Counted from the stretch's first letter, positions 1 through 64,000 are shown. The stretch is 64,000 nucleotides of DNA from an uncultured Alistipes sp. (GCF_963931675.1 NZ_OZ007039.1:1771806-1835805), one strand, 5' to 3'. Numbers and translations: made by a program. Notes: a model not told the origin generated them from the sequence alone.

Positions 1-2
1 CC

Positions 3-1079
3 AAGGAGGAATATCTTAACTCGAATGGAGAATTTGTAAGTCCGAACGGAACCGGCAAATACTCCGTCTATATGTACACCAACAAGGCCAAGAGCGACGA
101 GGTGGTGCGTATCGCCTCCAACCTGCACAGTTACCCGGCGATAATCCCGGCTAACGGGGATGCGCAGGGCTACTACAACGGCAACGAGTACCGAAGCGTT
201 ACTTTCGAACTGGCTAACTACAATCCGTTCCGTTTCGGCGCACGTGTGAACTATGCCAATACAGGGTGGCAAGGAGATGCCGACGAGCCGGACCGTTCGG
301 GTACCGACGACATCCCCGAAAAGGTTACAGAGCTGAATTGGACCTACCAGCCCGACCAGCAGGTAGACATTGCGTTCGACCTGACGAGCTTCAGAGGTTC
401 GGACGGCCAATCCGTCCATCCTTTCAAGGACGAAGAATTCGAGATCTACGGCTCTACGTTCGAAATCTACATCGACGCGCCGATGCTGCGTATCGACGAG
501 GGACGCCTGTCGCAATACAACCTGGACGGTGACAAGCTAAAAGCCCATCCTACCATTCCGGGACGTTTCATCTACACGGCGAGCAGAGACAGAGAGAAAG
601 AACGGAAGTACGGCACAGACGAGGCTCTGAATCAAGATGACACAGAAGGAGTGGACCAGTCGGGCGAGCGCAAGGTTCTGCCGTTTGTCACGAACACGGC
701 GGTGAGTGCAGGCGATATTGTCATCTCTTCCGATCAGGAGCAGGTGGTGTTCTACTCCAAGACATTCCGCGTAACCAACAGTTCGATTACAGGAACGCTC
801 AAATACAAGGATGACAACGGTGCCGAACAGGTTGTGCCTGCCGGAGCATTCGTTGCTTTCGAGCGGGTCAGCAACAACAGCCGTATTGGTGCCGTAACCG
901 TAACTGCCGATGGTCAATACGAATTGCGTCTGCGCAAGGAGTATGCGTTCAACTGGTATACCGATCAGGTACAGTTCCACTACGAACTGAACGGCAAGGT
1001 TTACCACGGTCATGCCGACGGAGGAACTTTGGCAGACTTGTTCAACAATACGAACATCACGCTTACGCCGGAAAACTAA
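3..1079 (+). CDS. hypothetical protein, 5'-truncated at the window edge (C-terminal ~359 aa)
   Basis: The frame is open from nt 3 with no upstream stop, so it extends beyond the listed 72..1079 ORF. No recognisable motif. A terminator hairpin follows. Confidence 0.55.
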   Translation, partial: KEEYLNSNGEFVSPNGTGKYSVYMYTNKAKSDEVVRIASNLHSYPAIIPANGDAQGYYNGNEYRSVTFELANYNPFRFGARVNYANTGWQGDADEPDRSGTDDIPEKVTELNWTYQPDQQVDIAFDLTSFRGSDGQSVHPFKDEEFEIYGSTFEIYIDAPMLRIDEGRLSQYNLDGDKLKAHPTIPGRFIYTASRDREKERKYGTDEALNQDDTEGVDQSGERKVLPFVTNTAVSAGDIVISSDQEQVVFYSKTFRVTNSSITGTLKYKDDNGAEQVVPAGAFVAFERVSNNSRIGAVTVTADGQYELRLRKEYAFNWYTDQVQFHYELNGKVYHGHADGGTLADLFNNTNITLTPEN

Positions 1080-1104
1080 TACATCGAAATAATCACAAGC
1101 GAAA

Positions 1105-1138
1105 AACTCCGGACACATCCACGTTCGGAGTTTTTCAT
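1105..1138 (+). terminator. Rho-independent terminator hairpin (aaaactccg...cggagtttttcat)
   Basis: Perfect 9-bp stem followed by a T-run immediately after the stop at 1079. Confidence 0.5.
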
Positions 1139-1163
1139 CAGATATGCTACGGATAACAGATAA

Positions 1164-2096
1164 ATGAAGATATTGAATATTACCATTCTCGCATGTCTCT
1201 TCTGTATCGGGATCGAATCCTGCTCGTATGCCCAGAAACGAGAAGAGACAAAAACGTTCCGCCTGCCTGACGTGCCTGACACGCTCACGGCGCCGGAGGA
1301 CCGTGCGGCATACCTCTCCCTGCACTATTGGGACCATTTCGACTTCGCAGACACGTCGTTGATCTCCCGACCCGAAATCACCGAGCAGGCATTTGTCGAT
1401 TTTGTCAGTGTATTGCCCTACACGCCGAAGGCGCAGCAGGCCGTCGATACCCTCTTCAGCCGCACGTTGGCAAAGAAGGAGATGCTTTACCACTTTATCG
1501 CGCTGGCAGACAAGTATCTCTACGAACCCAATTCGCCCATGCACGATGAGGAGCTGCATATCCTCGTGCTGCGTGCATTAGTGAATAACCCGCGACTGGA
1601 CGAGGCCGACAAGCTCCGTCCCCGCTACCTGCTGGAAATGGCATTGAAAAATCGCCCGGGCGACGTAGCGGCGGACTTTATCGTTACCTGTCGGAACGGC
1701 AAACGCGTGTGCCTTTCCGAGATAAAGGCGGAACACACCCTGCTGTACTTTAACGACCCCGATTGCGAGGACTGTCGCCGCGTGAAGGAGCGGCTCGCTT
1801 CGTCCCCGACCGTGAACAGACTGCTGGAGTCCGGTCGTCTGAAGCTGCTCTCCATCTGCGTGGAGGGAAAGACCGCCGCATGGGAGCGGGCGGTATTCCC
1901 CGCCCGCTGGATAGACGGCTACGATGCCGGGCAGCGGCTCACCCGCGAACAGGTGTACGACCTCAAGGCAATGCCCACCCTCTACCTGCTCGATGTAGAC
2001 AAACGTGTAATACTCAAAGATGCTTCGGCGGAGCGGATCGAGGCATGGCTGTCCGAAAGTTCCATCCACCCAAAGAATGATGAACGCCCCAAATAA
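1164..2096 (+). CDS. thioredoxin-fold lipoprotein (TlpA-like / DUF5106-type)
   Basis: N-terminal signal peptide with lipobox-like Cys (ILACLFCIGIESCS). The thioredoxin-like block LLYFNDPDCEDCRR has a degenerate CxxC. The size and architecture are typical of Bacteroidetes TlpA-like proteins. Confidence 0.55.
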   Translation: MKILNITILACLFCIGIESCSYAQKREETKTFRLPDVPDTLTAPEDRAAYLSLHYWDHFDFADTSLISRPEITEQAFVDFVSVLPYTPKAQQAVDTLFSRTLAKKEMLYHFIALADKYLYEPNSPMHDEELHILVLRALVNNPRLDEADKLRPRYLLEMALKNRPGDVAADFIVTCRNGKRVCLSEIKAEHTLLYFNDPDCEDCRRVKERLASSPTVNRLLESGRLKLLSICVEGKTAAWERAVFPARWIDGYDAGQRLTREQVYDLKAMPTLYLLDVDKRVILKDASAERIEAWLSESSIHPKNDERPK

Positions 2097-2650
2097 CGCA
2101 CATAACGAAACCGGCTCTCCTCGAGTTACCAAGCCGAAAACGGAGGAGAAGTACCGCGAGCGACTGGGATTGGGCGACAACCTGCCACGAGATACACGCC
2201 AGCACTGTAAGAAACAGTACTCCAAGGCTGTGGAACTTCTGCGTTCGGACCGATATATCACGACACAGGAGGTCGCTGACTCCTGCGGTGTCTCCTATGC
2301 CGGTTTGGAACAGCACCTGCTGTTTTACCACAAGGATTTGGTAAAGCGACGCATCAAGATACGCGAGAAGGCGGTCGGACAGAAACGCAAGGGCGAGATA
2401 ACAGGTCGGGGTACACTCCATGCCCCCCCCCTCGCCGGAAACAAAGGAGAAGTATGCCGAGGCAGTACGCCTATATGCCACCACACCAATGTCCGCCTTG
2501 CGGATAGCCAAGATGACGGGAATATCAAGAAATAGATTCTACGATTATCTGCACAACAACAATATTTTATTACCCCATCCCAATAAATTGCATCATCGTT
2601 TCGAGCGAGACGGTGATGATGCGCAGCAGCAGGTTGTAGATGTATTTCGG
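2077..2650 (+). pseudogene. HTH-domain protein split into two frames at a C9 homopolymer tract (frameshifted or phase-variable)
   Basis: ORF 2020..2535 (true start likely MMNAP at 2077) and ORF 2420..2791 each contain a similar HTH-like repeat (EKYRERL...QEVADSCGVSYAGLEQHL and EKYAEAVRLY...LRIAKMTGISRNRFYDYL). They are offset by +1 across the poly-C tract at 2423-2431. The tail of the second ORF reads like non-coding sequence. Confidence 0.35.
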
Positions 2651-2777
2651 GTCGTCGTGCTCGCGGCACCAGTCGTTCGTGTCATTCTCAATCCAATATT
2701 GTGCTCGGAAAAGGCGTCTTGGCGGAATTTATTCAGAATTTGGGCGAATGTGCTCATCGTGCAAGATTATATATACT

Positions 2778-4005
2778 CTTTTAGTAGATGACAAAATATA
2801 AATTATGTTGTTATATGCCTAATTATTAGTTGTTTATATTTGCAAAAGTCCCTAAGAATCAGTATCTTTAAAGAAAAGTTTGCCCGCTTTTTCGTATGAA
2901 GACAACTGACTTTAAGGACTTGGGCAAAGTTAACCAAATCCTTCCGATGATGCAAGAACATTTTGGGAAATCGATGAATCTGGCCCGCATAAAGTTTATG
3001 GCTTTCATGCTCCATGCCCTGTGTGTAGTACAGACCGTAAGCCTCCATAAACTCGCGGCGGCAATGCCAACCTCTGTTGAAAGGGACTCCAACCTTCGCC
3101 GCATTCAAAGATTCATAGCCAAGTACGCCCTCAACTTTGACCTTGTGGCGCAGATGATATACTCTCTGCTTCCCGTCAAGACAGGGCTGGTGCTGAGCAT
3201 GGACCGTACAAACTGGAAGTTCGGTGATTTCAACATCAACATCCTCATGCTCGGCGTGGCATACAAGGGGATTGCATTCCCATTGATGTTCAGCCTTCTG
3301 CCTAAGAAAGGGAACTCCAATTGGAAGGAACGCAAGGCAATCGTTGAACGATTTGTCCGGCTGTTCGGCTCCGAATGCATCGACTCTCTTGTTGCCGACC
3401 GGGAGTTTGTCGGCAAGGATTGGATCGGTTGGCTCAACCGCAATCATATACGATATTATATCCGGATCCGGCAGAATTTCTGGCTTGTCAAGCCTTCCAC
3501 AGGGGAAAGAATCCGTGCATGGTGGCTCTTCAATTCCCTGAAAGTGGGGCAGGAAAGATTTTATTACAAGCTTTTCCTGCACAAAGGTGAGTACGTTTAT
3601 CTTGCCGGAAGCCGAATCAAGAACTCCGACGGTGTGCCTGAACTTCAGATCCTCATCTGCTTCAAACGCCCGGAAAAGGGTGTCGACACTTATAAAAGGC
3701 GATGGGAGATCGAGACCGCATTCCGGGCTATGAAATCCTCCGGATTCAATATCGAAGACACGCATTTGCGCGACACAGAGCGGATTGCAAGACTTCTGGC
3801 AATGGTTTGTATTGCTCTTGTATGGGCGTATCTCGTTGGGGAACATAAAGATGAAAACGTAAAGCCTATAAAGACATTGAAACATGGACGTAAAGCCAAA
3901 TCTTTAGTAAAGTACGGCTTGGAGGAAATCTCCAACGTGCTTTTTCGACCAATTTATGTCCCGAAATTTGATGTATTCAAATTTTTGTCATGTACTTAGA
4001 TATAC
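2778..4005 (+). mobile_element. IS4-family insertion sequence (1228 bp) with imperfect terminal IRs and a 9-bp target-site duplication ATATACTCT
   Basis: The direct repeat ATATACTCT lies at 2769-2777 and at 4006-4014. The ends are TTTAGTAGATGACAAAAT and CTAAGTACATGACAAAAA (reverse complement), matching 14/17. One DDE transposase ORF fills the element. Confidence 0.7.
2896..3999 (+). CDS. IS4-family DDE transposase
   Basis: Carries the DDE_Tnp_1 blocks MDRTNWKFG, ADREF and YKRRWEIETAFRAMK. Its stop codon coincides with the right end of the IS. Confidence 0.85.
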   Translation: MKTTDFKDLGKVNQILPMMQEHFGKSMNLARIKFMAFMLHALCVVQTVSLHKLAAAMPTSVERDSNLRRIQRFIAKYALNFDLVAQMIYSLLPVKTGLVLSMDRTNWKFGDFNINILMLGVAYKGIAFPLMFSLLPKKGNSNWKERKAIVERFVRLFGSECIDSLVADREFVGKDWIGWLNRNHIRYYIRIRQNFWLVKPSTGERIRAWWLFNSLKVGQERFYYKLFLHKGEYVYLAGSRIKNSDGVPELQILICFKRPEKGVDTYKRRWEIETAFRAMKSSGFNIEDTHLRDTERIARLLAMVCIALVWAYLVGEHKDENVKPIKTLKHGRKAKSLVKYGLEEISNVLFRPIYVPKFDVFKFLSCT

Positions 4006-4045
4006 TCTAACAAAAGTAATCATTTCACCTCAATAAAAACAGAAT

Positions 4046-4085
4046 CGAGGGGATTTATTCGCCCCTCGATTGTTGGTAATACTCT
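4046..4085 (-). terminator. hairpin terminator downstream of the mob operon (aatcgaggggcgaataaatcccctcgatt + T-run on the minus strand)
   Basis: Perfect 10-bp inverted repeat followed, on the minus strand, by ctgttttt. Confidence 0.4.
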
Positions 4086-4131
4086 GATTGGATTGTATAT
4101 TGGAGAAATCGTATTTAAGTAGTATTCTTTT

Positions 4132-4890
4132 TTAACGTCGTCGCCCGCGGCGTCTGCGCTGTTGTTCCTGCTGGGTTTGTTCCACTTCGTCGGGATCAAA
4201 CCTCGGACGCAGCAAATCGTCCAGCAGGTAGCTGAACGAGGGTGTCAGGGTCGGAGCCGATTGGCGTTCGGGAGCAAGCGCCTGTCGGCTGTTCCGATCC
4301 AGTGCGGTGGCGATTTTCGAATAGCTGAACTGCCGGTCGATCTTCGAACCGTTGAACGGGTAGCCGTTTTTGGCAAACACGACCCCCTGCACGTCGGAGG
4401 TGCCTCCGCGCAGCCGGAACTCCTTGACCTGTTCCTTGCCCGATGCAAAGTAGAGCCCGTAGCGGGCGGTCAGTTGCTTGCAGAGCCGCTCCGAACGGTA
4501 ACGGTCGTTGCGGTCGGAGATTGTCCGTCCGTTGTTGCCCACGCGGTTGAAGAGAATATGCAGGTGGGGATGTTCCCGGTCGCGGTGGCGGACGATGATA
4601 AGTTGTGTATCCTTGATCCCCGTCCGGTCCAGATACTCCACCGCAATGGAGAGCAGCAGTCGGTTGTCCAACCGGGCGGCATCCCGAGGCGAAAAGGAGA
4701 GTACGACGTGTCCCACGGGTTTCGAGACTCTGGGGTTCTGCGCAGCCTGCCGTTCGAATCCGCGGATGATGGAGGGCGTGTCCTTGAACAGAACACCCAT
4801 CCCGGCCAGGCAATCGGCGCCCTTCCCGGGACCGAAAATGTATTGGACGGCTCCGCCGAAGGAGCCGCCTTTCGAAAGTTTGGCAATCAT
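4132..4890 (-). CDS. relaxase / mobilisation nuclease domain protein (MobA/VirD2-like, probably truncated)
   Basis: Contains the 3-His relaxase motif HRDREHPHLHILFNRV. The Arg-rich C-terminus is followed almost directly by the IS. At 252 aa it is short for a Bacteroides Mob relaxase. Confidence 0.7.
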   Translation of the reverse strand: MIAKLSKGGSFGGAVQYIFGPGKGADCLAGMGVLFKDTPSIIRGFERQAAQNPRVSKPVGHVVLSFSPRDAARLDNRLLLSIAVEYLDRTGIKDTQLIIVRHRDREHPHLHILFNRVGNNGRTISDRNDRYRSERLCKQLTARYGLYFASGKEQVKEFRLRGGTSDVQGVVFAKNGYPFNGSKIDRQFSYSKIATALDRNSRQALAPERQSAPTLTPSFSYLLDDLLRPRFDPDEVEQTQQEQQRRRRGRRR

Positions 4891-5333
4891 GGCAGTTTGT
4901 CGATTCGGGTGAGCAGCGCATCAATTCGGTCGACCAACGCCTGCCGCCGTTGGACGTAGTCGCCCAGCCCCGCGATCAGCATCAAGGTGTGTTTGAGCGG
5001 GTTGAAGTAACGCTGTTTGATTTGCAGGGCATTGGCCTCGAAACCTTCGGCAAGCAGTTTGCTGCGGATGTCGATGATCTGTACACGGAATTCGTCCAGC
5101 ATTTCGTTGATCTTCAACGACAGACGGGTGGTCCCCATCATTCGTTCTTTTCGCTGGTTCCACAACTCGGGTCGTCCCTCGCTGTTGAAATAGATCTCCT
5201 GACGGAAACTGCCCGTTGTAATTCGGGCATAAATGGTTGCGAATCCGTCTTTTTTCGTTCTTCCCTTTCGCATCAGGAAGAGAATCCTGAAACTCTCTTG
5301 TCTCATGGTTTTGTAAAATTTAGAGGTTAACAA
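4887..5333 (-). pseudogene. N-terminal fragment of a CTnDOT/NBU-type tyrosine integrase (Arm DNA-binding domain) fused to unrelated C-terminal sequence
   Basis: The N-terminus (FRILFLMRKGRTKKDGFATIYARIT...KLLAEGFEANALQIKQRYF) matches the Bacteroides integrase Arm domain plus the start of the core-binding region. The catalytic domain is absent. It overlaps the relaxase start by 4 nt (ATGA). Confidence 0.45.
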
Positions 5334-5597
5334 AACGCTGACAAGAAAAATCTATTGCGATGCAAAATGCAGCAGTTCAATGCATTATAAACAAAAAAGG
5401 TGGCAGTTTGCTCGCTTGGCTCCCGATTTGACCCCTTTGCCACCAAATTGCCACCCGAAGGTTTTCGGCGAAATACTTTTCGGGAGCGGAGGTCGGGATG
5501 CTAGCTGAATTGTTTAATATGTTGATATACAACTGTTTTGCTTTGTTTTGCATCCGGGCTTCCACAAAAAAAGGAGCCTCGAAAAAGGCTCCTTTGT

Positions 5598-5679
5598 GCG
5601 GATAAAGGGACTCGAACCCCCACGCCGTAAGGCATCAGATCCTAAGTCTGACGTGGCTACCAATTACACCATATCCGCA
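5598..5679 (-). tRNA. tRNA-Leu (anticodon TAG), with a long variable arm
   Basis: Manually folded. Acceptor GCGGATA/TATCCGC, anticodon stem TCAGA/TCTGA with loop CTTAGGA, variable arm GCCTTACGGCGT, T-arm GGGGGTTCGAGTCCCTT, discriminator A. A hairpin terminator lies just downstream at 5570-5596. Confidence 0.8.
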
Positions 5680-5776
5680 TCCGTTTCGACAAAGGTAGAT
5701 AAAAATTCACAATTCACAATCCCGAAATCCGATTTATCCAGCTTTTTTGGTTACTTTTGTAGGTAATTTTTGTAGA

Positions 5777-7330
5777 ATGCCCCAACTCCTCACGCTCGTC
5801 CTTTCGCCCCGACAGGCTGCCGATGCCAGGTATTATACTTCGCTGGCTGCCCGCCGCATGGGAATCCGCGAAGATGAGATTGCGCTCGTGCGGGTCGTGA
5901 AACGATCCATCGATGCCCGACAGCGACAGGTCAAGGTCAACCTCTCGCTCGAAATCTATGTCGACCGCGAGCCACAGCCCGCTCCCGTACATTTCGACTA
6001 TCCGTCGGTCGCCGGACGCACCGAGGTGGTGATCGTCGGATCGGGACCCGCCGGGTTGTTCGCCGCGCTGCGACTGATTGAACTGGGCCTGAAGCCCGTC
6101 ATCCTGGAGCGCGGCCGCGACGTCTCGGCCCGCAAACGCGACATTGCGCAGATCAACCGCAACGGAGCCGTCGATCCCGATTCGAACTATGCCTTCGGCG
6201 AGGGTGGGGCCGGGACCTTCTCCGACGGGAAACTCTTCACCCGCAGCAAAAAACGGGGCGATTACAACAAGGCGCTGCAGACCCTGGTCTTCCACGGTGC
6301 CACGCCCGAAATCCTCTTCGAAGCTCACCCCCATATCGGGACCGACAAACTGCCGCGTATCATGCAGAACATCCGGCAGACGATTCTCGATGCCGGGGGC
6401 GTTTTTCGTTTCGAGAGCCGCGTGACGGATCTGAAAATCCGCAGCGGAAAGATCGTCGGCGTACAGTGCGGCGACGAGTGGATCGAAGGGGCGGCCGTCG
6501 TGCTCGCTACGGGCCACTCCGCCCGCGACATCTACGAACTGCTCCACCGCCGCGGGGTGCGCCTCGAAGCCAAGCCCTTTGCCATGGGCGTGCGCATCGA
6601 GCACCCGCAGGCCCTGATCGACTCGATCCAGTACCATTGCGAAACGCGCGGCGAATACCTTCCGGCGGCCTCCTATTCGCTGGTGAGCCAGGAGGCGGGA
6701 CGCGGCGTCTATTCCTTCTGCATGTGTCCGGGGGGCTTCATCGTCCCGGCCATGACCGATGCCGCGCAGTCCGTCGTCAACGGCATGTCGCCCAGCGGCC
6801 GTACGTCGCCCTATGCCAATTCCGGGTTGGTTACCGAGATCCGGCTGTCGGATTTCGAGCACCTGCGCGGCGAATGGGGCGAACTGGCCGGCCTGAAGTT
6901 CCAGCAGCAGTTCGAAGAGGCGGCCCGGCGTGAGGGCGGCGACCACCAGATCGCCCCGGCACAGCGCGTGGCCGACTTCGTGGCCGGACGCGCCAGCGGG
7001 TCGCTGTCCGCCACCTCCTACATCCCCGGAATCATCCCCTCGCGGCTCGATTGCTGGATGCCCGACTTCATCGCCCGGAGCCTGCGGCAAGGGCTGACGA
7101 CCTTCGGACGGCGGATGAAGGGCTATGTGACCAACGATGCGGTGGTGGTCGGGGTCGAGTCGCGGACCTCGACGCCCGTGCGGATCCCGCGCGACCCCGC
7201 TACGCTGATGCATCCCGGGGTCGAAGGCCTTTTCCCGGCGGGGGAGGGGGCCGGTTATGCCGGCGGGATCATCTCGGCGGCGCTCGACGGCGAACGGATC
7301 GCCGCGGCGGTAAAAAATTATGTCGGGTAA
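5777..7330 (+). CDS. FAD-dependent oxidoreductase (COG2509-like uncharacterised FAD-dependent dehydrogenase)
   Basis: Rossmann dinucleotide-binding motif VVIVGSGPAGLFAALRL. The length and downstream blocks are typical of that family. The start is chosen at MPQLL. Confidence 0.65.
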   Translation: MPQLLTLVLSPRQAADARYYTSLAARRMGIREDEIALVRVVKRSIDARQRQVKVNLSLEIYVDREPQPAPVHFDYPSVAGRTEVVIVGSGPAGLFAALRLIELGLKPVILERGRDVSARKRDIAQINRNGAVDPDSNYAFGEGGAGTFSDGKLFTRSKKRGDYNKALQTLVFHGATPEILFEAHPHIGTDKLPRIMQNIRQTILDAGGVFRFESRVTDLKIRSGKIVGVQCGDEWIEGAAVVLATGHSARDIYELLHRRGVRLEAKPFAMGVRIEHPQALIDSIQYHCETRGEYLPAASYSLVSQEAGRGVYSFCMCPGGFIVPAMTDAAQSVVNGMSPSGRTSPYANSGLVTEIRLSDFEHLRGEWGELAGLKFQQQFEEAARREGGDHQIAPAQRVADFVAGRASGSLSATSYIPGIIPSRLDCWMPDFIARSLRQGLTTFGRRMKGYVTNDAVVVGVESRTSTPVRIPRDPATLMHPGVEGLFPAGEGAGYAGGIISAALDGERIAAAVKNYVG

Positions 7331-7343
7331 TGAACCAAAAAAC

Positions 7344-8090
7344 ATGAAACGAGTCAAAGTCGTCATACCGGTCTATTCCGAGCGCCTGTCGGAGAACGAA
7401 TGGCTCTCGCTGGAGCACAATACGGAGGTTCTCAAACGGCATCCGATCGTGCTGTTGTTGCCGCGAAGCCTCTCGATCGAGGCGGTGGCCCGGCGCTTCC
7501 CGACGGTCTGCAACCACGAGATCATCCGCGTGTCGGACGGTTATCTCGGCAAGGCCGGGATTCTGGGCTACAACCGCATGATGCTTTCCGCGGAGTTCTA
7601 CGACCTGTTCGTCGATTGCGAATACATCCTGATCTGCCAGACCGATGCCTGGGTTTTCCGCGACGAGCTGGAGCTCTGGTGCAGCCGCGGATACGACTAT
7701 ATCGGCGGGACGTGGTGGCGGGCCGGCATCTGGTCATGGCCCTTCATCCGCCACTTCTTCCCCCGCAACCGGCGGTTGTACGGCAAGGTCGGCAACGGGG
7801 GACTTTCGCTGCGGCGTGTGGAGTCCTTCCGCCGCGGCTGCGCAGAGTGTGCGAAGCGCATCGACTATTACCTGAACCAGTCCCGGCATATCTATTACGA
7901 GGATGTCTTCTGGGCCATCGAGCCCCATGATTTCCGCTATCCTTCGATGCGGGAGGCCATCGACTTCTCGTTCGACAACCACCCCGACCGCTGTTGGGCC
8001 GTCACCGGGGGCGAATTGCCGTTCGGCTGCCACGGCTGGCTAAAACCGGCCCGTATCGAGTTCTGGAAACATTTCATCCCTGCCCGTTAA
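7344..8090 (+). CDS. DUF5672-like protein in a polysaccharide-synthesis gene block
   Basis: ORF with coding-like composition, co-directional with and immediately downstream of the oxidoreductase, and upstream of glycosyl/phosphotransferases. The domain assignment is from memory only. Confidence 0.45.
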   Translation: MKRVKVVIPVYSERLSENEWLSLEHNTEVLKRHPIVLLLPRSLSIEAVARRFPTVCNHEIIRVSDGYLGKAGILGYNRMMLSAEFYDLFVDCEYILICQTDAWVFRDELELWCSRGYDYIGGTWWRAGIWSWPFIRHFFPRNRRLYGKVGNGGLSLRRVESFRRGCAECAKRIDYYLNQSRHIYYEDVFWAIEPHDFRYPSMREAIDFSFDNHPDRCWAVTGGELPFGCHGWLKPARIEFWKHFIPAR

Positions 8091-8102
8091 AATCTTTTCG
8101 CC

Positions 8103-9173
8103 ATGGAAGCCAAGAACTACCTGTTGTTCGCCACGTTGTCCTATGCCTATTCAATTCTGCGGCCGCTGCAGGCCGAGATCCGGCGCCGCGGAGGCACGGC
8201 TGCCTGGTTTCTCGAACCGACCTGCCCCGATTCGCTGCAGGACGACGAACTGCGTCTGAAAACGGTCCGGGAGGTGATTGATTTCAATCCCGTGGCGGTC
8301 TTTACCCCGGGCAACTATATCCCGGACTTCTTTCCGGGGGTGAAGGTGGCGCTGTTCCACGGCTATGCCATTCAGAAGCGGATCGAGGCCGTAGACGACC
8401 ACTTCACGATCCGCGGATGGTTCGACATCTACTGCACGCAGGGACCGAGCAGCACCCCCTTCTTCAAGGAACTGGAGAAAAAGTTCGGTTTCTTCCGGGT
8501 CTATGACACCGGGTGGCCCAAGGCCGACACCTATTTTGCCCCCGAAATGATGCGGCACCCGCAGAACCGGCGCCCGGTAATTCTCTATCCGCCGACCTTT
8601 ACGAAGAATGTCTGCTCGGCCCCGTACCTGATGGCGGAGATCGGGCGCCTGGCGGAGTCGAAACCCTGGGACTGGATCATCACCTTCCATCCGAAGCTGA
8701 CCGATCCCGAGATCGTGTCGGGGTACAAGCGGATTGCTGCCGAACATGAGAATGTCACCTTCTTCGAAGGCCCGGACAAGATGGGGCTGTTGCAGCAGGC
8801 CGACGTGATGCTGTGCGACAGTTCGTCGATCATTCTGGAGTTCATGTTCCTGGACAAACCGGTCGTGACGTTCCGCAATTCGCATCCCGGGCCGCACCTG
8901 ATCGACGTTCAGCAGCCCGAGGAGGTGGGGCCGGCCATCGAGCGGGCCCTGACGCGCCCCGAGGAGCTGATGGAGGAGATTCGCGCCTATACGATGTATC
9001 ACGAGCCGCACCGGGACTGCCGTTGTTCGGCCCGGGTGCTGGATGCCGTGGATGATTTTCTGGCCAGGGGTCGCGTGGGGTTGAAGCGCAAGCCGCTGAA
9101 TCTGGTGCGCAAATGGAAACTCCGGCGGCAGATGCATTACTGGCCTTTCTGGGAGCGGCTGCGGGGCCGGTAG
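8103..9173 (+). CDS. CDP-glycerol glycerophosphotransferase (TagB/TagF) family protein
   Basis: The size and C-terminal blocks (MLCDSSSIILEFMFLDKPVV) resemble the TagF family. It sits between glycosyltransferase genes. Confidence 0.5.
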   Translation: MEAKNYLLFATLSYAYSILRPLQAEIRRRGGTAAWFLEPTCPDSLQDDELRLKTVREVIDFNPVAVFTPGNYIPDFFPGVKVALFHGYAIQKRIEAVDDHFTIRGWFDIYCTQGPSSTPFFKELEKKFGFFRVYDTGWPKADTYFAPEMMRHPQNRRPVILYPPTFTKNVCSAPYLMAEIGRLAESKPWDWIITFHPKLTDPEIVSGYKRIAAEHENVTFFEGPDKMGLLQQADVMLCDSSSIILEFMFLDKPVVTFRNSHPGPHLIDVQQPEEVGPAIERALTRPEELMEEIRAYTMYHEPHRDCRCSARVLDAVDDFLARGRVGLKRKPLNLVRKWKLRRQMHYWPFWERLRGR

Positions 9174-9293
9174 CGGTTGTCGGGTCGGCTTTTGTGAAAG
9201 CGGCTGCGGGGCAGTAGCCGAATGGAGGAAGGCCGCTTCGGCCCATCTCTTTTGGTCCCGCATCCTCATTCACCCTTCCCCGGGATCGGCGGG

Positions 9294-10292
9294 CTATTGG
9301 TGAAATCCCTTGATCATCAGTTTGACCCAGAGCGTCGACTTGATCGAACAGATCAAACGTCCGAGCAGGAGGATTTTCCGGTCGTAGAAACTCCGGCAGA
9401 ATGCCGGGCGGTAGTATTTCTTCAGTACTTCCCAATTGCACAGGATGCTGTAGGCGAGGATGTTGGCCGTTTCGGAGTTCCATCTCTCGCAGCGCCTCAT
9501 TTCGCGCCTCAACCGGGAGAAAAGGGTCCGGTTGGCCAGGTAGAGAATCTCGTTGCTGTATCCGAGGCGTTCGAACAGCCGGATGATCTTCAGCCGCGTG
9601 CGGATCAGGGTCTGCGGTTCGATGCGGCGGTGGAGCAGGCTCCCCGGCACGAACCGGTAGTGGTAGGTCGGGTGGCTGAACGTGACGATGTGGGTGATGT
9701 GGGCACAATACTGGATCGTGAAGATCTCGTCCTCGGCGTAGTGGAGCGATTCGTCGAAGCGCAGCTCGAGGCGTTCGATCGTCGCCCGGGAGAACATCTT
9801 GTTCCAGGTCCAGCCGAAACCGCGGTGGCGCAGCAGGTCCGCAATGACAGGCATGCAGTCGTTGTGCCCGGACATGACCCGGCAGTCGCTCATGGTATAG
9901 ATACGGGTGCGGGGCGTTTCGCGGCGTCCGGGGCGCTCCTCGAAGAGATTCGTGAAGGCGATGCCGTCCTCGCCGATTCCGCTCTCGGCGAACTGCTGCA
10001 GGTGCTCGGGAACGACCCAGTCGTCGGAGTCCACGAACACCACGAATTCGCCCCGGGCCTCGTCGAGCCCCAGGTTCCGTGCTGCACTGACTCCGCGGTT
10101 GGGGCAGTCGAAGACCCGGATGCGCCGGTCCTGTGCCGCGTAGCGGTCGCAGACCGCCTTGCTGTTGTCCGTGCTGCCGTCGTTGATGAGCAGCAGTTCG
10201 AAGTCCGGCATGGTCTGAGCCAGAATGCTCTCGATGCAGGTCGGCAGGTACTTTTCCGCGTTGAAGACCGGGATGATGACCGAAATAAGCAT
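9294..10292 (-). CDS. family 2 glycosyltransferase
   Basis: N-terminal GT2 signature MLISVIIPVFNAEKYL...INDGSTD...VDSDD. Confidence 0.8.
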   Translation of the reverse strand: MLISVIIPVFNAEKYLPTCIESILAQTMPDFELLLINDGSTDNSKAVCDRYAAQDRRIRVFDCPNRGVSAARNLGLDEARGEFVVFVDSDDWVVPEHLQQFAESGIGEDGIAFTNLFEERPGRRETPRTRIYTMSDCRVMSGHNDCMPVIADLLRHRGFGWTWNKMFSRATIERLELRFDESLHYAEDEIFTIQYCAHITHIVTFSHPTYHYRFVPGSLLHRRIEPQTLIRTRLKIIRLFERLGYSNEILYLANRTLFSRLRREMRRCERWNSETANILAYSILCNWEVLKKYYRPAFCRSFYDRKILLLGRLICSIKSTLWVKLMIKGFHQ

Positions 10293-10310
10293 GGTGTTGC
10301 GGGCGTTGTG

Positions 10311-11135
10311 TCAGTGTTTGGATGGCAGCGTGTCGGGAGCCGTCTCCGCGAGATGGCTGTCGAGCCCTTTTTCGCATCGGGTGCGATGCGCGCGGAGGCT
10401 CTCCAGATAGCGTTGCTCATTGATCTTGCAGTTGTCGCGTGCGGCTTTGCCGTGGTAGAGGTGGAAGGCGATTCCCTGGAATTTGATCCTCCGCTGCCGG
10501 ACCCCGCTGTTACGCAGCCGGAGCCCGAGTTCGGTATCCTCGAATCCCCACCCTTCGAATCCTTCGTCGAAGCCGTTGATCCGGATCAGGTCATCGCGCC
10601 AGATGCCCATGTTGCAGCTTCGGGGGTTGTGCTCGGGGGCCAGCGCACGGTACAGGCGTGCGGCAAAGGGGTTGCGCATGGCATTGCCCCGGCAGGAGAT
10701 CCCCTTGCTCCAGGCCGACAGTGCACGGCCGGGGTGGTTGCCGTCGAGGAGCTCCTGGGTCCGGGCGGCTGAGATCATGCCGCGGGAGCCCGAAACATAG
10801 TACCCTCTTTTGGCAAAGCCGAGGTGGTCGCGGATGAAATTCCGTTGCAGGATCATGTCTCCGTCGACGAGGATGACGTAGTCGCTTTGGCTGGCGGCAA
10901 TGGCCCTGTTGCGAATGGCGGCAGCCCGGAATCCGCGGTCTTCGTGCCAGATGTGGCGCAGCGGAACGGGGGAGATGGCGGCGAAACGCTCCACCACGTT
11001 GCGGGTACTCATGCCCGATCCGTCGTCGGCGATCAGAATCTCCGACGGCATCGTGCTCTGCCGCATGACGCTTTCGAGACAGAGTTCGAGCGCGCGGGGC
11101 CAGTTGTAGGTGGCGATAATCAACGAAACGGTCAT
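10311..11135 (-). CDS. family 2 glycosyltransferase
   Basis: VSLIIATYNWPRALELCLESV...IADDGS...VDGD, a GT2 fold. The start is chosen at MTVSL. Confidence 0.75.
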   Translation of the reverse strand: MTVSLIIATYNWPRALELCLESVMRQSTMPSEILIADDGSGMSTRNVVERFAAISPVPLRHIWHEDRGFRAAAIRNRAIAASQSDYVILVDGDMILQRNFIRDHLGFAKRGYYVSGSRGMISAARTQELLDGNHPGRALSAWSKGISCRGNAMRNPFAARLYRALAPEHNPRSCNMGIWRDDLIRINGFDEGFEGWGFEDTELGLRLRNSGVRQRRIKFQGIAFHLYHGKAARDNCKINEQRYLESLRAHRTRCEKGLDSHLAETAPDTLPSKH

Positions 11136-11384
11136 GGCATGGCTGTCTGTGGTATTGTGTAACAAATGTAGCAATTTATCCTTTACGGCATTACGTTACT
11201 CGTGTCTAATTATATAAATGGCCGTTTTTTTCGATTACTGCATTCCGTTGGCCTGAGAATTAGCACAGGGAATGGATTTGTTTGTATTCTTCTGTATTCC
11301 AGCTTGTTGCGAGTAGCCTGCCTGTGATGATATTAAAAAATATGAAAAAAATTCGAAAATTTTTTAATAAAAGCTTGCGCGGAT

Positions 11385-11458
11385 GCTTTTTTCGCTTTAT
11401 CTTTGCAGTGAAGTTTTAAGGTTCATTTAGGTTAGTAGTTTTAGGTTGGTGAGGAAAC
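11385..11458 (+). promoter_or_regulatory. promoter-like repeat unit, copy 1 (TTTG ... TAtcTTTG motif followed by a conserved ~50-nt leader)
   Basis: Nearly identical to 11734-11805. It contains the Bacteroidetes -7 consensus TAnnTTTG. No convincing downstream CDS. Confidence 0.4.
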
Positions 11459-11733
11459 TGTGGAAGACGGACCAGGTCCGGATTCCGAGTTTCCTTTTTT
11501 TTGTTTTCCGGCAGCCGGGTTCTTGACGGCCTTAGCTCCGGAATCTGGGATCTCCCTGTCTGGTTACCTGGTGAATCGCCCTCTCCCGAAAACCTCGAAT
11601 TTTGTCCCTTTTCTCTTAAATGATTGTCATTCAGCGATTATCATGAAATTTTCGGGATAGAATTGGTTTGCCAATGTTACCAAATTGTTAAATATATTTA
11701 ATATATTCGTAAAATATTTGCATAATTCAAAAA

Positions 11734-11805
11734 TCGCCCTTATCTTTGCAGTGAAGTTTTAAGGTTCATTTAGGTTAGTAGTTTTAGGTTGGTTGAGGAA
11801 ATCGG
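11734..11805 (+). promoter_or_regulatory. promoter-like repeat unit, copy 2
   Basis: Direct repeat of 11385-11458 (cttatctttgcagtgaagttttaaggttcatttaggttagtagttttaggttgg). It is followed by a GC-rich structured region but no CDS. Confidence 0.4.
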
Positions 11806-12094
11806 CAGGTTGTGCCGGAAATCCGGTACTAAGACCCGAGGGCGGTGCTCGCCCGCGGCGTCGAATACCTCCGATTGACCCTCATTTTTGGAGGGGGTGG
11901 TTCCCCGCCAAAAAAAAGGTTCCCCGTCGTGAGACTCGGACCCTTTTTTTGTTTTATACCCTTTCCGTTTTATCGCTCTCCCCGGATTTTTCGGGCCGCG
12001 GCGGTTTCCCGCCTCCCTGAATACCCATCCCGGATGCTCTGGTTATGTGCTGCACCTTCGGTCGGGATGGGCATCTTCCGTGTGAATCGCGGGG

Positions 12095-12823
12095 TCAGCG
12101 GATCCCCAACTCGCTTTTGGGGATCGGAACCTCGACGGCCCCGAGTGCGTAGCACCCGATGTCGTAGGGGTTGTAGTAGAAGGTGATCCCTTCGGGAGTG
12201 ATGCGGAAATTCTCCGTCGGGGCAATGTACTCCGGGAAGAATCCCGCCCGAGTGAGTTCTTCATCGGTCGAAGCGCCGTATTGTTCGGCAATGTGCTTGC
12301 GGATCAGCCCGTCGAGGCGTTGGAGCTCCTCCGCGGTGAAGAGGTCGGCCAGCGAAAGTTCGAATCCGTCGGTGAGTGAATAGGTGTGGCATTGGGTTCC
12401 GTACATGCCGTGCGCACCGCCGGTGTAGCCGGCCCGGGTGATGATGTAGCAGAGCAGTGAATCCTGCACCGAGGCTTCCGATTCTACCGAGATCTCGTAT
12501 TGGCCGCCCTTCGGGGCGTTCCCCTCCGGGAGATAATTGTTGAGAATATCGTTCAGGAAGGCTGCGGCGCCCTCTCCGGCTGTTCCGGAGAACTCCTCCA
12601 GTTGGAAAAAGTAGCCGATGTTGGCCTGTTCGATCAGCTCCAGGGCCGGGGATTTCGCGGTGTTCTCGATCGAGAGGAACCGATAGTCGACTTGACAGCT
12701 GTTGCCGTTCCGGCATAGAAGGGTGTCGAGCGTCATCGTTGTGAACCGGGGCGGCACGGGGTGTTTGGAACAGGCACAGGTGCAGAATGCGGCTGCGAGG
12801 ATCAGGACGGGTCGGATTTTCAT
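12095..12823 (-). CDS. DUF3298/DUF4163-type (RsiV/PdaC-like) lipoprotein
   Basis: Signal peptide with lipobox (LAAAFCTCACS). The C-terminal blocks GGAHGMYG...ITFYYNPYDIGCYALG are characteristic of DUF3298. Confidence 0.55.
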   Translation of the reverse strand: MKIRPVLILAAAFCTCACSKHPVPPRFTTMTLDTLLCRNGNSCQVDYRFLSIENTAKSPALELIEQANIGYFFQLEEFSGTAGEGAAAFLNDILNNYLPEGNAPKGGQYEISVESEASVQDSLLCYIITRAGYTGGAHGMYGTQCHTYSLTDGFELSLADLFTAEELQRLDGLIRKHIAEQYGASTDEELTRAGFFPEYIAPTENFRITPEGITFYYNPYDIGCYALGAVEVPIPKSELGIR

Positions 12824-12964
12824 GGCGGAATGCGGTTTTGTCCGAGGGTAAAGATAGGAAAAAAGCGGGACCCGGCAAGAAAACCGAAAAAAAATCGCAG
12901 ATTTAGGGGGAAAATTTTGGAGATTCAAAAGAAGGCGCTATCTTTGCACCACAAAACGAAACGA

Positions 12965-13036
12965 GGTGGATTCATCTAAGGGTTAGGATACATGCCTCTC
13001 ACGCATGACATAGGGGTTCGAATCCCCTATCCACTA
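12965..13036 (+). tRNA. tRNA-Glu (anticodon CTC)
   Basis: Manually folded. Acceptor GGTGGAT/ATCCACT, anticodon stem CATGC/GCATG with loop CTCTCAC (U33, A37), T-arm AGGGGTTCGAATCCCCT. Its 3' 18 nt are duplicated at 28921-28938. Confidence 0.75.
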
Positions 13037-13040
13037 CGAA

Positions 13041-13066
13041 ACCTGCTGTAAATCAGCAGGTTTTTT
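13041..13066 (+). terminator. Rho-independent terminator (acctgctgtaaatcagcaggtttttt)
   Basis: Perfect 8-bp stem plus T-run directly after the tRNA. Confidence 0.6.
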
Positions 13067-13137
13067 GTTTTGCCCCCATTTTTGCCCCCATTTTTACGCA
13101 TTTCCATGAAAGTATAGAGATTATATCTATGACTACT

Positions 13138-13836
13138 CTATGTTTTTGTAATTTGTTTATTATTAGATAATTGCATTAACTCTCTTGCCTTGGGGATATT
13201 TACGGCAATCTTCCTTCCGTCCCGCTGGATAGCTGCAGCATACTTCGGATTCTTCAGAAAGTTATGGGTTTTGTTCCGCCCCCAATGAAAAGTCTCTGAA
13301 ATCTCCTTATAGCCAAATGCCCATTCTGAATCTTGTTTGCTCTCTTCTTCTTGAATCAGGGGTATGGGAGGGGTTTCCACTTCATCTGTGCTGTTTGGGC
13401 TCTTATCCGATGGGATGAAGTGTTTGAGGAATCTGTTCGTGTAGTCTTTCTGAAGGGATACACAACCACGAACTAACAGGATGAAGTCCCGTTCTTGGCG
13501 TAGTTCTGCATTCCTGTTGGCTTGCAGTTCAGCATTGATGGCTGCAAGGGTTTCCTTGGATGGCACATCAAATAGCTCTTGTTCTTGTTTGATTTCCTGC
13601 AGACGCTGGCGGCAGGTTGTCTTCTGACTATCACTTAACAGGCTCAGTGCGTCTTCTGCATGGTCAAATAATGTTGAAAGGTACTTTGAATATCCTTCCA
13701 GACCTTGAGTCTCTGAAAAGCCGTTATAGGTGGATGGGGCTTCATCTAACAGATGAGCATACTCACATCGTTTTAACTCTCTGAGTAAATTATTAATTCT
13801 TTCCATATTCTTCATTTGTATTATAGTATTCAACAT
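13138..13836 (-). CDS. hypothetical protein with a C-terminal basic, DNA-binding-like region
   Basis: Coding-like ORF at the edge of the island. The C-terminal segment HWGRNKTHNFLKNPKYAAAIQRDGRKIAVNIPKARELMQ looks like an HTH or excisionase-type tail. Confidence 0.45.
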   Translation of the reverse strand: MLNTIIQMKNMERINNLLRELKRCEYAHLLDEAPSTYNGFSETQGLEGYSKYLSTLFDHAEDALSLLSDSQKTTCRQRLQEIKQEQELFDVPSKETLAAINAELQANRNAELRQERDFILLVRGCVSLQKDYTNRFLKHFIPSDKSPNSTDEVETPPIPLIQEEESKQDSEWAFGYKEISETFHWGRNKTHNFLKNPKYAAAIQRDGRKIAVNIPKARELMQLSNNKQITKT

Positions 13837-15421
13837 TCAATGTGGGAACAAGCCCATGTTTGGCATATTCCTGCATCATAATCGCCTGTACTTGCTCGAC
13901 TGGCATTTGGCCGTTCATTACGACCACGGCATCATGAATGCCTAAAGCTGCCATGCCTCGTTTTCTGAAAAGTACATTGAGAGCAGGTGTAAAGATGCTG
14001 CTTTCGAGCTGCATCATTTTGTGGGGAATCTGAATCTTATCTTTCGTACTTCCGTCGGAATAGGTTATATATTCCCCATACGCGTCACATTCCATGTGAA
14101 ATTTCCGTTTGTAATATCGGATGATCTTCATGACAGTTGGATACTTGCCTTGAAATGATTTTGCCCACACATTGCCTTCTTGCACATTCTTGGAGTAGGA
14201 ATAAAACACTTTGGCAAACATCAGCTGTTTGACTTGGCTTCGGTCATAATCGGGGAATGCCATCATTATATCATCCCACAGCAAACCATGGGAGGTCCGA
14301 TACATATACTCCCAAACATCCTTCTTGATTCCTCTGACCTTTGCAACTGTATCTGTTTCTATATTACTGTTAATCAGTAAATTGCAAAGAATATTCATAA
14401 AATAATGGAAATTATTATAAGGAATATTATTAAATAAAAAAGAAGAAATTAAATAATATATTTTAATAAAACTATTAGAAGAATTAAAAGAAGAATATAT
14501 ACTTAACTTATTGATTGATAAATAATAATCTAATATAAAATAGTTAAACAACAAAGGATGTGAGTTCCTGCAATCTATGGAGTATCTGATGTTGGTAAAC
14601 CTCTTCAGTAACTTTGGTAACTGTGTGCCTATGTGATAATACCTTCCATTGGAATCGCTACTCTCAATCTCCTTGTATGTCTTACTTGTTATTTTATCTA
14701 TTATATATTGATAATGCAACTTGCTGTACGTTGACGGGAAAGGAAATGTTGACATAAACATCTCTAATCCTTGTTTATCCTCAATCTTCAGCTTGCGGAC
14801 ATTCGCATTGTAGCGTTCGATGAATTTCGTACCATCCTCGCACAAGTATGTTTGTGCAACACTTTTGGCAGTCTCTATATTTTCTTGATGACGTTCTGCA
14901 AGGAGGTGTTGCAATCTGTCTAAATCTTCTTCAACTTTCTTGTTGATGAATTTCTGGGGATGGAATGTTTCTGGAGAAATGAGCCTGTACAAAGACCCAC
15001 TTCTTTCCAAAATCATTTTGAACTGCAACGTGTTGAGCATATAGTTATAGTAGCGATATTGCTTTTGCAATATCACTGTGGATAGAGCAAACCATCCCTG
15101 TTCATTACTCAAACCGCGTATGTACAATTGGTGGAGAAGAGTCATGAAGTGGATTTTCGTAATCTCTCTGTTTGGTTTGGGGAGATTATGGACAATTGGT
15201 ATGAGCTCTCCTATGGGATTGGGTTTGTATGTAAGAGCCATCTCTTGCAGAGGAATGGGTTTGCCTGCAATTTCTGCGTCAAGGTATTCAGAGGGCTGGC
15301 GCCATTCATTTAACGGATTACTCACATAGTCTATATAGGCATCCACAAGCTGTGAAATTGTTTTGTAGGGTGGATTATATATTATTAACTCTTTCATAAT
15401 CTTATAATTTGTAAACAGCAT
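13793..15421 (-). CDS. hypothetical protein (542 aa; possible replication or priming function)
   Basis: Long AT-rich ORF with an internal low-complexity stretch. A C-terminal acidic hDxxvv-like block (ALGIHDAVVV) is the only hint of function. Confidence 0.45.
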   Translation of the reverse strand: MLFTNYKIMKELIIYNPPYKTISQLVDAYIDYVSNPLNEWRQPSEYLDAEIAGKPIPLQEMALTYKPNPIGELIPIVHNLPKPNREITKIHFMTLLHQLYIRGLSNEQGWFALSTVILQKQYRYYNYMLNTLQFKMILERSGSLYRLISPETFHPQKFINKKVEEDLDRLQHLLAERHQENIETAKSVAQTYLCEDGTKFIERYNANVRKLKIEDKQGLEMFMSTFPFPSTYSKLHYQYIIDKITSKTYKEIESSDSNGRYYHIGTQLPKLLKRFTNIRYSIDCRNSHPLLFNYFILDYYLSINKLSIYSSFNSSNSFIKIYYLISSFLFNNIPYNNFHYFMNILCNLLINSNIETDTVAKVRGIKKDVWEYMYRTSHGLLWDDIMMAFPDYDRSQVKQLMFAKVFYSYSKNVQEGNVWAKSFQGKYPTVMKIIRYYKRKFHMECDAYGEYITYSDGSTKDKIQIPHKMMQLESSIFTPALNVLFRKRGMAALGIHDAVVVMNGQMPVEQVQAIMMQEYAKHGLVPTLNVEYYNTNEEYGKN

Positions 15422-15574
15422 TGCTATAAGCGCCCTTAATACAAAACCCCGTGGGAGGGGTTAGTATAGATACGTCCTGTTGCCTGAATATTTCTCAGCT
15501 ATATTTTCTTTGATACCGAACTTTTCAACTAACCAAACTATTTATATATAAATAACTAAACAAAGTAGAAAAGT

Positions 15575-15748
15575 ATGAGAACAACACGTAATCAATCCGA
15601 GTTCACCAAAAAACGCATCAGTGATGCAATGAAGCTCAAACATCAACAACGTACAGAAGCAGAGAAAAAACAAACCGCTGAGAAACAGTCGCAGTCTATG
15701 AAAAACTATTGGAAAACGATTCCAACTGTATCTGAAACTGAGAAATAA
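15575..15748 (+). CDS. small basic protein (57 aa, below the ORF-track cutoff)
   Basis: ATG preceded by an A-rich RBS-like sequence. It is followed by a hairpin terminator at 15762-15798 (cctctaccatc...gatgatagagg). Confidence 0.25.
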   Translation: MRTTRNQSEFTKKRISDAMKLKHQQRTEAEKKQTAEKQSQSMKNYWKTIPTVSETEK

Positions 15749-15984
15749 GCTTGGGAGTAAAAACCTCTACCATCAGAAGATGATAGAGGTTTTCGCTTCA
15801 TAGACACGTATCCAGTGGGATATCAATGTATAAACTCCTTTTCAAATATTGAATTAATACACTGTTAATCAATATATTAAAATGTATCTATTCAGAAATA
15901 GACCACTGGTAACAATAGGCATCAGAACTGTTTGGCGAATATAGAGATGCGTATTTTTATACAGTCTCCAAAATCGCCAGTGCT

Positions 15985-16188
15985 TTACTGAGCGCAGATA
16001 TAGAAGTGTTCATTATCCCATCCTGCATTAATGCTGCTATAGCCTCTGTATCCGAGTAATGCTGCAATCATTTCAATTTCTGCCTTGTTAGGCATGAAGC
16101 TGAAAGACGTTGAAAATACTCCGTATGCGGACTCATACACTTCGTTATTATTTAAAAATTCTGAAAATTCTTGAATGTTGTCAAACAT
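15985..16188 (-). CDS. small hypothetical protein (67 aa)
   Basis: ORF only, with no supporting signals. Confidence 0.2.
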   Translation of the reverse strand: MFDNIQEFSEFLNNNEVYESAYGVFSTSFSFMPNKAEIEMIAALLGYRGYSSINAGWDNEHFYICAQ

Positions 16189-16650
16189 AATTTAAAAAAA
16201 CGCACTCCTGTTGTTAACCTAGCGACGACGGAGTACCTTAATCGTCGGTCGGTGAAGTTATGGCCTGATATCCATAGATATAGGCATAGTAATCCCCTGT
16301 AGGAATGTAATGTGCCATTCCTAATAGCTTCATCAGAAGCCTTCGCATATCTGTAAAGGGTTGCTCTCTTTAGAGAGTGTAATGGATTTGAGTAGCTATC
16401 TCAAATCCCAGTGAAAACAAGTTAGCAACTCTTGTTTTCTGAAAAAAGACTTGTACTTTGTCTTTTTCGTTGCCTTGGCTTTTGTCAAGTCAGCGCTTTA
16501 TTAACTTGACAATGCAAAGATATGTTTTAGAAAGGTTTTTTCCAAATAAAATTAGGAAAAAGCGTGCTTTTTTTGAAAAAAAATAAAAATACAATTAATG
16601 TTGGTCTATTTGTTTGCATTTGTGGTCAATAAGTTGGTTTTGAAAGGCTA

Positions 16651-17277
16651 TTATAAATATTTGTAAAGCTTCCGGATGGTCATAATTGAAGTTCCAGTAA
16701 TGGCGCTAATCTGTCTCAACGAAAGCCCCTTTCTTAATAAGGAAATTTCTTTTGAATACTGTGCCTTCATCTGCTCATCTGTTTTCTTATAGGTTGATGG
16801 GCGACCCATCTTAATGCCCTCTTTACGACATTTGGCAATATGCTGCTCTCTACCACTAGCCATACGTTCCCGAATAGTCAGGCGTTCCATTTGAGCAATT
16901 TCAAGCAGGATGGTACAAATCAAAGAAGCAATGGGGTTGATTTTCCCTTTGATAAGCGTTTCAAGGTTGTAGTTTTTTACATAGAGGCATATTCCAAGTT
17001 CATTGAGGAGTTGGATGACCTTCAAGGCTTCAAGTGTATTTCTGCCCAATCTTGAAATTTCCAAGACACATACTCGATCAATAGAGTGCGTTTTGACATA
17101 CTCCACCATCTCCATGATTTCGGGACGCTCCTCATTTTTCTTGGCGCCACTGACCTTGTTGGCAAAGACCCTTTCAATATTCCATCTCTGCTGCTGGCAA
17201 TATACCGTCAACTCATTCACCTGTCTATTGTAGTCTTGGCTATTTGTAGAAACACGACAAAATAGTACAACCTTCAT
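16651..17277 (-). CDS. serine site-specific recombinase (resolvase/invertase family)
   Basis: N-terminal catalytic block VVLFCRVSTNSQD (nucleophile Ser10), a resolvase core, and a C-terminal HTH (LSLRQISAITGTSIMTIRKLYK). Confidence 0.85.
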   Translation of the reverse strand: MKVVLFCRVSTNSQDYNRQVNELTVYCQQQRWNIERVFANKVSGAKKNEERPEIMEMVEYVKTHSIDRVCVLEISRLGRNTLEALKVIQLLNELGICLYVKNYNLETLIKGKINPIASLICTILLEIAQMERLTIRERMASGREQHIAKCRKEGIKMGRPSTYKKTDEQMKAQYSKEISLLRKGLSLRQISAITGTSIMTIRKLYKYL

Positions 17278-17278
17278 G

Positions 17279-17596
17279 TTATTGAATGTTATAAAGTTTC
17301 TTTACCTGCTTTACATAATCTGAGGTCCGTTCTACGGCATGGTCAATTACATTAACCAATTGGTCAAAGTATACATCCTCAATAACACTGATGATGGTCA
17401 TGTCATTCCCGCGCAGCTCTATATCAAACAGGTCCTTCCCTTCATTGTACTTAACGAACACCCATCCCCGATGCTTGAATCCGTTCACCATGAATGCCAA
17501 TCCCTTGTCATCAGGAAGTGCCGTGGGGCGATGAAAGCCCCACGAAAACACTACCATCAATTGTGTACGGAGTATTGAAAGAATGTAGTCAGCCAT
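17279..17596 (-). CDS. hypothetical protein (105 aa) in the recombinase operon
   Basis: Tightly packed (2-nt gap to the recombinase gene) on the same strand. Confidence 0.4.
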   Translation of the reverse strand: MADYILSILRTQLMVVFSWGFHRPTALPDDKGLAFMVNGFKHRGWVFVKYNEGKDLFDIELRGNDMTIISVIEDVYFDQLVNVIDHAVERTSDYVKQVKKLYNIQ

Positions 17597-17599
17597 AAT

Positions 17600-17926
17600 T
17601 TAGAAGACCTTGACAATAGACTCCCATCTCAAAGAGCGCCAAGCCCCTTTCTCAATATCAAAGTAGGCGGTTGTGCTGTACAACTCGCGGCTGCAACCTT
17701 TGCCATTGATATACTTTTCAACCAGACTCTTTGAGGTCGTTCCCCATGCCTCACGCACCTCACCATTCTTTTTGATATAGATGAAGTGAGCAACTCCGCT
17801 GCGCAGCTTCTCTTTCAAAGACTCAATCATCATAGCCTTCGCACCTGCTATCAAAAGATTCTGCGTGCGGTCTGCTATCACATTCATCCGTACAGCCGTC
17901 GTGTCAGTAATAATCAAAGCATTCAT
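17600..17926 (-). CDS. SH3 beta-barrel fold protein (DUF2693/WYL_2-like)
   Basis: The block FIYIKKNGEVREAWGTT matches the F.Y.KkDGs.R.a.GTL signature of that family. The start is chosen at MNALIIT. Confidence 0.4.
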   Translation of the reverse strand: MNALIITDTTAVRMNVIADRTQNLLIAGAKAMMIESLKEKLRSGVAHFIYIKKNGEVREAWGTTSKSLVEKYINGKGCSRELYSTTAYFDIEKGAWRSLRWESIVKVF

Positions 17927-17952
17927 GTTTTTGTAAGATTTTTTATTACACA

Positions 17953-18123
17953 ATCAATAATTTCTGCGATACTTCGTCGGATCCCACTTCCATCCCATCA
18001 AGTTGTACAGGCACTCCACTGCGTGAAAATGCGAGCAGCATCCCATGACCTTCTTGCCGTCAATGTCCCAAATTCCCCAACCGCTGCCTGAACGACTGAT
18101 GTGATATTTTCTTGCCTGTACCA
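17953..18123 (-). CDS. small hypothetical protein (56 aa, MVQARKYHISRSGSGWGIWDIDGKK...)
   Basis: Read directly from the sequence, since it falls below the ORF-track cutoff. It is first in a four-gene minus-strand operon that ends with the serine recombinase. Confidence 0.25.
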
Positions 18124-18318
18124 TAATTGACTTTTGATGTATTGTTTAACCCTTTTCTTGTATTGCAAAGATACAACATAAATCAATTGTATACAAATAT
18201 TTCGCCCTGAAAATTGACATATACAGCAATTATTTTATCAAAAAGGCATATTTAATACACATTCTGCGGCTTTTTTATTAACTTTGTATTTGATGTATAT
18301 GTCAACCAATTGAAAAAG

Positions 18319-18639
18319 ATGGAAACCAAGGTTACAATTACAGATGAATTGCGAGTGAAAGAACTGCTCAAGGAGCGTGGCATGATGATGAAAGACTTTG
18401 CAGAACAAATCGGCATCAGCCGTGAGACTCTGACCAGAGCCCTGCAGGGAAATCCACAATATTCCACACTCAAAACTATTGCTGACGGGCTTGGACTATC
18501 TGTCCGTGATCTGTTCAAACCCCAACAAGAGCAACTCCTTCAAGGTGTGATAACATATAATGGAGAGGCCTATGTGATCCGTAATCGCGAGGAGTTTGAT
18601 GCGCTGGTTGACATCATTCATCATGGAGTGGATAAGTAA
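18319..18639 (+). CDS. XRE-family HTH transcriptional regulator (possible C-protein/controller of the downstream R-M gene)
   Basis: Canonical HTH_3 block KDFAEQIGISRETLTRALQG. It lies 13 nt upstream of the R-M gene. Confidence 0.75.
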   Translation: METKVTITDELRVKELLKERGMMMKDFAEQIGISRETLTRALQGNPQYSTLKTIADGLGLSVRDLFKPQQEQLLQGVITYNGEAYVIRNREEFDALVDIIHHGVDK

Positions 18640-18651
18640 ATAAGAGGCAAT

Positions 18652-19188
18652 ATGGCAAAGAAAGCATCTTTTTCCTATATACAGGCTGAACAGTCCCTCA
18701 AACAACTTGCAGGGCAACAGCTCCGTGATACGCTTGGCTATGAGTTGCTACGCACTTTCTGCAGTTATGGAGATGCAAGCATTCAACGGCTCATTGACGG
18801 TAAAGGCAATGAAGCAAAGGATGGCTGTACACTCCTTGTCAAGAAAAAAATGGCTTACCGCCCTGTTGAATCGGGTGATCTGACGGATACACTCCATGCT
18901 TTGACAACAGACAAGGATATTGCTAAAAAGGAACCGCGCCTGTACGTTGTCTGTGATGGTACAAATGTGCTGGCCTACGACCCCAAAGAGGATGATATAT
19001 ACAGCAATACCATTGATCTGCTGTGGAAAGATTTTGACTTTTTCAAGCCCTTGGCAGGGATTGAGAAGGTACAATATGCAGAAGAAGCAGAAGCGGATGT
19101 CAAATCTGCAGAGATGATGGCGCGTATCTATGATGATATACGTCGTTACAATGATGTACATGATGAACAGCAGATTCATTACCTGTAA
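18652..19188 (+). pseudogene. N-terminal fragment of an MmeI-like Type IIL restriction-modification enzyme, interrupted by an IS
   Basis: The block LYVVCDGTNVLAYD aligns with the MmeI N-terminal domain (RYVLVCDFQRFRL). The frame terminates 3 nt into the IS. The expected D...EXK catalytic block reads D...LLVKKK, so it looks degenerate. Confidence 0.6.
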
Positions 19189-20431
19189 TAGTCAAGACTT
19201 GTTCTGACATTTTCTATACTATCGGGCAAAAAAAGTGTCCGATGCCATCTGCGAAGATACGCAACTATTCTCACTCTCACAACCTGGTGAGCCAATAACC
19301 TGCTCATCAGGTTGTATTTTCCCTGCATCCTGCAATTGATATCTCCTTGCCACCTCCATTCCTTCGAGGAAAGTCTGCATGGGTGTTTTCCCGAAACAGT
19401 ATTTCCCGGAGTGCGTCCTTTGCGTGTTATAGGAGTTCATCCAAGTGTCAAGGTCTGCCTGCAGTTGTTCTATCGAGGTGTATATCTTCTTCCTGAAAGC
19501 GATGGCGTAGAATTCGTTCTGGACAGTCCTGTTGAAGCGTTCACAGATGCCGTTTGTCTGCGGGCTCTTGGCCTTGATCTTGGAATGGTCTATGTCCTCG
19601 ATGGCCAGATACAGTTCGTATTCATGTGTTTCCCTGTTTCCGCAGTATTCGGTTCCCCTGTCCGTGAGCATCCTCATCAGTTTCAGGTCATGCTGCTCGA
19701 AGAACGGAACCACCCTGTCATTGAGCATGTCCGCCGCCACGAGCGCGTTCTTCCTGTCGTAAAGTTTGGCGAATCCGATTTTGGAATAGGTGTCGATGAC
19801 CGTCTGCTGGTAAATGTGCCCCACGCCTTTGATATACCCTACATAATAGGTGTCCTGCGCCACAAGGAAGCCTGGATAATAAGTCTCTATTTCCCCGTGT
19901 GCCTGTTTCTCCGCCTTGGCTTTTTCCAGCGCGGCCACCTGGTTCTCGTCAAGCACGATGCCTTCCTGCTCCACCTTGGTCGAAAGTGCCTTCAGGCGTT
20001 TCTGGAAGGTCTCCATGTCATGCCTGAGCCAGATGGAGCGCACTCCTCCGGGAGATACGAGTATGCCTTTCTTGCGCAGCTCGTTGGATACGCGTACTTG
20101 TCCCAAAGCCGGGTTGGCTATGGCCATCTGCACTACAGCCTGCTCTATGCGCTCCTCCACGCGGTTCTTTATCACCGGCTTTTTACGGGAAATCTCCTGC
20201 AGGGCCAGTTCTCCGCCCTGCTCGTACAGTTCCTTGAAACGATAAAAACTGTCACGGCTGTATCCCATAATCTTGCAGGCTCGTGACACGTTTCCCAACT
20301 GTTGGGACAGCTCAAGCAGTCCCAGTTTGTTCTTGATGACTTTTTCTGATGTGGTCATAACTTAATCTGCTTTTATGTTACAAATCTACTCTTTTTATGC
20401 GTAACTGTCAGATTAAGTCTTGACTAATTCA
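19184..20431 (-). mobile_element. IS481-family insertion sequence (1248 bp) with a 7-bp TSD CATTACC
   Basis: Terminal IRs TGTAATAGTCAAGACTTGTTCTGACA and TGAATTAGTCAAGACTTAATCTGACA (22/26 match). The direct repeat CATTACC lies at 19177-19183 and 20432-20438. Removing the IS and one TSD copy restores a continuous ...QQIHYLNLFMSRLLF... reading frame. Confidence 0.75.
19219..20358 (-). CDS. IS481-family transposase (HTH plus rve integrase core)
   Basis: rve-domain blocks [15 protein letters not shown] and YNTQRTHS, with an N-terminal HTH. Confidence 0.85.
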
Positions 20432-22597
20432 CATTACCTCAATCTCTTCATGTCCCGTCTGCTGTTCTGTTATTTTGCTGAGGATACAGGTCTGTTTCCT
20501 GAAGCAAACATGTTCTCCAACGCTCTGAAAACATGCACCAAGAGTGATGGCGGTGACCTTGCGCCTTTCATTGAGCAATTGTTCCTTGCCATGTCAACCA
20601 ATGATGAGGCGACCCGCAGCAACATGTCTGAAGCTGTCCGCCGGTTCCCATATGTCAATGGCGGACTGTTCAAGGAGCAGACGCCTATTCCTGTGTTGAG
20701 TTTCAGAACCCGTCTGCTGATGATTAAGTGTGGAGAATATGACTGGAAACAAATCAATCCAGACATCTTTGGATCCATGATTCAAGCTGTCATTGCTCCT
20801 GATATGCGTGCAGGCTTGGGCATTCATTATACCTCTGTCACCAACATCAAGAAGGTCATTCAGCCACTCTTTCTGGATGCTCTTGTTGATGAATACACCA
20901 GCAGCAAGGATAATCCCAAACGGCTGAATCAACTGCTTGTAAGACTGTCAAAAATCAAGTTCTTTGACCCTGCGTGCGGATCAGGAAATTTCCTGATTAT
21001 TGCTTATAAATCCATCCGTGAGTTGGAAATACGCATCTGGGACCGATTGCGAGAGCTGGCATCTGGTCAGGGTATCATGCCCTTCTCCAATATCAAGCTG
21101 ACGCAGTTCTATGGAATAGAGATAGACGAATATGCCTGTGACACGGCACGACTGTCACTTTGGCTGGCAGAGCATCAGATGAACAACCGCTTTTATGAGG
21201 AGTTCGGTTCACGACCAAACCCGCTCCCTCTGCACCAGAGTGGCAATATTGTTTGTGGTAATGCCTGCCGTATGGACTGGGAGCAGGTGTGCCCACACTT
21301 CGCTGATGAAGAGGTCTATGTGATGGGCAATCCGCCGTACCTGGGGAGCAGCTTGCAGAGTGATGAACAAAAGGCAGATATGGAACATGTCTTTTACCCT
21401 CACAAAGGATGGAAGAATCTGGACTATATCGCGTGCTGGTTTTATAAAGCCGCTCAATATATAAAAGGAGAGAACGCTTGCTATGCTTTTGTCTCCACCA
21501 ACTCCATTTGTCAAGGTGAGCAAGTTGAACTTTTGTGGAAGCACATTCTTAACGACGAGCTTGAAATCAAGTTTGCCTACACCTCATTCAAATGGAAGAA
21601 TAACGCCAAAAGTAACGCGGGTGTCACTTGTGCGATTATTGGTGTTGCCAATAAGAAAATGATTAAGAGTAAAACAATTTACTCTGAAAATACAGCCAAA
21701 ACTGTCTCAAATATCAATGCCTATCTTTTAGAGGGGGAAAACATATATGTATCTAAAAGATATTCACCAATGGCAATATTCCCGTCAATGAATTATGGCA
21801 GCAAACCTGTTGATGATGGGAATCTAATATTATCCCCTCAAGAAAAAGAAGACTTCTGCACAAAATATCCTCAATACGCAAATCTTATAAAGCCTCTAAA
21901 AGGAGCTAAAGAATTTATAAACGATTTAGATAGATTCTGTTTTTGGATAGATGACAATCAATTATCTTTTGCTTTAAACAATCCTGAAATAGCAGAACGG
22001 ATTGAACGAACTCGTACCTTTCGGTTAAAAAGTCCTGATGCAGGAGCCCGGGAATTAGCCAAACGTCCATATCAATTCCGGGAGTATTTCAATATAGAGA
22101 GTAATGCTATTATTATTCCTGCGCACTCTTCAGAAAATCGGGATTACATACCTATTGGCTATTTTGAAAAAAACGAACAGGTTGTTATTCCTAATTCCGC
22201 CTTTGCCGTCTATGATGCGGAATTGTGGCTGTTTGGGGTGCTGACCTCCAAGATGCACAATATCTGGGTGCGGGCTGTGGGAGGAGCATTAGAAACACGG
22301 ATACGTTATTCTGCAACCTTGTGTTACAATACTTTCCCATTTCCCAAGATTTCAGCAGAACAGAAAGAGGAGCTGACAGCTCTTGCAAGGGAAGTATTGG
22401 GGGTAAGAGCAGAGCATATAGAGATGACGTTGGGAGAGATGTACAATCCTGAAACAATGCCTGTGGACCTGCGTCTGGCGCATCAGGCGTTGGATGCAGC
22501 CATTGAGCGTTGTTACCGCCCTGAGCCCTTCCTTTCAGATGAGGAGCGATTGGAATACCTCTTCAAACTCTATGAACGAATGACAAAAAAGAAGTAA
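20432..22597 (+). pseudogene. C-terminal part (722 aa) of the MmeI-like Type IIL R-M enzyme: helical domain, gamma-class N6A methyltransferase, and TRD
   Basis: MmeI-family blocks LFMSRLLFCYFAEDTGLF, FPYVNGGLF, FFDPACGSGNFL (motif I) and VMGNPPYLG (motif IV). The ORF-track start uses TTG inside the IS end. Confidence 0.8.
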
Positions 22598-22599
22598 AG

Positions 22600-23436
22600 A
22601 TGTCCAAACAATGGTTTGCCGAACGTAACGGCTACAAGAAAGTAGATGACGTGCTTGTCAGAGAACGACTTACAGAGCCGTTCATGAATGGCATAGTCAA
22701 TATGTATATACAACTTTTTGAACAAATTAGGAAATTTAATGGCTCTGATAATTTATTTCTTGAGTTGGATAAATATATTCATGCTGAGTTATTAAAAAGG
22801 GATTTGTTCTCATACGAAGACCTGACTGCAATATTTAATTTACTAAGAGATAGACAATTAGCATGGTATGAGTTGTTTAGTCTTTTAGAGTGCTCTTGGC
22901 ATTTCTTTTTTTCTAACAGAGATTATGTATATGCAGGATACATTGATAAGGAGGCGAACCGAATCTTTGAAAGAGAAAATTATGCATATCGGATGAATCA
23001 TGATACAGGTGATATCATTGAGGTTACATCTGAAATGGAGATTGATTCTATCAATGAAGCGTTGCGTAATCCTGTTGACAGTGTAAGAACCCATATTGAA
23101 ACAGCCATTAAACATCTGTCTGCATCTCAAAAGGCTCCAGATTACAGAAATTCTGTCAAAGAATCTATCAGTGCCGTAGAGGCTTGTTGCAGAAATATTA
23201 CAGGAGAGACAACCCTTGATAAAGCAATTGCGAGATTGGAGGCTAAAGGCGTTGTTATTAACTCTGAAATGAAGAAAGGTTTTGCTAAATTGTATTATTA
23301 TACCAACGATGAAGCAACGGGAATACGCCATGCCTTGATGGATAATGGTAATGTTCCGACAAGCGATGAGGCTATCTATATGTTGGTTGTTTGTAGCGCT
23401 TTTGTCAACTACCTAACCAAGAAGAATATTCAATAA
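22600..23436 (+). CDS. AbiJ-NTD4-like protein with a C-terminal helical (possibly HEPN) domain
   Basis: The N-terminus MSKQWFAERNGYKK resembles the FSERxGY start of AbiJ N-terminal domain 4. It begins 3 nt after the R-M stop. A C-terminal HEPN assignment is tentative. Confidence 0.4.
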   Translation: MSKQWFAERNGYKKVDDVLVRERLTEPFMNGIVNMYIQLFEQIRKFNGSDNLFLELDKYIHAELLKRDLFSYEDLTAIFNLLRDRQLAWYELFSLLECSWHFFFSNRDYVYAGYIDKEANRIFERENYAYRMNHDTGDIIEVTSEMEIDSINEALRNPVDSVRTHIETAIKHLSASQKAPDYRNSVKESISAVEACCRNITGETTLDKAIARLEAKGVVINSEMKKGFAKLYYYTNDEATGIRHALMDNGNVPTSDEAIYMLVVCSAFVNYLTKKNIQ

Positions 23437-23437
23437 T

Positions 23438-24277
23438 ATGGCGGAACTGTATCACTATACAACAACAGCAAGTCTTCTTGGAATGTTAAAGGATTGTTCC
23501 GCAGAGGATCCTTATCTGACTATATGGGCAACACATTGTAATTATTTGAATGACAGAGCGGAGTTTTTACTGGGAGAAGAACTTTGTTGTAAAGCTATAT
23601 GTGAGTATGAGGAAGAACAGTGTATTCCTGAAAATGAACGGGTAAGAAGTATTGTAGAGGACTCTACAATAAAAGAATATAATAAAAAATCTTATGAAGT
23701 AGGATCTGCATTGCCCTCTCGCATCCATGAGGGTTATCCTTATTTATTCTCTCTTTCTCGGGCAAAAGATTCACTCCCCATGTGGGGATTATATGCCAAA
23801 GACGGTAATGGAATAGCTATTGTATTTGATGAGGAAGCACTCCAACAGGAATTTAGAGGGCAGGATTGTATTTATTGTCAAAAAGACAATACCTTACCCA
23901 TAAAAGCAACAATAGCAAAGTTGTATGTTGATAATATTCAGTTAAGCAAAGAGGCTAATCGTCTTACTACTATATTAATATTAAAATTAATATATAAGAA
24001 GGTTAGCTCTTATATCAAACACAAATCATTTGAGTTTGAGCAGGAGTTTAGGGTTGTTGCTACTGAATCTTCCCATATATTATTTAGAGAAAAAGCAGGT
24101 CTAATTGTTCCGTATGTTGAGCAAAAAATACCTGTAAAGTATATCAAGGGTATTATTGTAGGTCCTACGGCTGACTTTGACAGGATGAAAGAGGCTCTCT
24201 CTATCTTCTTAATAAATAAGAATATTAATGTCCGTAAAATAAATATTATTCAATCGGAAGTACCTTATAGGGGATAA
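23438..24277 (+). CDS. DUF2971 domain protein
   Basis: The blocks LYHYTTTASLLGMLKD...NYLNDRAEF, LPMWGLYAKDGNGIAIVF and EQEFRVV match the DUF2971 signature. There is a 1-nt gap to the upstream gene. Confidence 0.6.
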   Translation: MAELYHYTTTASLLGMLKDCSAEDPYLTIWATHCNYLNDRAEFLLGEELCCKAICEYEEEQCIPENERVRSIVEDSTIKEYNKKSYEVGSALPSRIHEGYPYLFSLSRAKDSLPMWGLYAKDGNGIAIVFDEEALQQEFRGQDCIYCQKDNTLPIKATIAKLYVDNIQLSKEANRLTTILILKLIYKKVSSYIKHKSFEFEQEFRVVATESSHILFREKAGLIVPYVEQKIPVKYIKGIIVGPTADFDRMKEALSIFLINKNINVRKINIIQSEVPYRG

Positions 24278-24281
24278 AATT

Positions 24282-26243
24282 ATGGAAAACCTTGTCAATA
24301 TATCCTACAACCAAACAGGGGCTTCAACGGATGTTGATGCCATGGGTATGCGTGAAATGCAGCGCATGGTCTATGAACAGCGCACCCGCAAGTACCTTCT
24401 TGTCAAGGCGCCGCCCGCATCTGGAAAAAGCCGTGCATTGATGTTTGTTGCTCTGGACAAGTTAGCCAATCAAGGGATCAAAAAGGTGATTGTTGCAGTG
24501 CCTGAAAAGACGATTGGCCGCTCGTTCAAAAGTACGGAACTCAAGCGCTTTGGATTCTTTGCAGACTGGCAGGTGGCAGACTACTTCAACCTGTGCAGCG
24601 GTAGTGATGACAGTCGCAAATCCGCCCGCTTCAAGGAGTTTCTTAGAAACAGTCCCAACAAGGTTCTTGTGTGCACCCATGCCACGCTGCGCAATGCCTT
24701 GAAAGAGGTGGAGAATGAGGAGCTGAACGACTGTTTCTTTGGGATTGATGAATTCCATCATGGTTCAGCAGATGCCTACAATGATTTGGGAGAACTGATC
24801 CGCCGGTTGATAACCTCTACATCTGCTCACATTATGGCTATGACGGGTTCCTACTTCCGTGGAGATCAGATTCCTATTCTCCGCCCAGAAGACGAGCAGC
24901 TATTCATGCCTTCTGTGAACTATGATTATTACAGACAGCTCAATGGCTACAAATACCTCAAAAGTCTGGGATTAGGTTATCAATTCTATCAAGGAAAATT
25001 CATTACGGCAATTCCTGAGGCTCTGGACACAACCAAGAAGACCTTGATTCACATCCCGCCTGTACAAGGCAGGGAATCCTATGCAAAGAAATATGACATT
25101 GTAGCTGACATTATTGCAGAGATTGGCGAGGTAGTGGATGAGGATGCAGAACACTTTATCAAACTGGTTCGCACGCCTGACGGCAGAATCCTCAAGGTGG
25201 GAGATCTGGTTGAGGATAATGTGGCACAACGCGCTGCACTGCAAAGCTATCTGCAACGGATGGATAGACGGGATGCTTTGGACATTCTGATTGCTTTGGG
25301 CACAGCAAAAGAGGGATTTGATTGGCAATGGTGTGAGGTGTGTCTAACTATTGGAATGCGTGCCTCCATGACTGAGGTCGTGCAGATTATTGGTCGTTGT
25401 ACAAGAGATTGTGAGGGAAAAACACATGCTCAGTTTATTAATCTTGTGCCTTGCCCTGATGCAGCACAGGAAGAGGTCAGCGTGGCTGTAAACAATATGT
25501 TGAAGGCAATAGCAGTCTCATTGCTCATGGAGCAGGTGATGGCTCCCAAGTGGGATTTCCGTACCAGACGAGATGATGACGAGCTGATCGCAGACAAAAA
25601 GAACAGAGTGCTTCATGTAGAAGGTTTGGCTGAGCCTACGGAACGTGCCAAATCCATTATTGAGAATGATATTACAGAGTTGAAAGCAACGGTTCTGTCA
25701 AGTGATATTTTGAAGCAGGCAATGGCAAATGATGCAATTGCAGAAGTTATCACACAAAGTTTGATTCCAAAGGTTATTCAAGAAAAATACCCAACTCTGA
25801 CGGAGGAGGAGGTAGAATGTGTACGTCAGCGGTTAGTTCTCTCTATGGCAACACAGGGAGCAGAGATAACGGTTGATGAACACGGGCGTGAGTTCATTAA
25901 CATTGCCAATAAATTCTGTGAGAAAGGTGTTGAACTGGATAAGTTGTCAATCAACTTAATTGATAGTATTAATCCATTCCAACGTGCTTATGAGATCATG
26001 GCAAGATCTCTTACACCTGAGGTTTTACGAGCCATTCAATTCAGTATTGAAGAACAGCGCTCTGATATGACCATTGAGGAGGCTGTACTTCTGCTGAAGA
26101 ATTATTTGCCCAAATACAAAGAGGAGCATAATGGAGCAATACCTTTACTAAGCGATACTGAACCATTGGCCAAAAGAATTGCCTTGGCTATTGATTTTGT
26201 AGCCAAAAAGAAACGTGAATACTTACGAACTGGCAAGCTATGA
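24282..26243 (+). CDS. SF2 helicase (DEAD/DEAH, ResIII-like) with a ~250-aa uncharacterised C-terminal region
   Basis: Motif I KAPPASGKS, Ia VAVPEKTIGRSF, II IDEFHH, III MTGSY, V ALGTAKEGFDWQ, VI QIIGRCTR. Confidence 0.75.
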   Translation: MENLVNISYNQTGASTDVDAMGMREMQRMVYEQRTRKYLLVKAPPASGKSRALMFVALDKLANQGIKKVIVAVPEKTIGRSFKSTELKRFGFFADWQVADYFNLCSGSDDSRKSARFKEFLRNSPNKVLVCTHATLRNALKEVENEELNDCFFGIDEFHHGSADAYNDLGELIRRLITSTSAHIMAMTGSYFRGDQIPILRPEDEQLFMPSVNYDYYRQLNGYKYLKSLGLGYQFYQGKFITAIPEALDTTKKTLIHIPPVQGRESYAKKYDIVADIIAEIGEVVDEDAEHFIKLVRTPDGRILKVGDLVEDNVAQRAALQSYLQRMDRRDALDILIALGTAKEGFDWQWCEVCLTIGMRASMTEVVQIIGRCTRDCEGKTHAQFINLVPCPDAAQEEVSVAVNNMLKAIAVSLLMEQVMAPKWDFRTRRDDDELIADKKNRVLHVEGLAEPTERAKSIIENDITELKATVLSSDILKQAMANDAIAEVITQSLIPKVIQEKYPTLTEEEVECVRQRLVLSMATQGAEITVDEHGREFINIANKFCEKGVELDKLSINLIDSINPFQRAYEIMARSLTPEVLRAIQFSIEEQRSDMTIEEAVLLLKNYLPKYKEEHNGAIPLLSDTEPLAKRIALAIDFVAKKKREYLRTGKL

Positions 26244-27385
26244 ATTGGGATGAAGAATTATTGAAACTCTTTGATACGGAAGAGTTTGCCGGAATAAAGG
26301 CCCCTACACGCAAGAAAACTTCCAGCAACCGGCTTGTTAACTCGTTTCTGGAGATCATATCCTTTGTTGAGGCAAACAACAGGGAACCTCAAACAGATGG
26401 ATCCATCAATGAGATGTCATTGGCAAGAACATTGGGATCAATCCGTAAGGATGAGCAGAAACGGGCTAAATGCCTGCCTTATGATTCTCTTGGCTTGCTT
26501 CAGGAAAAGGAAAAGACTATTGATGAGCAGTTGATAGAACTGTTCAATGATCCGTTATATAGCTCATCGTCTGAAGTTCAAGATATGTTTGAAATTCCAG
26601 ACTACATGAAGAAAGCAACCATAGGGCGTCCTGATTATATTGCACAACGTGTTGTTTGTGAGGATTTTGAAAATAAGTATGCAGGTGAATTCAAGGACGT
26701 TCATGCAAAGCTGAATGATGGACGCTATAAGTTGGTTAAGTTTAAGGATGAGCATCTCAAGACTGGAGCTTATTTTCTCGTGGACGGGATGCTTGTCCTT
26801 TTGGCTAAAATGGAAGGAGTCGCAAGAAAGAAAGACTACAAATTGGATGGCAGGACGCTATGCATTTATGAAAATGGTTTGCAATCAGATGTTCTACTTC
26901 AAAGTTTGGCAAAAGCAATCTACTCCGGTGGCTATTCTGTGAAGGATATGACGCTGACAGATGATGATCTTTTGAAAAAGGAATTCACTATTACCAAAAA
27001 CGATATACCAAGTGGCCATATCTATGTTTTGCGATCCAAATCAACCAACCCAGAGATAGCATCAATCAAAGATCTGTATAAGATTGGATTCACGACTCAA
27101 ACTGTTGAAGAACGTATTGCCAATGCTAAGAATGATGCAACCTATCTGTTTGCTGATGTGGAAATAGTGGCTTCATGGCAGGTGTTTAATATCAAAGCGG
27201 TGGCTTTTGAAAATTTGATTCACAAACTATTCAGCCATGTGCAATTGAAACTGTCTGCAGGAGATTCAAATCCAAAGGAGTGGTTCATAGTCCCTCTCTC
27301 GATTATTGAACAAGCTGTGAATTATATTATCAATGGTCAACCTATTGCTTATGATGCGCAGTTGAAAAAGATTGTGTTATTATAA
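26240..27385 (+). CDS. T5orf172 (GIY-YIG-like) domain protein
   Basis: The C-terminal block GHIYVLRSKSTNPEIASIKDLYKIGFTTQTVEERIANAK matches the T5orf172 signature. The start overlaps the helicase stop (ATGA). Confidence 0.55.
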   Translation: MNWDEELLKLFDTEEFAGIKAPTRKKTSSNRLVNSFLEIISFVEANNREPQTDGSINEMSLARTLGSIRKDEQKRAKCLPYDSLGLLQEKEKTIDEQLIELFNDPLYSSSSEVQDMFEIPDYMKKATIGRPDYIAQRVVCEDFENKYAGEFKDVHAKLNDGRYKLVKFKDEHLKTGAYFLVDGMLVLLAKMEGVARKKDYKLDGRTLCIYENGLQSDVLLQSLAKAIYSGGYSVKDMTLTDDDLLKKEFTITKNDIPSGHIYVLRSKSTNPEIASIKDLYKIGFTTQTVEERIANAKNDATYLFADVEIVASWQVFNIKAVAFENLIHKLFSHVQLKLSAGDSNPKEWFIVPLSIIEQAVNYIINGQPIAYDAQLKKIVLL

Positions 27386-27478
27386 AATAAAAAGATAACG
27401 TAGTACAAAAATATCTGCCATCAGAAATGGTGGCAGATATTATTTTAGCACAGTTGAGGATTTAGCACAATCTTAATT

Positions 27479-28765
27479 TTACTCTTGTTCTTCCAATGTC
27501 TCCAATTCTCGGGTAGCAAGCGTATCGAACTTAGCCATCTCCTTTGCTTTTGCCTCGTCTGTGATGCGGATGTAGGGTTTCATATCTTCGTATGAATCGT
27601 GCCCTGTCCATGCCATAACAGTTGTTGGTGGAATACCAATGGAAAGGGCAAGGCAGATAAATGTTTTGCGACCCGTATGGCTTGTGATGTATTCATATTT
27701 TGGCTTGGTCTCTTCCTTGCGTGATGCTCCTTCAAAGGAGATTTTGGTTACAGGAGTATCAATCTCACATAGCCTGCCTATTTCCTTCAAACATCTGTTC
27801 AGAACAGCATTGTGAACTCGTGGTAAGACAAACTCTTTGGCAAAAGGATTCTTCTTGTATTTCTTGATAATCTCTTTGCTGTATTTGTTGAGGTCGATTT
27901 TCACAGCATCGCTATCTTTCTGTGTGGTTATCTCAAGGTAGGTGTCGCGAACATCGACTTTCCTTAGTTTCATGACATCTGAGAATCTAAGAGATGTAAA
28001 TGCGGATAAGCAAAACCAGTCTCTATATAAATCAAGGTGTTTTAACTGTTTGGGAAACTTATAATTGTAAACCTTGAGCAACTCATCTCTTTCAAGGTAA
28101 ATGATGGTTCTTTTTGGTAACTTCAATTTTATTTTGAAGCCTGCGCAGTCTTGATGAATAGGGTAGTTGTTGTCTCTGCACCATTTGAAGAACGCTCCAA
28201 TATCCTGCCAACGTTTTGTGAATGTGGTGTTCTGTTTCCAATATTTCTGAAAGAACGCGACCATGGCAGTGAGTTTGGTGTTGGTTAGGTCTTCTATTTT
28301 CAGAGAAGAATCGAATGCTGTCAGTTTTGCCCGAATCGCATTATATTTCTTTTTAGTGTTGGCGCTCCATGTGTTAAGGGTTGCTCGATTTTTGGTAAAC
28401 TCATCAAAGTATGCCAATAGCGTTTTATCCTCATGCTTGACGGTGCCCAACGCTATCTTATATTCATTTTTGAGTTGTCCTTCAGAAGGATATTTGTTAT
28501 CCAAATCATACTTCCTGAATATGGCATTGACCGTGGAAATCTTATTTGCAATGCTGTCGTTTATTTCACGGAAGGTGTATCCTTGTCCGTTGACGGTGTT
28601 GCGCTTTGCTTCATATAGTTTGTCATCCCACTTTGATGCAGCTATGGTTAATCCCGTCTCAAGGTCAACCCTGCATTTGTTGAATGTAACGCGGATGATG
28701 ATGGACTGTTCTCCTGCCTTGTTGATACGGTGGTGCAACCGTGTTTTGATTCTGTAGGTTAGCAT
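27479..28765 (-). CDS. tyrosine site-specific integrase (CTnDOT-type, with N-terminal Arm DNA-binding domain)
   Basis: Arm block QSIIIRVTFNKCRVDLETGLTI. Catalytic blocks HTGRKTF and WTGHDSYEDMKPYIRI (the Tyr nucleophile). It is adjacent to the element's terminal repeat. Confidence 0.85.
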   Translation of the reverse strand: MLTYRIKTRLHHRINKAGEQSIIIRVTFNKCRVDLETGLTIAASKWDDKLYEAKRNTVNGQGYTFREINDSIANKISTVNAIFRKYDLDNKYPSEGQLKNEYKIALGTVKHEDKTLLAYFDEFTKNRATLNTWSANTKKKYNAIRAKLTAFDSSLKIEDLTNTKLTAMVAFFQKYWKQNTTFTKRWQDIGAFFKWCRDNNYPIHQDCAGFKIKLKLPKRTIIYLERDELLKVYNYKFPKQLKHLDLYRDWFCLSAFTSLRFSDVMKLRKVDVRDTYLEITTQKDSDAVKIDLNKYSKEIIKKYKKNPFAKEFVLPRVHNAVLNRCLKEIGRLCEIDTPVTKISFEGASRKEETKPKYEYITSHTGRKTFICLALSIGIPPTTVMAWTGHDSYEDMKPYIRITDEAKAKEMAKFDTLATRELETLEEQE

Positions 28766-28920
28766 GTGGATTACTCTTTGCCCCCAAATTTACCCCCATT
28801 TTTTGACAAATCAAAACAAACTACAAAAAACTATTAAGGATGGTCTTGTTTGTTAATTGTCTGTTAATCACAGTAATGCATGTATAAGAAAAACTAATAG
28901 AAATTAAAGAAAACTTCAAT

Positions 28921-28938
28921 CTGGAATCCCCTATCCAC
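28921..28938 (+). repeat. 18-bp duplicate of the tRNA-Glu 3' end (attR core of the integrative element)
   Basis: GAATCCCCTATCCACTAC is identical to 13019-13036. Confidence 0.65.
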
Positions 28939-29164
28939 TACAGGGAAACGATCGGTGACGGTCGTTTTTTTGTGAGCGATCGGAAACGGTCGCTTTTTTG
29001 GTGTGTACCTGTGCGAGACGGGGGTGTGGGGGCGTGTGAGGAGGGAGGGGCCGACAAGGACCCGGCTGGAAAATGCGGCGGCCGCCCTCGAAAAATGCGG
29101 CGGCCGCCTTTCCAAAGGCGGCCGTCGCGGCATTGGTTAGTTTAGGTTAAAGGTTGGTGGGGAT

Positions 29165-29461
29165 TTATTTCTCAAGTTTCGACTTGAACTTGTCGATTTG
29201 TCGTTTCAGGGCATCGATGGCCTCGTCGACGGACTCTTCGAATGCCTTCGACTGATGGCAGGCCACCAGGTCTTCGCCCGGCATGTGCAGCGTAATGGTT
29301 GCTATCTTATTTCCTTTTTCGTGGTCCTTATCGAGTTTGAGAATGACGTCGGCGCCTGTCGAGCGCTCCGCAAAGCGGTCCAACTTCGCCATTTTGGCAT
29401 TCACGAATTCGATCAGCCGTTTGTCGGCGTCGAATTTCACGGATTGAATCTGTACGTTCAT
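29165..29461 (-). CDS. hpf: ribosome hibernation promoting factor / RaiA family protein
   Basis: Short (98 aa) HPF-like sequence MNVQIQSVKFDADKRLIEFVNAKMAKLDRF...ITLHMPG. Confidence 0.75.
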   Translation of the reverse strand: MNVQIQSVKFDADKRLIEFVNAKMAKLDRFAERSTGADVILKLDKDHEKGNKIATITLHMPGEDLVACHQSKAFEESVDEAIDALKRQIDKFKSKLEK

Positions 29462-29483
29462 AGCCTTACAGTTTATAAAATGA

Positions 29484-30386
29484 TCATTTGCCTCCCTTTC
29501 CGCGGGGATGGGCCTTCGCGTAAGCCTCCCGGAGCCGAGCGATGCTGTTGTGGGTGTACACCTGCGTGGCCTGCAGCGATGCGTGTCCCAGGAGTTCCTG
29601 GATTTCGCGCATGTCGGCGCCTCCGTTCAACAGGTGTGTGGCAAACGTATGGCGAAGAACGTGGGGGCTTTTCTTGCCCTGTACGCCTCCGCGATCGAGT
29701 TCCTTCTTCACGATGCGGTACACGGTAGTCCGGGAAATGCGTTTTCCTTGGTGTGTTAAAAATAGCGCTTTTTCCCCGGATTTGCAAATATTTTGCCTTT
29801 CAATTGTCCCGAGGTAGGATAAAATTTTTTCCCGGATGAATTCCAGAACGGGCACCAGCCGCTCCTTGTCCCCCTTGCCGTGGACGCGCAGCGAGGTGTA
29901 GTTGTCGGAGAAGTCGCCGCGGTCGATCCCGACGAGTTCGGCCAGGCGCAGCCCGCAGCCATAGAAGAGCAGGATGATGAGCGAATCCCGCTCCTGCCCG
30001 AAGTCGTCGCTTTCGACCTCGCAGTCGCGGACGATCCCGCTCATGCGGTTTTCGGAAATGAAGGCCGGCAGGCGCCGCGAGGTGCGGAGTGAGGCGACGG
30101 ACTGCACGACATTGCGTTCGACGACGCCCCGGCTGAGGAGCCAGCGGAAGAAGGAGCGCAGCGACGAAATCTCGCGGTTCATCGATGCGGCGCCGATACG
30201 GTCCTTCTCCGTGCGGTGGAGGATCCACTCGCGGATATCTTCGGTGGCGACCCGGCGGAGTCCTTCGGGGGAGTCGTCGACTCTGAGCCATGCCAGGAAC
30301 TGCGCCACGTCGTGACGGTAGTTGCGGAGCGTGAGCGGCGAGTAGCGGCGTTCGGCTTCGAGGTATCGGATGAATTCGTCCAGCAT
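29484..30386 (-). CDS. tyrosine recombinase XerC/XerD family
   Basis: N-terminal core-binding block LDEFIRYLEAERRYSPLTLRNYRHDV. Catalytic RHTFATHLL...GHASLQATQVYTH with the Tyr nucleophile. Confidence 0.75.
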   Translation of the reverse strand: MLDEFIRYLEAERRYSPLTLRNYRHDVAQFLAWLRVDDSPEGLRRVATEDIREWILHRTEKDRIGAASMNREISSLRSFFRWLLSRGVVERNVVQSVASLRTSRRLPAFISENRMSGIVRDCEVESDDFGQERDSLIILLFYGCGLRLAELVGIDRGDFSDNYTSLRVHGKGDKERLVPVLEFIREKILSYLGTIERQNICKSGEKALFLTHQGKRISRTTVYRIVKKELDRGGVQGKKSPHVLRHTFATHLLNGGADMREIQELLGHASLQATQVYTHNSIARLREAYAKAHPRGKGGK

Positions 30387-30522
30387 GTAGGCAAGTATAT
30401 AAAAAGGTGAGCGCAACGGCAGACGAAAACCGGGTTTTCAGGTTCGGCCATGCCGGGCTGCAGCCTGTATGCTGTAAAGATAGCGAAAAACTCCTATCTT
30501 TGTATGCAAAGAAGCCGAAGTT

Positions 30523-31107
30523 ATGAAACAGCGATGGAAACCCGGCACGGTGCTTTACCCGTTGCCGGCGGTATTGGTGAGTTGCGGGGCGACGCCCGAG
30601 GAGTACAACCTGCTGACCGTGGCGTGGACTGGGACGGTCTGCACGAACCCTCCGATGTGCTCGATCTCGGTGCGGCCCGAACGCCACTCCTACGGGATCA
30701 TCCGCCGCACGGGAGAGTTCGTGATCAACCTGACGACGCGGCGGCTGGCCCGGGCGACGGACTGGTGCGGGGTGCGTTCGGGACGCGACTGGGACAAGTT
30801 CCGCGAAATGGGCCTGACGCCCGTGGCCTCGGAGGCGGTTGCGGCGCCGCTCCTTGCCGAGTCGCCCGTGAATATCGAGTGCCGGGTCCGCCAGGTGGTG
30901 CCGCTCGGGAGCCACGATCTCTTCATCGCCGAGGTGGTCGGGGTGCAGGTCGACGAGGCGCTGATCGATCCGGCAACGGGCCGTTTCTGCCTGGAGCGGG
31001 CCGATCCGATCGTCTACTCCCACGGGGAGTATTTCGTCCTGGGCGAAGCGCTGGGGCACTTCGGCTGGTCGGTGCGGAAGCGGAAGAAGGGGGCGAAGCA
31101 TCGCTGA
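30523..31107 (+). CDS. flavin reductase-like (FMN-binding) family protein
   Basis: LYPLPAVLVSCG...NLLTVAWTG is typical of the flavin reductase-like domain. A paralogue sits at 54745-55302. Confidence 0.65.
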   Translation: MKQRWKPGTVLYPLPAVLVSCGATPEEYNLLTVAWTGTVCTNPPMCSISVRPERHSYGIIRRTGEFVINLTTRRLARATDWCGVRSGRDWDKFREMGLTPVASEAVAAPLLAESPVNIECRVRQVVPLGSHDLFIAEVVGVQVDEALIDPATGRFCLERADPIVYSHGEYFVLGEALGHFGWSVRKRKKGAKHR

Positions 31108-31349
31108 TCCGTGCTGAATCCGCCCTGTTTCGCCGCAATCCGAGGGGTGCTGCCGGAAGTTTTGGCGGGGCGCCGTTCGAGGGAACGGCACCCCGTTCTT
31201 TTTTGGCCGGAGGGGATTCGGACAGGGGCAGGACGGGAACAGGACGCATAAAATCACGAATAGGCGTAAATATTTGCCTTTCAGGTTTGTTAATCCGTGA
31301 ATTTTTGCTATATTTGACCAATTGTGAACCTTAACTCATCTCTCCGCAT

Positions 31350-32651
31350 ATGGCAATCATTGATCTTGTACGATGGGCGCCTCAGGACGGCGAAACGATT
31401 TTCGCCTGGCGTTTCCCGCATACGAATCTGAGTACCTACACGCAGTTGATCGTCCAGGAGTCTCAGGAGGCGGTCCTCTTCTCCAAGGGGCAGATCATGG
31501 GTAAGTTCGGGCCCGGAAAGCACACGCTCAACACGGAAAACCTGCCCGTTCTGCGTTCGCTGTTCGGCATCCCGTTCGGCGGTCGGAATCCGTTTACGGC
31601 CGAAGTGTGGTTCGTCAACCGGATCCAGACCTTCAGCATCGACTGGTCCATCGACCGGATGACGATCCACGACGCGGACTATAACACGCAGCTGCCGCTG
31701 ACGGCCTCCGGACAGTACGGCCTGGTGGTCTCCGATGCCGAGAAGTTCCTCGTGAAGATCGTCGGCACCCGGAGCGAATTCACGCAGGACGACCTCACGG
31801 AGCAGTTTACGGGCGAATTCTCGACCAAAACCAAGTCGACCATCCTGCAGTACATGCTGAAACACCGGGTGGGATTCAAGCAGATCTCGGCCTACCTGGA
31901 CATGATCTCCGAGTACCTGAAGAGTGCCATGAACCCCTTCTGGGAGGATCTGGGGCTACAGCTGACGAAGTTCTACGTGAGCACGATCGAGATCGACGAC
32001 TCCACGCCCGACGGACGGCGCGTGAAGGAGGCGATTGCGCAGCAGGCGGCCATGTCCATTACGGGCCACACCTGGCAGCAGGAGCAGATGTTCGATACGG
32101 CGAAGTCGGCGATCGGCGGCCTGGGCGACAATTCGGGCGGACTGCTGGGCGGGCTGCTGGCCGTGAACATGATGGGCGGCCTGGGCGGCGGGAATGCCGC
32201 CGGGGTGATGCAGCCGCAATACAACCAGCCGACCTTCGGAGGTCCGGTCGCTGCGGCTCCGGGCCCCGGCGCTTCGGGAGGCACGGGCGCCCCGACGGGC
32301 GGTGCGGCGCCGGGCGGTGAACAGCAGGTGAAGATGGTCTACTGCTCGAACTGCGCGAAGAAATTCCCGAGCAACATGCGCTTCTGCCCCCATTGCGGCG
32401 ATCCCTACAATCCCTGCCCGCACTGCGGGACGGATAACGACCAGAACGCCAAACGGTGCGTAAGCTGCGGCGCCTACCTGCAGACCGGGGCGGGCGTCTG
32501 CCCGAACTGCAACGCGCCGCTTGCTCCCGGCAGCTCCTTCTGCGGGCACTGCGGCTATCAGGTTGTCACCTCGGGGGATGTCTGCAGCCGCTGCGGGGCT
32601 CCGCTTCCGCCTTCGGTGAAGTTCTGCCCCCGCTGCGGGAACAAACGTTGA
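31350..32651 (+). CDS. SPFH/band-7-like domain protein with a Gly-rich linker and five C-terminal CxxC...CxxC zinc-ribbon repeats
   Basis: The N-terminal ~250 aa resemble SPFH-domain proteins of the 'virion core protein-like' type. The C-terminus has five repeats of CxxCG(x)nCPxCG (CSNCAK...CPHCG, CPHCG...CVSCG, CPNCN...CGHCG, CSRCG...CPRCG). Confidence 0.55.
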   Translation: MAIIDLVRWAPQDGETIFAWRFPHTNLSTYTQLIVQESQEAVLFSKGQIMGKFGPGKHTLNTENLPVLRSLFGIPFGGRNPFTAEVWFVNRIQTFSIDWSIDRMTIHDADYNTQLPLTASGQYGLVVSDAEKFLVKIVGTRSEFTQDDLTEQFTGEFSTKTKSTILQYMLKHRVGFKQISAYLDMISEYLKSAMNPFWEDLGLQLTKFYVSTIEIDDSTPDGRRVKEAIAQQAAMSITGHTWQQEQMFDTAKSAIGGLGDNSGGLLGGLLAVNMMGGLGGGNAAGVMQPQYNQPTFGGPVAAAPGPGASGGTGAPTGGAAPGGEQQVKMVYCSNCAKKFPSNMRFCPHCGDPYNPCPHCGTDNDQNAKRCVSCGAYLQTGAGVCPNCNAPLAPGSSFCGHCGYQVVTSGDVCSRCGAPLPPSVKFCPRCGNKR

Positions 32652-32671
32652 ACCTCAGAAAATCCCGAACC

Positions 32672-33376
32672 ATGCAAAAAACACTCTCCTGGATCGCCCT
32701 GGTGGGCGGTGAAATCGTCATTTTCGTCGCATTCCGCCTGTGGGGCGGGGGGCTCCTGCCCGAAATCCGCACCTTGAACACAGCCGTCTCGATGATCGTG
32801 CTGGCGCTGTTTTTCGTCGACATCCTGATCCCGTGGGTCGACTGGAACGGCCGCAGCGGGAAACGCCTCGGAGCACTCGGCCTGCGGTGGGTCGCTACGG
32901 GCCTTTACGCCGTGGCGGCCGTCGCCGTCATGCTGCTGTGCAATGTGGCTTTCCAGACACTTTTCTCGACGCAACTGCTGATCCACTGCATCCTGCTGCT
33001 GGGGCTGGTGCTCGGCTTCTCGGCGGTCGTCGGGGCTTCGGCCAAGGTGGGGGCGGTCCATGCCCGGGAAGAGCAGCTGCGCTCCGGGCTCGACGACCTG
33101 AAACAGCGCGTCCGGCAGTTGCAGCGTGTCGCCGCAGGTATTCCCGATCTCCCGGCTGCCGATCGGAGCCGGATCGACGCTCTGGCGGGTGAGCTTCGTT
33201 TCGTGGCGCCCTGCCGCACGGCGGAGGCCGCAGCACTCGAGAAGGAGTTCGGCGAAGCGCTCCAAACCCTCGAATTCGCACTCCCGGCCCACGCCATGAA
33301 CCGCGGGGCGGTCGAATCGGCGCTGGCCCGGGCTGAACGCCTCTGCGCGGAACGAAAAACGCTCTACACCAACTAA
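32672..33376 (+). CDS. integral membrane protein (4 predicted TM helices) with a C-terminal coiled-coil-like tail
   Basis: Hydrophobic segments WIALVGGEIVIFVAF, MIVLALFFVDILIPW, YAVAAVAVMLLC and LIHCILLLGLVLGFSAVVG. The start is chosen at MQKTLSW. Confidence 0.5.
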   Translation: MQKTLSWIALVGGEIVIFVAFRLWGGGLLPEIRTLNTAVSMIVLALFFVDILIPWVDWNGRSGKRLGALGLRWVATGLYAVAAVAVMLLCNVAFQTLFSTQLLIHCILLLGLVLGFSAVVGASAKVGAVHAREEQLRSGLDDLKQRVRQLQRVAAGIPDLPAADRSRIDALAGELRFVAPCRTAEAAALEKEFGEALQTLEFALPAHAMNRGAVESALARAERLCAERKTLYTN

Positions 33377-33391
33377 CCCAACCTAATAACC

Positions 33392-35689
33392 ATGAAAGGA
33401 AAAATTTTCCCTGAATCTACGAATAGTTATCAGGATCAGGCCAAGATCCTGTTCAACTATTATCAGCAGGCTGCTGAAAAGATTGTCGCGGAGGAGGAGC
33501 GCATCGAGAAGGAGATTGCGGTCCTGGAGGAGGAGAAGGTCCAGCTCGGAAAGGAGATCGGCGGACTGTGGTGGTGGTTTTTGACGATCATTTTGTTCTT
33601 TGTCTATTTCATCAAGAAGAACGGTCTGCAGAAGCGGATTACGGAGATCGATAGCCGGATCGCCGGGTTCCGGCGGCAGCACGCCGAAATCTTCCGGGAT
33701 TACAAGGTGACCAAACTCGGCGTGGTCTACGTTCCGGTTGCGGACCAGATCAAGTACGAGGACCGGAGTTTCATCGTCGACTATACGGGCAAGGTCCCCG
33801 AATCGGAGGTTACGCTGCAGCTGTCGCGCCGGAACGACCTGCTGATCGAGACCATCGGGCGTCTCGAAAAGCTTTCGGACGAGGCGCCGATCGTCGAGGG
33901 TTCGCAGGAGATCGAGACCGTCGGGACGGAGGACTATTCGACCTCGATCCAGCAGATCAACCAGCACGACTACCTGGGGAACCTGGAGCGTTCGCTGCGG
34001 ACGATCTCCTACTGCATGGACGACCTCGACACGACGTCGGTGTCGCTGCCGCTGGTTGCCGACCAGAGCGACTACCTGCAGTTCCTCAATGAATATGCCA
34101 CGCGGGAGTTGCCCGAACGTGCGGCCGTGATCCCGGTCTTCGACAAGGCACGCTACACCGAGAGCATCGAGAAGTTCCAGGAACTGAACCGCCTCAAGGA
34201 TTCGCTGTCGACCAAGACCCAGCAGTTCGAGGATGTGCTCAAGTCGCTCATGTCCACGATCGCCAACTCGGTGCAGGCGATTTCGGCCCTGAAGGTGGCC
34301 TCGGTGGACAAGGTGGTCCTGGAGTCGAACAAGATCCTCTATCAGATCCTGAAGGCGCCTTACAACCACTACTCGCCGATGCTGGAGTTCGAGGAGATCG
34401 AGCGCATCCGCAACGAGCAGTTCGATTACAGCGAGGATGTGCAGAGCTACGTACCGTTCAAGTTGCGGCAGAGCTCGCGGGTGCGTTTCAACCTGGTGAC
34501 GGGGCTCTGGACATCGGAGGACGGAAATACGACCAACATGCCTTTCGGCGTGCACCAGCTCTATGAGGAGATCGTGGCGCCGGTGGTCCAGAACCTGATG
34601 ACGGAGAACCGGATCGAGCGCCTGAAGATCTACAACCACATCAAGGACCAGAAGATCGACTACCTGAACAAGTGGCATCAGGATACCGACGCCTTCTACC
34701 GGGCCAACCGGGCCGAGAGTGCCGACATCATCAACCTGATGCAGGAGAGCCTTCGCGAGTACGTGGCGGCCTACAATACGCTGATCTCCCTGCAGCGGAC
34801 CGAGGACAGCATGGTGCAGTCGAACGGCGAGCTGGATTCCACGGTGGTGGATGTGGTCGACAATACGGCAGAGACCCTCGCGGCCTTCGAGCTGCAGTCG
34901 CAGGAGTTCCAGAAGACGCAGGCCAACTTCGAGGAGTACATGGAGCGCCTGAAGGAGGACATCGATCTGAAAGCCGAGAAGTTCGGCTATATCGAGTATT
35001 ACGATGCGAAACTGCGCGACGGTTATTCGCACGAGGCGGCCGTTGCGTCGAACGAAATCCATGCCCTGGACGAGCGGCGCAAGTCGCTGGCTACGGTGAA
35101 CCCGCTCTTCGCCAAGACCACGGAACTGCCTCCCCAGCCCAATGTCGAGGCCATCACGTTCGAACACATCTCGCTGAACCTGCCGGTGATCGCCAAGGCG
35201 GCGCTGGAGGATCTCGGTGCCGGGCCGGAGGAGTCTGAAGATCCGGACGACGGGGCAACTCCGGGGGATCCGGACGCAGCCGCGCTTTCGGAATCGGGTC
35301 CCGCCGGAGCGGATGAAGAGGCTGATGAGGAGGTGGAGATTGACGGTGACGACGAGGAGGATGACGACGAGGGGGATGACGGCGAAGGAGACGAGGAGGA
35401 CGAAGGAAACGAGGAGGATGAGGACGAAGATGACGAGGAGGATGAGGACGAAGACGATGAGGAAGATGAGGAAGATGAGGAGGATGAGGAGGATGAGGAG
35501 GATGACGAGGATGACGAGGATGACGAGGATGAGGATCCGTTGACACGTGAGGATTTGGAGGCGATGAGCGATGAAGAACTGATGGAAATTCTGGATTATC
35601 TCGAACTGGAGTATGCGGCGGAGCCTTTCGATCGTGAGGAGGCTATCGCGACGATCCTGGAGGTGCAGAACGAATCCGATAACGAATAA
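33392..35689 (+). CDS. large hypothetical protein (765 aa) with one N-terminal TM segment and a ~110-aa poly-acidic (D/E) C-terminal tail
   Basis: TM segment LWWWFLTIILFFVYFI. The tail is encoded by GAG/GAT/GAC repeats at about 35215-35545. Confidence 0.55.
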   Translation: MKGKIFPESTNSYQDQAKILFNYYQQAAEKIVAEEERIEKEIAVLEEEKVQLGKEIGGLWWWFLTIILFFVYFIKKNGLQKRITEIDSRIAGFRRQHAEIFRDYKVTKLGVVYVPVADQIKYEDRSFIVDYTGKVPESEVTLQLSRRNDLLIETIGRLEKLSDEAPIVEGSQEIETVGTEDYSTSIQQINQHDYLGNLERSLRTISYCMDDLDTTSVSLPLVADQSDYLQFLNEYATRELPERAAVIPVFDKARYTESIEKFQELNRLKDSLSTKTQQFEDVLKSLMSTIANSVQAISALKVASVDKVVLESNKILYQILKAPYNHYSPMLEFEEIERIRNEQFDYSEDVQSYVPFKLRQSSRVRFNLVTGLWTSEDGNTTNMPFGVHQLYEEIVAPVVQNLMTENRIERLKIYNHIKDQKIDYLNKWHQDTDAFYRANRAESADIINLMQESLREYVAAYNTLISLQRTEDSMVQSNGELDSTVVDVVDNTAETLAAFELQSQEFQKTQANFEEYMERLKEDIDLKAEKFGYIEYYDAKLRDGYSHEAAVASNEIHALDERRKSLATVNPLFAKTTELPPQPNVEAITFEHISLNLPVIAKAALEDLGAGPEESEDPDDGATPGDPDAAALSESGPAGADEEADEEVEIDGDDEEDDDEGDDGEGDEEDEGNEEDEDEDDEEDEDEDDEEDEEDEEDEEDEEDDEDDEDDEDEDPLTREDLEAMSDEELMEILDYLELEYAAEPFDREEAIATILEVQNESDNE

Positions 35690-35701
35690 AAACGACTTCC
35701 T

Positions 35702-36625
35702 ATGGCTTATATTGATTGTGTAGTAGATACTCAGCCGATGGCTCGGGAGATCGATTCCGTCTCCAACCATATCAAAGGCACCACGGCGGCGGTCGTGGGA
35801 ATGCAGGCTGCCGTCATCAAAGCGGAGGAAGAGGCTTCGAACCATGTTTGCGAGAATGTCAACCGGGGATTCTATACGCTGATCCACTCGCAGATCTCGC
35901 AGAAAATCGCCAAACTCAAGAGTGAGGTCGATTCCCACCTGATGCAGCTGAACCAGCAGCGCAAGCAGCTGCTGGCGATCAAGAGCCGCATGGAACGGGA
36001 TTACAACATGATTTCGGCACGCTACCTGAAACTCTTCAACGGCCTGAACCAGAACCTCCGGCAGCGCGTTTTCGAACTGGACAAACCGACGATTGAATTT
36101 GCGGTGAAGGATGTGGACAAGATCACGAACCGCACGAGACTTCTGCCGGGTGCGGTTCCGGTCGTGCAACTCGAATCGCTGGAGATGAGCCAGCGGATCC
36201 TGGCTTCGAACATCAAGTACCGGGGATTGTCGGTCATCAACTCGATGAAACGCTTCCTGCAGGACATGTACGCGCAGAAACGCCTTACGGATCGGATCCT
36301 CCTGCCGGAGCAGACCTCCGTGGAGCACGCTGCGCTGGCGGTTCCGGTGATCATCTGCGAATCGAACTATGACAAGCACGACAATCGCCGTCTGGACATC
36401 GTGGTGGCGCAGACGGGCCTTTCGAACGAAGCCCGGGTGCGGATCCAGAGCACGATCGGCGAGATGGCCGGATCCCTGCCGTGGAGTGCGGACGAGGCTC
36501 CGGGTGCGGAGATCTGCAGTGAGTTCAACCGCTGTCTGGCGGCTTCCGAGGCTTCGCAGCGCGTGAAGGAGATGGCGACGCGGCTGTTCATGACCCACGG
36601 TTATCAAACCGTTAAAACGCGCTGA
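35702..36625 (+). CDS. hypothetical protein, paralogue of the next gene
   Basis: Shares the block MERDYNMISARYLKLFNGLNQNLRQRVFELDKP with the MEVDYNRISTRYLKIFDELNSELKNRIFELDRP block of the downstream gene. Confidence 0.5.
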   Translation: MAYIDCVVDTQPMAREIDSVSNHIKGTTAAVVGMQAAVIKAEEEASNHVCENVNRGFYTLIHSQISQKIAKLKSEVDSHLMQLNQQRKQLLAIKSRMERDYNMISARYLKLFNGLNQNLRQRVFELDKPTIEFAVKDVDKITNRTRLLPGAVPVVQLESLEMSQRILASNIKYRGLSVINSMKRFLQDMYAQKRLTDRILLPEQTSVEHAALAVPVIICESNYDKHDNRRLDIVVAQTGLSNEARVRIQSTIGEMAGSLPWSADEAPGAEICSEFNRCLAASEASQRVKEMATRLFMTHGYQTVKTR

Positions 36626-36627
36626 TT

Positions 36628-37650
36628 ATGGGCTACAGACGAAGTTTTACGAAACGAATTGCCGTCCACTACTCCGGGAGCGTCTCCTATCCGGCGTCGC
36701 AGAACGGAGGCAGTGTCTCCTACAGCGGTACGGCGTATGAGGATGTGACGGTGAACATCGATGTGGCTACGGAGCCCTTTGAGCATAGCGTCGCGCGGTG
36801 CAACAACCATGTGGGGACGCTGACCGGGGCTGTCGTGGCGACGGAGGCCGCGCAGATCGCCTCGATCCGTGAGAATGCGCGGAAGGTGGGGCAGACGATC
36901 ATCGACGGCTTCTTCAAGACGGTGCGTTCCGAAATCAGCCAGCAGATCTCCGAGTTGTCGAGCCGGATCAATGCCACGCTGGTGCACCTGCAGGAACTGG
37001 CCAAACGGTGTGTGGACAAGCAGCGGCAGATGGAGGTCGACTACAACCGGATTTCGACGCGTTACCTGAAGATCTTCGACGAACTGAACAGCGAACTGAA
37101 GAACCGGATCTTCGAGCTGGACCGTCCGGCCTTCGTCTTCAAGGCGGACAGCGACGAGAGCGCCGCCCGTTTCGTCGAGGGGCCGCTGGTCGGCACGGCA
37201 ATCGTGTCGGGCAGCGAGGAGAGTTCGCTGCAGGCGCTGATCTCGGCGTCGCGGAGCAAGAAGCAGGCGCAGGATACGATCCATGAGATCGACCGTTTTC
37301 TGACCAAACAGAAACGCCTGGATCAGTTGCTGCACCGCTGCATCCTGCCCGAGAACCGGGAATCCGCGGTTTATATTCCGATCTGCTATTTGGAGACTTC
37401 CGGAGAGAAGGGGGTAATCGACCGCCATCTTTACCAGGCGGAGTATCTTCCGACGGTTCCGTTGGCGCGGCTGGAGAATTCGTTGTCCGCGGCGTCGTGG
37501 TCGGAGGTTCCGCAGTCGCGTGCCGAAAGCATCCGGAATTACTTCAACCGGGAGGTTTCCGGGCACTATGCCTCGACGAATCCGCACGAGACCCGGGTCA
37601 GGGAGTGCATTACCCGCCTGTTTAATATCGCAACCATAAAAAGCCTATAA
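36628..37650 (+). CDS. hypothetical protein, paralogue of the previous gene
   Basis: See the previous entry. There is a 2-nt intergenic gap. Confidence 0.5.
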   Translation: MGYRRSFTKRIAVHYSGSVSYPASQNGGSVSYSGTAYEDVTVNIDVATEPFEHSVARCNNHVGTLTGAVVATEAAQIASIRENARKVGQTIIDGFFKTVRSEISQQISELSSRINATLVHLQELAKRCVDKQRQMEVDYNRISTRYLKIFDELNSELKNRIFELDRPAFVFKADSDESAARFVEGPLVGTAIVSGSEESSLQALISASRSKKQAQDTIHEIDRFLTKQKRLDQLLHRCILPENRESAVYIPICYLETSGEKGVIDRHLYQAEYLPTVPLARLENSLSAASWSEVPQSRAESIRNYFNREVSGHYASTNPHETRVRECITRLFNIATIKSL

Positions 37651-37652
37651 TC

Positions 37653-38624
37653 ATGAAGGAACTGAAAGAGATACGTTTTAATGAAACGGACATTCTGTTG
37701 CAGGACAACCTTGTCCGGGGCTCGATCCTGCCGGAAACGGTAGCCGAACTGAACCGGAATATCATCTTCAAGGGGGATACGGTGGTCGAAGGCCCCGTCT
37801 ACGGGCATCGCCTTGAGATTCAGCAGGGAAGCCTGGAGATTCAGGGTGCGGTGTTCGCGCAGTTCGAGTTGTATGTCAATTCGGAGGCCGGTGGGAACAT
37901 CACGTTCAAAAAATCTGTGGGGTCGGCCAATACGATTGTTTCGCGGGCTTCCAACTGCCGGTTGGTTTTCCATTCGGACATCAATGCCAAATCGGTATCG
38001 TTGTGCAACGCCTTTGTGGCGGGCAGTGTGTATGCTGACGAGGTGGAGTTGGTGAACTGTGTGGTGATCGGAGGTGTTTTCGCCACGCAGTCGGTTGATC
38101 TCACCAACTCGATCGTGGGGACGTTCAACACGCCGTCGATCAAGGTCTCGGGCATCGTTCATCTGCTGCTGCCGAGTGCCTTCTCGGTGGAGAAGATGGT
38201 TGCGGCGGCGGGGACCCGCCTTTACAACCTGTGTCTGGCGGATCTGGGCGCTTTGTACAAGGGTTTTCCGGAGTCTGCGAATTCGGGCAAGATCGCCATC
38301 GATGTGGATGCCGACGAGGTGACGACGAAACTCTCCGACGATCAGGTCCAGAAGACGCTGCGGAGCTATACGGTGATCGGGAAGGTGCTGGCGGCGGATC
38401 TGCTGGATACGGACAAGTTCCAGAATCATTTTCTGCTGACGGCGGCGAGCCTGGGCCCGCAGTTGCTGAAGAGCTACGATCTGGGAGTCGACAAGGCGGG
38501 GAATCCGGCGACGCTTACCGTGGACCGGATCCGGGATTTCTTCTTCGACATTCTGAGCGGGAAGATTGCGATTCAGGACATGGACGGCAAGTTCAATATC
38601 TCGCAGATTGCCGGACGGGGTTGA
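37653..38624 (+). CDS. bactofilin-like beta-helix domain protein
   Basis: N-terminal repetitive hydrophobic-Gly pattern (IFKGDTVVEGPVYGHRLEI..GSLEIQGAVFA...NCVVIGGVFATQSVDLTNSIVG) characteristic of bactofilin/DUF583. Confidence 0.45.
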   Translation: MKELKEIRFNETDILLQDNLVRGSILPETVAELNRNIIFKGDTVVEGPVYGHRLEIQQGSLEIQGAVFAQFELYVNSEAGGNITFKKSVGSANTIVSRASNCRLVFHSDINAKSVSLCNAFVAGSVYADEVELVNCVVIGGVFATQSVDLTNSIVGTFNTPSIKVSGIVHLLLPSAFSVEKMVAAAGTRLYNLCLADLGALYKGFPESANSGKIAIDVDADEVTTKLSDDQVQKTLRSYTVIGKVLAADLLDTDKFQNHFLLTAASLGPQLLKSYDLGVDKAGNPATLTVDRIRDFFFDILSGKIAIQDMDGKFNISQIAGRG

Positions 38625-38684
38625 TTCCCTGCGGATGTTTCCGCCCCCCCCTCTTTCGGGTGAAGCCCTTGAAAAATGGTTGAA

Positions 38685-38724
38685 GAGAGGCCGGCCTTTA
38701 CGAAGGCCGGCCTCTCTTTTTCGG
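38685..38724. terminator. bidirectional hairpin terminator (agagaggccggcc...ggccggcctctcttttt)
   Basis: Perfect 13-bp stem with a T-run, between convergent genes. Confidence 0.55.
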
Positions 38725-38740
38725 ACGGGGTAGGGAGAAA

Positions 38741-39160
38741 TTACGATCCGGATTTTTCCGGATGCCCTTCGGTGAGCCGGTCGAGAATCTTCTGCGCCAC
38801 GATGCGCTGCCCGTCGGCCGTCATGTGCACGCCGTCGGGCGCATACTCCTTGAAAAAGGGCTGAAACGGATGGTAGATGTCGATGACCTCCCATCCGTAT
38901 CGGCGGGCAATGGCGGTCAGTTCGGGAATCAGCCGTCCGAGGCGTTCGTTGCCTCCGGTATATTTTGGCCCGGCCTGGGCATCGTTCATGGGCGGCGGCG
39001 TGACGAAGATACAGCGGGGGCTGGTGCGGCGCACCCATCCCGAGCGGGAGATGGTTTCGAGCAGGCGCGTGAAGTTGTCCGTAACTTCGTGCTGCCGATC
39101 GGCGAAGACGACTTTCGTATCGTTCGTGCCCAGGCATACGACGATCGCATCGCATCGCAT
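38741..39160 (-). pseudogene. SGNH/GDSL hydrolase lacking the N-terminal block I (truncated)
   Basis: Starts at MRCDAIVVCLGTNDT (block II GxND). Carries the DGVHMT block (DxxH) but no upstream GDS block. The repeat element at 39190 abuts the truncated start. Confidence 0.45.
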
Positions 39161-39189
39161 CCTTTTTTGACGCACTATTATGTTTATAT

Positions 39190-39614
39190 TGATTATCAAT
39201 ATTTACGGCTTAAAAGATGGGGATTTTAAAAATTTACTTGTTTTTTCACAAAAAATCGAAGATTTAACGATTTTTTCATCGTCTCCCTCCGCACAGAGGG
39301 GAAATAGGCAAAAACAGCCTTTAGGGGCCCCGACCGATCTCGTTTACAAGATAAGGCATGGCGGTGTTTATTTCGCCAAAATGGGCTGTAAAATCGAGGA
39401 TGGATTCACGGATAGTTTCGGGGTTGTCGTCCGTCATCTTGGGTGAGCTGATGGGGTGTTTTGCTTAGCCTTTGCCCCTGAGCTCTTAAAAGTTTTGCAG
39501 CCAAAAGAAAAAATGGCGGTAGCCATTTTCCATGGCGCAGCCATCTCTTTTCTTCCCTTATTTTGACTTTACTTTAATGAACGTATATATGAATACGGGG
39601 GATAAAGTAAAGTT
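39190..39614 (+). repeat. structured repeat element, copy 1 (~425 bp; a second copy lies at 55516-56075)
   Basis: The two copies share about 150 bp at the 5' end (gattatcaat...aaatttacttgtttttt.acaaaaaatcgaagatttaacg.ttttttcatcg.ctccctccg.acagagggg) and about 75 bp at the 3' end, ending in the hairpin gactttactttaatgaacgtatat.t.a.tacgggg.ataaagtaaagtt. Neither copy has a conserved ORF. Confidence 0.6.
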
Positions 39615-39717
39615 TCTTTTCTTTTGGCTGTAAATTATTTAGTGAATCCTTTGGCTGTTTTATATTTAATCGCGATATTTGCGTTACGATGATTATGTAA
39701 TGATTGGATGGAATAAA

Positions 39718-40842
39718 ATGAAACCGAACAATCCTTTCTTGATAACGGGCTACCACAGCCCTGAATTTTTTTGCGACCGTGAGACGGAAACATCTACGAT
39801 TCTTGATGCGCTCCACAATGGGCGTAATGTAACGCTGATTGCTCCCCGTCGTATGGGCAAGACCGGTCTGATCCGTCATGCCTTTTATCGTCTGAAAGAG
39901 CAGGAACCCGATATTGTCACGCTCTATATGGATATCTACTCTACGCAGTCAATGGGTGATTTCGTGCGGTTGTTTGCCAATACGGTGTTGGGGAAACTGG
40001 ATACTGCACCCCAGAAAGCATTAAGCCGCATTGGACAGTTTATTCGCAGTTGTCGTCCGGTATTCACCATTGACGAACTGACCGGAGTCCCCAAAGTGAC
40101 GATTGACGTGGCACCCCAAGAGGAGGAGCGTACACTGAAAGAGATATTCGATTATCTGGGATCCTCGGAGAAACGGTGTTATATTGCCATCGACGAGTTT
40201 CAGCAGATTGCCGAATACCCGGAGAAAGGGATAGAAGCTCTGTTGCGCTCCTATATCCAGTTCCTGCCTAATGTAAACTTTATCTTTGCGGGCAGCAAGC
40301 AACATTTGATGCAGGAGATGTTTACGTCGTCGAAAAGACCGTTCTATCAGAGTACGCAACTGCTGACCATCGGCCCCATTGATCGTGAGTCGTATGCCTG
40401 TTTCGCTGCTGTGCACTTTGCTGAACATGGCGTGCAGCTTCCCCATGAGGTTTTCGATGCAATTTACGATAAATTTGATGGACATACCTGGTATATCCAG
40501 TGCCTTCTCAATCGCTTGTACGGCTATAATCGGAATGTGGATACGAGGTTGGTGGCGTATGCTACGGAACAGATCGTTTCCGAACAGAGCTATTCGTATG
40601 CGGATTTGCTGAAGGCCTATTCGGCCGGTCATGTGCGCCTGTTGAAAGCTATCGCCCGCGAAGGGTGCGTCAAGGAGGTGTTGGCGGGAGATTTTATCAG
40701 CCGACATCGGCTTCGTGCGGCGAGCAGCGTAAGTGCTTCATTGAAGAAGCTGCTCGATCATGAACTGGTTTATCAGACACCTTGCGGGTATATTATTTAC
40801 GACCGCTTTATGAGCGAGTGGTTGCGGCAGCAGCCGTTCTAA
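39718..40842 (+). CDS. AAA+ ATPase (archaeal-ATPase/DUF234-type ATP-binding protein)
   Basis: Walker A block LIAPRRMGKTGL and Walker B IAIDEFQ. The architecture is typical of Bacteroides 'ATP-binding protein' genes. Confidence 0.6.
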   Translation: MKPNNPFLITGYHSPEFFCDRETETSTILDALHNGRNVTLIAPRRMGKTGLIRHAFYRLKEQEPDIVTLYMDIYSTQSMGDFVRLFANTVLGKLDTAPQKALSRIGQFIRSCRPVFTIDELTGVPKVTIDVAPQEEERTLKEIFDYLGSSEKRCYIAIDEFQQIAEYPEKGIEALLRSYIQFLPNVNFIFAGSKQHLMQEMFTSSKRPFYQSTQLLTIGPIDRESYACFAAVHFAEHGVQLPHEVFDAIYDKFDGHTWYIQCLLNRLYGYNRNVDTRLVAYATEQIVSEQSYSYADLLKAYSAGHVRLLKAIAREGCVKEVLAGDFISRHRLRAASSVSASLKKLLDHELVYQTPCGYIIYDRFMSEWLRQQPF

Positions 40843-40854
40843 TGACGAGATATT

Positions 40855-41463
40855 ATGAAAGACGAAATAATCCGATTTTTAGCGCAGAACATCGTCGGCA
40901 GAATCTTATTCACCGACGATGTGGTATATAAACTTGAGAAGGGACACATGGAAGGTGTGTATAACGATAAAATGATCTTCTCCGATCTGGTGCAGACCGA
41001 AGGAGGTTTTAAGTTCAACATGACTTCCGTTACTCATGAGTTGGTATACCATCTGGATGAGAAAGGGGAAAGAACCACCATTGCCAAAGATTATACAGGA
41101 ACGAGTGTGTTTTGCTATGAACTGGCCTTGAGGAAAAGTACCGGACGACTGACCGGTTACATGCACTGCATTTCAACAACGGTTCAGCATCAGACCATGG
41201 AAGCTGTTGTTTGCGGGCTATTTGATGTCTCCTTTGATGAAAAGGGGTTGAAATGGCAGGAAAATCAGTTGTTGTATAGAGATAACCCTACAAGTGCGGA
41301 TAAATACAAGCCTGTTGCATTTGATGCCAAGGTCCGAATTTATCTTGACAATGGCAAGGCCGTATTCGAATACCTGCCGACGCATTGGGATGTGGATCCA
41401 GATACCTTGGAAAAAAGATTATCCAAGGACAATTATCCAGCTTATATATCAAAGGAGAGGTGA
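40855..41463 (+). CDS. hypothetical protein
   Basis: ORF only; 12 nt downstream of the ATPase gene. Confidence 0.45.
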   Translation: MKDEIIRFLAQNIVGRILFTDDVVYKLEKGHMEGVYNDKMIFSDLVQTEGGFKFNMTSVTHELVYHLDEKGERTTIAKDYTGTSVFCYELALRKSTGRLTGYMHCISTTVQHQTMEAVVCGLFDVSFDEKGLKWQENQLLYRDNPTSADKYKPVAFDAKVRIYLDNGKAVFEYLPTHWDVDPDTLEKRLSKDNYPAYISKER

Positions 41464-41744
41464 GAGGTAAGTTGATTTGTTAAACCATGTTTGAGAACGC
41501 TCTATTTTTTACGCAATAGTTCAATTTTGATTCGTTGGAATATAGTATAGCGGTTAAAGGTTCATATATGATATATTGTTTGGAATTTTATAATCAGAGT
41601 AAAAAGTCTGTTTGGAGAGAATTCTCGATAAGAATGAAGGTGCTGCTTCGTCTCAAGAAATTTGTTGGTTCTCAATAAAATCCGTAATTTCGTTCCGTCA
41701 ATAGAATAAAAACAAAGCATAAAGTTTACAATGCTGCAAAGAAG

Positions 41745-41940
41745 AATGAACAACTGGAACACCATATCGGACCGAGGCATAAAATGTCTTGAGGTGTTAC
41801 CGTATGCCCATACTTCGGGCATTGGAGCATTCTATACTTTTGGAGACATTTTCCGACGAACGTCTGATAGACCATCGGGGGTACGATGATGCTGGTATCC
41901 CGCTGAAACGATAAATGAAAACCGTCGGAGAGTCCGACGC
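41745..41940 (+). repeat. ~190-bp repeat, copy A (second copy at 59932-60125); may encode a 36-46-aa peptide or a small RNA
   Basis: About 75-80% identity between copies, including atg.ccatacttcgggcattg.agcattctat...tacgatgatgc.ggtatcccgctgaa..gataaatgaaaaccgtcggagagtcc. Confidence 0.5.
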
Positions 41941-42157
41941 AGAAAAGCGTTGTAACTCGTTAATTTTCTGTTTGTTACGACGTTGACCGATGCCGCAAAA
42001 AGACACACTGTAAAGAGGCGGCAAAACCTTGTTTGACGCTTCATTTCAGGTGTCCGATATTCTCGGAAAAATGTAAAACTCGGGTTCGGAGTCCGAATTT
42101 TGGAGGTTCATTTCCCGCTCCGAACCGGGGATTCATCCGGGAAGAACAAGATCTTTT

Positions 42158-42613
42158 TTAAGCCTTGTTTTGGTGCTTTTTCAGAACCTCCTCTCTGGAT
42201 TCAAAGTGCTGTTTGCCCGACAAGGCTCGCTCCTCGGCTTTGCGCTGTCGGATGCGTCCGACCCAATCCGGTGCAATTTCAATCGAGACAATCCACACAA
42301 CCTGCATGGAGCAGTACAGCAGAATTTGCATGGGAAACGAAAACTGCGTTTCGGCAGGAAACAGCCAGTTGTACGTTGCCAAAGGGACGAATGCATTGAC
42401 GATTAACATCAAGGCTTCTGTTTCTCGTTGCCGGCGTGTATATCCGAGGTGTTTCCAGGCGATCAGAATGAGAAGTACGTTGACCCCGAGCAATGTCCAA
42501 ACGATTGGCCACGGTTTGATAACCGCTGTTTCCGGGTGCGAGTTCATGATGAACCAAGCCGGAATAACAGGGACTAGTCCGTTTATCAGCAGCGTGAAAA
42601 CCTTGAAAGCCAT
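42158..42613 (-). CDS. small integral membrane protein (4 TM)
   Basis: Hydrophobic segments and a basic C-terminus. Confidence 0.45.
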   Translation of the reverse strand: MAFKVFTLLINGLVPVIPAWFIMNSHPETAVIKPWPIVWTLLGVNVLLILIAWKHLGYTRRQRETEALMLIVNAFVPLATYNWLFPAETQFSFPMQILLYCSMQVVWIVSIEIAPDWVGRIRQRKAEERALSGKQHFESREEVLKKHQNKA

Positions 42614-42781
42614 CGTGAAGCCTATTTGCTCTTGAATCCAAAGTTAGGAAAATATTTCGAATTCTCGCTTTGTTTATGAAAATTGATGCCAATTTTTCTG
42701 ATTGGCAAATTGTTTGTCGTTTACCTATCAACCCGACGGAGGCGATCGGGAAAGTACAGGTACAGGTAACACTGAAAAAGA

Positions 42782-43378
42782 ATGTCTAACTTAAAACCGC
42801 AATTTGTTATGAGAAGTATCACAACATTCGATCTGCAGTATGCACACCGTTTCTACGGTTTTCAAGGAGAGGCTCAGTATCTCCACGGCCACACGGGACA
42901 GTTGACCATCGAGGTGGAGGATAGCATCGAGGCGGGCGTGAACATGGTTTACCCCTGCAACGAGATTCAGAAGGTAGCATGGGACGTGCTCCGGAATTTC
43001 GACCACGCGCTGGTTCTGCGCGAGGATGATCCGCTGCTGCCGGCCGTTCTGGACGTCTACGAGAAGCAGGGCATCCGCAACGGACACCCGCAGAACAAGA
43101 TGAAGGGCCCGGCCTTCAAGACGGAGCTGGCCACGGCCTATCCCGATTGCCGTCTGGTGGTCACGAAAGAGACGCTGACGGTTGAGGGGATGATCAAGAT
43201 TGTCTACGACCTGCTGAAGGATAAACTCAACATCGCCAAGATCACCTTCACGAGCGGTGTGAATGCGGCCTCGGCGGAGTTCGTGACCAAGAACGACATC
43301 GACCGCTGCCCGCTGTGCGGCGTTGCACTCAACGAGGAGGGTGTATGTCCGAAGTGCGGGTACCGCAAGAAGAAGTAA
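42782..43378 (+). CDS. 6-pyruvoyl-tetrahydropterin synthase/QueD-like family protein with a C-terminal zinc ribbon
   Basis: HRFYGF...LHGHTGQ resembles the PTPS C-x3-HGH catalytic block. The C-terminus carries CPLCG...CPKCG. Confidence 0.4.
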   Translation: MSNLKPQFVMRSITTFDLQYAHRFYGFQGEAQYLHGHTGQLTIEVEDSIEAGVNMVYPCNEIQKVAWDVLRNFDHALVLREDDPLLPAVLDVYEKQGIRNGHPQNKMKGPAFKTELATAYPDCRLVVTKETLTVEGMIKIVYDLLKDKLNIAKITFTSGVNAASAEFVTKNDIDRCPLCGVALNEEGVCPKCGYRKKK

Positions 43379-43394
43379 CCGTCACACTCTGTGG

Positions 43395-43436
43395 ATAGGG
43401 TAGTCGGGTTCCGATTTTTCGGGGCCCGACTTTTTT
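43395..43436 (+). terminator. Rho-independent terminator (gtcgggttccgatttttcggggcccgac + T-run)
   Basis: Inverted repeat plus ttttttatt directly after the stop codon. Confidence 0.55.
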
Positions 43437-43578
43437 ATTCTGTTGAGAACTTCCGACCGGATGCAAGGAAATCTCTCTTTGTAGTCTGTGTTTCATGGTG
43501 AATGTTGCTTAAATGGAAGATATTCTTTATATTTGTAAGGAATACTATTTTATTTGTTTTGTGGTATAAATAGCATTT

Positions 43579-43896
43579 ATGAATAATATGATAGCGTTTG
43601 ATGTCTTAAATCCAGGTGAGGTGGCCTTGCGGATTGCGGCGAGAGTCAAAGCTCGGAGATTGGAGCTGGATTTGACGCAGGAGGGTTTGGCAGTGAGAGC
43701 AGGAATCAAGTTCGCAACCTATCGCAGATTTGAGCAGACGGGGGAGATCTCGTTGAAGGGGCTGCTTCAGATAGGCTTTGCCTTGAATGCTCTTTCGGAG
43801 TTCGATGCTCTTTTTGCGCAGAGGCAATATCAATCGCTCGATGATGTCTTGAATGAGCAAAGTGTCATGCGTAAACGGGGTCGGAAAAATGAATAG
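43579..43896 (+). CDS. hipB: HipB-like XRE-family HTH antitoxin
   Basis: HTH block LDLTQEGLAVRAGIKFATYRRFEQ. It overlaps the start of the downstream hipA-like gene. Confidence 0.65.
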   Translation: MNNMIAFDVLNPGEVALRIAARVKARRLELDLTQEGLAVRAGIKFATYRRFEQTGEISLKGLLQIGFALNALSEFDALFAQRQYQSLDDVLNEQSVMRKRGRKNE

Positions 43897-44974
43897 CATC
43901 AAACAAATCGAAGTTCTTCTTGCGGATCGGTTGGTGGGCCGTCTGGCTCTGACCAAGGAGGGGTTGTGTGCATTTGAATATGCTCCCGATTGGCTCGGTT
44001 CGGGTTTCTCCATTTCTCCCTTTGAGTTGCCTTTGCGAAGTGGCGTCTTTATTGCCAAACCGCGTCCGTTTGAGGGAGGATTCGGAGTTTTCGATGATTG
44101 CCTGCCCGATGGGTGGGGACTCCTTATCCTGGATCGCTACCTGCAGCAAAAGGGGATCAATCCTCGCGTGCTTACTCTGTTGGATCGCCTCGCATTGGTT
44201 GGGGTGTCGGGACGTGGGGCCCTGGAGTTTCGTCCGGATCATAGTGTCGTGACGCGACAGGATTATGCCGATTTCGAGAAGTTAGCATTGGAAGCGGAGC
44301 GGATATTGGACAGCGACGAGTATAGTGGAGAAGGTATTGAGGAATTTCAAGACCGTGGTGGTTCTCCGGGTGGCGCACGTCCCAAGATCTTTGCTCGTTA
44401 TGAAGGCAAAGAGTGGCTGGTAAAGTTTCGAGCCAAGAGAGATCCACAGAGTATAGGTGTGGATGAATACCGCTATTCGCTGCTTGCTAAAAAGTGCGGA
44501 ATCGAAATGCCGGAAACTCGACTTTTCGAAGGCAAGTACTTCGGCGTGGAGCGTTTCGACCGAATGCCTCAAGGCAAGTTGCATGTTGTTAGCGTGGCTG
44601 GTCTTATCGGTGCCGATTATCGGTTGCCTAGTATCGACTACAAGCATATTTTTCAGGTGTGCGCCATGTTAACGCATAGTGTAGCCGAGTTGTGGAAAGT
44701 TTATCGACTGATGGTGTTCAATTATCTCATCGGTAACAAGGACGACCACGCTAAGAACTTCGCCTTTATTCATCGGGATGGCGATTGGCATTTTGCTCCG
44801 GCCTATGACCTGTTGCCCAGCGATGGCATTAATGGTTTTCGCACAACCTCAATCAATGACAGTATCGAACCGACGAAAGAGGATCTTTTGGCTGTAGCAG
44901 TAAAGATTGGGTTGAATGAGAAAGAGGCGGTCTATGAGTTTAACAGACTGCGAGAAATACTTCCTACTAAATAA
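43889..44974 (+). CDS. hipA: HipA-family serine/threonine kinase toxin
   Basis: HipA N-terminal block VGRLALTKEG..FEY, GARPKIF, and the catalytic loop DDHAKNFAF. Confidence 0.8.
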   Translation: MNSIKQIEVLLADRLVGRLALTKEGLCAFEYAPDWLGSGFSISPFELPLRSGVFIAKPRPFEGGFGVFDDCLPDGWGLLILDRYLQQKGINPRVLTLLDRLALVGVSGRGALEFRPDHSVVTRQDYADFEKLALEAERILDSDEYSGEGIEEFQDRGGSPGGARPKIFARYEGKEWLVKFRAKRDPQSIGVDEYRYSLLAKKCGIEMPETRLFEGKYFGVERFDRMPQGKLHVVSVAGLIGADYRLPSIDYKHIFQVCAMLTHSVAELWKVYRLMVFNYLIGNKDDHAKNFAFIHRDGDWHFAPAYDLLPSDGINGFRTTSINDSIEPTKEDLLAVAVKIGLNEKEAVYEFNRLREILPTK

Positions 44975-45065
44975 TAAGAATTTAAACTGTGTTAGTGAGT
45001 CGAAAGAAACTCAAGATTGTTAGATTTTTAAGATATGTGCGATTCTTATTTCATTTTTATACACA

Positions 45066-45845
45066 ATGAAAGCTATGTGGCATATACAACGTGAAGAGTT
45101 CAAGAGATTAAAGTCCGGCTCAAGTGCGTTAAATATTCTTTATCAGGAAGGATGTACTTATGTAATGGACAATCATCTTGCGGCAGGATGGTGTTGGTAT
45201 AATACCTTAGATCGTCGTAAAGAATATAATTTTTGTCATATTGATCAGCATGATGATCTCGCTAATGATAAGCATGATATTGTGAAGGACTTATTTGAAG
45301 AAACTCCAATTCCGCTTGAAAGATATATTTCCTTACATTATGAACAGCCTCCTAAAGTTGTGATGCCTCCAGTGAAAGCTATACGATGGGATAATTATAT
45401 ACTTCACATGAAATCAGTGTTTCCTCATTGGTTTATGAAAGAAGTTTATGCATGTCATGATTTTGTTTCAGGCGAAAGTAGCAGTGTTACAAAAACTCAG
45501 CCATACGATCGCTATTATGATTGTGATAACGGATGGCAAGAATATCCAGTTCATCCAATCAATATCAATTGTTATGATTTAAGTCGACTACTGGAAGAGC
45601 AGATTAGTAATAATAAAGGAAGATTATGGATTGTAAATCTGGATGTCGATTATTTTTTTAATAATAAGGTTCAATTATTTACAGAGACGTATATAGAATC
45701 TATATGTACCCAGATTGTTAAAGAGAAAGCTAAAATAGCTGTACTTACTATTGCTCTCAGTCCTGATTGCTGTGGCGGTTGGGAGAATGCCATTAGAGTA
45801 TATAATTATATAGCAGAACGACTTTTTCTTGAAATGCGGTTATAA
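45066..45845 (+). CDS. UPF0489 family protein
   Basis: The blocks YVMDNHLAAGWCWY and CHIDQHDD match my recollection of the UPF0489 signature. The gene is low-GC. Confidence 0.4.
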   Translation: MKAMWHIQREEFKRLKSGSSALNILYQEGCTYVMDNHLAAGWCWYNTLDRRKEYNFCHIDQHDDLANDKHDIVKDLFEETPIPLERYISLHYEQPPKVVMPPVKAIRWDNYILHMKSVFPHWFMKEVYACHDFVSGESSSVTKTQPYDRYYDCDNGWQEYPVHPININCYDLSRLLEEQISNNKGRLWIVNLDVDYFFNNKVQLFTETYIESICTQIVKEKAKIAVLTIALSPDCCGGWENAIRVYNYIAERLFLEMRL

Positions 45846-45932
45846 TGTGGTGGACAATTAATGGTCTTTTCCTCCAAAATAGTTTAGATTTTATTGGGCT
45901 AAATGAAATTTATTGGTTTTGAAAGTCTTATT

Positions 45933-48890
45933 TCATGATTCACGCTCTTTATGATATGGACACAAATCAATAGTTAACTCTTTGAGCTGTTCATCCGAAA
46001 GGTGCATATCTTTCAAAAGGTTCAACAATTCTTCCTGACGTGGCTGTCCCAATGTCATACGATACAATGCAAGTACTTTGATCAGGCGATCGTATTTATA
46101 TCGATCACGGCTGAGAGGGTAAAGCGGAACAATACGTTCAATGTATTCCAATTTAGCCCGTTGTTCTTCTGTTAGTTCTGCGACAGGAAGGCACCAATAA
46201 GGAACGATATCCGAATGCGTACCTTTCAAATCTTTGTAAGCCATAGAGAATAAATCATCCCAAGTATGATACACTGCATTGCCATATAATTTTACCACAT
46301 TTCTGCGTATAGCCAGGCATTTATAGCGGTTAATACGGCCTTCGCGTTGCTCCAAATCAACCGGATTCGAAGGTAAATTCCAGTGAACAATCTTTCTGGC
46401 ATACCAATGAAAATCAAGACCTTCCTGTCCAATCGAAGTGGTAGAAAGCAAGAATGGCCGGAAGGGAGAGTTGAATGCCTTACGGATATTGCTGGTACGT
46501 GCGACTGATTTGTCTGTGACTGTTTTATCAATGAACGGAATTGCAAAATGGCAACGCATAAGTTGCTTTTTCTTATCCGTACCCAAAGAATCGGTTGTGT
46601 CTATACTAAGATTGCTCGTACCGATAATGGCATCCGAGATAACATGTCCGAGTTCCTTTTTTTGTGCCATGTGTGCATATTCATCGAGAACAGCTTGCAG
46701 GTTGCCTATCACACAGTAATCAAGTACAGATTCGTAATAATCATCATCATTTTTCTTGTTGTACATCAGATCTATCACAACTGCACTTTCGGGCTTGTTG
46801 AACACTGAGACGATTGCTTTGGCTACCATCTTGGCATCTTCTTCATTGCCTGATTGTCGATAGGCACATACTGCAGGTGAGGCTATAGCGATATCTGTCA
46901 TCACATCCAATGCATTCGAAGGTACATACAAGCCAATCAAGTCTTCTACTGGTTCGTCATCCAGTATTCTCATGAGGGAAAGAATAAGTTGGGCGTTGTT
47001 TCGTCCTTGTTGTGGAAGGGTATGTATGAGCGTATTCTGGGCAAATTTTTCTTGAATTCGCTGTTTTATGATTCTCCGGATTGAAGAAAGTTTTTCTCCA
47101 TAGAATTCCGCAGGAGAGAAAAGACTCGCTAAAGTTCGGCAAGGGTACTCTAATAGCCCACCTGTTCTTAAACGGCCTTCACCGTAACGATTCTTCTTTT
47201 TTGAAGCATAGCCTATCTTCGGCTCGGTTAACTCTCCAAAAGTATATAAATCAGAATAATATGACATCATTATGGAAATCATTCTCGGCACCATTTCCCA
47301 TGATGAGAACAGGATAACTTTAGAGAAACTGCGAGCCTCGTTACTCTCAAATACACCTTCGGCCGTATAGTAAGGATTGGACGCGGGAACCCAAAGCAGC
47401 AGATGTGTTTTCTTTTCATGGCGAACTCCAAATACCAAGTCGTGAAGATACTTTAATTTGCCACTGGCAAAAGGAATTGAACGATATTTGTTGATTGCAT
47501 CTCTTGAGAGGAGTAATGCTTTCATTTTACCGGGTTTCTTTACCTCTAAATGATGCAATGCTGAAACTATTTGCTTCTTCAGTTCATACTTGTCCATAAA
47601 GGACAGTAAATAAGGCGAAGATTTGACATACTCCATGGGAAGATTACCCAAGTGTATTTTTTTATTTTCATGGCTTAGACAATCCATAAGATGCTGGCAT
47701 TCTGCAAACGAAAGAATATCTTCCGGCAAGACCTGTACATCGCATACTTGAGAATCGTTTATAATGCCACTATTAAATCGTTCCGTGCGGCACATCACTC
47801 CATATAGAGCTTCTTCCGCCTCGTTTTTGGCGGAGACGAGAGGTGTCAGATCAACTACATCAGTACGCTTCAGTGCGGCAGAATATGTATGCCATATCAA
47901 CTTAAATCGGTCGGTTTTATCTTTTGTGGCATATAGAAAGTCCATTACTTTCATAAAGTCCTGATAGTGCTCGTCATTTCCATCCGTATTCAACTCTTCA
48001 AGGGTAGAATATGGCTTGTAGGGCGTAGCGGAAAGCAACAGAATCTTGGTATTGGATCGCTTGTTATCGAAAAATTTGTTGGCCAGCATGGATTGCTCAT
48101 CATCACTTTGTTCGAGCAGAGAGTTGAAGCGTTGGAACTCATCCATGATAACCAGATCCGGATCGAGCATGTCTATACTGATCCCGGCAAAAATACGACG
48201 CAGTTTGTTAATCAGATCTGCTCGTTGCCGATTGTCGCAACCATTCTGAGCATATTCAATCAGTTGATTGATAATCGTATCTGACAGGCTTGTCTGCAAC
48301 TTGCCATACATCTCGCAAAGATAGTCTTTGCCACATTCTTTGATTTTACCGTTATAGATGATAGTAAGTTCATGCCAGTTTTTTACATTGCAACTAAGAA
48401 GATTGCTGATGACTTTTTTATGATCTTTAAATTGAGGGAGCCCGCATAATAAATCATACATCAAGGCCCGTTCATTGGCTGTTCCTTGTGCACTGTAAAA
48501 ACGGAAGGAGGTTGATGGTGTCAGTGGAATGATCGATTCTGGCATTTCCCCTTTCTCGCGTTGTTCTGCAATCCTTTTTTCTGTCAGTTTGATATAAAGA
48601 TGCTGCATTGACAGACGGCTCTCACTGATACTCATCCGATTGTCAACTCCCAATTTCTCAATGTTCTGGTCGGCTATATTAGCATTAGAACAAATATAGA
48701 CAACCTTAAAGAAATCATCTTGTTCCTGCTTGTGCCATTCTCGAATCAAATTAATAACTTGTTTGGCCACATACGTCTTACCTAATCCTACCTCATCGGC
48801 AAGTAATACCCGACGGTGCCCTAAGTTTTTATAGATATGTAGAATGCGCTCTGCTGTGGCACATTGAAAATCTTTGATTTCCTGGCTCAT
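45933..48890 (-). CDS. SNF2-family (SF2) helicase, 985 aa
   Basis: Motif I LLADEVGLGKT, II VIMDEFQRF, III LLLSATPY. C-terminal motifs V/VI STTSIGQEGLDFH and LEQREGRINR. Confidence 0.8.
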   Translation of the reverse strand: MSQEIKDFQCATAERILHIYKNLGHRRVLLADEVGLGKTYVAKQVINLIREWHKQEQDDFFKVVYICSNANIADQNIEKLGVDNRMSISESRLSMQHLYIKLTEKRIAEQREKGEMPESIIPLTPSTSFRFYSAQGTANERALMYDLLCGLPQFKDHKKVISNLLSCNVKNWHELTIIYNGKIKECGKDYLCEMYGKLQTSLSDTIINQLIEYAQNGCDNRQRADLINKLRRIFAGISIDMLDPDLVIMDEFQRFNSLLEQSDDEQSMLANKFFDNKRSNTKILLLSATPYKPYSTLEELNTDGNDEHYQDFMKVMDFLYATKDKTDRFKLIWHTYSAALKRTDVVDLTPLVSAKNEAEEALYGVMCRTERFNSGIINDSQVCDVQVLPEDILSFAECQHLMDCLSHENKKIHLGNLPMEYVKSSPYLLSFMDKYELKKQIVSALHHLEVKKPGKMKALLLSRDAINKYRSIPFASGKLKYLHDLVFGVRHEKKTHLLLWVPASNPYYTAEGVFESNEARSFSKVILFSSWEMVPRMISIMMSYYSDLYTFGELTEPKIGYASKKKNRYGEGRLRTGGLLEYPCRTLASLFSPAEFYGEKLSSIRRIIKQRIQEKFAQNTLIHTLPQQGRNNAQLILSLMRILDDEPVEDLIGLYVPSNALDVMTDIAIASPAVCAYRQSGNEEDAKMVAKAIVSVFNKPESAVVIDLMYNKKNDDDYYESVLDYCVIGNLQAVLDEYAHMAQKKELGHVISDAIIGTSNLSIDTTDSLGTDKKKQLMRCHFAIPFIDKTVTDKSVARTSNIRKAFNSPFRPFLLSTTSIGQEGLDFHWYARKIVHWNLPSNPVDLEQREGRINRYKCLAIRRNVVKLYGNAVYHTWDDLFSMAYKDLKGTHSDIVPYWCLPVAELTEEQRAKLEYIERIVPLYPLSRDRYKYDRLIKVLALYRMTLGQPRQEELLNLLKDMHLSDEQLKELTIDLCPYHKERES

Positions 48891-50671
48891 AAGCGTTTGA
48901 TTCTTTTAAGAACATTTTCAAATGTGCTGTACATCTCCACGAAATGGTCTGGAATAACAGACTCGTCCGCTTTTTCTACGATTTGTCGGATAGATGCGAT
49001 GCGGTCTGGATCTTTATATGCCATTTTTACCATGTCTTCATATAGAGAGGTGCTGATTTGCTGTTCCAAAGCAGAAGTTTTGTCATCGGCCAACTCTTTA
49101 TCCAACTGTTGACTTTCCAATATATACTGTTCCACATCTTCTGTCAGCATGAAAGCCAGATAGTTGATGAACTTCCCTTTTGTATTGATGAAAGAACGGA
49201 ATATGGCTTTGTCACGCTCGTCGGTTGGCATTCCTTCCGTCTTTATCTTTATCACTCGGTGTAAATCTCCAGTTCGTATTGAGTAAAACTCTGTCAGTGA
49301 ATCCAGTGGTATGTCTTCAAATATCAGATCGTCAGTCAACTCTTGTTCTTTGCCATTACATCCTAAAGGATAAAGGAAAACAGATTCCGAAGGGAGCTTG
49401 TTTGGCAGGCATTGGATTGTAATGGTATAGCTGCCGTTATTTGATCTGATTTGTGCCTTTTGAATCGCTGCAATCGCACGACGCAATATCAGTTCGTCGG
49501 TGACATTCTTTTTACCACCGTCTTCCTTAGGTACCGAAATAACCTGCTCGAACATGCACTCTTTACTGTCGTTAATCAGTTCACTCCGGTATTTTTCATA
49601 CGAGGTCTTATATGGGGCAAACTTCAGGTGCAGTAAAAATTCCACATTCCGTCCGAATCCGTTCATGGTAGCATTGGTAGAACCGAGATACAAATGGTTA
49701 TAGTAAAGACGGTCTTCATGTCTTCGTATGAAATAAACTTTCTCGTGCAAATCGACAGCTACATCTTTTTCTACTTTATCGGTCAGTACCTCCTTGGGTG
49801 TGTACACTCCGTCATTAAACAAATTTATGATCTCTTGTGTAACAGAAGCATGTCTTGTGATGAGTGTCTTTCTGGCTCCGTGGCTGCAACTGACCATCTG
49901 ATTCAGGATATGTGTGTCTACGAATGGAGAGATAACCAGCATCTCTGTTGCATGCTTCAACATACTCTGTTCAAGGCATTCTGCATGTCCATCATATCCA
50001 GGTATTCCCATGGGGAAAAACTCGTAATCTTCAAAGGGCGAATCCGTAAGATCAAATTGTTCGATGCAGTTAATGTCTATGCAGAGCGAACGCATATTTT
50101 TTCGGATAGTACAGTTATCGGTTTTTCCGATCAACCATGTGAGAAAGTCCACAAGCGGTTTATGTTTACTTTGGGCTTTTTGAGTAGCTTGTTTCGTGCT
50201 GATCTTTCCGGAAAGTTCACATACTACGTCCAGGTCGTTAGAACTGGTTAGGTTGCGTGAAAGGACAATCAATTTGATTTGCTGCGTACCTGTATCCGGG
50301 TTTGTTTCTTTGATTATCCATACTTTGGGATGAAAATTGATGAAGTTTCCGCCTTTCGCATGGAGTGTTACCTGCACAACGCTTTGCTCAAGAAGTGAAT
50401 ACACTTTGGAGTTGGCCTGCGGTATTGCAATACATCCGGCGTTACAAAAAACTGCAAATTTACCTGCCGATTGATTGATAGTCTCCAGAATCAAGTGGGG
50501 AGAACGCATGGTTGCCTCCGTCAAATCTGTCATCGTACCCAGCATAAATGGTACCGACAATAAGGAAGGCATGTCCAGACTATAGGTCGTGCATACGGCA
50601 TAATCAACCACAAAGCCGTCACTTTGCAATACATCCGTATAGACAATATCATTCCATAATGCTTCAGCCAT
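48887..50671 (-). CDS. phospholipase D-like (HKD) nuclease family protein with a ~250-aa extra C-terminal domain
   Basis: Two HKD-type motifs, LHAKGGNFINFHPKVWII and HEKVYFIRR...LYLGSTNATMNG. The stop overlaps the helicase start (ATGA). Confidence 0.65.
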   Translation of the reverse strand: MAEALWNDIVYTDVLQSDGFVVDYAVCTTYSLDMPSLLSVPFMLGTMTDLTEATMRSPHLILETINQSAGKFAVFCNAGCIAIPQANSKVYSLLEQSVVQVTLHAKGGNFINFHPKVWIIKETNPDTGTQQIKLIVLSRNLTSSNDLDVVCELSGKISTKQATQKAQSKHKPLVDFLTWLIGKTDNCTIRKNMRSLCIDINCIEQFDLTDSPFEDYEFFPMGIPGYDGHAECLEQSMLKHATEMLVISPFVDTHILNQMVSCSHGARKTLITRHASVTQEIINLFNDGVYTPKEVLTDKVEKDVAVDLHEKVYFIRRHEDRLYYNHLYLGSTNATMNGFGRNVEFLLHLKFAPYKTSYEKYRSELINDSKECMFEQVISVPKEDGGKKNVTDELILRRAIAAIQKAQIRSNNGSYTITIQCLPNKLPSESVFLYPLGCNGKEQELTDDLIFEDIPLDSLTEFYSIRTGDLHRVIKIKTEGMPTDERDKAIFRSFINTKGKFINYLAFMLTEDVEQYILESQQLDKELADDKTSALEQQISTSLYEDMVKMAYKDPDRIASIRQIVEKADESVIPDHFVEMYSTFENVLKRIKRL

Positions 50672-51842
50672 TGATAGCCTCCTTTCTTAATTCGTCAACA
50701 AAGATTTTCACCGTATCCCATCGGTACGTGAGTTTATAGTAATGTATGCGGGCTTTCTTGTCGTAAACGTATGCAGGATTTCCAATTTTCCTGCGATTCC
50801 CTTTTACATTTCGTTCTCGGCTGATAATCAGTTGGTCCAGACCTCCATCTTCTTCAATATCATTGGCAGCAAGGTGTTCCGCAACTTTTTCGCAGAACCT
50901 TTTCCCGCTATCCTCCCGTATGTTTACGGCATTCAATACCTTGTCTATATCGGTCCCACTTTTCCGGTATTCTTCAAGTTTCTCCTGAAATTCAACTCGC
51001 ATCTCTTCATCCTGGTATTGCGAATAGATATAGTTATAGCGAATGTGCACCATATATATAAAATCTGCAAAGCGTCGGGCAAGGTCTTGCAATTCTCCAA
51101 TCTCCTGTGGCAATTGGCGGTATGGGATCTGTTCAAATCTATCGGTTATCGCAAAGTCTGGATTATCTACGATGTAACGTAATAATGTACCTTGACATGC
51201 TTTTGCATTTAGTATGTGACCCACAATGAAGTCTTTGTCCTCTACGGTCAGGTCTAAGGAGCATTTTTGAGTAAAATCATAATCCACATTCGGGAAAGAA
51301 CAAAACTGGAACAGGCCTAACCTGTCATCAGCATCGTTATTGGTATCTTCGTCATCCGTCCTGACTGCCGTTGGGGCGTTGTGTAGTGCATTGGATGTTG
51401 AGTAAATAAGTTCATACAATTGCGGACTGCGCAAGATTCCAAAAGTGAGCAATCCTGTATTGTAGATGTATGCAGGATCGTATTTAACGTAGTTGTTCCC
51501 GGGTTTATTAATAACTTCGCTTCCTATAATTCCTCGTGTGTCCGTACTGCCTTCACAAAGATTCTTTGTCATGATGCGCTCCAGCCGTATAATTTCCGTT
51601 TTCACCTCTGAAATCCGGTTATATCGTTTTTCAGTAGCCTTGCGGTAGAGTTGAGGCATGAGCGAGAAATATTTAATGTGCTTCTGCAGGGTGGATATTC
51701 CGGGGAACATCCGGTCTGAAAAAGCGTCACGAATACGGCCAATGCCGAGTTCGTCGAGGGCTACAGATTCCGAGGTCATTTTCAGCACCTGCATGACCCG
51801 GGTTTGTTCTTCCCTGTTGCTATGTATATATCCTAATTTCAT
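50664..51842 (-). CDS. hypothetical protein (392 aa), first gene of the PLD-helicase operon
   Basis: Overlaps the PLD gene start by 8 nt. Low-GC. No recognisable motif. Confidence 0.5.
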   Translation of the reverse strand: MKLGYIHSNREEQTRVMQVLKMTSESVALDELGIGRIRDAFSDRMFPGISTLQKHIKYFSLMPQLYRKATEKRYNRISEVKTEIIRLERIMTKNLCEGSTDTRGIIGSEVINKPGNNYVKYDPAYIYNTGLLTFGILRSPQLYELIYSTSNALHNAPTAVRTDDEDTNNDADDRLGLFQFCSFPNVDYDFTQKCSLDLTVEDKDFIVGHILNAKACQGTLLRYIVDNPDFAITDRFEQIPYRQLPQEIGELQDLARRFADFIYMVHIRYNYIYSQYQDEEMRVEFQEKLEEYRKSGTDIDKVLNAVNIREDSGKRFCEKVAEHLAANDIEEDGGLDQLIISRERNVKGNRRKIGNPAYVYDKKARIHYYKLTYRWDTVKIFVDELRKEAING

Positions 51843-51978
51843 GAAAGAGGAGGTCGTGAGTTTTTATTGTTTCTTAGTGCTTGGTTTTGTATTGTAAGTC
51901 TGATCCTGGTAGGGTGTAGGTTTATAGGATTTTTCTGCGATAACTTTCTTGAGCGGATGGGCAAGTAGATAACTTCTG

Positions 51979-54723
51979 TTAATTGCGTTTCAATAGCGAT
52001 TGAATCTTGGACTCTTCGTCGGTCCCCGTGGTCGAGAGGCGCAGCAGCGGTAGGCCGTAGCGGTCGAGGATGCGATCCTTCATCCGGTCGCGTTCGGATT
52101 GGCGGGTTCCTTGTTTGTGGAACTGGTAGCCGTCGGTCTCGACAGCCAGGACGGGGCGTTTGCTTACCCGGTTATAGATCAGGAAGTCGAGGTGCGTGGC
52201 GCCGTTCGAGATATAGCGGCGCTCCTCGTCGTCGAGAAGCGTCCAGTCGCGGATCAACTGTCGCAGCGGTTGATGGCAGAGGACGCTCAGATGCCGGAAT
52301 GCCGGGTCCGCCTCCAACACACGCTCCAGCAGGGCATAGGTCAGATTCTCGGAGTCGAACTCCGAGATCCGTCGGTGCCGTTTGAGGAACTCCCGCCGCG
52401 CCTCGGCATAGGGTTCGTAGAGCAGGTCGAAAACCGAATGGATGGCGCTCTCCGTGATCTTGCCGCCGTTGTAGTCGATGTAGGCCAGCAGGTCGGCGAT
52501 GTTGCGGCTGTCGGGCTGCTCGTTGCTCGAAGTGACGAGCGTAAATTGCCTCTTGGCCCGTGATACGGCAACGTTCAGCAGATTGGGATCATCCGTGAAG
52601 GCGGTAATCTGATCGTCGACGGTCGACAGGATGATGGCCTCCTTTTCCCGTCCCTGGAACTTGTGGACTGTGGCCACGTCAACACCTCCGCCCAGTTCGC
52701 GGTGGAGCGCATTGACCTGCTCGTTGTAGGGGGAGATAATGCCGATTTCGGCCTGCTCGCAGGGGAGTGACGGCAGCACCTCGCGCCGGATCGTCTCGAT
52801 CTCGCGGGGGTTGAACGCTCCCCGCGCGTGATGACCCGGTGTGGTCCGCCACGCCGTGATGACGTCGGGTTCGCCGCGATCCTCGGTCATGATCAGCAGG
52901 CGCCCGCCGTAGAAACGCTGGTTGCAGAAGTTGATGATCTTCGGGTGGCAGCGGTAGTGTTCGCGCAGCAGCGTCTGCGGCGCTTCGGGAAAGACCCGGC
53001 AGACGGACTCCAGAAAGCTCAACGCGGCGCAGTCGTAGCGGGGGTCAATTACGTGTTTGGCGCCGATGGCCTGCATGCGGAGCCGGTCGGCATCCGTGAT
53101 GACATTGGGCAGTTGCATCGAGTCGCCGACAATCACCGCATTGCGGGCGCACATCAGCGCCAGTGCCCCTGTTTCGGATGATACCTGCGAGGCTTCGTCC
53201 ATGATCACGTAGTCGAACAGCGTCTCCGCCCGGAAATTCGACCGCGAGGAGAAGGTCGTGCTCAACACGACGGGGTACTCCTTGAGCAGCTCGGGGATGA
53301 TGTGCTGGAAAATCGGTCGTTTGTGTCCCTTGCCATAGCGGGCGGCCAGCCGGCTGCGCAGGTAGCGCATCGAGTCGTCGCTTAGCCGGGCCACCATCGC
53401 CGGAGCATCCGACGTGGCAAGTTGCTTTTCAATCCGGTCGATCTCCGCCGTGAGCTCCTCCTGCCGAACCTGGTAGTAACTGCGCTGGAGGAGGGGGATT
53501 AACCGCTGGAGATCCTGCCGCTCCGGGTGGCGGGGAAATCCGTCGAAGAGGCGGCGGATCCGGCGTTTGAGCAAAAACCATCGGACAGCCTCTCGCCATC
53601 GGTCGAAGAGCCCGTTCGGCTGCCACTCGACAGCGGCCTGCAATTCGTTCCACAGCATCAGCAGACGGGCCGATGGCATCTGCCGACGAAGCGTGACGGA
53701 GGAATCAATCGTTGTCTCCTGCTCGAAATGGAGTTGCTCGGTTTGGAGTCCCGACAACTCCTGCCGGGCACGAGCCAGCCGCTCCTGTCGTTCGAAAACC
53801 GTTTGTAACGATTCTGCCTCGGACTGGATGGTGCGGAGAAACTCCGGAGAGTCGGTTTCGACCGAATACCACGAGTCGATCTCGGCCGGAATGGACTTCT
53901 CGATGGCCTGTGTTTCGACGAAGGCCGTCTTTCGCTCACGGCTGCCCAGCAGGGCGGTGAGAAATCCCAGCCCCTGCTTCTCCAGCTTCTCGACCACGTT
54001 TTCGATGGCCGAGTTGTTGTTCGAGACGACCAGCACGGTCTTCTCCTGCACCACAAGATTGGCCACGATGTTGAGGATCGTCTGCGTCTTGCCGGTTCCC
54101 GGAGGGCCCTGGATAATGCTGATCTGATTCCCGAAGGCTGCCTGGATGGCTCTCTGCTGGCTGGCGTTGCACCCGAAGGGGTAGATGAGCGGCGCCGCCG
54201 GGAATTGCCGGGGCGAGTCCTTGCCGGGATTCAGGTAGAGGGCTGCCGCCGAACGGTCGGAGACGAAGTCGATTTTCTGGTACTGCATCATCAGCAGTTT
54301 CTGCCCGTCGTCGGTTTTCAGAGGATTGAGTTCCGCCACGTCGCGCAGATAGGCGAAGCGATCCTGTGCGGGCGGCTCCTCCAAGCACGACCGAACCAGT
54401 TCAACCTCCGTTCCCTTGTAGTGGGCTCCGGTGCCGTTGGCGTATTCCACATACCAGAATCGCCGCGCACCTTGTTGGAAGGCGGCGATGTAGGAGAGCG
54501 GCTCTATCCGGCGGCCTTTGTGGAGCAGATGGCAATGTTGCGGATCGAATACCACGGGATCCTTCAGCCACAACACTTTGCTCGGGACATAGGAGTAGGT
54601 CTTCGGGAAATGGCAGAAATTGACTTGGCAGCGGTTGGGCCTTGAGGTGTACCAACAGCGTTCGACGGAGTCGGTTTTATCCTCTCCGTCGATGATAATC
54701 CGGTTTTCCCGAGGGTCGTACAT
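51979..54723 (-). CDS. SF1 (Upf1/DNA2-like, AAA_11/AAA_12) helicase fused to a C-terminal DUF2726 PD-(D/E)xK nuclease-like domain
   Basis: Walker A IQGPPGTGKTQT, Walker B VIMDEASQ, VGDSMQLPNV, FQGREKEAIILS. C-terminal LAVETDGYQFH...GLPLLRL is DUF2726-like. The gene is high-GC, unlike the adjacent island. Confidence 0.75.
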   Translation of the reverse strand: MYDPRENRIIIDGEDKTDSVERCWYTSRPNRCQVNFCHFPKTYSYVPSKVLWLKDPVVFDPQHCHLLHKGRRIEPLSYIAAFQQGARRFWYVEYANGTGAHYKGTEVELVRSCLEEPPAQDRFAYLRDVAELNPLKTDDGQKLLMMQYQKIDFVSDRSAAALYLNPGKDSPRQFPAAPLIYPFGCNASQQRAIQAAFGNQISIIQGPPGTGKTQTILNIVANLVVQEKTVLVVSNNNSAIENVVEKLEKQGLGFLTALLGSRERKTAFVETQAIEKSIPAEIDSWYSVETDSPEFLRTIQSEAESLQTVFERQERLARARQELSGLQTEQLHFEQETTIDSSVTLRRQMPSARLLMLWNELQAAVEWQPNGLFDRWREAVRWFLLKRRIRRLFDGFPRHPERQDLQRLIPLLQRSYYQVRQEELTAEIDRIEKQLATSDAPAMVARLSDDSMRYLRSRLAARYGKGHKRPIFQHIIPELLKEYPVVLSTTFSSRSNFRAETLFDYVIMDEASQVSSETGALALMCARNAVIVGDSMQLPNVITDADRLRMQAIGAKHVIDPRYDCAALSFLESVCRVFPEAPQTLLREHYRCHPKIINFCNQRFYGGRLLIMTEDRGEPDVITAWRTTPGHHARGAFNPREIETIRREVLPSLPCEQAEIGIISPYNEQVNALHRELGGGVDVATVHKFQGREKEAIILSTVDDQITAFTDDPNLLNVAVSRAKRQFTLVTSSNEQPDSRNIADLLAYIDYNGGKITESAIHSVFDLLYEPYAEARREFLKRHRRISEFDSENLTYALLERVLEADPAFRHLSVLCHQPLRQLIRDWTLLDDEERRYISNGATHLDFLIYNRVSKRPVLAVETDGYQFHKQGTRQSERDRMKDRILDRYGLPLLRLSTTGTDEESKIQSLLKRN

Positions 54724-54744
54724 CCTGATATAGCGGAGATCTCA

Positions 54745-55302
54745 CTATTTTAGTTTCTTGCCGCAGGAGAAGGCCTTGTCAACCGTAGCCCCTAATTCGA
54801 TATATTCGAGATGGATGGGGTCGAAGCTGATCGGGCGCAACTTACGCAGGTCGATTTCGCCGTCGGTCAGAATGCTTTCGTCGGCTGAGATATTGACGAT
54901 ACGTCCTGTCAGATGGCAGCTTGCGGGATCATAGGAGAGTAGTTCGCACTCGAGCGTCATGGGCAGTTCGTCGATCATCGGGGCATTGACGTGCGCCGAA
55001 GGAGTGGCATGAAATCCCGCCCGGGCGAATTTGTCGGGGACTTTATTCCCGGAGACGATACCCGCATAGTCGCAGGCAGCCACTTGATCGACCGTGGCCA
55101 TGCTGAAGGTGAAGGCACGTGTTGCAAGGATATTTTTCGTGGTTTTATGCCCGGCGGAGAGACAGATCCCGATTGTCTCATCGGTAAACATGCCACCCCA
55201 GGCGGCATTCATAACATTGGGCACGCCTTGTTCGTCGTAGGCTGCCACAATCAGTACGGGCATCGGGTAGAGCCAACTCTTCGATCCAAAGTCTTTCTTC
55301 AT
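54745..55302 (-). CDS. flavin reductase-like (FMN-binding) family protein
   Basis: WLYPMPVLIVAAYDEQGVPNVMNAAWGG. The start is chosen at MKKDFGS. Confidence 0.6.
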   Translation of the reverse strand: MKKDFGSKSWLYPMPVLIVAAYDEQGVPNVMNAAWGGMFTDETIGICLSAGHKTTKNILATRAFTFSMATVDQVAACDYAGIVSGNKVPDKFARAGFHATPSAHVNAPMIDELPMTLECELLSYDPASCHLTGRIVNISADESILTDGEIDLRKLRPISFDPIHLEYIELGATVDKAFSCGKKLK

Positions 55303-55515
55303 ATTGCTTTGTGAGATTAGTCCGTAAATTTTACGAAAATTACAAGAATTTAATGACTCGACAAAATCCGAATCTTGATTTGAAACGGATATCACGATGC
55401 TATTTCCCTGAAAACAGTGGATATTGTTGGTAGATATGTATTAAAAAGAAAATGGCCGAAGTATTTTGTCAAGGTGTTGTCTCATTTGTTTTCCGATGCA
55501 TCATCATATTCTAAC

Positions 55516-56075
55516 TGATTATCAATGGTTTATGATTTAAAAGGTAGACTACTCAAAAATTTACTTGTTTTTTTGCGAAAAATCGAAGATTTAACGTTTT
55601 TTTTCATCGACTCCCTCCGAACAGAGGGGGGGGGAAAAAGGCAAAAATAGCTTTTTTGGCCCCGACAGACCCCGTCTGCAAAGACAAGGCATGTCGGGGT
55701 TTATTTCGCCAAAAAGGGCTGTAAAATCGAGGCTGGATTCACGGATATTTTCGGGTTCCAATTGATGTATTTGGTGCTTGATTGGAGTGGCCGTTGGGGA
55801 CGCTTTGAAATCCCGAAATTACTGTTAACTTTGCAGGAGGGAGAGTACGACGGTTCGGGAAAGGGGCGCGGATTGCAGTTCCATGTTCACCTCTCCGGGC
55901 CACAGTATAGGGACAGGGCCTCAAGGGCCGTGTACCACCTCCGGGGCGGTGAGTAAAGCCGCCCCGGTTTATTTTATGTCGGAACCATTTCGCCATGGCG
56001 CAGCCATCTCTTTTTTCCCTTATTTCGACTTTACTTTAATGAACGTATATGTGAGTACGGGGATAAAGTAAAGTT
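55516..56075 (+). repeat. structured repeat element, copy 2 (~560 bp)
   Basis: See copy 1 (39190-39614). The two copies share both termini. Copy 2 has about 230 bp of extra central sequence. Confidence 0.6.
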
Positions 56076-56107
56076 CATGTAATCTGCAATTTATCTGACC
56101 GTGCCAA

Positions 56108-57382
56108 TCAGAAGAAAACCATATTCGGCCGGATCTCTTCGATCATCTTTTGCGGAACGTCGCATTCCCGGGCGATCTCCGGCCACATGGATGCCGCCTG
56201 GCAAACCTCGTCGATAATCCGTGCAGCATTCTTGATGTTGTTCTTGGCCGCGCATTCGAGCAGGTCGTCTTTGGTGATGCCGCTGAATTTGCCGTTTATC
56301 GACATCTGGTGGGCCGAGGTCCACTGGCCGTCGGGATTGTAGGCGTAGCCCATGTCGTAGGCCGGAGAAAGGTGCCATTTCCCGCCTCTGTCCATCAGGA
56401 AAGAGATGTTCTTCGTGTGATCGTCTTGATTGCGCACAACGACATTGAACACCATTCTGCGGAACATCTCCTGCGCCTCCTTGTAGGTGAGCCGCAGTCC
56501 GCGCATCACGGCGAACGCCTGTTCGTAGGAGTAGGCCCTGAGGAGCCGGTAATCGAAGTGCGCGATGCCGCAAAGCGTCTGCATGTGCACCTTTGCACCG
56601 TTTATCCGGTCGAACCGCTTTGTCAGGAAGTGGGCCCTCCCGTTCTCTTCGATCAGCGAGCATTCCGCCATGTCGATGCCGCACTCCCTCACAAGTCGTG
56701 AAAAGGAGTATTCCAGACGCCCGAAGTTCTCCGTCTCCCTGAATCCGGCCGTGGCGGATACGCCGTCCAGCTTGATGATGTAGTAGTCGAACCCGTCGGG
56801 AGCCTCGACCTGTCCCGAACGGATCTCTCCGGTGGCTTTGTTGTAGGCAATGATTGCCTTGGCGCGTTGCCCGCCGGCTGAGGTGCCGAGACGCAGAATT
56901 TCCGCGATGGCCGCCTTCTTGTCGGAACTGATGTTCACGTTGAAACTTGATTTGTCGGCAAGGGCTTCTCTGGCTACATCCACCAGAGAATCGACCTCTA
57001 TCCGGATATCCGTATCGACTGCGTCGATGGCCGGTTCAAACTCAAGGGCACCCATGCAGCGTTTGCCAAGAAAGCAAAGCGTCTCGATCGCATTGCCGCT
57101 GGTCCGGCCCGTCAGGGCCAGCCACTTCTCAAAAAGGGCACGGCCGTATGTATCCGGCAGGGAATCCGCCAGCATTCCGGGCAGGCCTTTGAAGGTCGTT
57201 TTGTCAAGTTCCCCGAAACTGTACACGCGGCCTTCCCTTACAGGCATCATCAGCGGCGAAGGTTCTATGCCCTGTCGCACAAAGTCCGGATCGTACTCGA
57301 ACTGTGCGATTTCATATCTTTGGTCCCAACGTACCGAGCCTATGGGCTGGCCGTATAGATTGACACGAGCTACGTCTACCAT
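56108..57382 (-). CDS. hipA: HipA-family kinase toxin (long form)
   Basis: The block GTSAGGQRAKA and the catalytic loop QDDHTKNISF. It overlaps the upstream HTH gene. Confidence 0.8.
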   Translation of the reverse strand: MVDVARVNLYGQPIGSVRWDQRYEIAQFEYDPDFVRQGIEPSPLMMPVREGRVYSFGELDKTTFKGLPGMLADSLPDTYGRALFEKWLALTGRTSGNAIETLCFLGKRCMGALEFEPAIDAVDTDIRIEVDSLVDVAREALADKSSFNVNISSDKKAAIAEILRLGTSAGGQRAKAIIAYNKATGEIRSGQVEAPDGFDYYIIKLDGVSATAGFRETENFGRLEYSFSRLVRECGIDMAECSLIEENGRAHFLTKRFDRINGAKVHMQTLCGIAHFDYRLLRAYSYEQAFAVMRGLRLTYKEAQEMFRRMVFNVVVRNQDDHTKNISFLMDRGGKWHLSPAYDMGYAYNPDGQWTSAHQMSINGKFSGITKDDLLECAAKNNIKNAARIIDEVCQAASMWPEIARECDVPQKMIEEIRPNMVFF

Positions 57383-57726
57383 TCCGATTCCTCCTTATTC
57401 TCTTTTGTGTAACCTTTGGATGCTCGCTTGCGCTTGGGCTTGTTTGCTTTGCTGGCCAACTCGTAGTATTCGTTCGGGCTCAACTGCTCCTCCTCGACGA
57501 GCGGGACGAAGATGTCGAGCTTGCCAAGGGTGCGCAGGACACGGATCAGCGACTCGAAGTTCTTTACCTCCCCGTCCTCCATGCGCTTTATGGTGGAGAT
57601 GGAGACACCGCTCTTGTCTGCCAGTTCGGCCTGCGACATATTCTGCTTCAGACGTACCGTTTTTATTTTGGCTGCAATCCTGTTGCAAAGTTCGGTGTCT
57701 GTTAGTATGTATATGTTGTCCAACAT
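57376..57726 (-). CDS. hipB: HipB-like XRE-family HTH antitoxin
   Basis: HTH block MSQAELADKSGVSISTIKRMEDG. It overlaps the hipA start. Confidence 0.65.
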   Translation of the reverse strand: MLDNIYILTDTELCNRIAAKIKTVRLKQNMSQAELADKSGVSISTIKRMEDGEVKNFESLIRVLRTLGKLDIFVPLVEEEQLSPNEYYELASKANKPKRKRASKGYTKENKEESEW

Positions 57727-58097
57727 ATCAAATCTGATACTTGTTGCGACAAATATAAGAATAAAAGTTCATAAATGAAACTTTGATTAGAAAACTTTAA
57801 GGGTCTTATGTGCTACATATAGTTGATAATTGTAGTATATGATATTACTTAGTTTTATATGTTTGGGTATATAACTATAAATTTCCAAAATCTGCATCTT
57901 TTTAATAATTCATGCAACGATGGGTGGTAGAAAGTAATCATGAATATAATTTGATGGGTGTAGGAGAGAGGTCTAGAATTGTTAATAGTCTTCCAGTAAA
58001 TAAGTAATCTTTTTATCTGATTTAAGAAAGCTTAGGACTAAGTTTTGCCTGGTAATAGAAAAATTTGCTATATTTGCAAATAATAAAATTCCCAATT

Positions 58098-58334
58098 ATG
58101 TTAGATGTTGAATATAAATATTATCTAGAGCATCAACAGGAATTGCTGAAATTGTATAAAGGACGTTTCATTGTTATTGTCGGGAATTCCGTCGTCGGCA
58201 ATTATGCTACTCATGTTGAGGCATATTTGGATTCTATTAATAAGTATGATCTTGGCTCATTTCTTATTCAGGAATGTACTGATGGTAATTCTGGATATAC
58301 TCAAACTTATCATTCACGTGTTATTTTTGCGTAA
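58098..58334 (+). CDS. small protein (79 aa) translationally coupled to the downstream aspartic protease gene
   Basis: TAATG stop/start overlap at 58332-58336. The start is chosen at MLDVEY. Confidence 0.4.
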
Positions 58335-58897
58335 TGTCAGCACTTCCTTTAGCAAAAGCATTCACTCAGCGATATGAGGGCATCACAAATGTCTTGAAAA
58401 CAGAATGCACGGTATATTCAGCGTTTGATCCTAGAACACCTGTTAAACCGGAGGGCTGTAAGGTGCTTTGTTTGTGGGATACTGGTGCTACTAATTCAGC
58501 TATTTCTGCTAGATTGGTGCAAACTCTAAACTTGAAACCGAGTGGGAAGGCTACAGTCTCTCATGCACAAGGTCAAACTGATGTAAATACTTACATGATT
58601 AATCTCGTGCTTCCTAATAATGTCGGTGTGGCGTTTTTGCCAGTTAGTGAAGGTATTTTATCTGGGTTTGACATATTGATAGGGATGGATATTATTTCTC
58701 GAGGTGACTTTTCATTATCTTGCTCAAATGGGAAAACAGTATTCTCTTTCCAAACGCCATCAACACATGAGGTTGATTATGTGACAGGTAAAATGATTCG
58801 ATCTCCAATGATAAAATCAGATAAGGAACCAGGCAGGAATTCTCCATGCCCTTGTGGAAGTGGAAAGAAGTATAAGCATTGTTGCGGGAAGCACTAA
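58334..58897 (+). CDS. retropepsin-like (clan AA) aspartic protease with a C-terminal SEC-C zinc-binding motif
   Basis: Active-site block [14 protein letters not shown] (D-T-G-A) and GMDIISRG. The C-terminal tail [16 protein letters not shown] is a SEC-C motif. Confidence 0.6.
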
Positions 58898-58903
58898 GTT
58901 ATT

Positions 58904-59470
58904 ATGAATAGAGATGATATACTGACACTCAAGGCGGTAATTCTATATATTCTGAAGAATTGTTCCGCTCATGTGAGTCGCAATGTTTATTACATTGTGA
59001 AAACTGCTTTTGTGGCGCAACAAAAGCATTTGGCAAAATATCTTTGTCCTCTTTTTGAGGACAAGATTATTGCTTTGCAATTTGGGCCAGTTCCCTCAAA
59101 TATATACGACGTTTTGAAAATTGCGCGAGGAGATTCGAATGCTATGTATTTTCATCGGAACGATGATCTTTGTTTAGTATATGATTCAATATCATTCTGT
59201 GATGAAGTTTTTACAGCAAACGAGGATCCTGACATGAATTATTTGTCTACATCTGCGGTAGAATGCATTGATGAAGCTTTACGTGAGGTGTCGGAAATGA
59301 CATTTGATCAGATTGTACGAACAACGCATGGAGAGGAGTGGACTCGCGCGTTCAATAATCCAAATTGCAAAGAAATGAGCTATCTTGCAATTGCCAAAGA
59401 AGGAGGAGCAAACGATTCTTCAATATCCTATTTGAAAGAAAATCTAGAACTTGATAGTTCGCTCAAATGA
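58904..59470 (+). CDS. Panacea (DUF4065, SocA-like) domain antitoxin
   Basis: LKAVILYILKNC...IVKTAFVAQQKHLAKYLCPLFEDKIIALQFGPVPSNIYD matches the Panacea-domain signature. Confidence 0.55.
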   Translation: MNRDDILTLKAVILYILKNCSAHVSRNVYYIVKTAFVAQQKHLAKYLCPLFEDKIIALQFGPVPSNIYDVLKIARGDSNAMYFHRNDDLCLVYDSISFCDEVFTANEDPDMNYLSTSAVECIDEALREVSEMTFDQIVRTTHGEEWTRAFNNPNCKEMSYLAIAKEGGANDSSISYLKENLELDSSLK

Positions 59471-59928
59471 TGAAATTAGGCGAATCCTCATCTGTTTTCA
59501 AAGGATTGTCCATTAATCAAGGTAGTGTTTTTAAGATGACACTTTATCCGAAAGATGGTGTAACTCCTCAAAAAGAGGGAGATAGATCTCGTACAAAATA
59601 CTTCGTGGTTATTGGCAAAGATAGTGATTCAATTTTGGTTGGGGCACTTTTAATTAACACGGAAGTTAATGTCAATTTGATAACGGTGATCGCTCCATAT
59701 CAGTATTGTATATATCCGAGTGATTATGACTTTCTTGGTAGCAAGTGTCGATATGTAGATTGTTATAGAATCAAAGAACTATCTTATGAACGGATAGTTT
59801 CAGAAGGAGAATATATTGGTATAATTTCAGATGCAGATATGGCTCATGTTATTGATTTGGTAAGAAGATCGCCAGTTAACAAGCCATTAATATTGAGGAA
59901 ATACGGGACCTTCAATGTTGCTAAGTAA
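59467..59928 (+). CDS. putative toxin partner of the Panacea antitoxin (153 aa, unclassified)
   Basis: Overlaps the antitoxin stop (ATGA). Antitoxin-first order as in PanA-PanT pairs. No recognised toxin fold. Confidence 0.4.
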   Translation: MMKLGESSSVFKGLSINQGSVFKMTLYPKDGVTPQKEGDRSRTKYFVVIGKDSDSILVGALLINTEVNVNLITVIAPYQYCIYPSDYDFLGSKCRYVDCYRIKELSYERIVSEGEYIGIISDADMAHVIDLVRRSPVNKPLILRKYGTFNVAK

Positions 59929-59931
59929 AAT

Positions 59932-60125
59932 GAACGACTGGACAACTGCATCGTATCGAGGCTCAAAACGCTTTGAAGTGTTATCGTGTGTCCATACTTC
60001 GGGCATTGAAGCATTCTATTTTAGAGGCATTCCCCGATGAACAATTGATAGAACATTGGGGATACGATGATGCCGGTATCCCGCTGAACAGATAAATGAA
60101 AACCGTCGGAGAGTCCTTACCAAGC
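59932..60125 (+). repeat. ~190-bp repeat, copy B, followed by a hairpin terminator (aaaaccgtcg...cgacggttttt)
   Basis: Homologous to 41745-41940. Starts 4 nt after the toxin stop. Confidence 0.5.
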
Positions 60126-60223
60126 TTTTCGACGGTTTTTGTTTTGGATGCTTCAATCAAGAAAAGGAGAATGGTAAATGAAGATACAATACATGAGCTA
60201 TCTGCACTTAAATAAGGTGTGGT

Positions 60224-61633
60224 ATGTCTTGGAGAACGAACACCTTGCGAATGGGTTTGATCCGGGAAAGTTTACTAAGATTTAATGAACATACAGAGAT
60301 GAACGAAAGAATGAGCATAGGTAGAAAGTTCTTTGCCGATTTGGCGAAGGAGGTTGGCCTGAATACCTATCACTTGGATGTGTTGGGCGAAAGGCAACAT
60401 TGGGAGATTGTCGTTGGCGGCGATATGCTGGAACGGTTGGTTGGTATTCAGCGCCAATTCGAACGGCTGGCCGTGATGGGCGACGATGAGTACCGGGGAT
60501 TCTATATCGAGGTGCCGCGGCCTGCGCCGGAAGAGTGGGGCGATGCCGAGGAGTTGATTGCTTCGGGGGAATATGACAGCCGGGAGGCGTTCCTTGCGGA
60601 CTGGCTTGCGTTCAACCCGATGGAGACGCGGTGGTTCCATGTCGCCTCGACCCGATACGGGGATTCCCGGTCGCTTCGTGTTACGGACCGGAAACGTACC
60701 ATGTTCATCATCACGAACTGTCCTGCTTGTGCTGATGGGGCCCCTGATGATGCGTGGTGCAGAGATATTCTCACACGTCTCTTCGACTATCTGCAGCGGC
60801 TGATTGATGTTGTTGTTGCGGATCCCGACAGATTCAATGACTATGTGGCGCACAACCTGCCGTACCAGCAGCGTACGGGACGGATCGCACAGAAGGAGTT
60901 TAACCGTATAGTACCGAATTCTAAAATTGAGGTGGAAGATAAGGAAACGGCCATCAAGGCTTTGGAAGATTCGGTCCACGGGCGTTCTGTGCCACCCTTG
61001 GAGACCATGACTATCCGGCTGTATTGCACCTATTTCCGCATTGCCAACGAGGCGTATGAGGCTTACTACCGGAAACGGGGCGCCAGCGAACGTGTTTATG
61101 AAGATCCGCAGGATGTCCCAGAAGAGCTGCGGGATGTAGCCTACTACAAGCGGATGAAGTTCGTGTATGTGGAGACCCTGTACGACATTGACAGTCCGGC
61201 GGATTTCATACGGTTTGCAACGGATCACTACGGTGAACTGGGACTTTCTCGTCTGAATATCTTTGCCTTAAACAAGCACCAGCAGGGCTGGATGATTGTT
61301 GTCTCTAATAGCTATTCGGCTAATGCCGGACTGGCTATTGAAGTAGCTACCGCCTTGTATAAGGCCGGAGCGCCGCTGTTGATATTCGATGCAGAGAGAC
61401 TCCTGCGAATCCTGCGGGAGGAGGATTGGGTACGGCTGATTCCCAGTTCCTTTCACAACTATATGGGCTATCAGGAGGAGGGCACCGTCTACGAACTGCC
61501 GTGGGAATACGAATGCTCGGACGATGGCGATTCGCCCCTGACTCGGGAGCAATATCATGCGATTGTCTCGCTTACTGAATGGCAGCCGGAGGAGCGCGTG
61601 AAACCCATCATTTGGCAGGGCTGTGGTAATTAG
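60224..61633 (+). CDS. hypothetical protein (469 aa), higher GC than its surroundings
   Basis: Long ORF with coding-like composition. The antisense ORF 60275..61228 is judged an artefact. Confidence 0.4.
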   Translation: MSWRTNTLRMGLIRESLLRFNEHTEMNERMSIGRKFFADLAKEVGLNTYHLDVLGERQHWEIVVGGDMLERLVGIQRQFERLAVMGDDEYRGFYIEVPRPAPEEWGDAEELIASGEYDSREAFLADWLAFNPMETRWFHVASTRYGDSRSLRVTDRKRTMFIITNCPACADGAPDDAWCRDILTRLFDYLQRLIDVVVADPDRFNDYVAHNLPYQQRTGRIAQKEFNRIVPNSKIEVEDKETAIKALEDSVHGRSVPPLETMTIRLYCTYFRIANEAYEAYYRKRGASERVYEDPQDVPEELRDVAYYKRMKFVYVETLYDIDSPADFIRFATDHYGELGLSRLNIFALNKHQQGWMIVVSNSYSANAGLAIEVATALYKAGAPLLIFDAERLLRILREEDWVRLIPSSFHNYMGYQEEGTVYELPWEYECSDDGDSPLTREQYHAIVSLTEWQPEERVKPIIWQGCGN

Positions 61634-61884
61634 CAACTTGGCTTATCTCTATGCGAGGGCGTATAGGGGTATGCCACGTTTTTGGGAAGGGTGTGAGTTT
61701 GATGGCGATTATTTGGATAATTTATCACAAATATTAGTTTTGACATTGCTTGATATGTGTGTTAATTTTTGAGAAACACAATAATAAACTGGATTCTTAT
61801 ATGTGAATTTCTTATCTTTGTAAGATATAGTAATTGTGCAAGGTGCCGTTAATTCTTATCAGTTAAATAACGCTACTAATATAA

Positions 61885-62802
61885 ATGAGTTGCAATCATA
61901 AATTGATTGATATAAATATGAAGCCGGAAGAGATTCAAAATAGGATAATAAATGGAAGATGCGAAGAGGTATTAAAAAATCTTGATGATGATAGTATTGA
62001 TTTTATTCTAACATCTCCACCATACGCTGATAAAAGAAATTACGCTATTGAAAATACTTCTTCGTCTCCTGCAGAATATCTTGATTGGTTTAAACCAATG
62101 GCAAAAGAGATCTATCGTGTTTTAAAGAACGATGGAAGTTTTGTTTTGAATATTAGTGACAAGGTAGTAAATGGCGTCCAGCAAATATATGTTTTTGAAT
62201 TGGTCGTATACCTTTGCAAAGAACTCCATTTTCATTTAGTACGCGATTATATTTGGTATAATCCGGCAACTCCGCCTAATATTTATTCTACGGGGAAATA
62301 TGGAAGAACAAAAAAATCTCATGAATATTGTTTTTGGTTTAGTAAATCAGAGAAGTGGACTTTCAATATGGAGCCGATTCGGAAACCTTATAGCAAGGAT
62401 ATGCAGAAGTTCCTCGACGGTAAAGGGAAAGGGGGTAGAACTGAGAATACTCGCCCCAGTACCCATAATTTTAATTGTGGAATAAAATGGAAAAATAACG
62501 GGGGATCTGATCCTGGAAGTGTGATTTCTATTGGCAATACGAATAGTAATGATTTATTCTTTAAACTTTGCAAAGAAAGAGGAGTGAGCCACCCGGCAAG
62601 ATTCCCAGAAAAGCTAGCGGAATTCTTTATTTTGGCAGGGACCAATGAAGGCGATATCGTTCTTGATCCTTTCTCTGGTTCGGGAACAACATGTTTAGTT
62701 GCGAAACTCCATCATAGACGTTGGATTGGAATAGATGCTAATAATGATTATTGCGAACTCGCAACATTAAGAATTGAGCGTGAGGGGGATGAAAAGGAAT
62801 AA
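61885..62802 (+). CDS. beta-class DNA amino-methyltransferase (N4/N6 MTase, PF01555-type)
   Basis: Motif IV ILTSPPYADKRNY precedes motif I VLDPFSGSGTT; this permuted order is beta-class. Confidence 0.8.
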   Translation: MSCNHKLIDINMKPEEIQNRIINGRCEEVLKNLDDDSIDFILTSPPYADKRNYAIENTSSSPAEYLDWFKPMAKEIYRVLKNDGSFVLNISDKVVNGVQQIYVFELVVYLCKELHFHLVRDYIWYNPATPPNIYSTGKYGRTKKSHEYCFWFSKSEKWTFNMEPIRKPYSKDMQKFLDGKGKGGRTENTRPSTHNFNCGIKWKNNGGSDPGSVISIGNTNSNDLFFKLCKERGVSHPARFPEKLAEFFILAGTNEGDIVLDPFSGSGTTCLVAKLHHRRWIGIDANNDYCELATLRIEREGDEKE

Positions 62803-64000
62803 CAAAGATTATATTGTTGAATGTGTTGATGGGGCAAAAGGAATTTTGTCTCTCCCCGATAAGTCTATCAAATTGGTTTATGGGTCGCCTCCATACCCCA
62901 ATGCGGATCGTAATTATGGTAATTGGTCTACTGCGGAGTATATCGATAAAATATCGCCTTTTATCGATGCCGCATGTGCAAAGCTTCGTGACGATGGCTT
63001 TTTGGTTATTAATGTTAAGGCTAATAGAGAGAAACCTCGCAAAGGAATAAATAGTACTCGATCTCTGATTGTCGAAAAATTAGCGATTGAATTAGAGGAA
63101 AGATGGCATCTCTATTGTGTGGACATTGAAATATGGATTAAAGATAATCCTGTCCCTACAGGACTCCGTGTCGCTTGTCAAGATGCCTATGAACAGAATC
63201 TATGGTTTTCTGTTAGCCCACAATGGAAGATAAATATTGATGATATTCGGAGAGAATATGATGCTGAGACATTAAAGGCGTATGCTCATAATGAGTTTAA
63301 ACCTCGTGCGAATGGACTTTCTTATGTGAGGAAAGCCAAACATATAAAACCGAATCCCAAAGGAGCACTTCCTCTTAATGTTATAAAGGGAAGTGTGTCA
63401 TCTAAACAATCAGAACATCAGGCTGTGCAACCAGGATACCTTCCTGCTAAATATATTAAAGCATGTACGAAAGAAGGAGATTTGGTTGTTGATCCATGGC
63501 TTGGATCCGGGACTACTGGGTATGAGTGTTTGAGGCTTGGACGACGTTTTGCCGGATACGACATCAGCAAGGAGTATGTTGAATATTCGAGTCATTCATT
63601 AGATATCTTATCGGAGGAATTGGCTATGGTAAGCAAAATATCCAAACAAAGGGAGTCTATTCAGCGGAAGTTTGTTCAATCTCTTGGGGGTGCAGTTGTG
63701 GAACATAGTGCCCTTAACGAAAGGCCTTTAAAACTTAAGCTTTCGAGCCCAATCCCAATCGAATTGCTTATTTATGCATTCCCTGCAACGAACCCACCTG
63801 GAGGAAGGAGTATTCATGAGTATAAGTTTAATTTGAATGTTCCCAATCAAGAAAAAGGACAAAGAGGTAATTTTGATTCTTCTGCATATGCTCTGTTAGT
63901 CTCATATGTTGAAGATTATGACGTGTTTGTCTTGTATGATGCGGAAAAGCATAAAAACTTCTCTTATAATGCTAATGTCCAGTGTAAAGATGATTTAATC
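62786..64000 (+). CDS. second beta-class DNA methyltransferase, 3'-truncated by the window end, with a C-terminal extension of at least 130 aa (possibly endonuclease-like)
   Basis: Read directly from the sequence; it is absent from the ORF track because no stop is reached. Motif IV LVYGSPPYPNADRNY, motif I VVDPWLGSGTT. It overlaps the upstream MTase gene by 17 nt. Confidence 0.7.

Follow-up and report, generated by a model that had tools for sequence, protein, structure and literature searches.

A YeeABC-type operon in an Alistipes integrative element, probably composite, with embedded candidate defence genes and an IS481 insertion in its methyltransferase gene

Background

The closest described systems are the DnmA(YeeA)-YeeB-YeeC clusters of Bacillus subtilis and Vibrio crassostreae. 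The description of such clusters, as the 'second set' of MmeI homologues, and the hypothesis that they are type I-like come from Morgan et al., 2009 (PMC2731913), in which the YeeB/YeeC pair was invariably linked to nuclease-less MmeI homologues. Methylation by DnmA is known from published work to be of the m6A type. In V. crassostreae, yeeAB protects against one phage subclade, and knockout of yeeAB removes resistance (bioRxiv 10.1101/2021.05.05.442762). In B. subtilis, dnmA-yeeB-yeeC neither restricted plasmid DNA nor protected against three phages, deletion of dnmA was harmless, and phage genomes do not avoid the DnmA motif (PMC7261158, PMC9973331). Defence genes embedded in other systems were reported for Hma, BREX, DISARM and type I restriction-modification (R-M) (bioRxiv 10.1101/2024.01.29.577857).

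The window analysed here is a stretch of 64,000 nt from an uncultured Alistipes sp. (GCF_963931675.1 NZ_OZ007039.1:1771806-1835805), with positions counted from its first letter. A preliminary description had singled out four genes (g1 to g4: AbiJ-like, DUF2971, helicase and T5orf172) directly downstream of an R-M gene as a candidate uncharacterised anti-phage system. Gene content, orthology, synteny, cargo variability and the insertion sequence (IS) with its polymorphism were determined directly. The locus is probably a composite operon, made up of a YeeABC core, embedded cargo and a methyltransferase (MTase) gene split by an IS.

Results

Integrative element and operon layout

The whole locus is housed in a 15.9-kb element at tRNA-Glu, with the following features.
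12965 to 13037, plus strand: tRNA-Glu (CTC), found with ARAGORN
13020 to 13037: left attachment repeat, the last 18 nt of tRNA-Glu, a perfect 18-nt direct repeat with 28924 to 28941
18310 to 18639, plus strand: XRE/Cro-type HTH gene, 12 nt 5' of the MTase gene (Pfam HTH_26, 4.4e-11, and HTH_3)
27479 to 28765, minus strand: tyrosine integrase of the element (Arm-DNA-bind_5, 1.3e-9; Phage_integrase, 5.2e-6)
28924 to 28941, plus strand: right attachment repeat, a perfect 18-nt copy of the tRNA-Glu 3' end

The attachment repeat has the sequence GAATCCCCTATCCACTAC, in perfect direct copies of 18 nt at 13020-13037 and 28924-28941, and GC content is 0.41 within the element against 0.59 outside. The integrase, the repeat pair at tRNA-Glu and the GC shift bear out the integrative-element setting proposed in the preliminary description. 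Its ORFs were likewise recovered, all on the plus strand and encoding 278 (g1), 279 (g2), 653 (g3) and 381 (g4) aa, as was their spacing (1 nt between g1 and g2, 4 nt between g2 and g3, a 4-nt ATGA overlap of g3 and g4), except that the gap from the MTase stop to g1 is 2 nt and not 3. All four domain calls stood above the Pfam gathering score, and the reading of the region as a defence locus holds.

The HTH gene possibly encodes a controller protein of the operon. Homologues lie directly 5' of the MTase gene in two related loci (L001, 89% identity; L004, 80%). Only some related loci have such a gene; most other loci are without one.

Methyltransferase gene and its interruption

The MTase gene is present in two parts.
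18652 to 19184, plus strand: 5' part, encoding the non-catalytic N-terminal domain (Pfam MmeI_N, 2.3e-15)
19185 to 20431, minus strand: IS481-family insertion sequence, 1247 bp (NCBIfam transpos_IS481, 2e-80)
19219 to 20358: IS481 transposase
19184 to 19212 and 20403 to 20431: imperfect terminal inverted repeats of the IS
20432 to 22597, plus strand: 3' part, encoding the helical spacer, MTase domain, target recognition domain (TRD) and C-terminal domain

The IS is surrounded by an 8-bp target-site duplication, of which copy 1 (CATTACCT, 19177-19184) ends the 5' part and copy 2 (20432-20439) starts the 3' part. Removal of the IS in silico gave an in-frame MTase ORF of 896 aa. Among public metagenomes, the exact empty site was found in L113 and L114 and the identical IS in L112 and L115; IS-bearing and IS-free alleles coexist. 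The gene is split between the N-terminal domain and the remainder, by which the restriction arm is probably disabled; a 725-aa ORF that keeps the MTase domain and TRD could still be expressed despite the IS.

The 3' part matched the Pfam models MmeI_hel (3.2e-23), MmeI_Mtase (2.8e-109), MmeI_TRD (2e-74) and MmeI_C (2e-22). The MTase was aligned to MmeI (5hr4) over residues 89-894 (E 1.4e-172), the N-terminal ~90 residues being unalignable. In the alignment to MmeI and homologues, the catalytic ExK of the PD-ExK nuclease was absent from the N-terminal region, and T.L.K was conserved in 15 homologues at the place where MmeI has LLIEMK (catalytic ExK). Judged by these alignments, the MmeI-like gene upstream of g1 is of the nuclease-less YeeA/DnmA type. 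Both this type and the IS481 split had been overlooked in the preliminary description. The PADLOC model REase_MTase_IIG matched the MTase at 5.8e-276, a match produced by the MTase, TRD and C-terminal parts; assignment as a bifunctional type IIL/IIG restriction enzyme was rejected, since there is no N-terminal PD-ExK domain in the same polypeptide. The TRD segment differs among alleles that are otherwise 97-99.8% identical, as would be expected of a specificity subunit under diversifying selection.

Helicase, T5orf172 protein and the three-gene core

24282 to 26243, plus strand: g3, YeeB-type SF2 (DExH) ATPase/helicase (DEAD, 3.8e-9; ResIII, 6e-8)
26240 to 27385, plus strand: g4, YeeC-type protein (T5orf172, 1.1e-13; MUG113, 1.9e-13)

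Helicase motifs were located in g3 at GKS 48, DEFH 156, TGS 188 and QIIGR 368. YeeB and YeeC reference sequences were taken from Fig S5 of PMC9973331. By blastp, g3 was 50.8% identical to YeeB of B. subtilis over 612 aa and 44.4% to that of V. crassostreae over 685 aa, and g4 was 37% identical to YeeC of B. subtilis (1e-63) and 30.5% to that of V. crassostreae. Full-length homologues of g3 at 47-51% identity were found on plasmids of three other phyla. B. subtilis YeeB is without the C-terminal ~50 residues that g3 keeps, an absence to be set beside the negative restriction and phage results from that organism. The structure model of g3 (pLDDT 53) was too poor for use, and in a PDB search g3 matched neither HsdR nor ISP motors by sequence. 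The g4 protein is helical in its N-terminal region and beta-rich in its middle domain, and ends in a T5orf172/GIY-YIG nuclease domain, in which the GIY-YIG signature GxIY ... YK(I/V)G ... R ... E is present on an alpha/beta fold; structural matches included SLX1. On the blastp evidence g3 and g4 are orthologues of YeeB and YeeC, and g3 presumably serves the restriction complex as its translocase. The matches to YeeB/YeeC in PADLOC-DB 2.0 were unspecific, being confined to weak ones with PbeA and PDC-S57.

Synteny was recorded in 83 informative loci from genomes and metagenomes (16 species-genome loci, L001 and 66 metagenome loci). The MTase gene was upstream of the helicase gene on the same strand in all 83, and a T5orf172 gene followed the helicase in 66 of 67 metagenome loci. 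The MTase-helicase-T5orf172 order was also found in four plasmids from three other phyla; plasmids of Bacillus, Pediococcus, Arthrobacter and Providencia are annotated with a DNA methyltransferase, a DEAD/DEAH helicase and a GIY-YIG nuclease in that order. The helicase-T5orf172 pair is the conserved, translationally coupled unit that the preliminary description had proposed. The pair is not without a name, as blastp led to YeeB/YeeC, part of a cluster already in Morgan et al., 2009 (PMC2731913). Nor is the 'R-M gene' a separate neighbour: because YeeB/YeeC are linked to nuclease-less MmeI homologues, the MTase is taken as the third member of this system, which confers its specificity. Identity with Hma (helicase-methylase-ATPase) was considered and rejected, as no HmaA, HmaB or HmaC model was found among all PADLOC matches of g1 to g4 or the best 25 for the MTase.

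Cargo slot and embedded genes

22600 to 23436, plus strand: g1, embedded cargo gene 1, AbiJ_NTD4 (Pfam PF18863, 1.2e-16, residues 6-156)
23438 to 24277, plus strand: g2, embedded cargo gene 2, DUF2971 (Pfam, 9.7e-11)

The slot between MTase and helicase genes was empty in 38 of the 83 loci, and its length was bimodal (<=54 nt in 33 loci, 591-5348 nt in another 33). Cargo ORFs were on the strand of the operon in 51 of 52 cases, and 80 cargo proteins fell into 40 clusters. HamA with HamB, PDC-S05, PDC-S13, PDC-S22, PDC-S23, PDC-S02, PDC-M59A, TIR, KAP NTPase, Fic and YhcG were found; the slot that holds g1 and g2 here is filled in other loci by RhuM (PDC-S05), TIR, Fic or a complete Hachiman system. 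In the nearest relative, Alistipes An31A, the helicase is 94% identical, and the slot contains a DUF2971 gene (40% identity) and a different gene, with no g1.

Profile searches with PADLOC, which had been suggested earlier, placed both genes in existing candidate families: g1 in PDC-S32 (1.1e-67, full length, 5-276 of 278 aa) and g2 in PDC-S31 (9.1e-12). The C-terminus of g1 gave only a weak Hypoth_Ymh match (E 0.011). The canonical HEPN Rx4-6H motif was not found in g1; g1 has a 'GIRHA' motif of non-canonical spacing, as has a slot homologue at 34% identity (L034). The C-terminal domain may be HEPN-like, and g1 is a probable candidate for an abortive-infection RNase. AbiJ of Lactococcus, an Abi protein, ends in a HEPN domain; g1 shares with it the AbiJ_NTD4-family N-terminal domain, a relatedness at the level of the domain and not orthology.

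GC content of g1 is 0.36 against 0.44-0.45 in the flanking core genes, and that of g2 is also below the core genes. The g1 family was the commonest cargo (11 proteins, 10 loci). In YeeABC loci its gene was always directly after the MTase gene, with 4-nt overlaps on both sides in L038; the family also occurred within one type I R-M operon and, in 3 of 7 distant homologues sampled, as a lone gene on mobile elements with no R-M genes nearby. Homologues of g2 occupied slots both with and without g1 homologues, g1 also occurred without g2, and DUF2971 was present in about a third of the AbiJ-bearing slots examined. By this distribution, g1 and g2 assort independently and are separate candidate defence genes.

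Discussion

The core of the composite operon would be a YeeA(DnmA)/YeeB/YeeC-type R-M system, similar to type I and type ISP. In the proposed division of labour, the MTase-TRD protein, with PD-ExK lost, would provide sequence recognition and protective m6A methylation, g3 ATP-driven translocation and the GIY-YIG/T5orf172 protein g4 DNA cleavage, probably in dependence on the MTase. Restriction presumably requires all three, with the non-catalytic N-terminal domain of the MTase as the presumed docking module. Unrelated defence genes are embedded time and again at the MTase-helicase junction, and of these g1 and g2 are predicted to act as autonomous single-gene candidates co-transcribed with the host operon. 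In this strain, the embedded genes and intact helicase and nuclease genes remain despite the split MTase.

The reading of g1 to g4 as a single new anti-phage system of four components, unrelated to the R-M gene upstream, agrees with their close packing or overlap on one strand and with the recurrence of the MTase-AbiJ-DUF2971-helicase-T5orf172 order in L004, L010, L116/117 and L121. The core is without g1 or g2 in most loci, however, with 38 slots empty; either gene occurs without the other, homologues of g1 are stand-alone or in a type I R-M operon, the DUF2971 proteins beside AbiJ share only 25-40% identity from locus to locus, and it is the MTase that is tied to the helicase in 83 of 83 loci. 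With the four genes not co-conserved and assignable to described entities, this reading is most improbable. An autonomous two-gene effector of helicase and T5orf172, merely travelling with an MmeI-type enzyme, would explain the ATGA overlap, the adjacency of the pair in 66 of 67 metagenome loci and the intact helicase and nuclease genes beside a truncated or split MTase in the window, L025-27, L019 and L116/117. Yet no informative locus was free of every MTase trace, and the partner MTases are specifically without the nuclease motif (also PMC2731913), which implies complementation by YeeC. MTase loss is tolerated by the cells, and toxicity, or a need for another means of target discrimination, would be more likely in a nuclease-helicase that acts by itself; such an effector is quite unlikely. 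That the cluster is not immune at all, the MTase being an epigenetic regulator and YeeB/YeeC relics as proposed for B. subtilis, would fit the negative restriction and phage results and the unavoided DnmA motif (PMC7261158, PMC9973331), as well as the IS-interrupted MTase of the window. Against it, all three ORFs are intact across four phyla with ~50% identity of the helicase, catalytic residues of both enzymes are invariant, the TRD is diversified between near-identical alleles, the system sits on integrative elements and plasmids with known defence systems embedded, and the V. crassostreae yeeAB knockout loses phage resistance (10.1101/2021.05.05.442762). A non-immune role is improbable.

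The embedded genes, g1 especially, might instead act in the manner of PrrC, as guards or regulators that monitor whether the R-M complex is intact and are set off when a phage inhibits it. The g1 family is the commonest cargo and always directly follows the MTase gene in YeeABC loci, one homologue lies within a type I R-M operon, and PrrC is a precedent, cited in bioRxiv 10.1101/2024.01.29.577857. Three of seven sampled distant g1 homologues are nevertheless stand-alone with no R-M nearby, and the slot takes dozens of unrelated families, a complete Hachiman system included, which argues for a permissive insertion site and not a specific partnership; guard function is unlikely. It is similarly doubtful that the junction is a dedicated cargo-exchange site with cargo functionally wired to the host and the AbiJ_NTD4/HEPN-like protein as a PrrC-like latent toxin. 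If this were so, the restriction complex would restrain the toxin, which would be released by a phage anti-restriction factor or by loss of the MTase, and the IS-disrupted allele of the window would be a natural 'trigger-pulled or disarmed' state.

Comparison with known systems

The MTase shares the helical spacer, gamma-class N6-adenine MTase, TRD and C-terminal domains with MmeI, a type IIL/IIG single-polypeptide R-M enzyme (PDB 5hr4), whereas nuclease and motor of the window's system would be supplied in trans and not in the MTase polypeptide. Like the type ISP (LlaGI, LlaBIII) and type I R-M enzymes, the system has a gamma-MTase and a TRD together with an SF2 motor and a nuclease. Presumably the logic is also shared, in that an unmethylated asymmetric site is recognised, followed by ATP-driven translocation and cleavage at a distance. 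Here, however, the components are three separate polypeptides, and the nuclease is GIY-YIG/T5orf172 and not Mrr/PD-ExK. DnmA(YeeA)-YeeB-YeeC of B. subtilis and V. crassostreae agree with the window in their three proteins, among them an MmeI-family MTase without PD-ExK, and in the order of these on a single strand; the window differs from them in two unrelated genes between MTase and helicase and in the IS481 interruption, and some relatives have an HTH gene before the MTase. The embedded candidates of bioRxiv 10.1101/2024.01.29.577857, PDC and HEC in PADLOC, are likewise same-strand genes nested in a methylase-containing defence operon, but the YeeABC host is not among the four systems surveyed there. 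The YeeABC core itself is already described; what is new, in a modest way, is how often cargo is embedded within loci of this kind.

The locus and its genes

The locus is an IS-damaged member of the YeeA/YeeB/YeeC family that carries two known candidate defence genes. It lies in a 15.9 kb integrative element (GC 0.41 inside, 0.59 outside) with a perfect 18-nt direct repeat at its two ends (13020-13037, where it forms the 3' end of tRNA-Glu, and 28924-28941). The main features are as follows.

18652-19188: MTase (YeeA/DnmA-type, MmeI-family methyltransferase), first piece (MmeI_N)
19185-20431: IS481-family insertion sequence, 1247 bp, transposase opposite to the MTase, which it splits
20420-22597: MTase, second piece (helical spacer, methyltransferase, TRD and C-terminal domain)
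22600-23436, + strand: g1, AbiJ_NTD4 (Pfam E 1.2e-16)
23438-24277, + strand: g2, DUF2971 (Pfam E 9.7e-11)
24282-26243, + strand: g3, helicase, DEAD (Pfam E 3.8e-9) and ResIII (6e-8)
26240-27385, + strand: g4, T5orf172 (Pfam E 1.1e-13) and MUG113 (1.9e-13)
27479-28765: tyrosine integrase

All Pfam domain calls for g1 to g4 were above gathering scores, in agreement with the families named in the preliminary description, whose reading of the region as a defence locus was upheld. Its open reading frames, common strand and gaps of 1, 4 and -4 nt were reproduced, and its first gap was corrected from 3 to 2 nt. The junctions MTase/g1, g1/g2, g2/g3 and g3/g4 read TAA-ag-ATG, TAA-t-ATG, TAA-aatt-ATG and an ATGA overlap.

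Helicase motifs in g3 were GKS (48), DEFH (156), TGS (188) and QIIGR (368). The g4 signature (G259, Y262, K281, I282, G283, R292, E347) was invariant over 32 homologues. YeeB and YeeC reference sequences of B. subtilis and Vibrio crassostreae were taken from the machine-read text of PMC9973331 Fig S5 and compared by BLASTP. g3 was 50.8% identical to B. subtilis YeeB (612 aa aligned, E 0) and 44.4% to V. crassostreae YeeB (685 aa, E 0); g4 was 37% identical to B. subtilis YeeC (344 aa, E 1e-63) and 30.5% to V. crassostreae YeeC (400 aa, E 9e-44). The g3 alignment reaches the end of the longer V. crassostreae YeeB, so the C-terminal ~50 residues missing from B. subtilis YeeB are kept in g3. The helicase C-terminus, earlier called uncharacterised, is a conserved part of the family. 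A search of NCBIfam matched none of g1, g3 and g4, and its one hit for g2 was below threshold and meaningless. PDB sequence searches returned only marginal RIG-I-like matches for g3 (E 3.6e-4 and weaker) and nothing meaningful for g4. An AlphaFold model of g3 (mean pLDDT 53; shallow alignment, sequences at least 69% identical) was too poor for use.

Two ORFs that overlap each other (13138-15421, - strand; 232 and 542 aa) at the island's tRNA end had no Pfam or PADLOC match and may be further cargo of the element. A resolvase, a 105-aa ORF and a WYL_2 (Sm-like SH3) protein (16651-17953, - strand) form a divergent module upstream of the HTH-MTase operon. This module is conserved in one sub-lineage of the comparison loci (L001, L004, L112-L115) and in part in L008, L010 and L125; in L125, WYL_2 adjoins a stand-alone AbiJ homologue. 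The HTH gene was rejected as an obligatory controller protein, since most loci lack it upstream of the MTase. Just beyond the island's right end, the 17-nt AAAATGCGGCGGCCGCC is present twice, 22 nt apart (29070-29108). GC is low (0.33-0.5 against a background of ~0.6) at ~39000-52000 and 58000-64000, and these stretches are probably additional horizontally acquired islands.

Conservation of the three-gene unit

Neighbourhoods were compared for 17 Bacteroidales loci from species-representative genomes and 80 metagenome loci with helicases 47-67% identical to g3. A ~900-aa MmeI-family gene was found upstream on the same strand in 16/16 informative genome loci, in Alistipes sp. An31A (An31A) and in 66/66 informative metagenome loci; the remaining 14 are on contigs that stop too near the helicase or are taken up by cargo as far as their end. 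Downstream of the helicase, a T5orf172 protein was present at every genome locus and, of the 67 metagenome loci whose contigs run on for 1.2 kb or more, at 66. The same trio occurs on plasmids of Bacillus, Pediococcus, Arthrobacter and Providencia (47-51% identity over 97-100% of g3), and on the 7.7 kb Pediococcus plasmid these are the only three annotated genes. At least 8000 candidate helicase homologues were found, all at E ≤ 0.001, and 265 plasmid records held one.

The linkage of both MTase and T5orf172 genes to the helicase across loci makes the conserved unit one of three genes (YeeABC), not four. The helicase-T5orf172 pairing noted previously is real and forms part of this larger unit, which includes the MTase. 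YeeABC is very widespread and has been known since 2009. The literature was searched for a newer name for a helicase/T5orf172/MmeI-type system, and nothing was found beyond the papers cited here.

One helicase sub-clade (L042-L064; e.g. L047, 7999-8232 and 8223-9434) has an ORF of 75-100 aa between the helicase and the YeeC-like gene. A small ORF in this gap was also seen at L022 (7936-8223), and the Providencia plasmid carries a 95-aa ORF with a 304-aa GIY-YIG protein. The 75-100-aa ORF resembles the YeeC N-terminal motif and would have arisen by duplication or by splitting of that N-terminus.

The slot, g1 and g2

The space between MTase stop and helicase start (the slot) was bimodal in length, with no locus between 55 and 590 nt. 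It was empty in 33 metagenome loci (-13 to 54 nt) and held cargo in 33 (591 to 5348 nt); among genome loci the counts were 5 and 11. Cargo ORFs were on the operon strand in 51 of 52 cases, and 80 cargo proteins formed 40 BLAST clusters. The commonest was the AbiJ_NTD4 family of g1 (11 proteins, 10 loci); the DUF2971 family of g2 had 6. Others were RhuM/PDC-S05, PDC-S02/S13/S22/S23/M59A, CAP12-type TIR, KAP NTPase, Fic, YhcG PD-(D/E)xK, DUF3990 (with DUF3791), SLFN_AlbA_2, Bro-N, KilA-N and ORF6N proteins. The L084 slot (1900-5999) contained a complete Hachiman pair (HamA and HamB) and one more gene. Two recurrent families of ~210-260 aa have N-terminal TM helices followed by a coiled coil (slots of L001/L006/L007/L008/L011/L016 and of L005/L009/L010/L019). 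These families and several singletons had no significant Pfam or PADLOC match; one of the two gave a marginal SLATT-like RTasSLATT match (E 0.016). The L091 slot (649-6004) holds six genes in 5.3 kb, and the singleton matches to TIR, DUF3800, KilA-N and ORF6N may come from it; the scan behind them does not say which locus a hit came from.

The preliminary description proposed g1 to g4 as an unnamed four-gene anti-phage system. Co-conservation of the four genes is contradicted by slot contents: AbiJ was alone in L034, L038, L039 and L070, with other genes in L007, L011, L019 and L118, and together with DUF2971 in the window, L004, L010, L116 and L121, and DUF2971 occurred without AbiJ in L001, L009, L020 and L025. 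g1 and g2 therefore assort independently, and it is the YeeABC trio that is conserved. In the slot of the window's closest relative, An31A (helicase 94% and T5orf172 protein 86% identical), g1 is missing, the DUF2971 protein is just 40% identical and the second gene is a different one. GC is 0.36 in g1 and 0.35 in g2, against 0.44 in the MTase and 0.45 in the helicase. Distant g1 homologues were found in YeeABC slots, between hsdM and hsdS of a type I R-M operon, and stand-alone in mobile elements. In PADLOC-DB, g1 matched PDC-S32 over its full length (1.1e-67) and g2 matched PDC-S31 (9.1e-12). With independent assortment and membership of described entities, the proposal of a new four-gene system is refuted on the terms that the preliminary description had set, and the earlier interpretation as a whole was partly supported. 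Hma, which it had suggested as a possible match, was excluded, as no Hma model stood among the PADLOC matches of g1 to g4 or the 25 best of the MTase. At the g1 C-terminus, the sole Pfam match for HEPN at E up to 10 was a marginal Hypoth_Ymh; g1 is probably an Abi-type effector, with the HEPN assignment marginal.

The methyltransferase gene and its alleles

The IS481-family element, present once within the window, has imperfect terminal inverted repeats and an 8-bp target duplication, CATTACCT, on both sides. Deletion of the element and one duplication copy restored an uninterrupted 896-aa ORF, the length of the intact An31A homologue. The identical IS-bearing allele was found in public metagenome contigs L112 and L115, and the exact empty site with an intact 895-aa MTase in L113 and L114; the insertion is thus recent and polymorphic. 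Within the literature searched, this coexistence of intact and IS-disrupted alleles of the element in gut metagenomes is new. Elsewhere the MTase was independently decayed (L025-L027, 220-267-aa remnant) or split (L019, L116/L117) with helicase and T5orf172 genes intact, a state that the window's split MTase parallels.

In the MTase N-terminal region, T.L.K was conserved (15 homologues) and the ExK of the PD-ExK motif was absent. At the position of the homologues' T.L.K, MmeI reads LLIEMK. The restored MTase matched MmeI (PDB 5hr4) at E 1.4e-172, the alignment beginning at query residue 89 and MmeI residue 101. Morgan et al. (2009; PMC2731913) described a "second set" of MmeI homologues, such as B. 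subtilis YeeA, which are without the nuclease motif, unlike MmeI over the first ~100 residues, without endonuclease activity when expressed, and always adjoin a DEAD-family helicase (YeeB) and a GIY-YIG-family protein (YeeC). The window MTase is exactly of this set.

Between the window and the L113 and L114 alleles, only the TRD-encoding segment (~20590-21430, MTase residues ~478-759) was too divergent for blastn alignment; the operon was otherwise 97-99.8% identical. Against An31A, MTase identity drops to 50-58% at residues 501-700. A specificity determinant under diversifying selection would be expected to vary in this way, and the divergence from L113 and L114 points to a swap of specificity within one population.

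Mechanism and annotation

A type I-like system with specificity/methylase, motor and nuclease as separate subunits was proposed in PMC2731913. DnmA is an m6A methyltransferase at non-palindromic GACGAG (PMC7261158). V. crassostreae 7F1_18 lost its resistance to one phage subclade when yeeAB was inactivated (bioRxiv 10.1101/2021.05.05.442762). In B. subtilis, restriction or phage protection was undetected and dnmA deletion was tolerated (PMC7261158, PMC9973331). Component inventory, orthology and linkage were observed directly, and a division of labour is inferred. The MTase-TRD subunit would mark self DNA and recognise unmodified sites; YeeB as motor and YeeC as GIY-YIG nuclease would be recruited by its non-catalytic N-domain; and cleavage would come after ATP-driven translocation, as with type I or type ISP enzymes. 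Four observations, none of them proof, fit a dependence of cleavage on the MTase like that of type I systems: the viable dnmA deletion; the coexistence of IS-disrupted and intact alleles, both with intact helicase and nuclease genes, which itself hints at such dependence; the loci where the MTase is truncated or split beside intact partners (L025-27, L019, L116/117); and the divergence of the TRD segment alone between near-identical alleles. The IS-free Alistipes allele with full-length YeeB would be a reasonable candidate for biochemistry.

PADLOC has no specific YeeB or YeeC model and gave only weak PbeA and PDC-S57 matches; the MTase was called "REase_MTase_IIG" (5.8e-276). Automated annotation would therefore give a type IIG enzyme and two PDCs, with helicase and nuclease orphaned. 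Such calls are an annotation trap, leaving the true nuclease and motor unassigned and inviting false discovery of a "new" helicase-nuclease system, and this orphaning is what misled the preliminary description.

Comparison with known systems

Payne et al. (bioRxiv 10.1101/2024.01.29.577857) defined "phage defence candidates" (PDCs), a term set out in PMC12881386, as genes that recur inside operons of BREX, DISARM and type I R-M systems. PDC-S31 and PDC-S32 are unnamed in the parts of that preprint's text and supplements that were searched. Within the literature searched, it is new that YeeABC frequently hosts embedded defence cargo at one fixed junction, in about half of 83 loci; this family-level pattern is somewhat more interesting than the window's own locus. 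It adds untested candidate families, namely the two TM-plus-coiled-coil families and several without Pfam or PADLOC match. The phenomenon in the window is the same as that of Payne et al., but the host system, YeeABC, lies outside their survey, and with the slot cargo a fifth host system comes under the guilt-by-embedding principle.

Follow-up and report, generated by a model that had tools for sequence, protein, structure and literature searches.

A three-gene locus in a gut Alistipes very probably encodes a complete Azaca system carried as swappable cargo of a defence-gene hotspot

Several defence systems join a phospholipase D (PLD)-family nuclease to a helicase, and the one that lies closest to the locus described here is Azaca, which is credited to Millman et al. 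2022, has already been published and tested experimentally, and contributes its helicase, ZacC, to the defence helicases of the literature. Azaca protects against phage T4 by a factor of more than 10^6, and in the system from Bacillus (BmAzaca) ZacA, ZacB and ZacC assemble into a complex and cleave T4 DNA only when all three proteins are together; a mutant of the PLD active site and a Walker A mutant of ZacC are both inactive, and highly conserved residues of ZacA are dispensable in vitro (bioRxiv 10.1101/2025.07.10.664194).

Similar to Azaca, SauUSI combines a PLD-family nuclease with an SF2 ATPase, has no cognate methyltransferase and cleaves DNA in an ATP-dependent manner, and modified cytosine is a proposed cue common to both. 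However, SauUSI consists of one chain, which includes a target-recognition domain and dimerises to complete its PLD site, whereas Azaca is split over three proteins; SauUSI lacks a ZacA-like subunit, and the ZacB chain holds both half-sites as well as a C-terminal region of ~240 aa. DISARM (DrmA, DrmB, DrmC and a methyltransferase, with DrmD or DrmE) resembles Azaca in its PLD nuclease, DrmC, and its SNF2-like helicase, DrmD, but has no counterpart of ZacA. Mokosh (type I, MkoA and MkoB; type II, MkoC) likewise has both a PLD nuclease and a helicase, the latter of superfamily SF1 in contrast to the SF2 helicase ZacC.

The window that we analysed, a stretch of 64,000 nucleotides from an uncultured Alistipes sp. 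(GCF_963931675.1 NZ_OZ007039.1:1771806-1835805), contains three ORFs on the minus strand, located exactly where they had been predicted: zacA (50664..51842), the first gene, encodes a 392-aa DUF6361 protein, zacB (48887..50671) a 594-aa PLD-family nuclease and zacC (45933..48890) a 985-aa SF2 helicase/translocase. zacA and zacB share 8 nt (50664-50671), zacB and zacC share 4 nt (48887-48890), and because of these overlaps we infer a single operon, in agreement with the original prediction. The presumed promoter region of this operon is the AT-rich spacer of 136 nt 5' of zacA (51843..51978, minus strand), which shows no similarity at the DNA level to the other Azaca loci, whose homology with the window starts at 51846. 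Judging from dN/dS against the Phocaeicola acetigenes copy (0.076, 0.097 and 0.066 for zacA, zacB and zacC) and from the numbers of homologues at E<=1e-5 (634 for ZacA, 560 for ZacB), the three ORFs are real genes.

Each of the PADLOC models for ZacA, ZacB and ZacC matches one of the three proteins over its full length, and no rival model does so. ZacA is matched at E 7.8e-81 (residues 3-387 of 392, model positions 5-392 of 396), ZacB at E 1.2e-126 (residues 3-590, model positions 3-583 of 586) and ZacC at E 1.5e-269 (residues 2-980, model positions 10-1018 of 1019). The genes that make up an Azaca locus are thus all present, adjacent and co-directional in the order zacA-zacB-zacC, and on these HMM matches the locus is very probably a complete Azaca system that was horizontally acquired as a discrete three-gene module. 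The lead protein, previously described as devoid of recognisable motifs, is also a DUF6361 member in Pfam (E 1.8e-13, 50.7 bits, cut-off 25). The helicase had been assigned to the SNF2 family; it does belong to SF2, but its Pfam domains are ResIII, DEAD and Helicase_C and no SNF2 domain is found by Pfam, so that the SNF2 label is only loosely supported. The extra C-terminal region noted on the PLD protein is present, but it is part of the ordinary ZacB architecture, as the extent of the model match indicates. The general expectation of a defence system built on a PLD nuclease and a helicase is borne out, whereas the proposal of a new set of DISARM-like modules is not: all three proteins match the ZacABC models full-length, and the locus is a known kind of system, complete within the triad itself. 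Standard PADLOC annotation would label it Azaca automatically, which gives the identification little weight as a discovery.

The predicted catalytic motifs of ZacB and ZacC are intact in the window copy, with all translations checked (minus strand throughout). The first PLD half-site of ZacB, FHPKVW...LSRNL...D (50228..50335, residues 113-148), contains F113, H114, P115, K116, W118, S138, N140, L141 and D148, which are conserved in at least 95% of ~70 ZacB proteins from several phyla. In the second, HEK...LGSTNAT...NVE (49640..49747, residues 309-344), H309, K311, G330, S331, N333, N342 and E344 are invariant in an alignment of 20 sequences. The ZacB profile matches the PLD nucleases SauUSI (7clg), BfiI, NucT and NgoAVII, and the second half-site aligns with the catalytic motif of SauUSI and BfiI; the PLD domain of SauUSI is the best PDB sequence match of this motif (E 1.5e-4), a resemblance at the motif level only. 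The Pfam PLDc_2 model scores 25.2 bits against the window protein, just under the cut-off of 27, and matched 18 of 20 diverse ZacB sequences. ZacB proteins do not conserve the Asp that is canonical in HxK(x4)D, and the window copy has K121 and R316 in its place. In ZacC, Walker A (GLGKT, 48774..48788, residues 35-39) has G35, L36, G37 and K38 conserved in at least 95% of 60 ZacC sequences. The same level of conservation is seen for D250, E251, F252 and Q253 of Walker B/motif II (DEFQ, 48132..48143, residues 250-253), for S287, A288, T289 and P290 of motif III (SATP, 48021-48032), and for Q848, R849, E850, G851, R852 and R855 of motif VI (QREGRINR, 46326..46349, residues 848-855).

Is the triad conserved as a unit? 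Among 79 species loci, every one with enough DNA (~70) keeps the order zacA-zacB-zacC with genes that abut or overlap, while ZacA identity drops to as little as 25%. The loci span at least six phyla (Bacteroidota, Bacillota, Pseudomonadota, Actinomycetota, Planctomycetota and Verrucomicrobiota), and the triad also occurs on Cronobacter plasmids, where the PGAP names are DUF6361, phospholipase D family and helicase-related. DNA homology to other Bacteroidales copies (~83%) is limited to 51846..45940 of the window, exactly the three ORFs. As predicted, the triad lies in horizontally acquired DNA of low GC content (~42% for Azaca, against 60.5% for the neighbouring gene). GC content is 0.431 for zacA, 0.419 for zacB, 0.411 for zacC and 0.397 for the spacer 51843-51978, and 0.605 for the SF1 helicase-DUF2726 gene upstream of zacA. 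An island of about 40% GC flanked by DNA of about 62% had been proposed. This holds on the zacA side, where the step coincides exactly with the stop codon of the SF1 gene, but on the side of hipBA the transition is less clear-cut: the UPF0489 gene has a GC content of 0.344, hipB of 0.484 and hipA of 0.495, the region from 39 to 45 kb lies at 0.41-0.51, and ~0.6 is regained only below 39 kb.

The borders of the cargo slot can be placed by comparison with the Alistipes shahii-type contigs L086-L090, to which the window is homologous from 55387 to 51992 (93.8%) and again from 43453 to 43293 (92.6%). The variable slot between these breaks (43454..51991) contains zacABC together with hipB/hipA (43579-44974) and the UPF0489 gene (45066-45845), two neighbours whose assignment Pfam confirms, whereas L086-L090 instead carry T5orf172 and Wadjet-like genes (DUF7281, DUF3584, MksE). 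At this hotspot of defence genes, zacABC is exchangeable cargo. On the left, the slot is bordered by the SF1 helicase-DUF2726 gene (51979..54723, minus strand; 914 aa; Pfam AAA_11, AAA_12 and DUF2726, of the PD-(D/E)XK type), which is not a core Azaca gene and is resident in Alistipes.

The PLD nuclease and SF2 helicase are also the building blocks of DrmC and DrmD, and the locus could in principle be an incomplete or degenerate DISARM without DrmA, DrmB and methyltransferase, or a Mokosh-like system with the SF1 protein as MkoA. Models of DrmD, DrmA and DpdE do match ZacC locally, with E values between 1e-11 and 1e-4, and those of MkoA and MkoC match the SF1 protein. However, the DrmD models match only residues ~800-860 of ZacC (E 1e-10 and weaker), the likeness to DrmD, DrmA, DpdE and RapA is confined to ~50 residues around helicase motifs V-VI in the C-terminal lobe, and NCBIfam DISARM_DrmD, at 45.8 bits, stays far below its cut-off of 610. 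At E<=0.1, the only PADLOC model that ZacB matches is its own, with no match to DrmC or MkoB. As predicted, the ORFs from 37.5 to 62.8 kb include neither a DUF1998 protein nor a full-length match to DrmA, no methyltransferase lies within 10 kb, and neither DrmA, DrmB (DUF1998) nor a methyltransferase recurs near 69 homologous loci; the nearest methyltransferases, N6_N4_Mtase at 61885-62802 (~10 kb off) and an MmeI-type enzyme at 20420-22597 (~25 kb off), belong to other modules. The SF1 protein matches MkoA and MkoC in its helicase core only (residues 187-734; for MkoA, positions 618-1077 of the 1112 in the model), has no equivalent of the MkoA N-terminal part and carries DUF2726 in place of PLD, in line with the non-Mokosh status originally assigned to it. 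We therefore give a DISARM or Mokosh-like identity almost no credence and reject it in favour of the full-length ZacABC matches. Less easily dismissed is that the SF1-DUF2726 protein acts as an accessory subunit or synergistic partner of ZacABC, in which case the unit would extend over 45933-54723. SF1-DUF2726 genes adjoin Azaca in three distinct arrangements: the SF1 stop and zacA start overlap as ATGA in L028 and L015, the SF1 gene comes after zacC in L051 and L052, and in the window it is a co-directional gene that ends 136 nt upstream of zacA. In the lineage of L028, zacA directly follows the SF1 gene in 21 of the 30 metagenome copies that share >90% identity with that of L028. Against this stand the base composition of the window gene (60.5% GC versus 42% for Azaca), its 96% identity to an Alistipes shahii protein and the Wadjet-like genes that follow it in the sister contigs L086-L090, in agreement with a separate evolutionary origin of the SF1 gene in this genome, as originally predicted. 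In addition, ~90% of Azaca loci have no SF1-DUF2726 gene, most of the >4,700 members of that family occur without Azaca (P0352 adjoins a HEPN gene), SF1 copies that are near-identical and share their upstream context are found with and without Azaca, and other neighbours of Azaca (WYL-WCX, HIRAN and a type I R-like/Schlafen protein) are about equally recurrent. BmAzaca, moreover, works in vitro from three proteins only (bioRxiv 10.1101/2025.07.10.664194). Partnership in this locus is thus quite improbable. That Azaca and SF1-DUF2726 of gut Bacteroidales together make up a four-component or synergistic helicase-nuclease module not yet described seems unlikely; in a weaker version, defence cargo could dock specifically at the 3' end of the SF1-DUF2726 gene.

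How would the three-protein Azaca of Alistipes act, and on which cue? The experimentally tested systems, BmAzaca and KpAzaca (bioRxiv 10.1101/2025.07.10.664194), have the same gene order, a DUF6361 ZacA, a PLD ZacB, an SF2 ZacC, intact PLD and Walker A/B motifs, and no methyltransferase; their hosts are Bacillus and an enterobacterium rather than a gut Bacteroidales with SF1-DUF2726 directly upstream, and the likeness is established via PADLOC profiles. By homology with BmAzaca, the products of the putative operon would form a complex. In this complex ZacC, a predicted SF2 ATPase (GLGKT, DEFQ, SATP, QREGRxxR), would bind DNA and probably translocate along it using ATP, and ZacB would cut through a phospho-histidine intermediate, with its two HxK...SxN half-sites forming one pseudo-dimeric PLD active site. 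Since the predicted structure of ZacB is poor (pLDDT 61), this single-chain, two-lobed site is proposed from the motifs. ZacA, all-helical and without a recognisable fold relative, would be the required third subunit and is probably a scaffold or sensor. Phage resistance through three-protein, ATPase-dependent DNA cleavage is accordingly a presumed activity of the Alistipes copy. As there is no methyltransferase, the host would not be protected by marking of the restriction-modification type, and self is most likely distinguished from non-self by recognition of a feature of phage DNA. Purified BmAzaca clearly prefers T4 dsDNA to the other DNAs tested, and hypermodified (glucosyl-hmC) T4 DNA has been suggested as its cue (bioRxiv 10.1101/2025.07.10.664194). 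Possibly Azaca senses something other than modified DNA, such as replication intermediates, free ends or damage, as Hachiman HamB does, or a phage protein, and the PLD nuclease is then freed on any DNA, possibly leading to abortive infection. No domain for reading modified bases was identified in ZacA, the cut sites of BmAzaca are highly degenerate (5' A^NT) and spread throughout T4 DNA (bioRxiv 10.1101/2025.07.10.664194), and Hachiman offers the precedent of a helicase-nuclease pair that senses genome integrity (PMC12278908, PMC10925250). Nonetheless, because the preference of BmAzaca for T4 dsDNA needs no phage protein, we favour a cue intrinsic to the DNA and consider the alternative rather unlikely.

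In conclusion, an intact Azaca appears to be present in Alistipes and to have passed from one Bacteroidales genus to another as a module of exactly three ORFs. The exchange of Azaca, hipBA and the UPF0489 gene for Wadjet-like genes in one hotspot provides a clean natural case of cargo swapping, and the repeated association of Azaca with SF1-DUF2726, in some cases with translational coupling, offers a lead to accessory or synergistic components that can be tested.

The original prediction took the three overlapping minus-strand genes of the window for a novel, DISARM-like defence triad. Their positions and their overlaps of 8 and 4 nt hold exactly as first given: zacA spans 50664-51842 (392-aa ORF), zacB 48887-50671 (594 aa, 8-nt overlap with zacA) and zacC 45933-48890 (985 aa, 4-nt overlap with zacB). 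The reading as a defence operon also stands; judged by sequence, however, the locus is neither novel nor DISARM, but a copy of the already known system Azaca. A PADLOC-DB scan of the three proteins, a check that the prediction itself had proposed, gave one full-length match each: the 392-aa protein matched ZacA (E 7.8e-81; residues 3-387, model 5-392 of 396), the 594-aa protein ZacB (E 1.2e-126; residues 3-590, model 3-583 of 586) and the 985-aa protein ZacC (E 1.5e-269; residues 2-980, model 10-1018 of 1019). Azaca, comprising ZacA, ZacB and ZacC, is credited to Millman et al. 2022 by a 2023 review, ZacC is among the defence helicases named in the Hachiman paper, and the system combines a DUF6361 protein, a PLD nuclease and an SF2 helicase (bioRxiv 10.1101/2025.07.10.664194). 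The window locus shows every feature of Azaca membership that sequence can test. Pfam assigns DUF6361 to ZacA, which had been described as lacking any recognisable motif, PLDc_2 near threshold to the window ZacB, and ResIII, DEAD and Helicase_C to ZacC; it finds no SNF2 domain in ZacC, contrary to the earlier assignment to that helicase family.

Both known systems to which the locus had been compared were rejected. The remaining PADLOC matches are all local, those to DrmD, DrmA, DpdE and BrxH covering about 50 residues at helicase motifs V-VI of ZacC, and the NCBIfam DISARM_DrmD model scores 45.8 bits on ZacC against a cut-off of 610. None of DrmA, DrmB, DrmC, DrmD or a methyltransferase was recognised as DISARM requires, as had been foreseen for DrmA/DrmB and the methyltransferase, and the same was true of MkoA, MkoB and MkoC for Mokosh. 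Clustering of the flanking genes (1,126 ORFs from 69 loci) revealed no recurring methyltransferase or DUF1998 protein. A universal additional partner was rejected as well, the commonest neighbour occurring in at most nine of the 69 loci, and UPF0489 and hipBA were dismissed as system parts, since they accompany the triad in the near-identical loci L001-L007 and in no other.

The triad is, as predicted, conserved as a unit. A search with ZacA found 634 homologues at E<=1e-5, and among GTDB species, each represented by a single genome, 316 stretches encode ZacA relatives. By tblastn of 79 loci, wherever a locus offered enough DNA, ZacB and then ZacC follow directly 3' of ZacA in the same orientation, down to a ZacA identity of 25%, across Bacteroidota, Bacillota, Pseudomonadota (Marinobacter, Alcanivorax), Actinomycetota (Micromonospora), Planctomycetota and Verrucomicrobiota. 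Adjacent genes either abut or overlap, with products of 387-411 aa (ZacA), 575-641 aa (ZacB) and 970-1127 aa (ZacC). Because gene sizes and triad are stable across loci, the region of about 240 aa past the PLD core of ZacB, previously singled out as an extra C-terminal domain, is normal family architecture. Measured against the copy of Phocaeicola acetigenes, dN/dS is 0.076 for zacA, 0.097 for zacB and 0.066 for zacC, and the genes are thus under strong purifying selection. Cronobacter sakazakii IncFIB plasmids also carry the triad, annotated by PGAP as DUF6361 family protein, phospholipase D family protein and helicase-related protein; we counted 21 Cronobacter plasmid records with Azaca. On plasmid pGW2 (6921-14177), Azaca immediately follows a tyrosine recombinase gene, a hint that it can also be mobilised in another way. 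The triad further occurs on an unverified 'Bacteriophage sp.' fecal contig, and Phocaeicola coprocola DSM 17136 holds an apparent Azaca remnant, namely zacA codons 1-62 (2078-2263 of its contig, 95% identical to the window) with zacB and zacC absent beside it.

How might the complex work? Both tested systems, BmAzaca from Bacillus and KpAzaca, resist T4, with Azaca protection exceeding 10^6-fold, and purified BmAzaca prefers T4 dsDNA (bioRxiv 10.1101/2025.07.10.664194). T4 DNA is cleaved only when ZacA, ZacB and ZacC are together, at degenerate 5' A^NT sites, and the authors suggest glucosyl-hmC as the cue (bioRxiv 10.1101/2025.07.10.664194). Mutants of the nuclease active site and of the ZacC Walker A motif are both inactive, and mutation of conserved ZacA residues had no effect (bioRxiv 10.1101/2025.07.10.664194). 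In the window, ZacC keeps Walker A (GLGKT, residues 35-39), motif II (DEFQ, 250-253), motif III (SATP, 287-290) and motif VI (QREGRINR, 848-855). Positions at least 95% conserved among about 70 ZacB sequences define two PLD half-sites in a single chain, F113-H114-P-K116-x-W118 ... S138-x-N140-L141 ... D148 and H309-x-K311 ... G330-S331-x-N333-A-T335 ... N342-x-E344; in place of the canonical Asp of HxK(x4)D, which is not conserved, the window copy has K121 and R316. PLDc_2 matches 18 of 20 diverse ZacB proteins, and over the second half-site, a profile of 20 diverse members also matched DNA nucleases of the PLD family in the PDB: 7clg_A (E 1.5e-4), BfiI (2c1l), NucT (6ehi) and R.NgoAVII (4rct). 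The deposit names 7clg_A 'Putative helicase', and that code leads first to the structural paper on SauUSI. Sequence searches of the PDB returned nothing significant for ZacA or ZacB and, for ZacC, a borderline match to RapA over about 40 residues. An AlphaFold2 model of ZacB, built from a 15-sequence alignment of close homologues (>=66% identity), was poor (pLDDT 60.7, pTM 0.36) and uninformative on the PLD core and the C-terminal region; Foldseek with this model found nothing in the PDB at E<=0.001.

ZacC would accordingly be pictured as an ATP-driven SF2 translocase coupled to the PLD nuclease ZacB, with ZacA as the obligatory third subunit, in a complex that may degrade phage DNA without any host methylation. 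Alternatively, the helicase could sense DNA ends or damage in a Hachiman-like manner. The account of translocase, PLD nuclease and ZacA is the best supported, because the window copy holds all motifs corresponding to those of the tested Azaca systems. Dependence on DNA modification, a pseudo-dimeric active site within one ZacB chain and the role given to ZacA are all putative.

The low-GC island described earlier is borne out in part. GC is 0.43 in zacA, 0.42 in zacB, 0.41 in zacC and 0.40 in the 136-nt spacer 5' of zacA, and the step to the next gene upstream, SF1-DUF2726 (51979-54723; 0.605), falls exactly at its stop codon. The opposite flank, however, is mixed: UPF0489 has 0.34 and hipBA about 0.49, and about 0.6 is regained only below ~39 kb. 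Pfam confirms the predicted UPF0489 and hipB/hipA neighbours and the SF1 plus DUF2726 architecture. Promoter and terminator counts did not exceed those in shuffled sequence; the scan is uninformative because it used a sigma-70 model, whereas Bacteroidales promoters are not of that type.

The window SF1-DUF2726 protein is 96% identical to one of Alistipes shahii, which makes Alistipes the probable host. A. shahii-type contigs align to window 55387..51992 at 93.8% nucleotide identity, covering the flavin reductase and SF1-DUF2726 genes, diverge 13 nt ahead of the SF1 stop codon and realign at 43453..43293. Within that gap they encode T5orf172 and Wadjet-like genes (DUF7281, DUF3584, MksE), so that window 43454-51991, with hipBA, UPF0489 and zacABC, is exchanged for 12735-20015 of contig L086. 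The segment is therefore cargo that varies at a defence hotspot. One border is the conserved pair of flavin reductase and SF1-DUF2726 genes, the other 160 bp of conserved sequence close to the PTPS gene. The differing GC of hipBA, UPF0489 and zacABC suggests that they accumulated separately. DNA homology of about 83% to the Azaca loci of Prevotella, Bacteroides mediterraneensis, B. ilei, Phocaeicola and another Alistipes MAG is restricted to 51846..45940, exactly the three ORFs, and zacABC therefore moves as a precise cassette. An 8-kb 'Phascolarctobacterium sp.' MAG contig (QAMT01000009.1) matches window 44610-52689 at 97.9% identity, a stretch that extends into the 3' end of the Alistipes-type SF1-DUF2726 gene; it is probably a mis-binned Alistipes contig rather than a transfer to a Firmicute.

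Beyond the flavin reductase gene, where the window has a second hipBA, the A. shahii-type contigs encode Shedu (SduA), Abi_C, GmrSD and proteins resembling type III R-M. The toxin-antitoxin-type genes of the window on this side (56108-59470) are the second hipA and its HTH partner (56108-57726, minus), followed by a SEC-C/aspartyl-protease-like ORF (58334-58897) and a SocA_Panacea-domain ORF (58904-59470). At 61885-62802 there is an orphan N6_N4 DNA methyltransferase. Low GC (0.35-0.45) also marks a second island (12965-28765), which adjoins tRNA-Glu (12965-13037). There, an insertion sequence with an rve transposase (19219-20358) directly precedes an MmeI-family methyltransferase/TRD ORF (20420-22597) that begins in the 'helicase spacer' domain, so the nuclease N-terminus seems to be missing; an AbiJ_NTD4 gene, a DEAD-box helicase/T5orf172 pair (24282-27385) and a tyrosine integrase (27479-28765) follow.

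One Bacteroidales clade of Azaca has a WYL-WCX regulator gene, overlapping the end of zacC by some 7 nt, and behind it a HIRAN-domain gene; each was found in nine loci. This arrangement lies downstream of zacC in L032, L033, L035 and L067, and is also seen in L034, L037-L040 and L062; the two genes may form a regulatory or accessory addition to the operon that is specific to this lineage.

Is SF1-DUF2726 then a partner of Azaca? In this genome the gene has a separate origin, as originally proposed, being resident, GC-rich and Azaca-free in sister strains; the adjacency nonetheless recurs elsewhere. In Phocaeicola acetigenes (L028, 7287-10001) and an Alloprevotella MAG (L015, 1274-3997), the TGA of a 41-42% identical SF1-DUF2726 gene overlaps the zacA ATG; the gene is likewise upstream of zacA in L012 and L014, and downstream of zacC in L051 (9076-11760) and L052 (16355-19084). 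When metagenomes were scanned with the P. acetigenes protein, zacA lay directly 3' of SF1-DUF2726 in 23 of the 63 loci with enough downstream DNA: 21 of 30 copies above 90% identity to the query, and 2 of 30 at 70-80% identity. The same upstream contexts occur next to near-identical SF1 copies whether or not Azaca follows, and where Azaca is missing at least five different contexts are found downstream. A 54% identical homologue adjoins a HEPN gene instead, and the family exceeds 4,700 members. A functional partnership strikes us as improbable. In conclusion, the mildly new leads are confined to the coupling of Azaca with SF1-DUF2726 and the exchange of Azaca for Wadjet-like cargo, and we read Azaca as a cargo that, within mosaic defence islands, is present behind some SF1-DUF2726 genes and absent behind others, at their 3' end.
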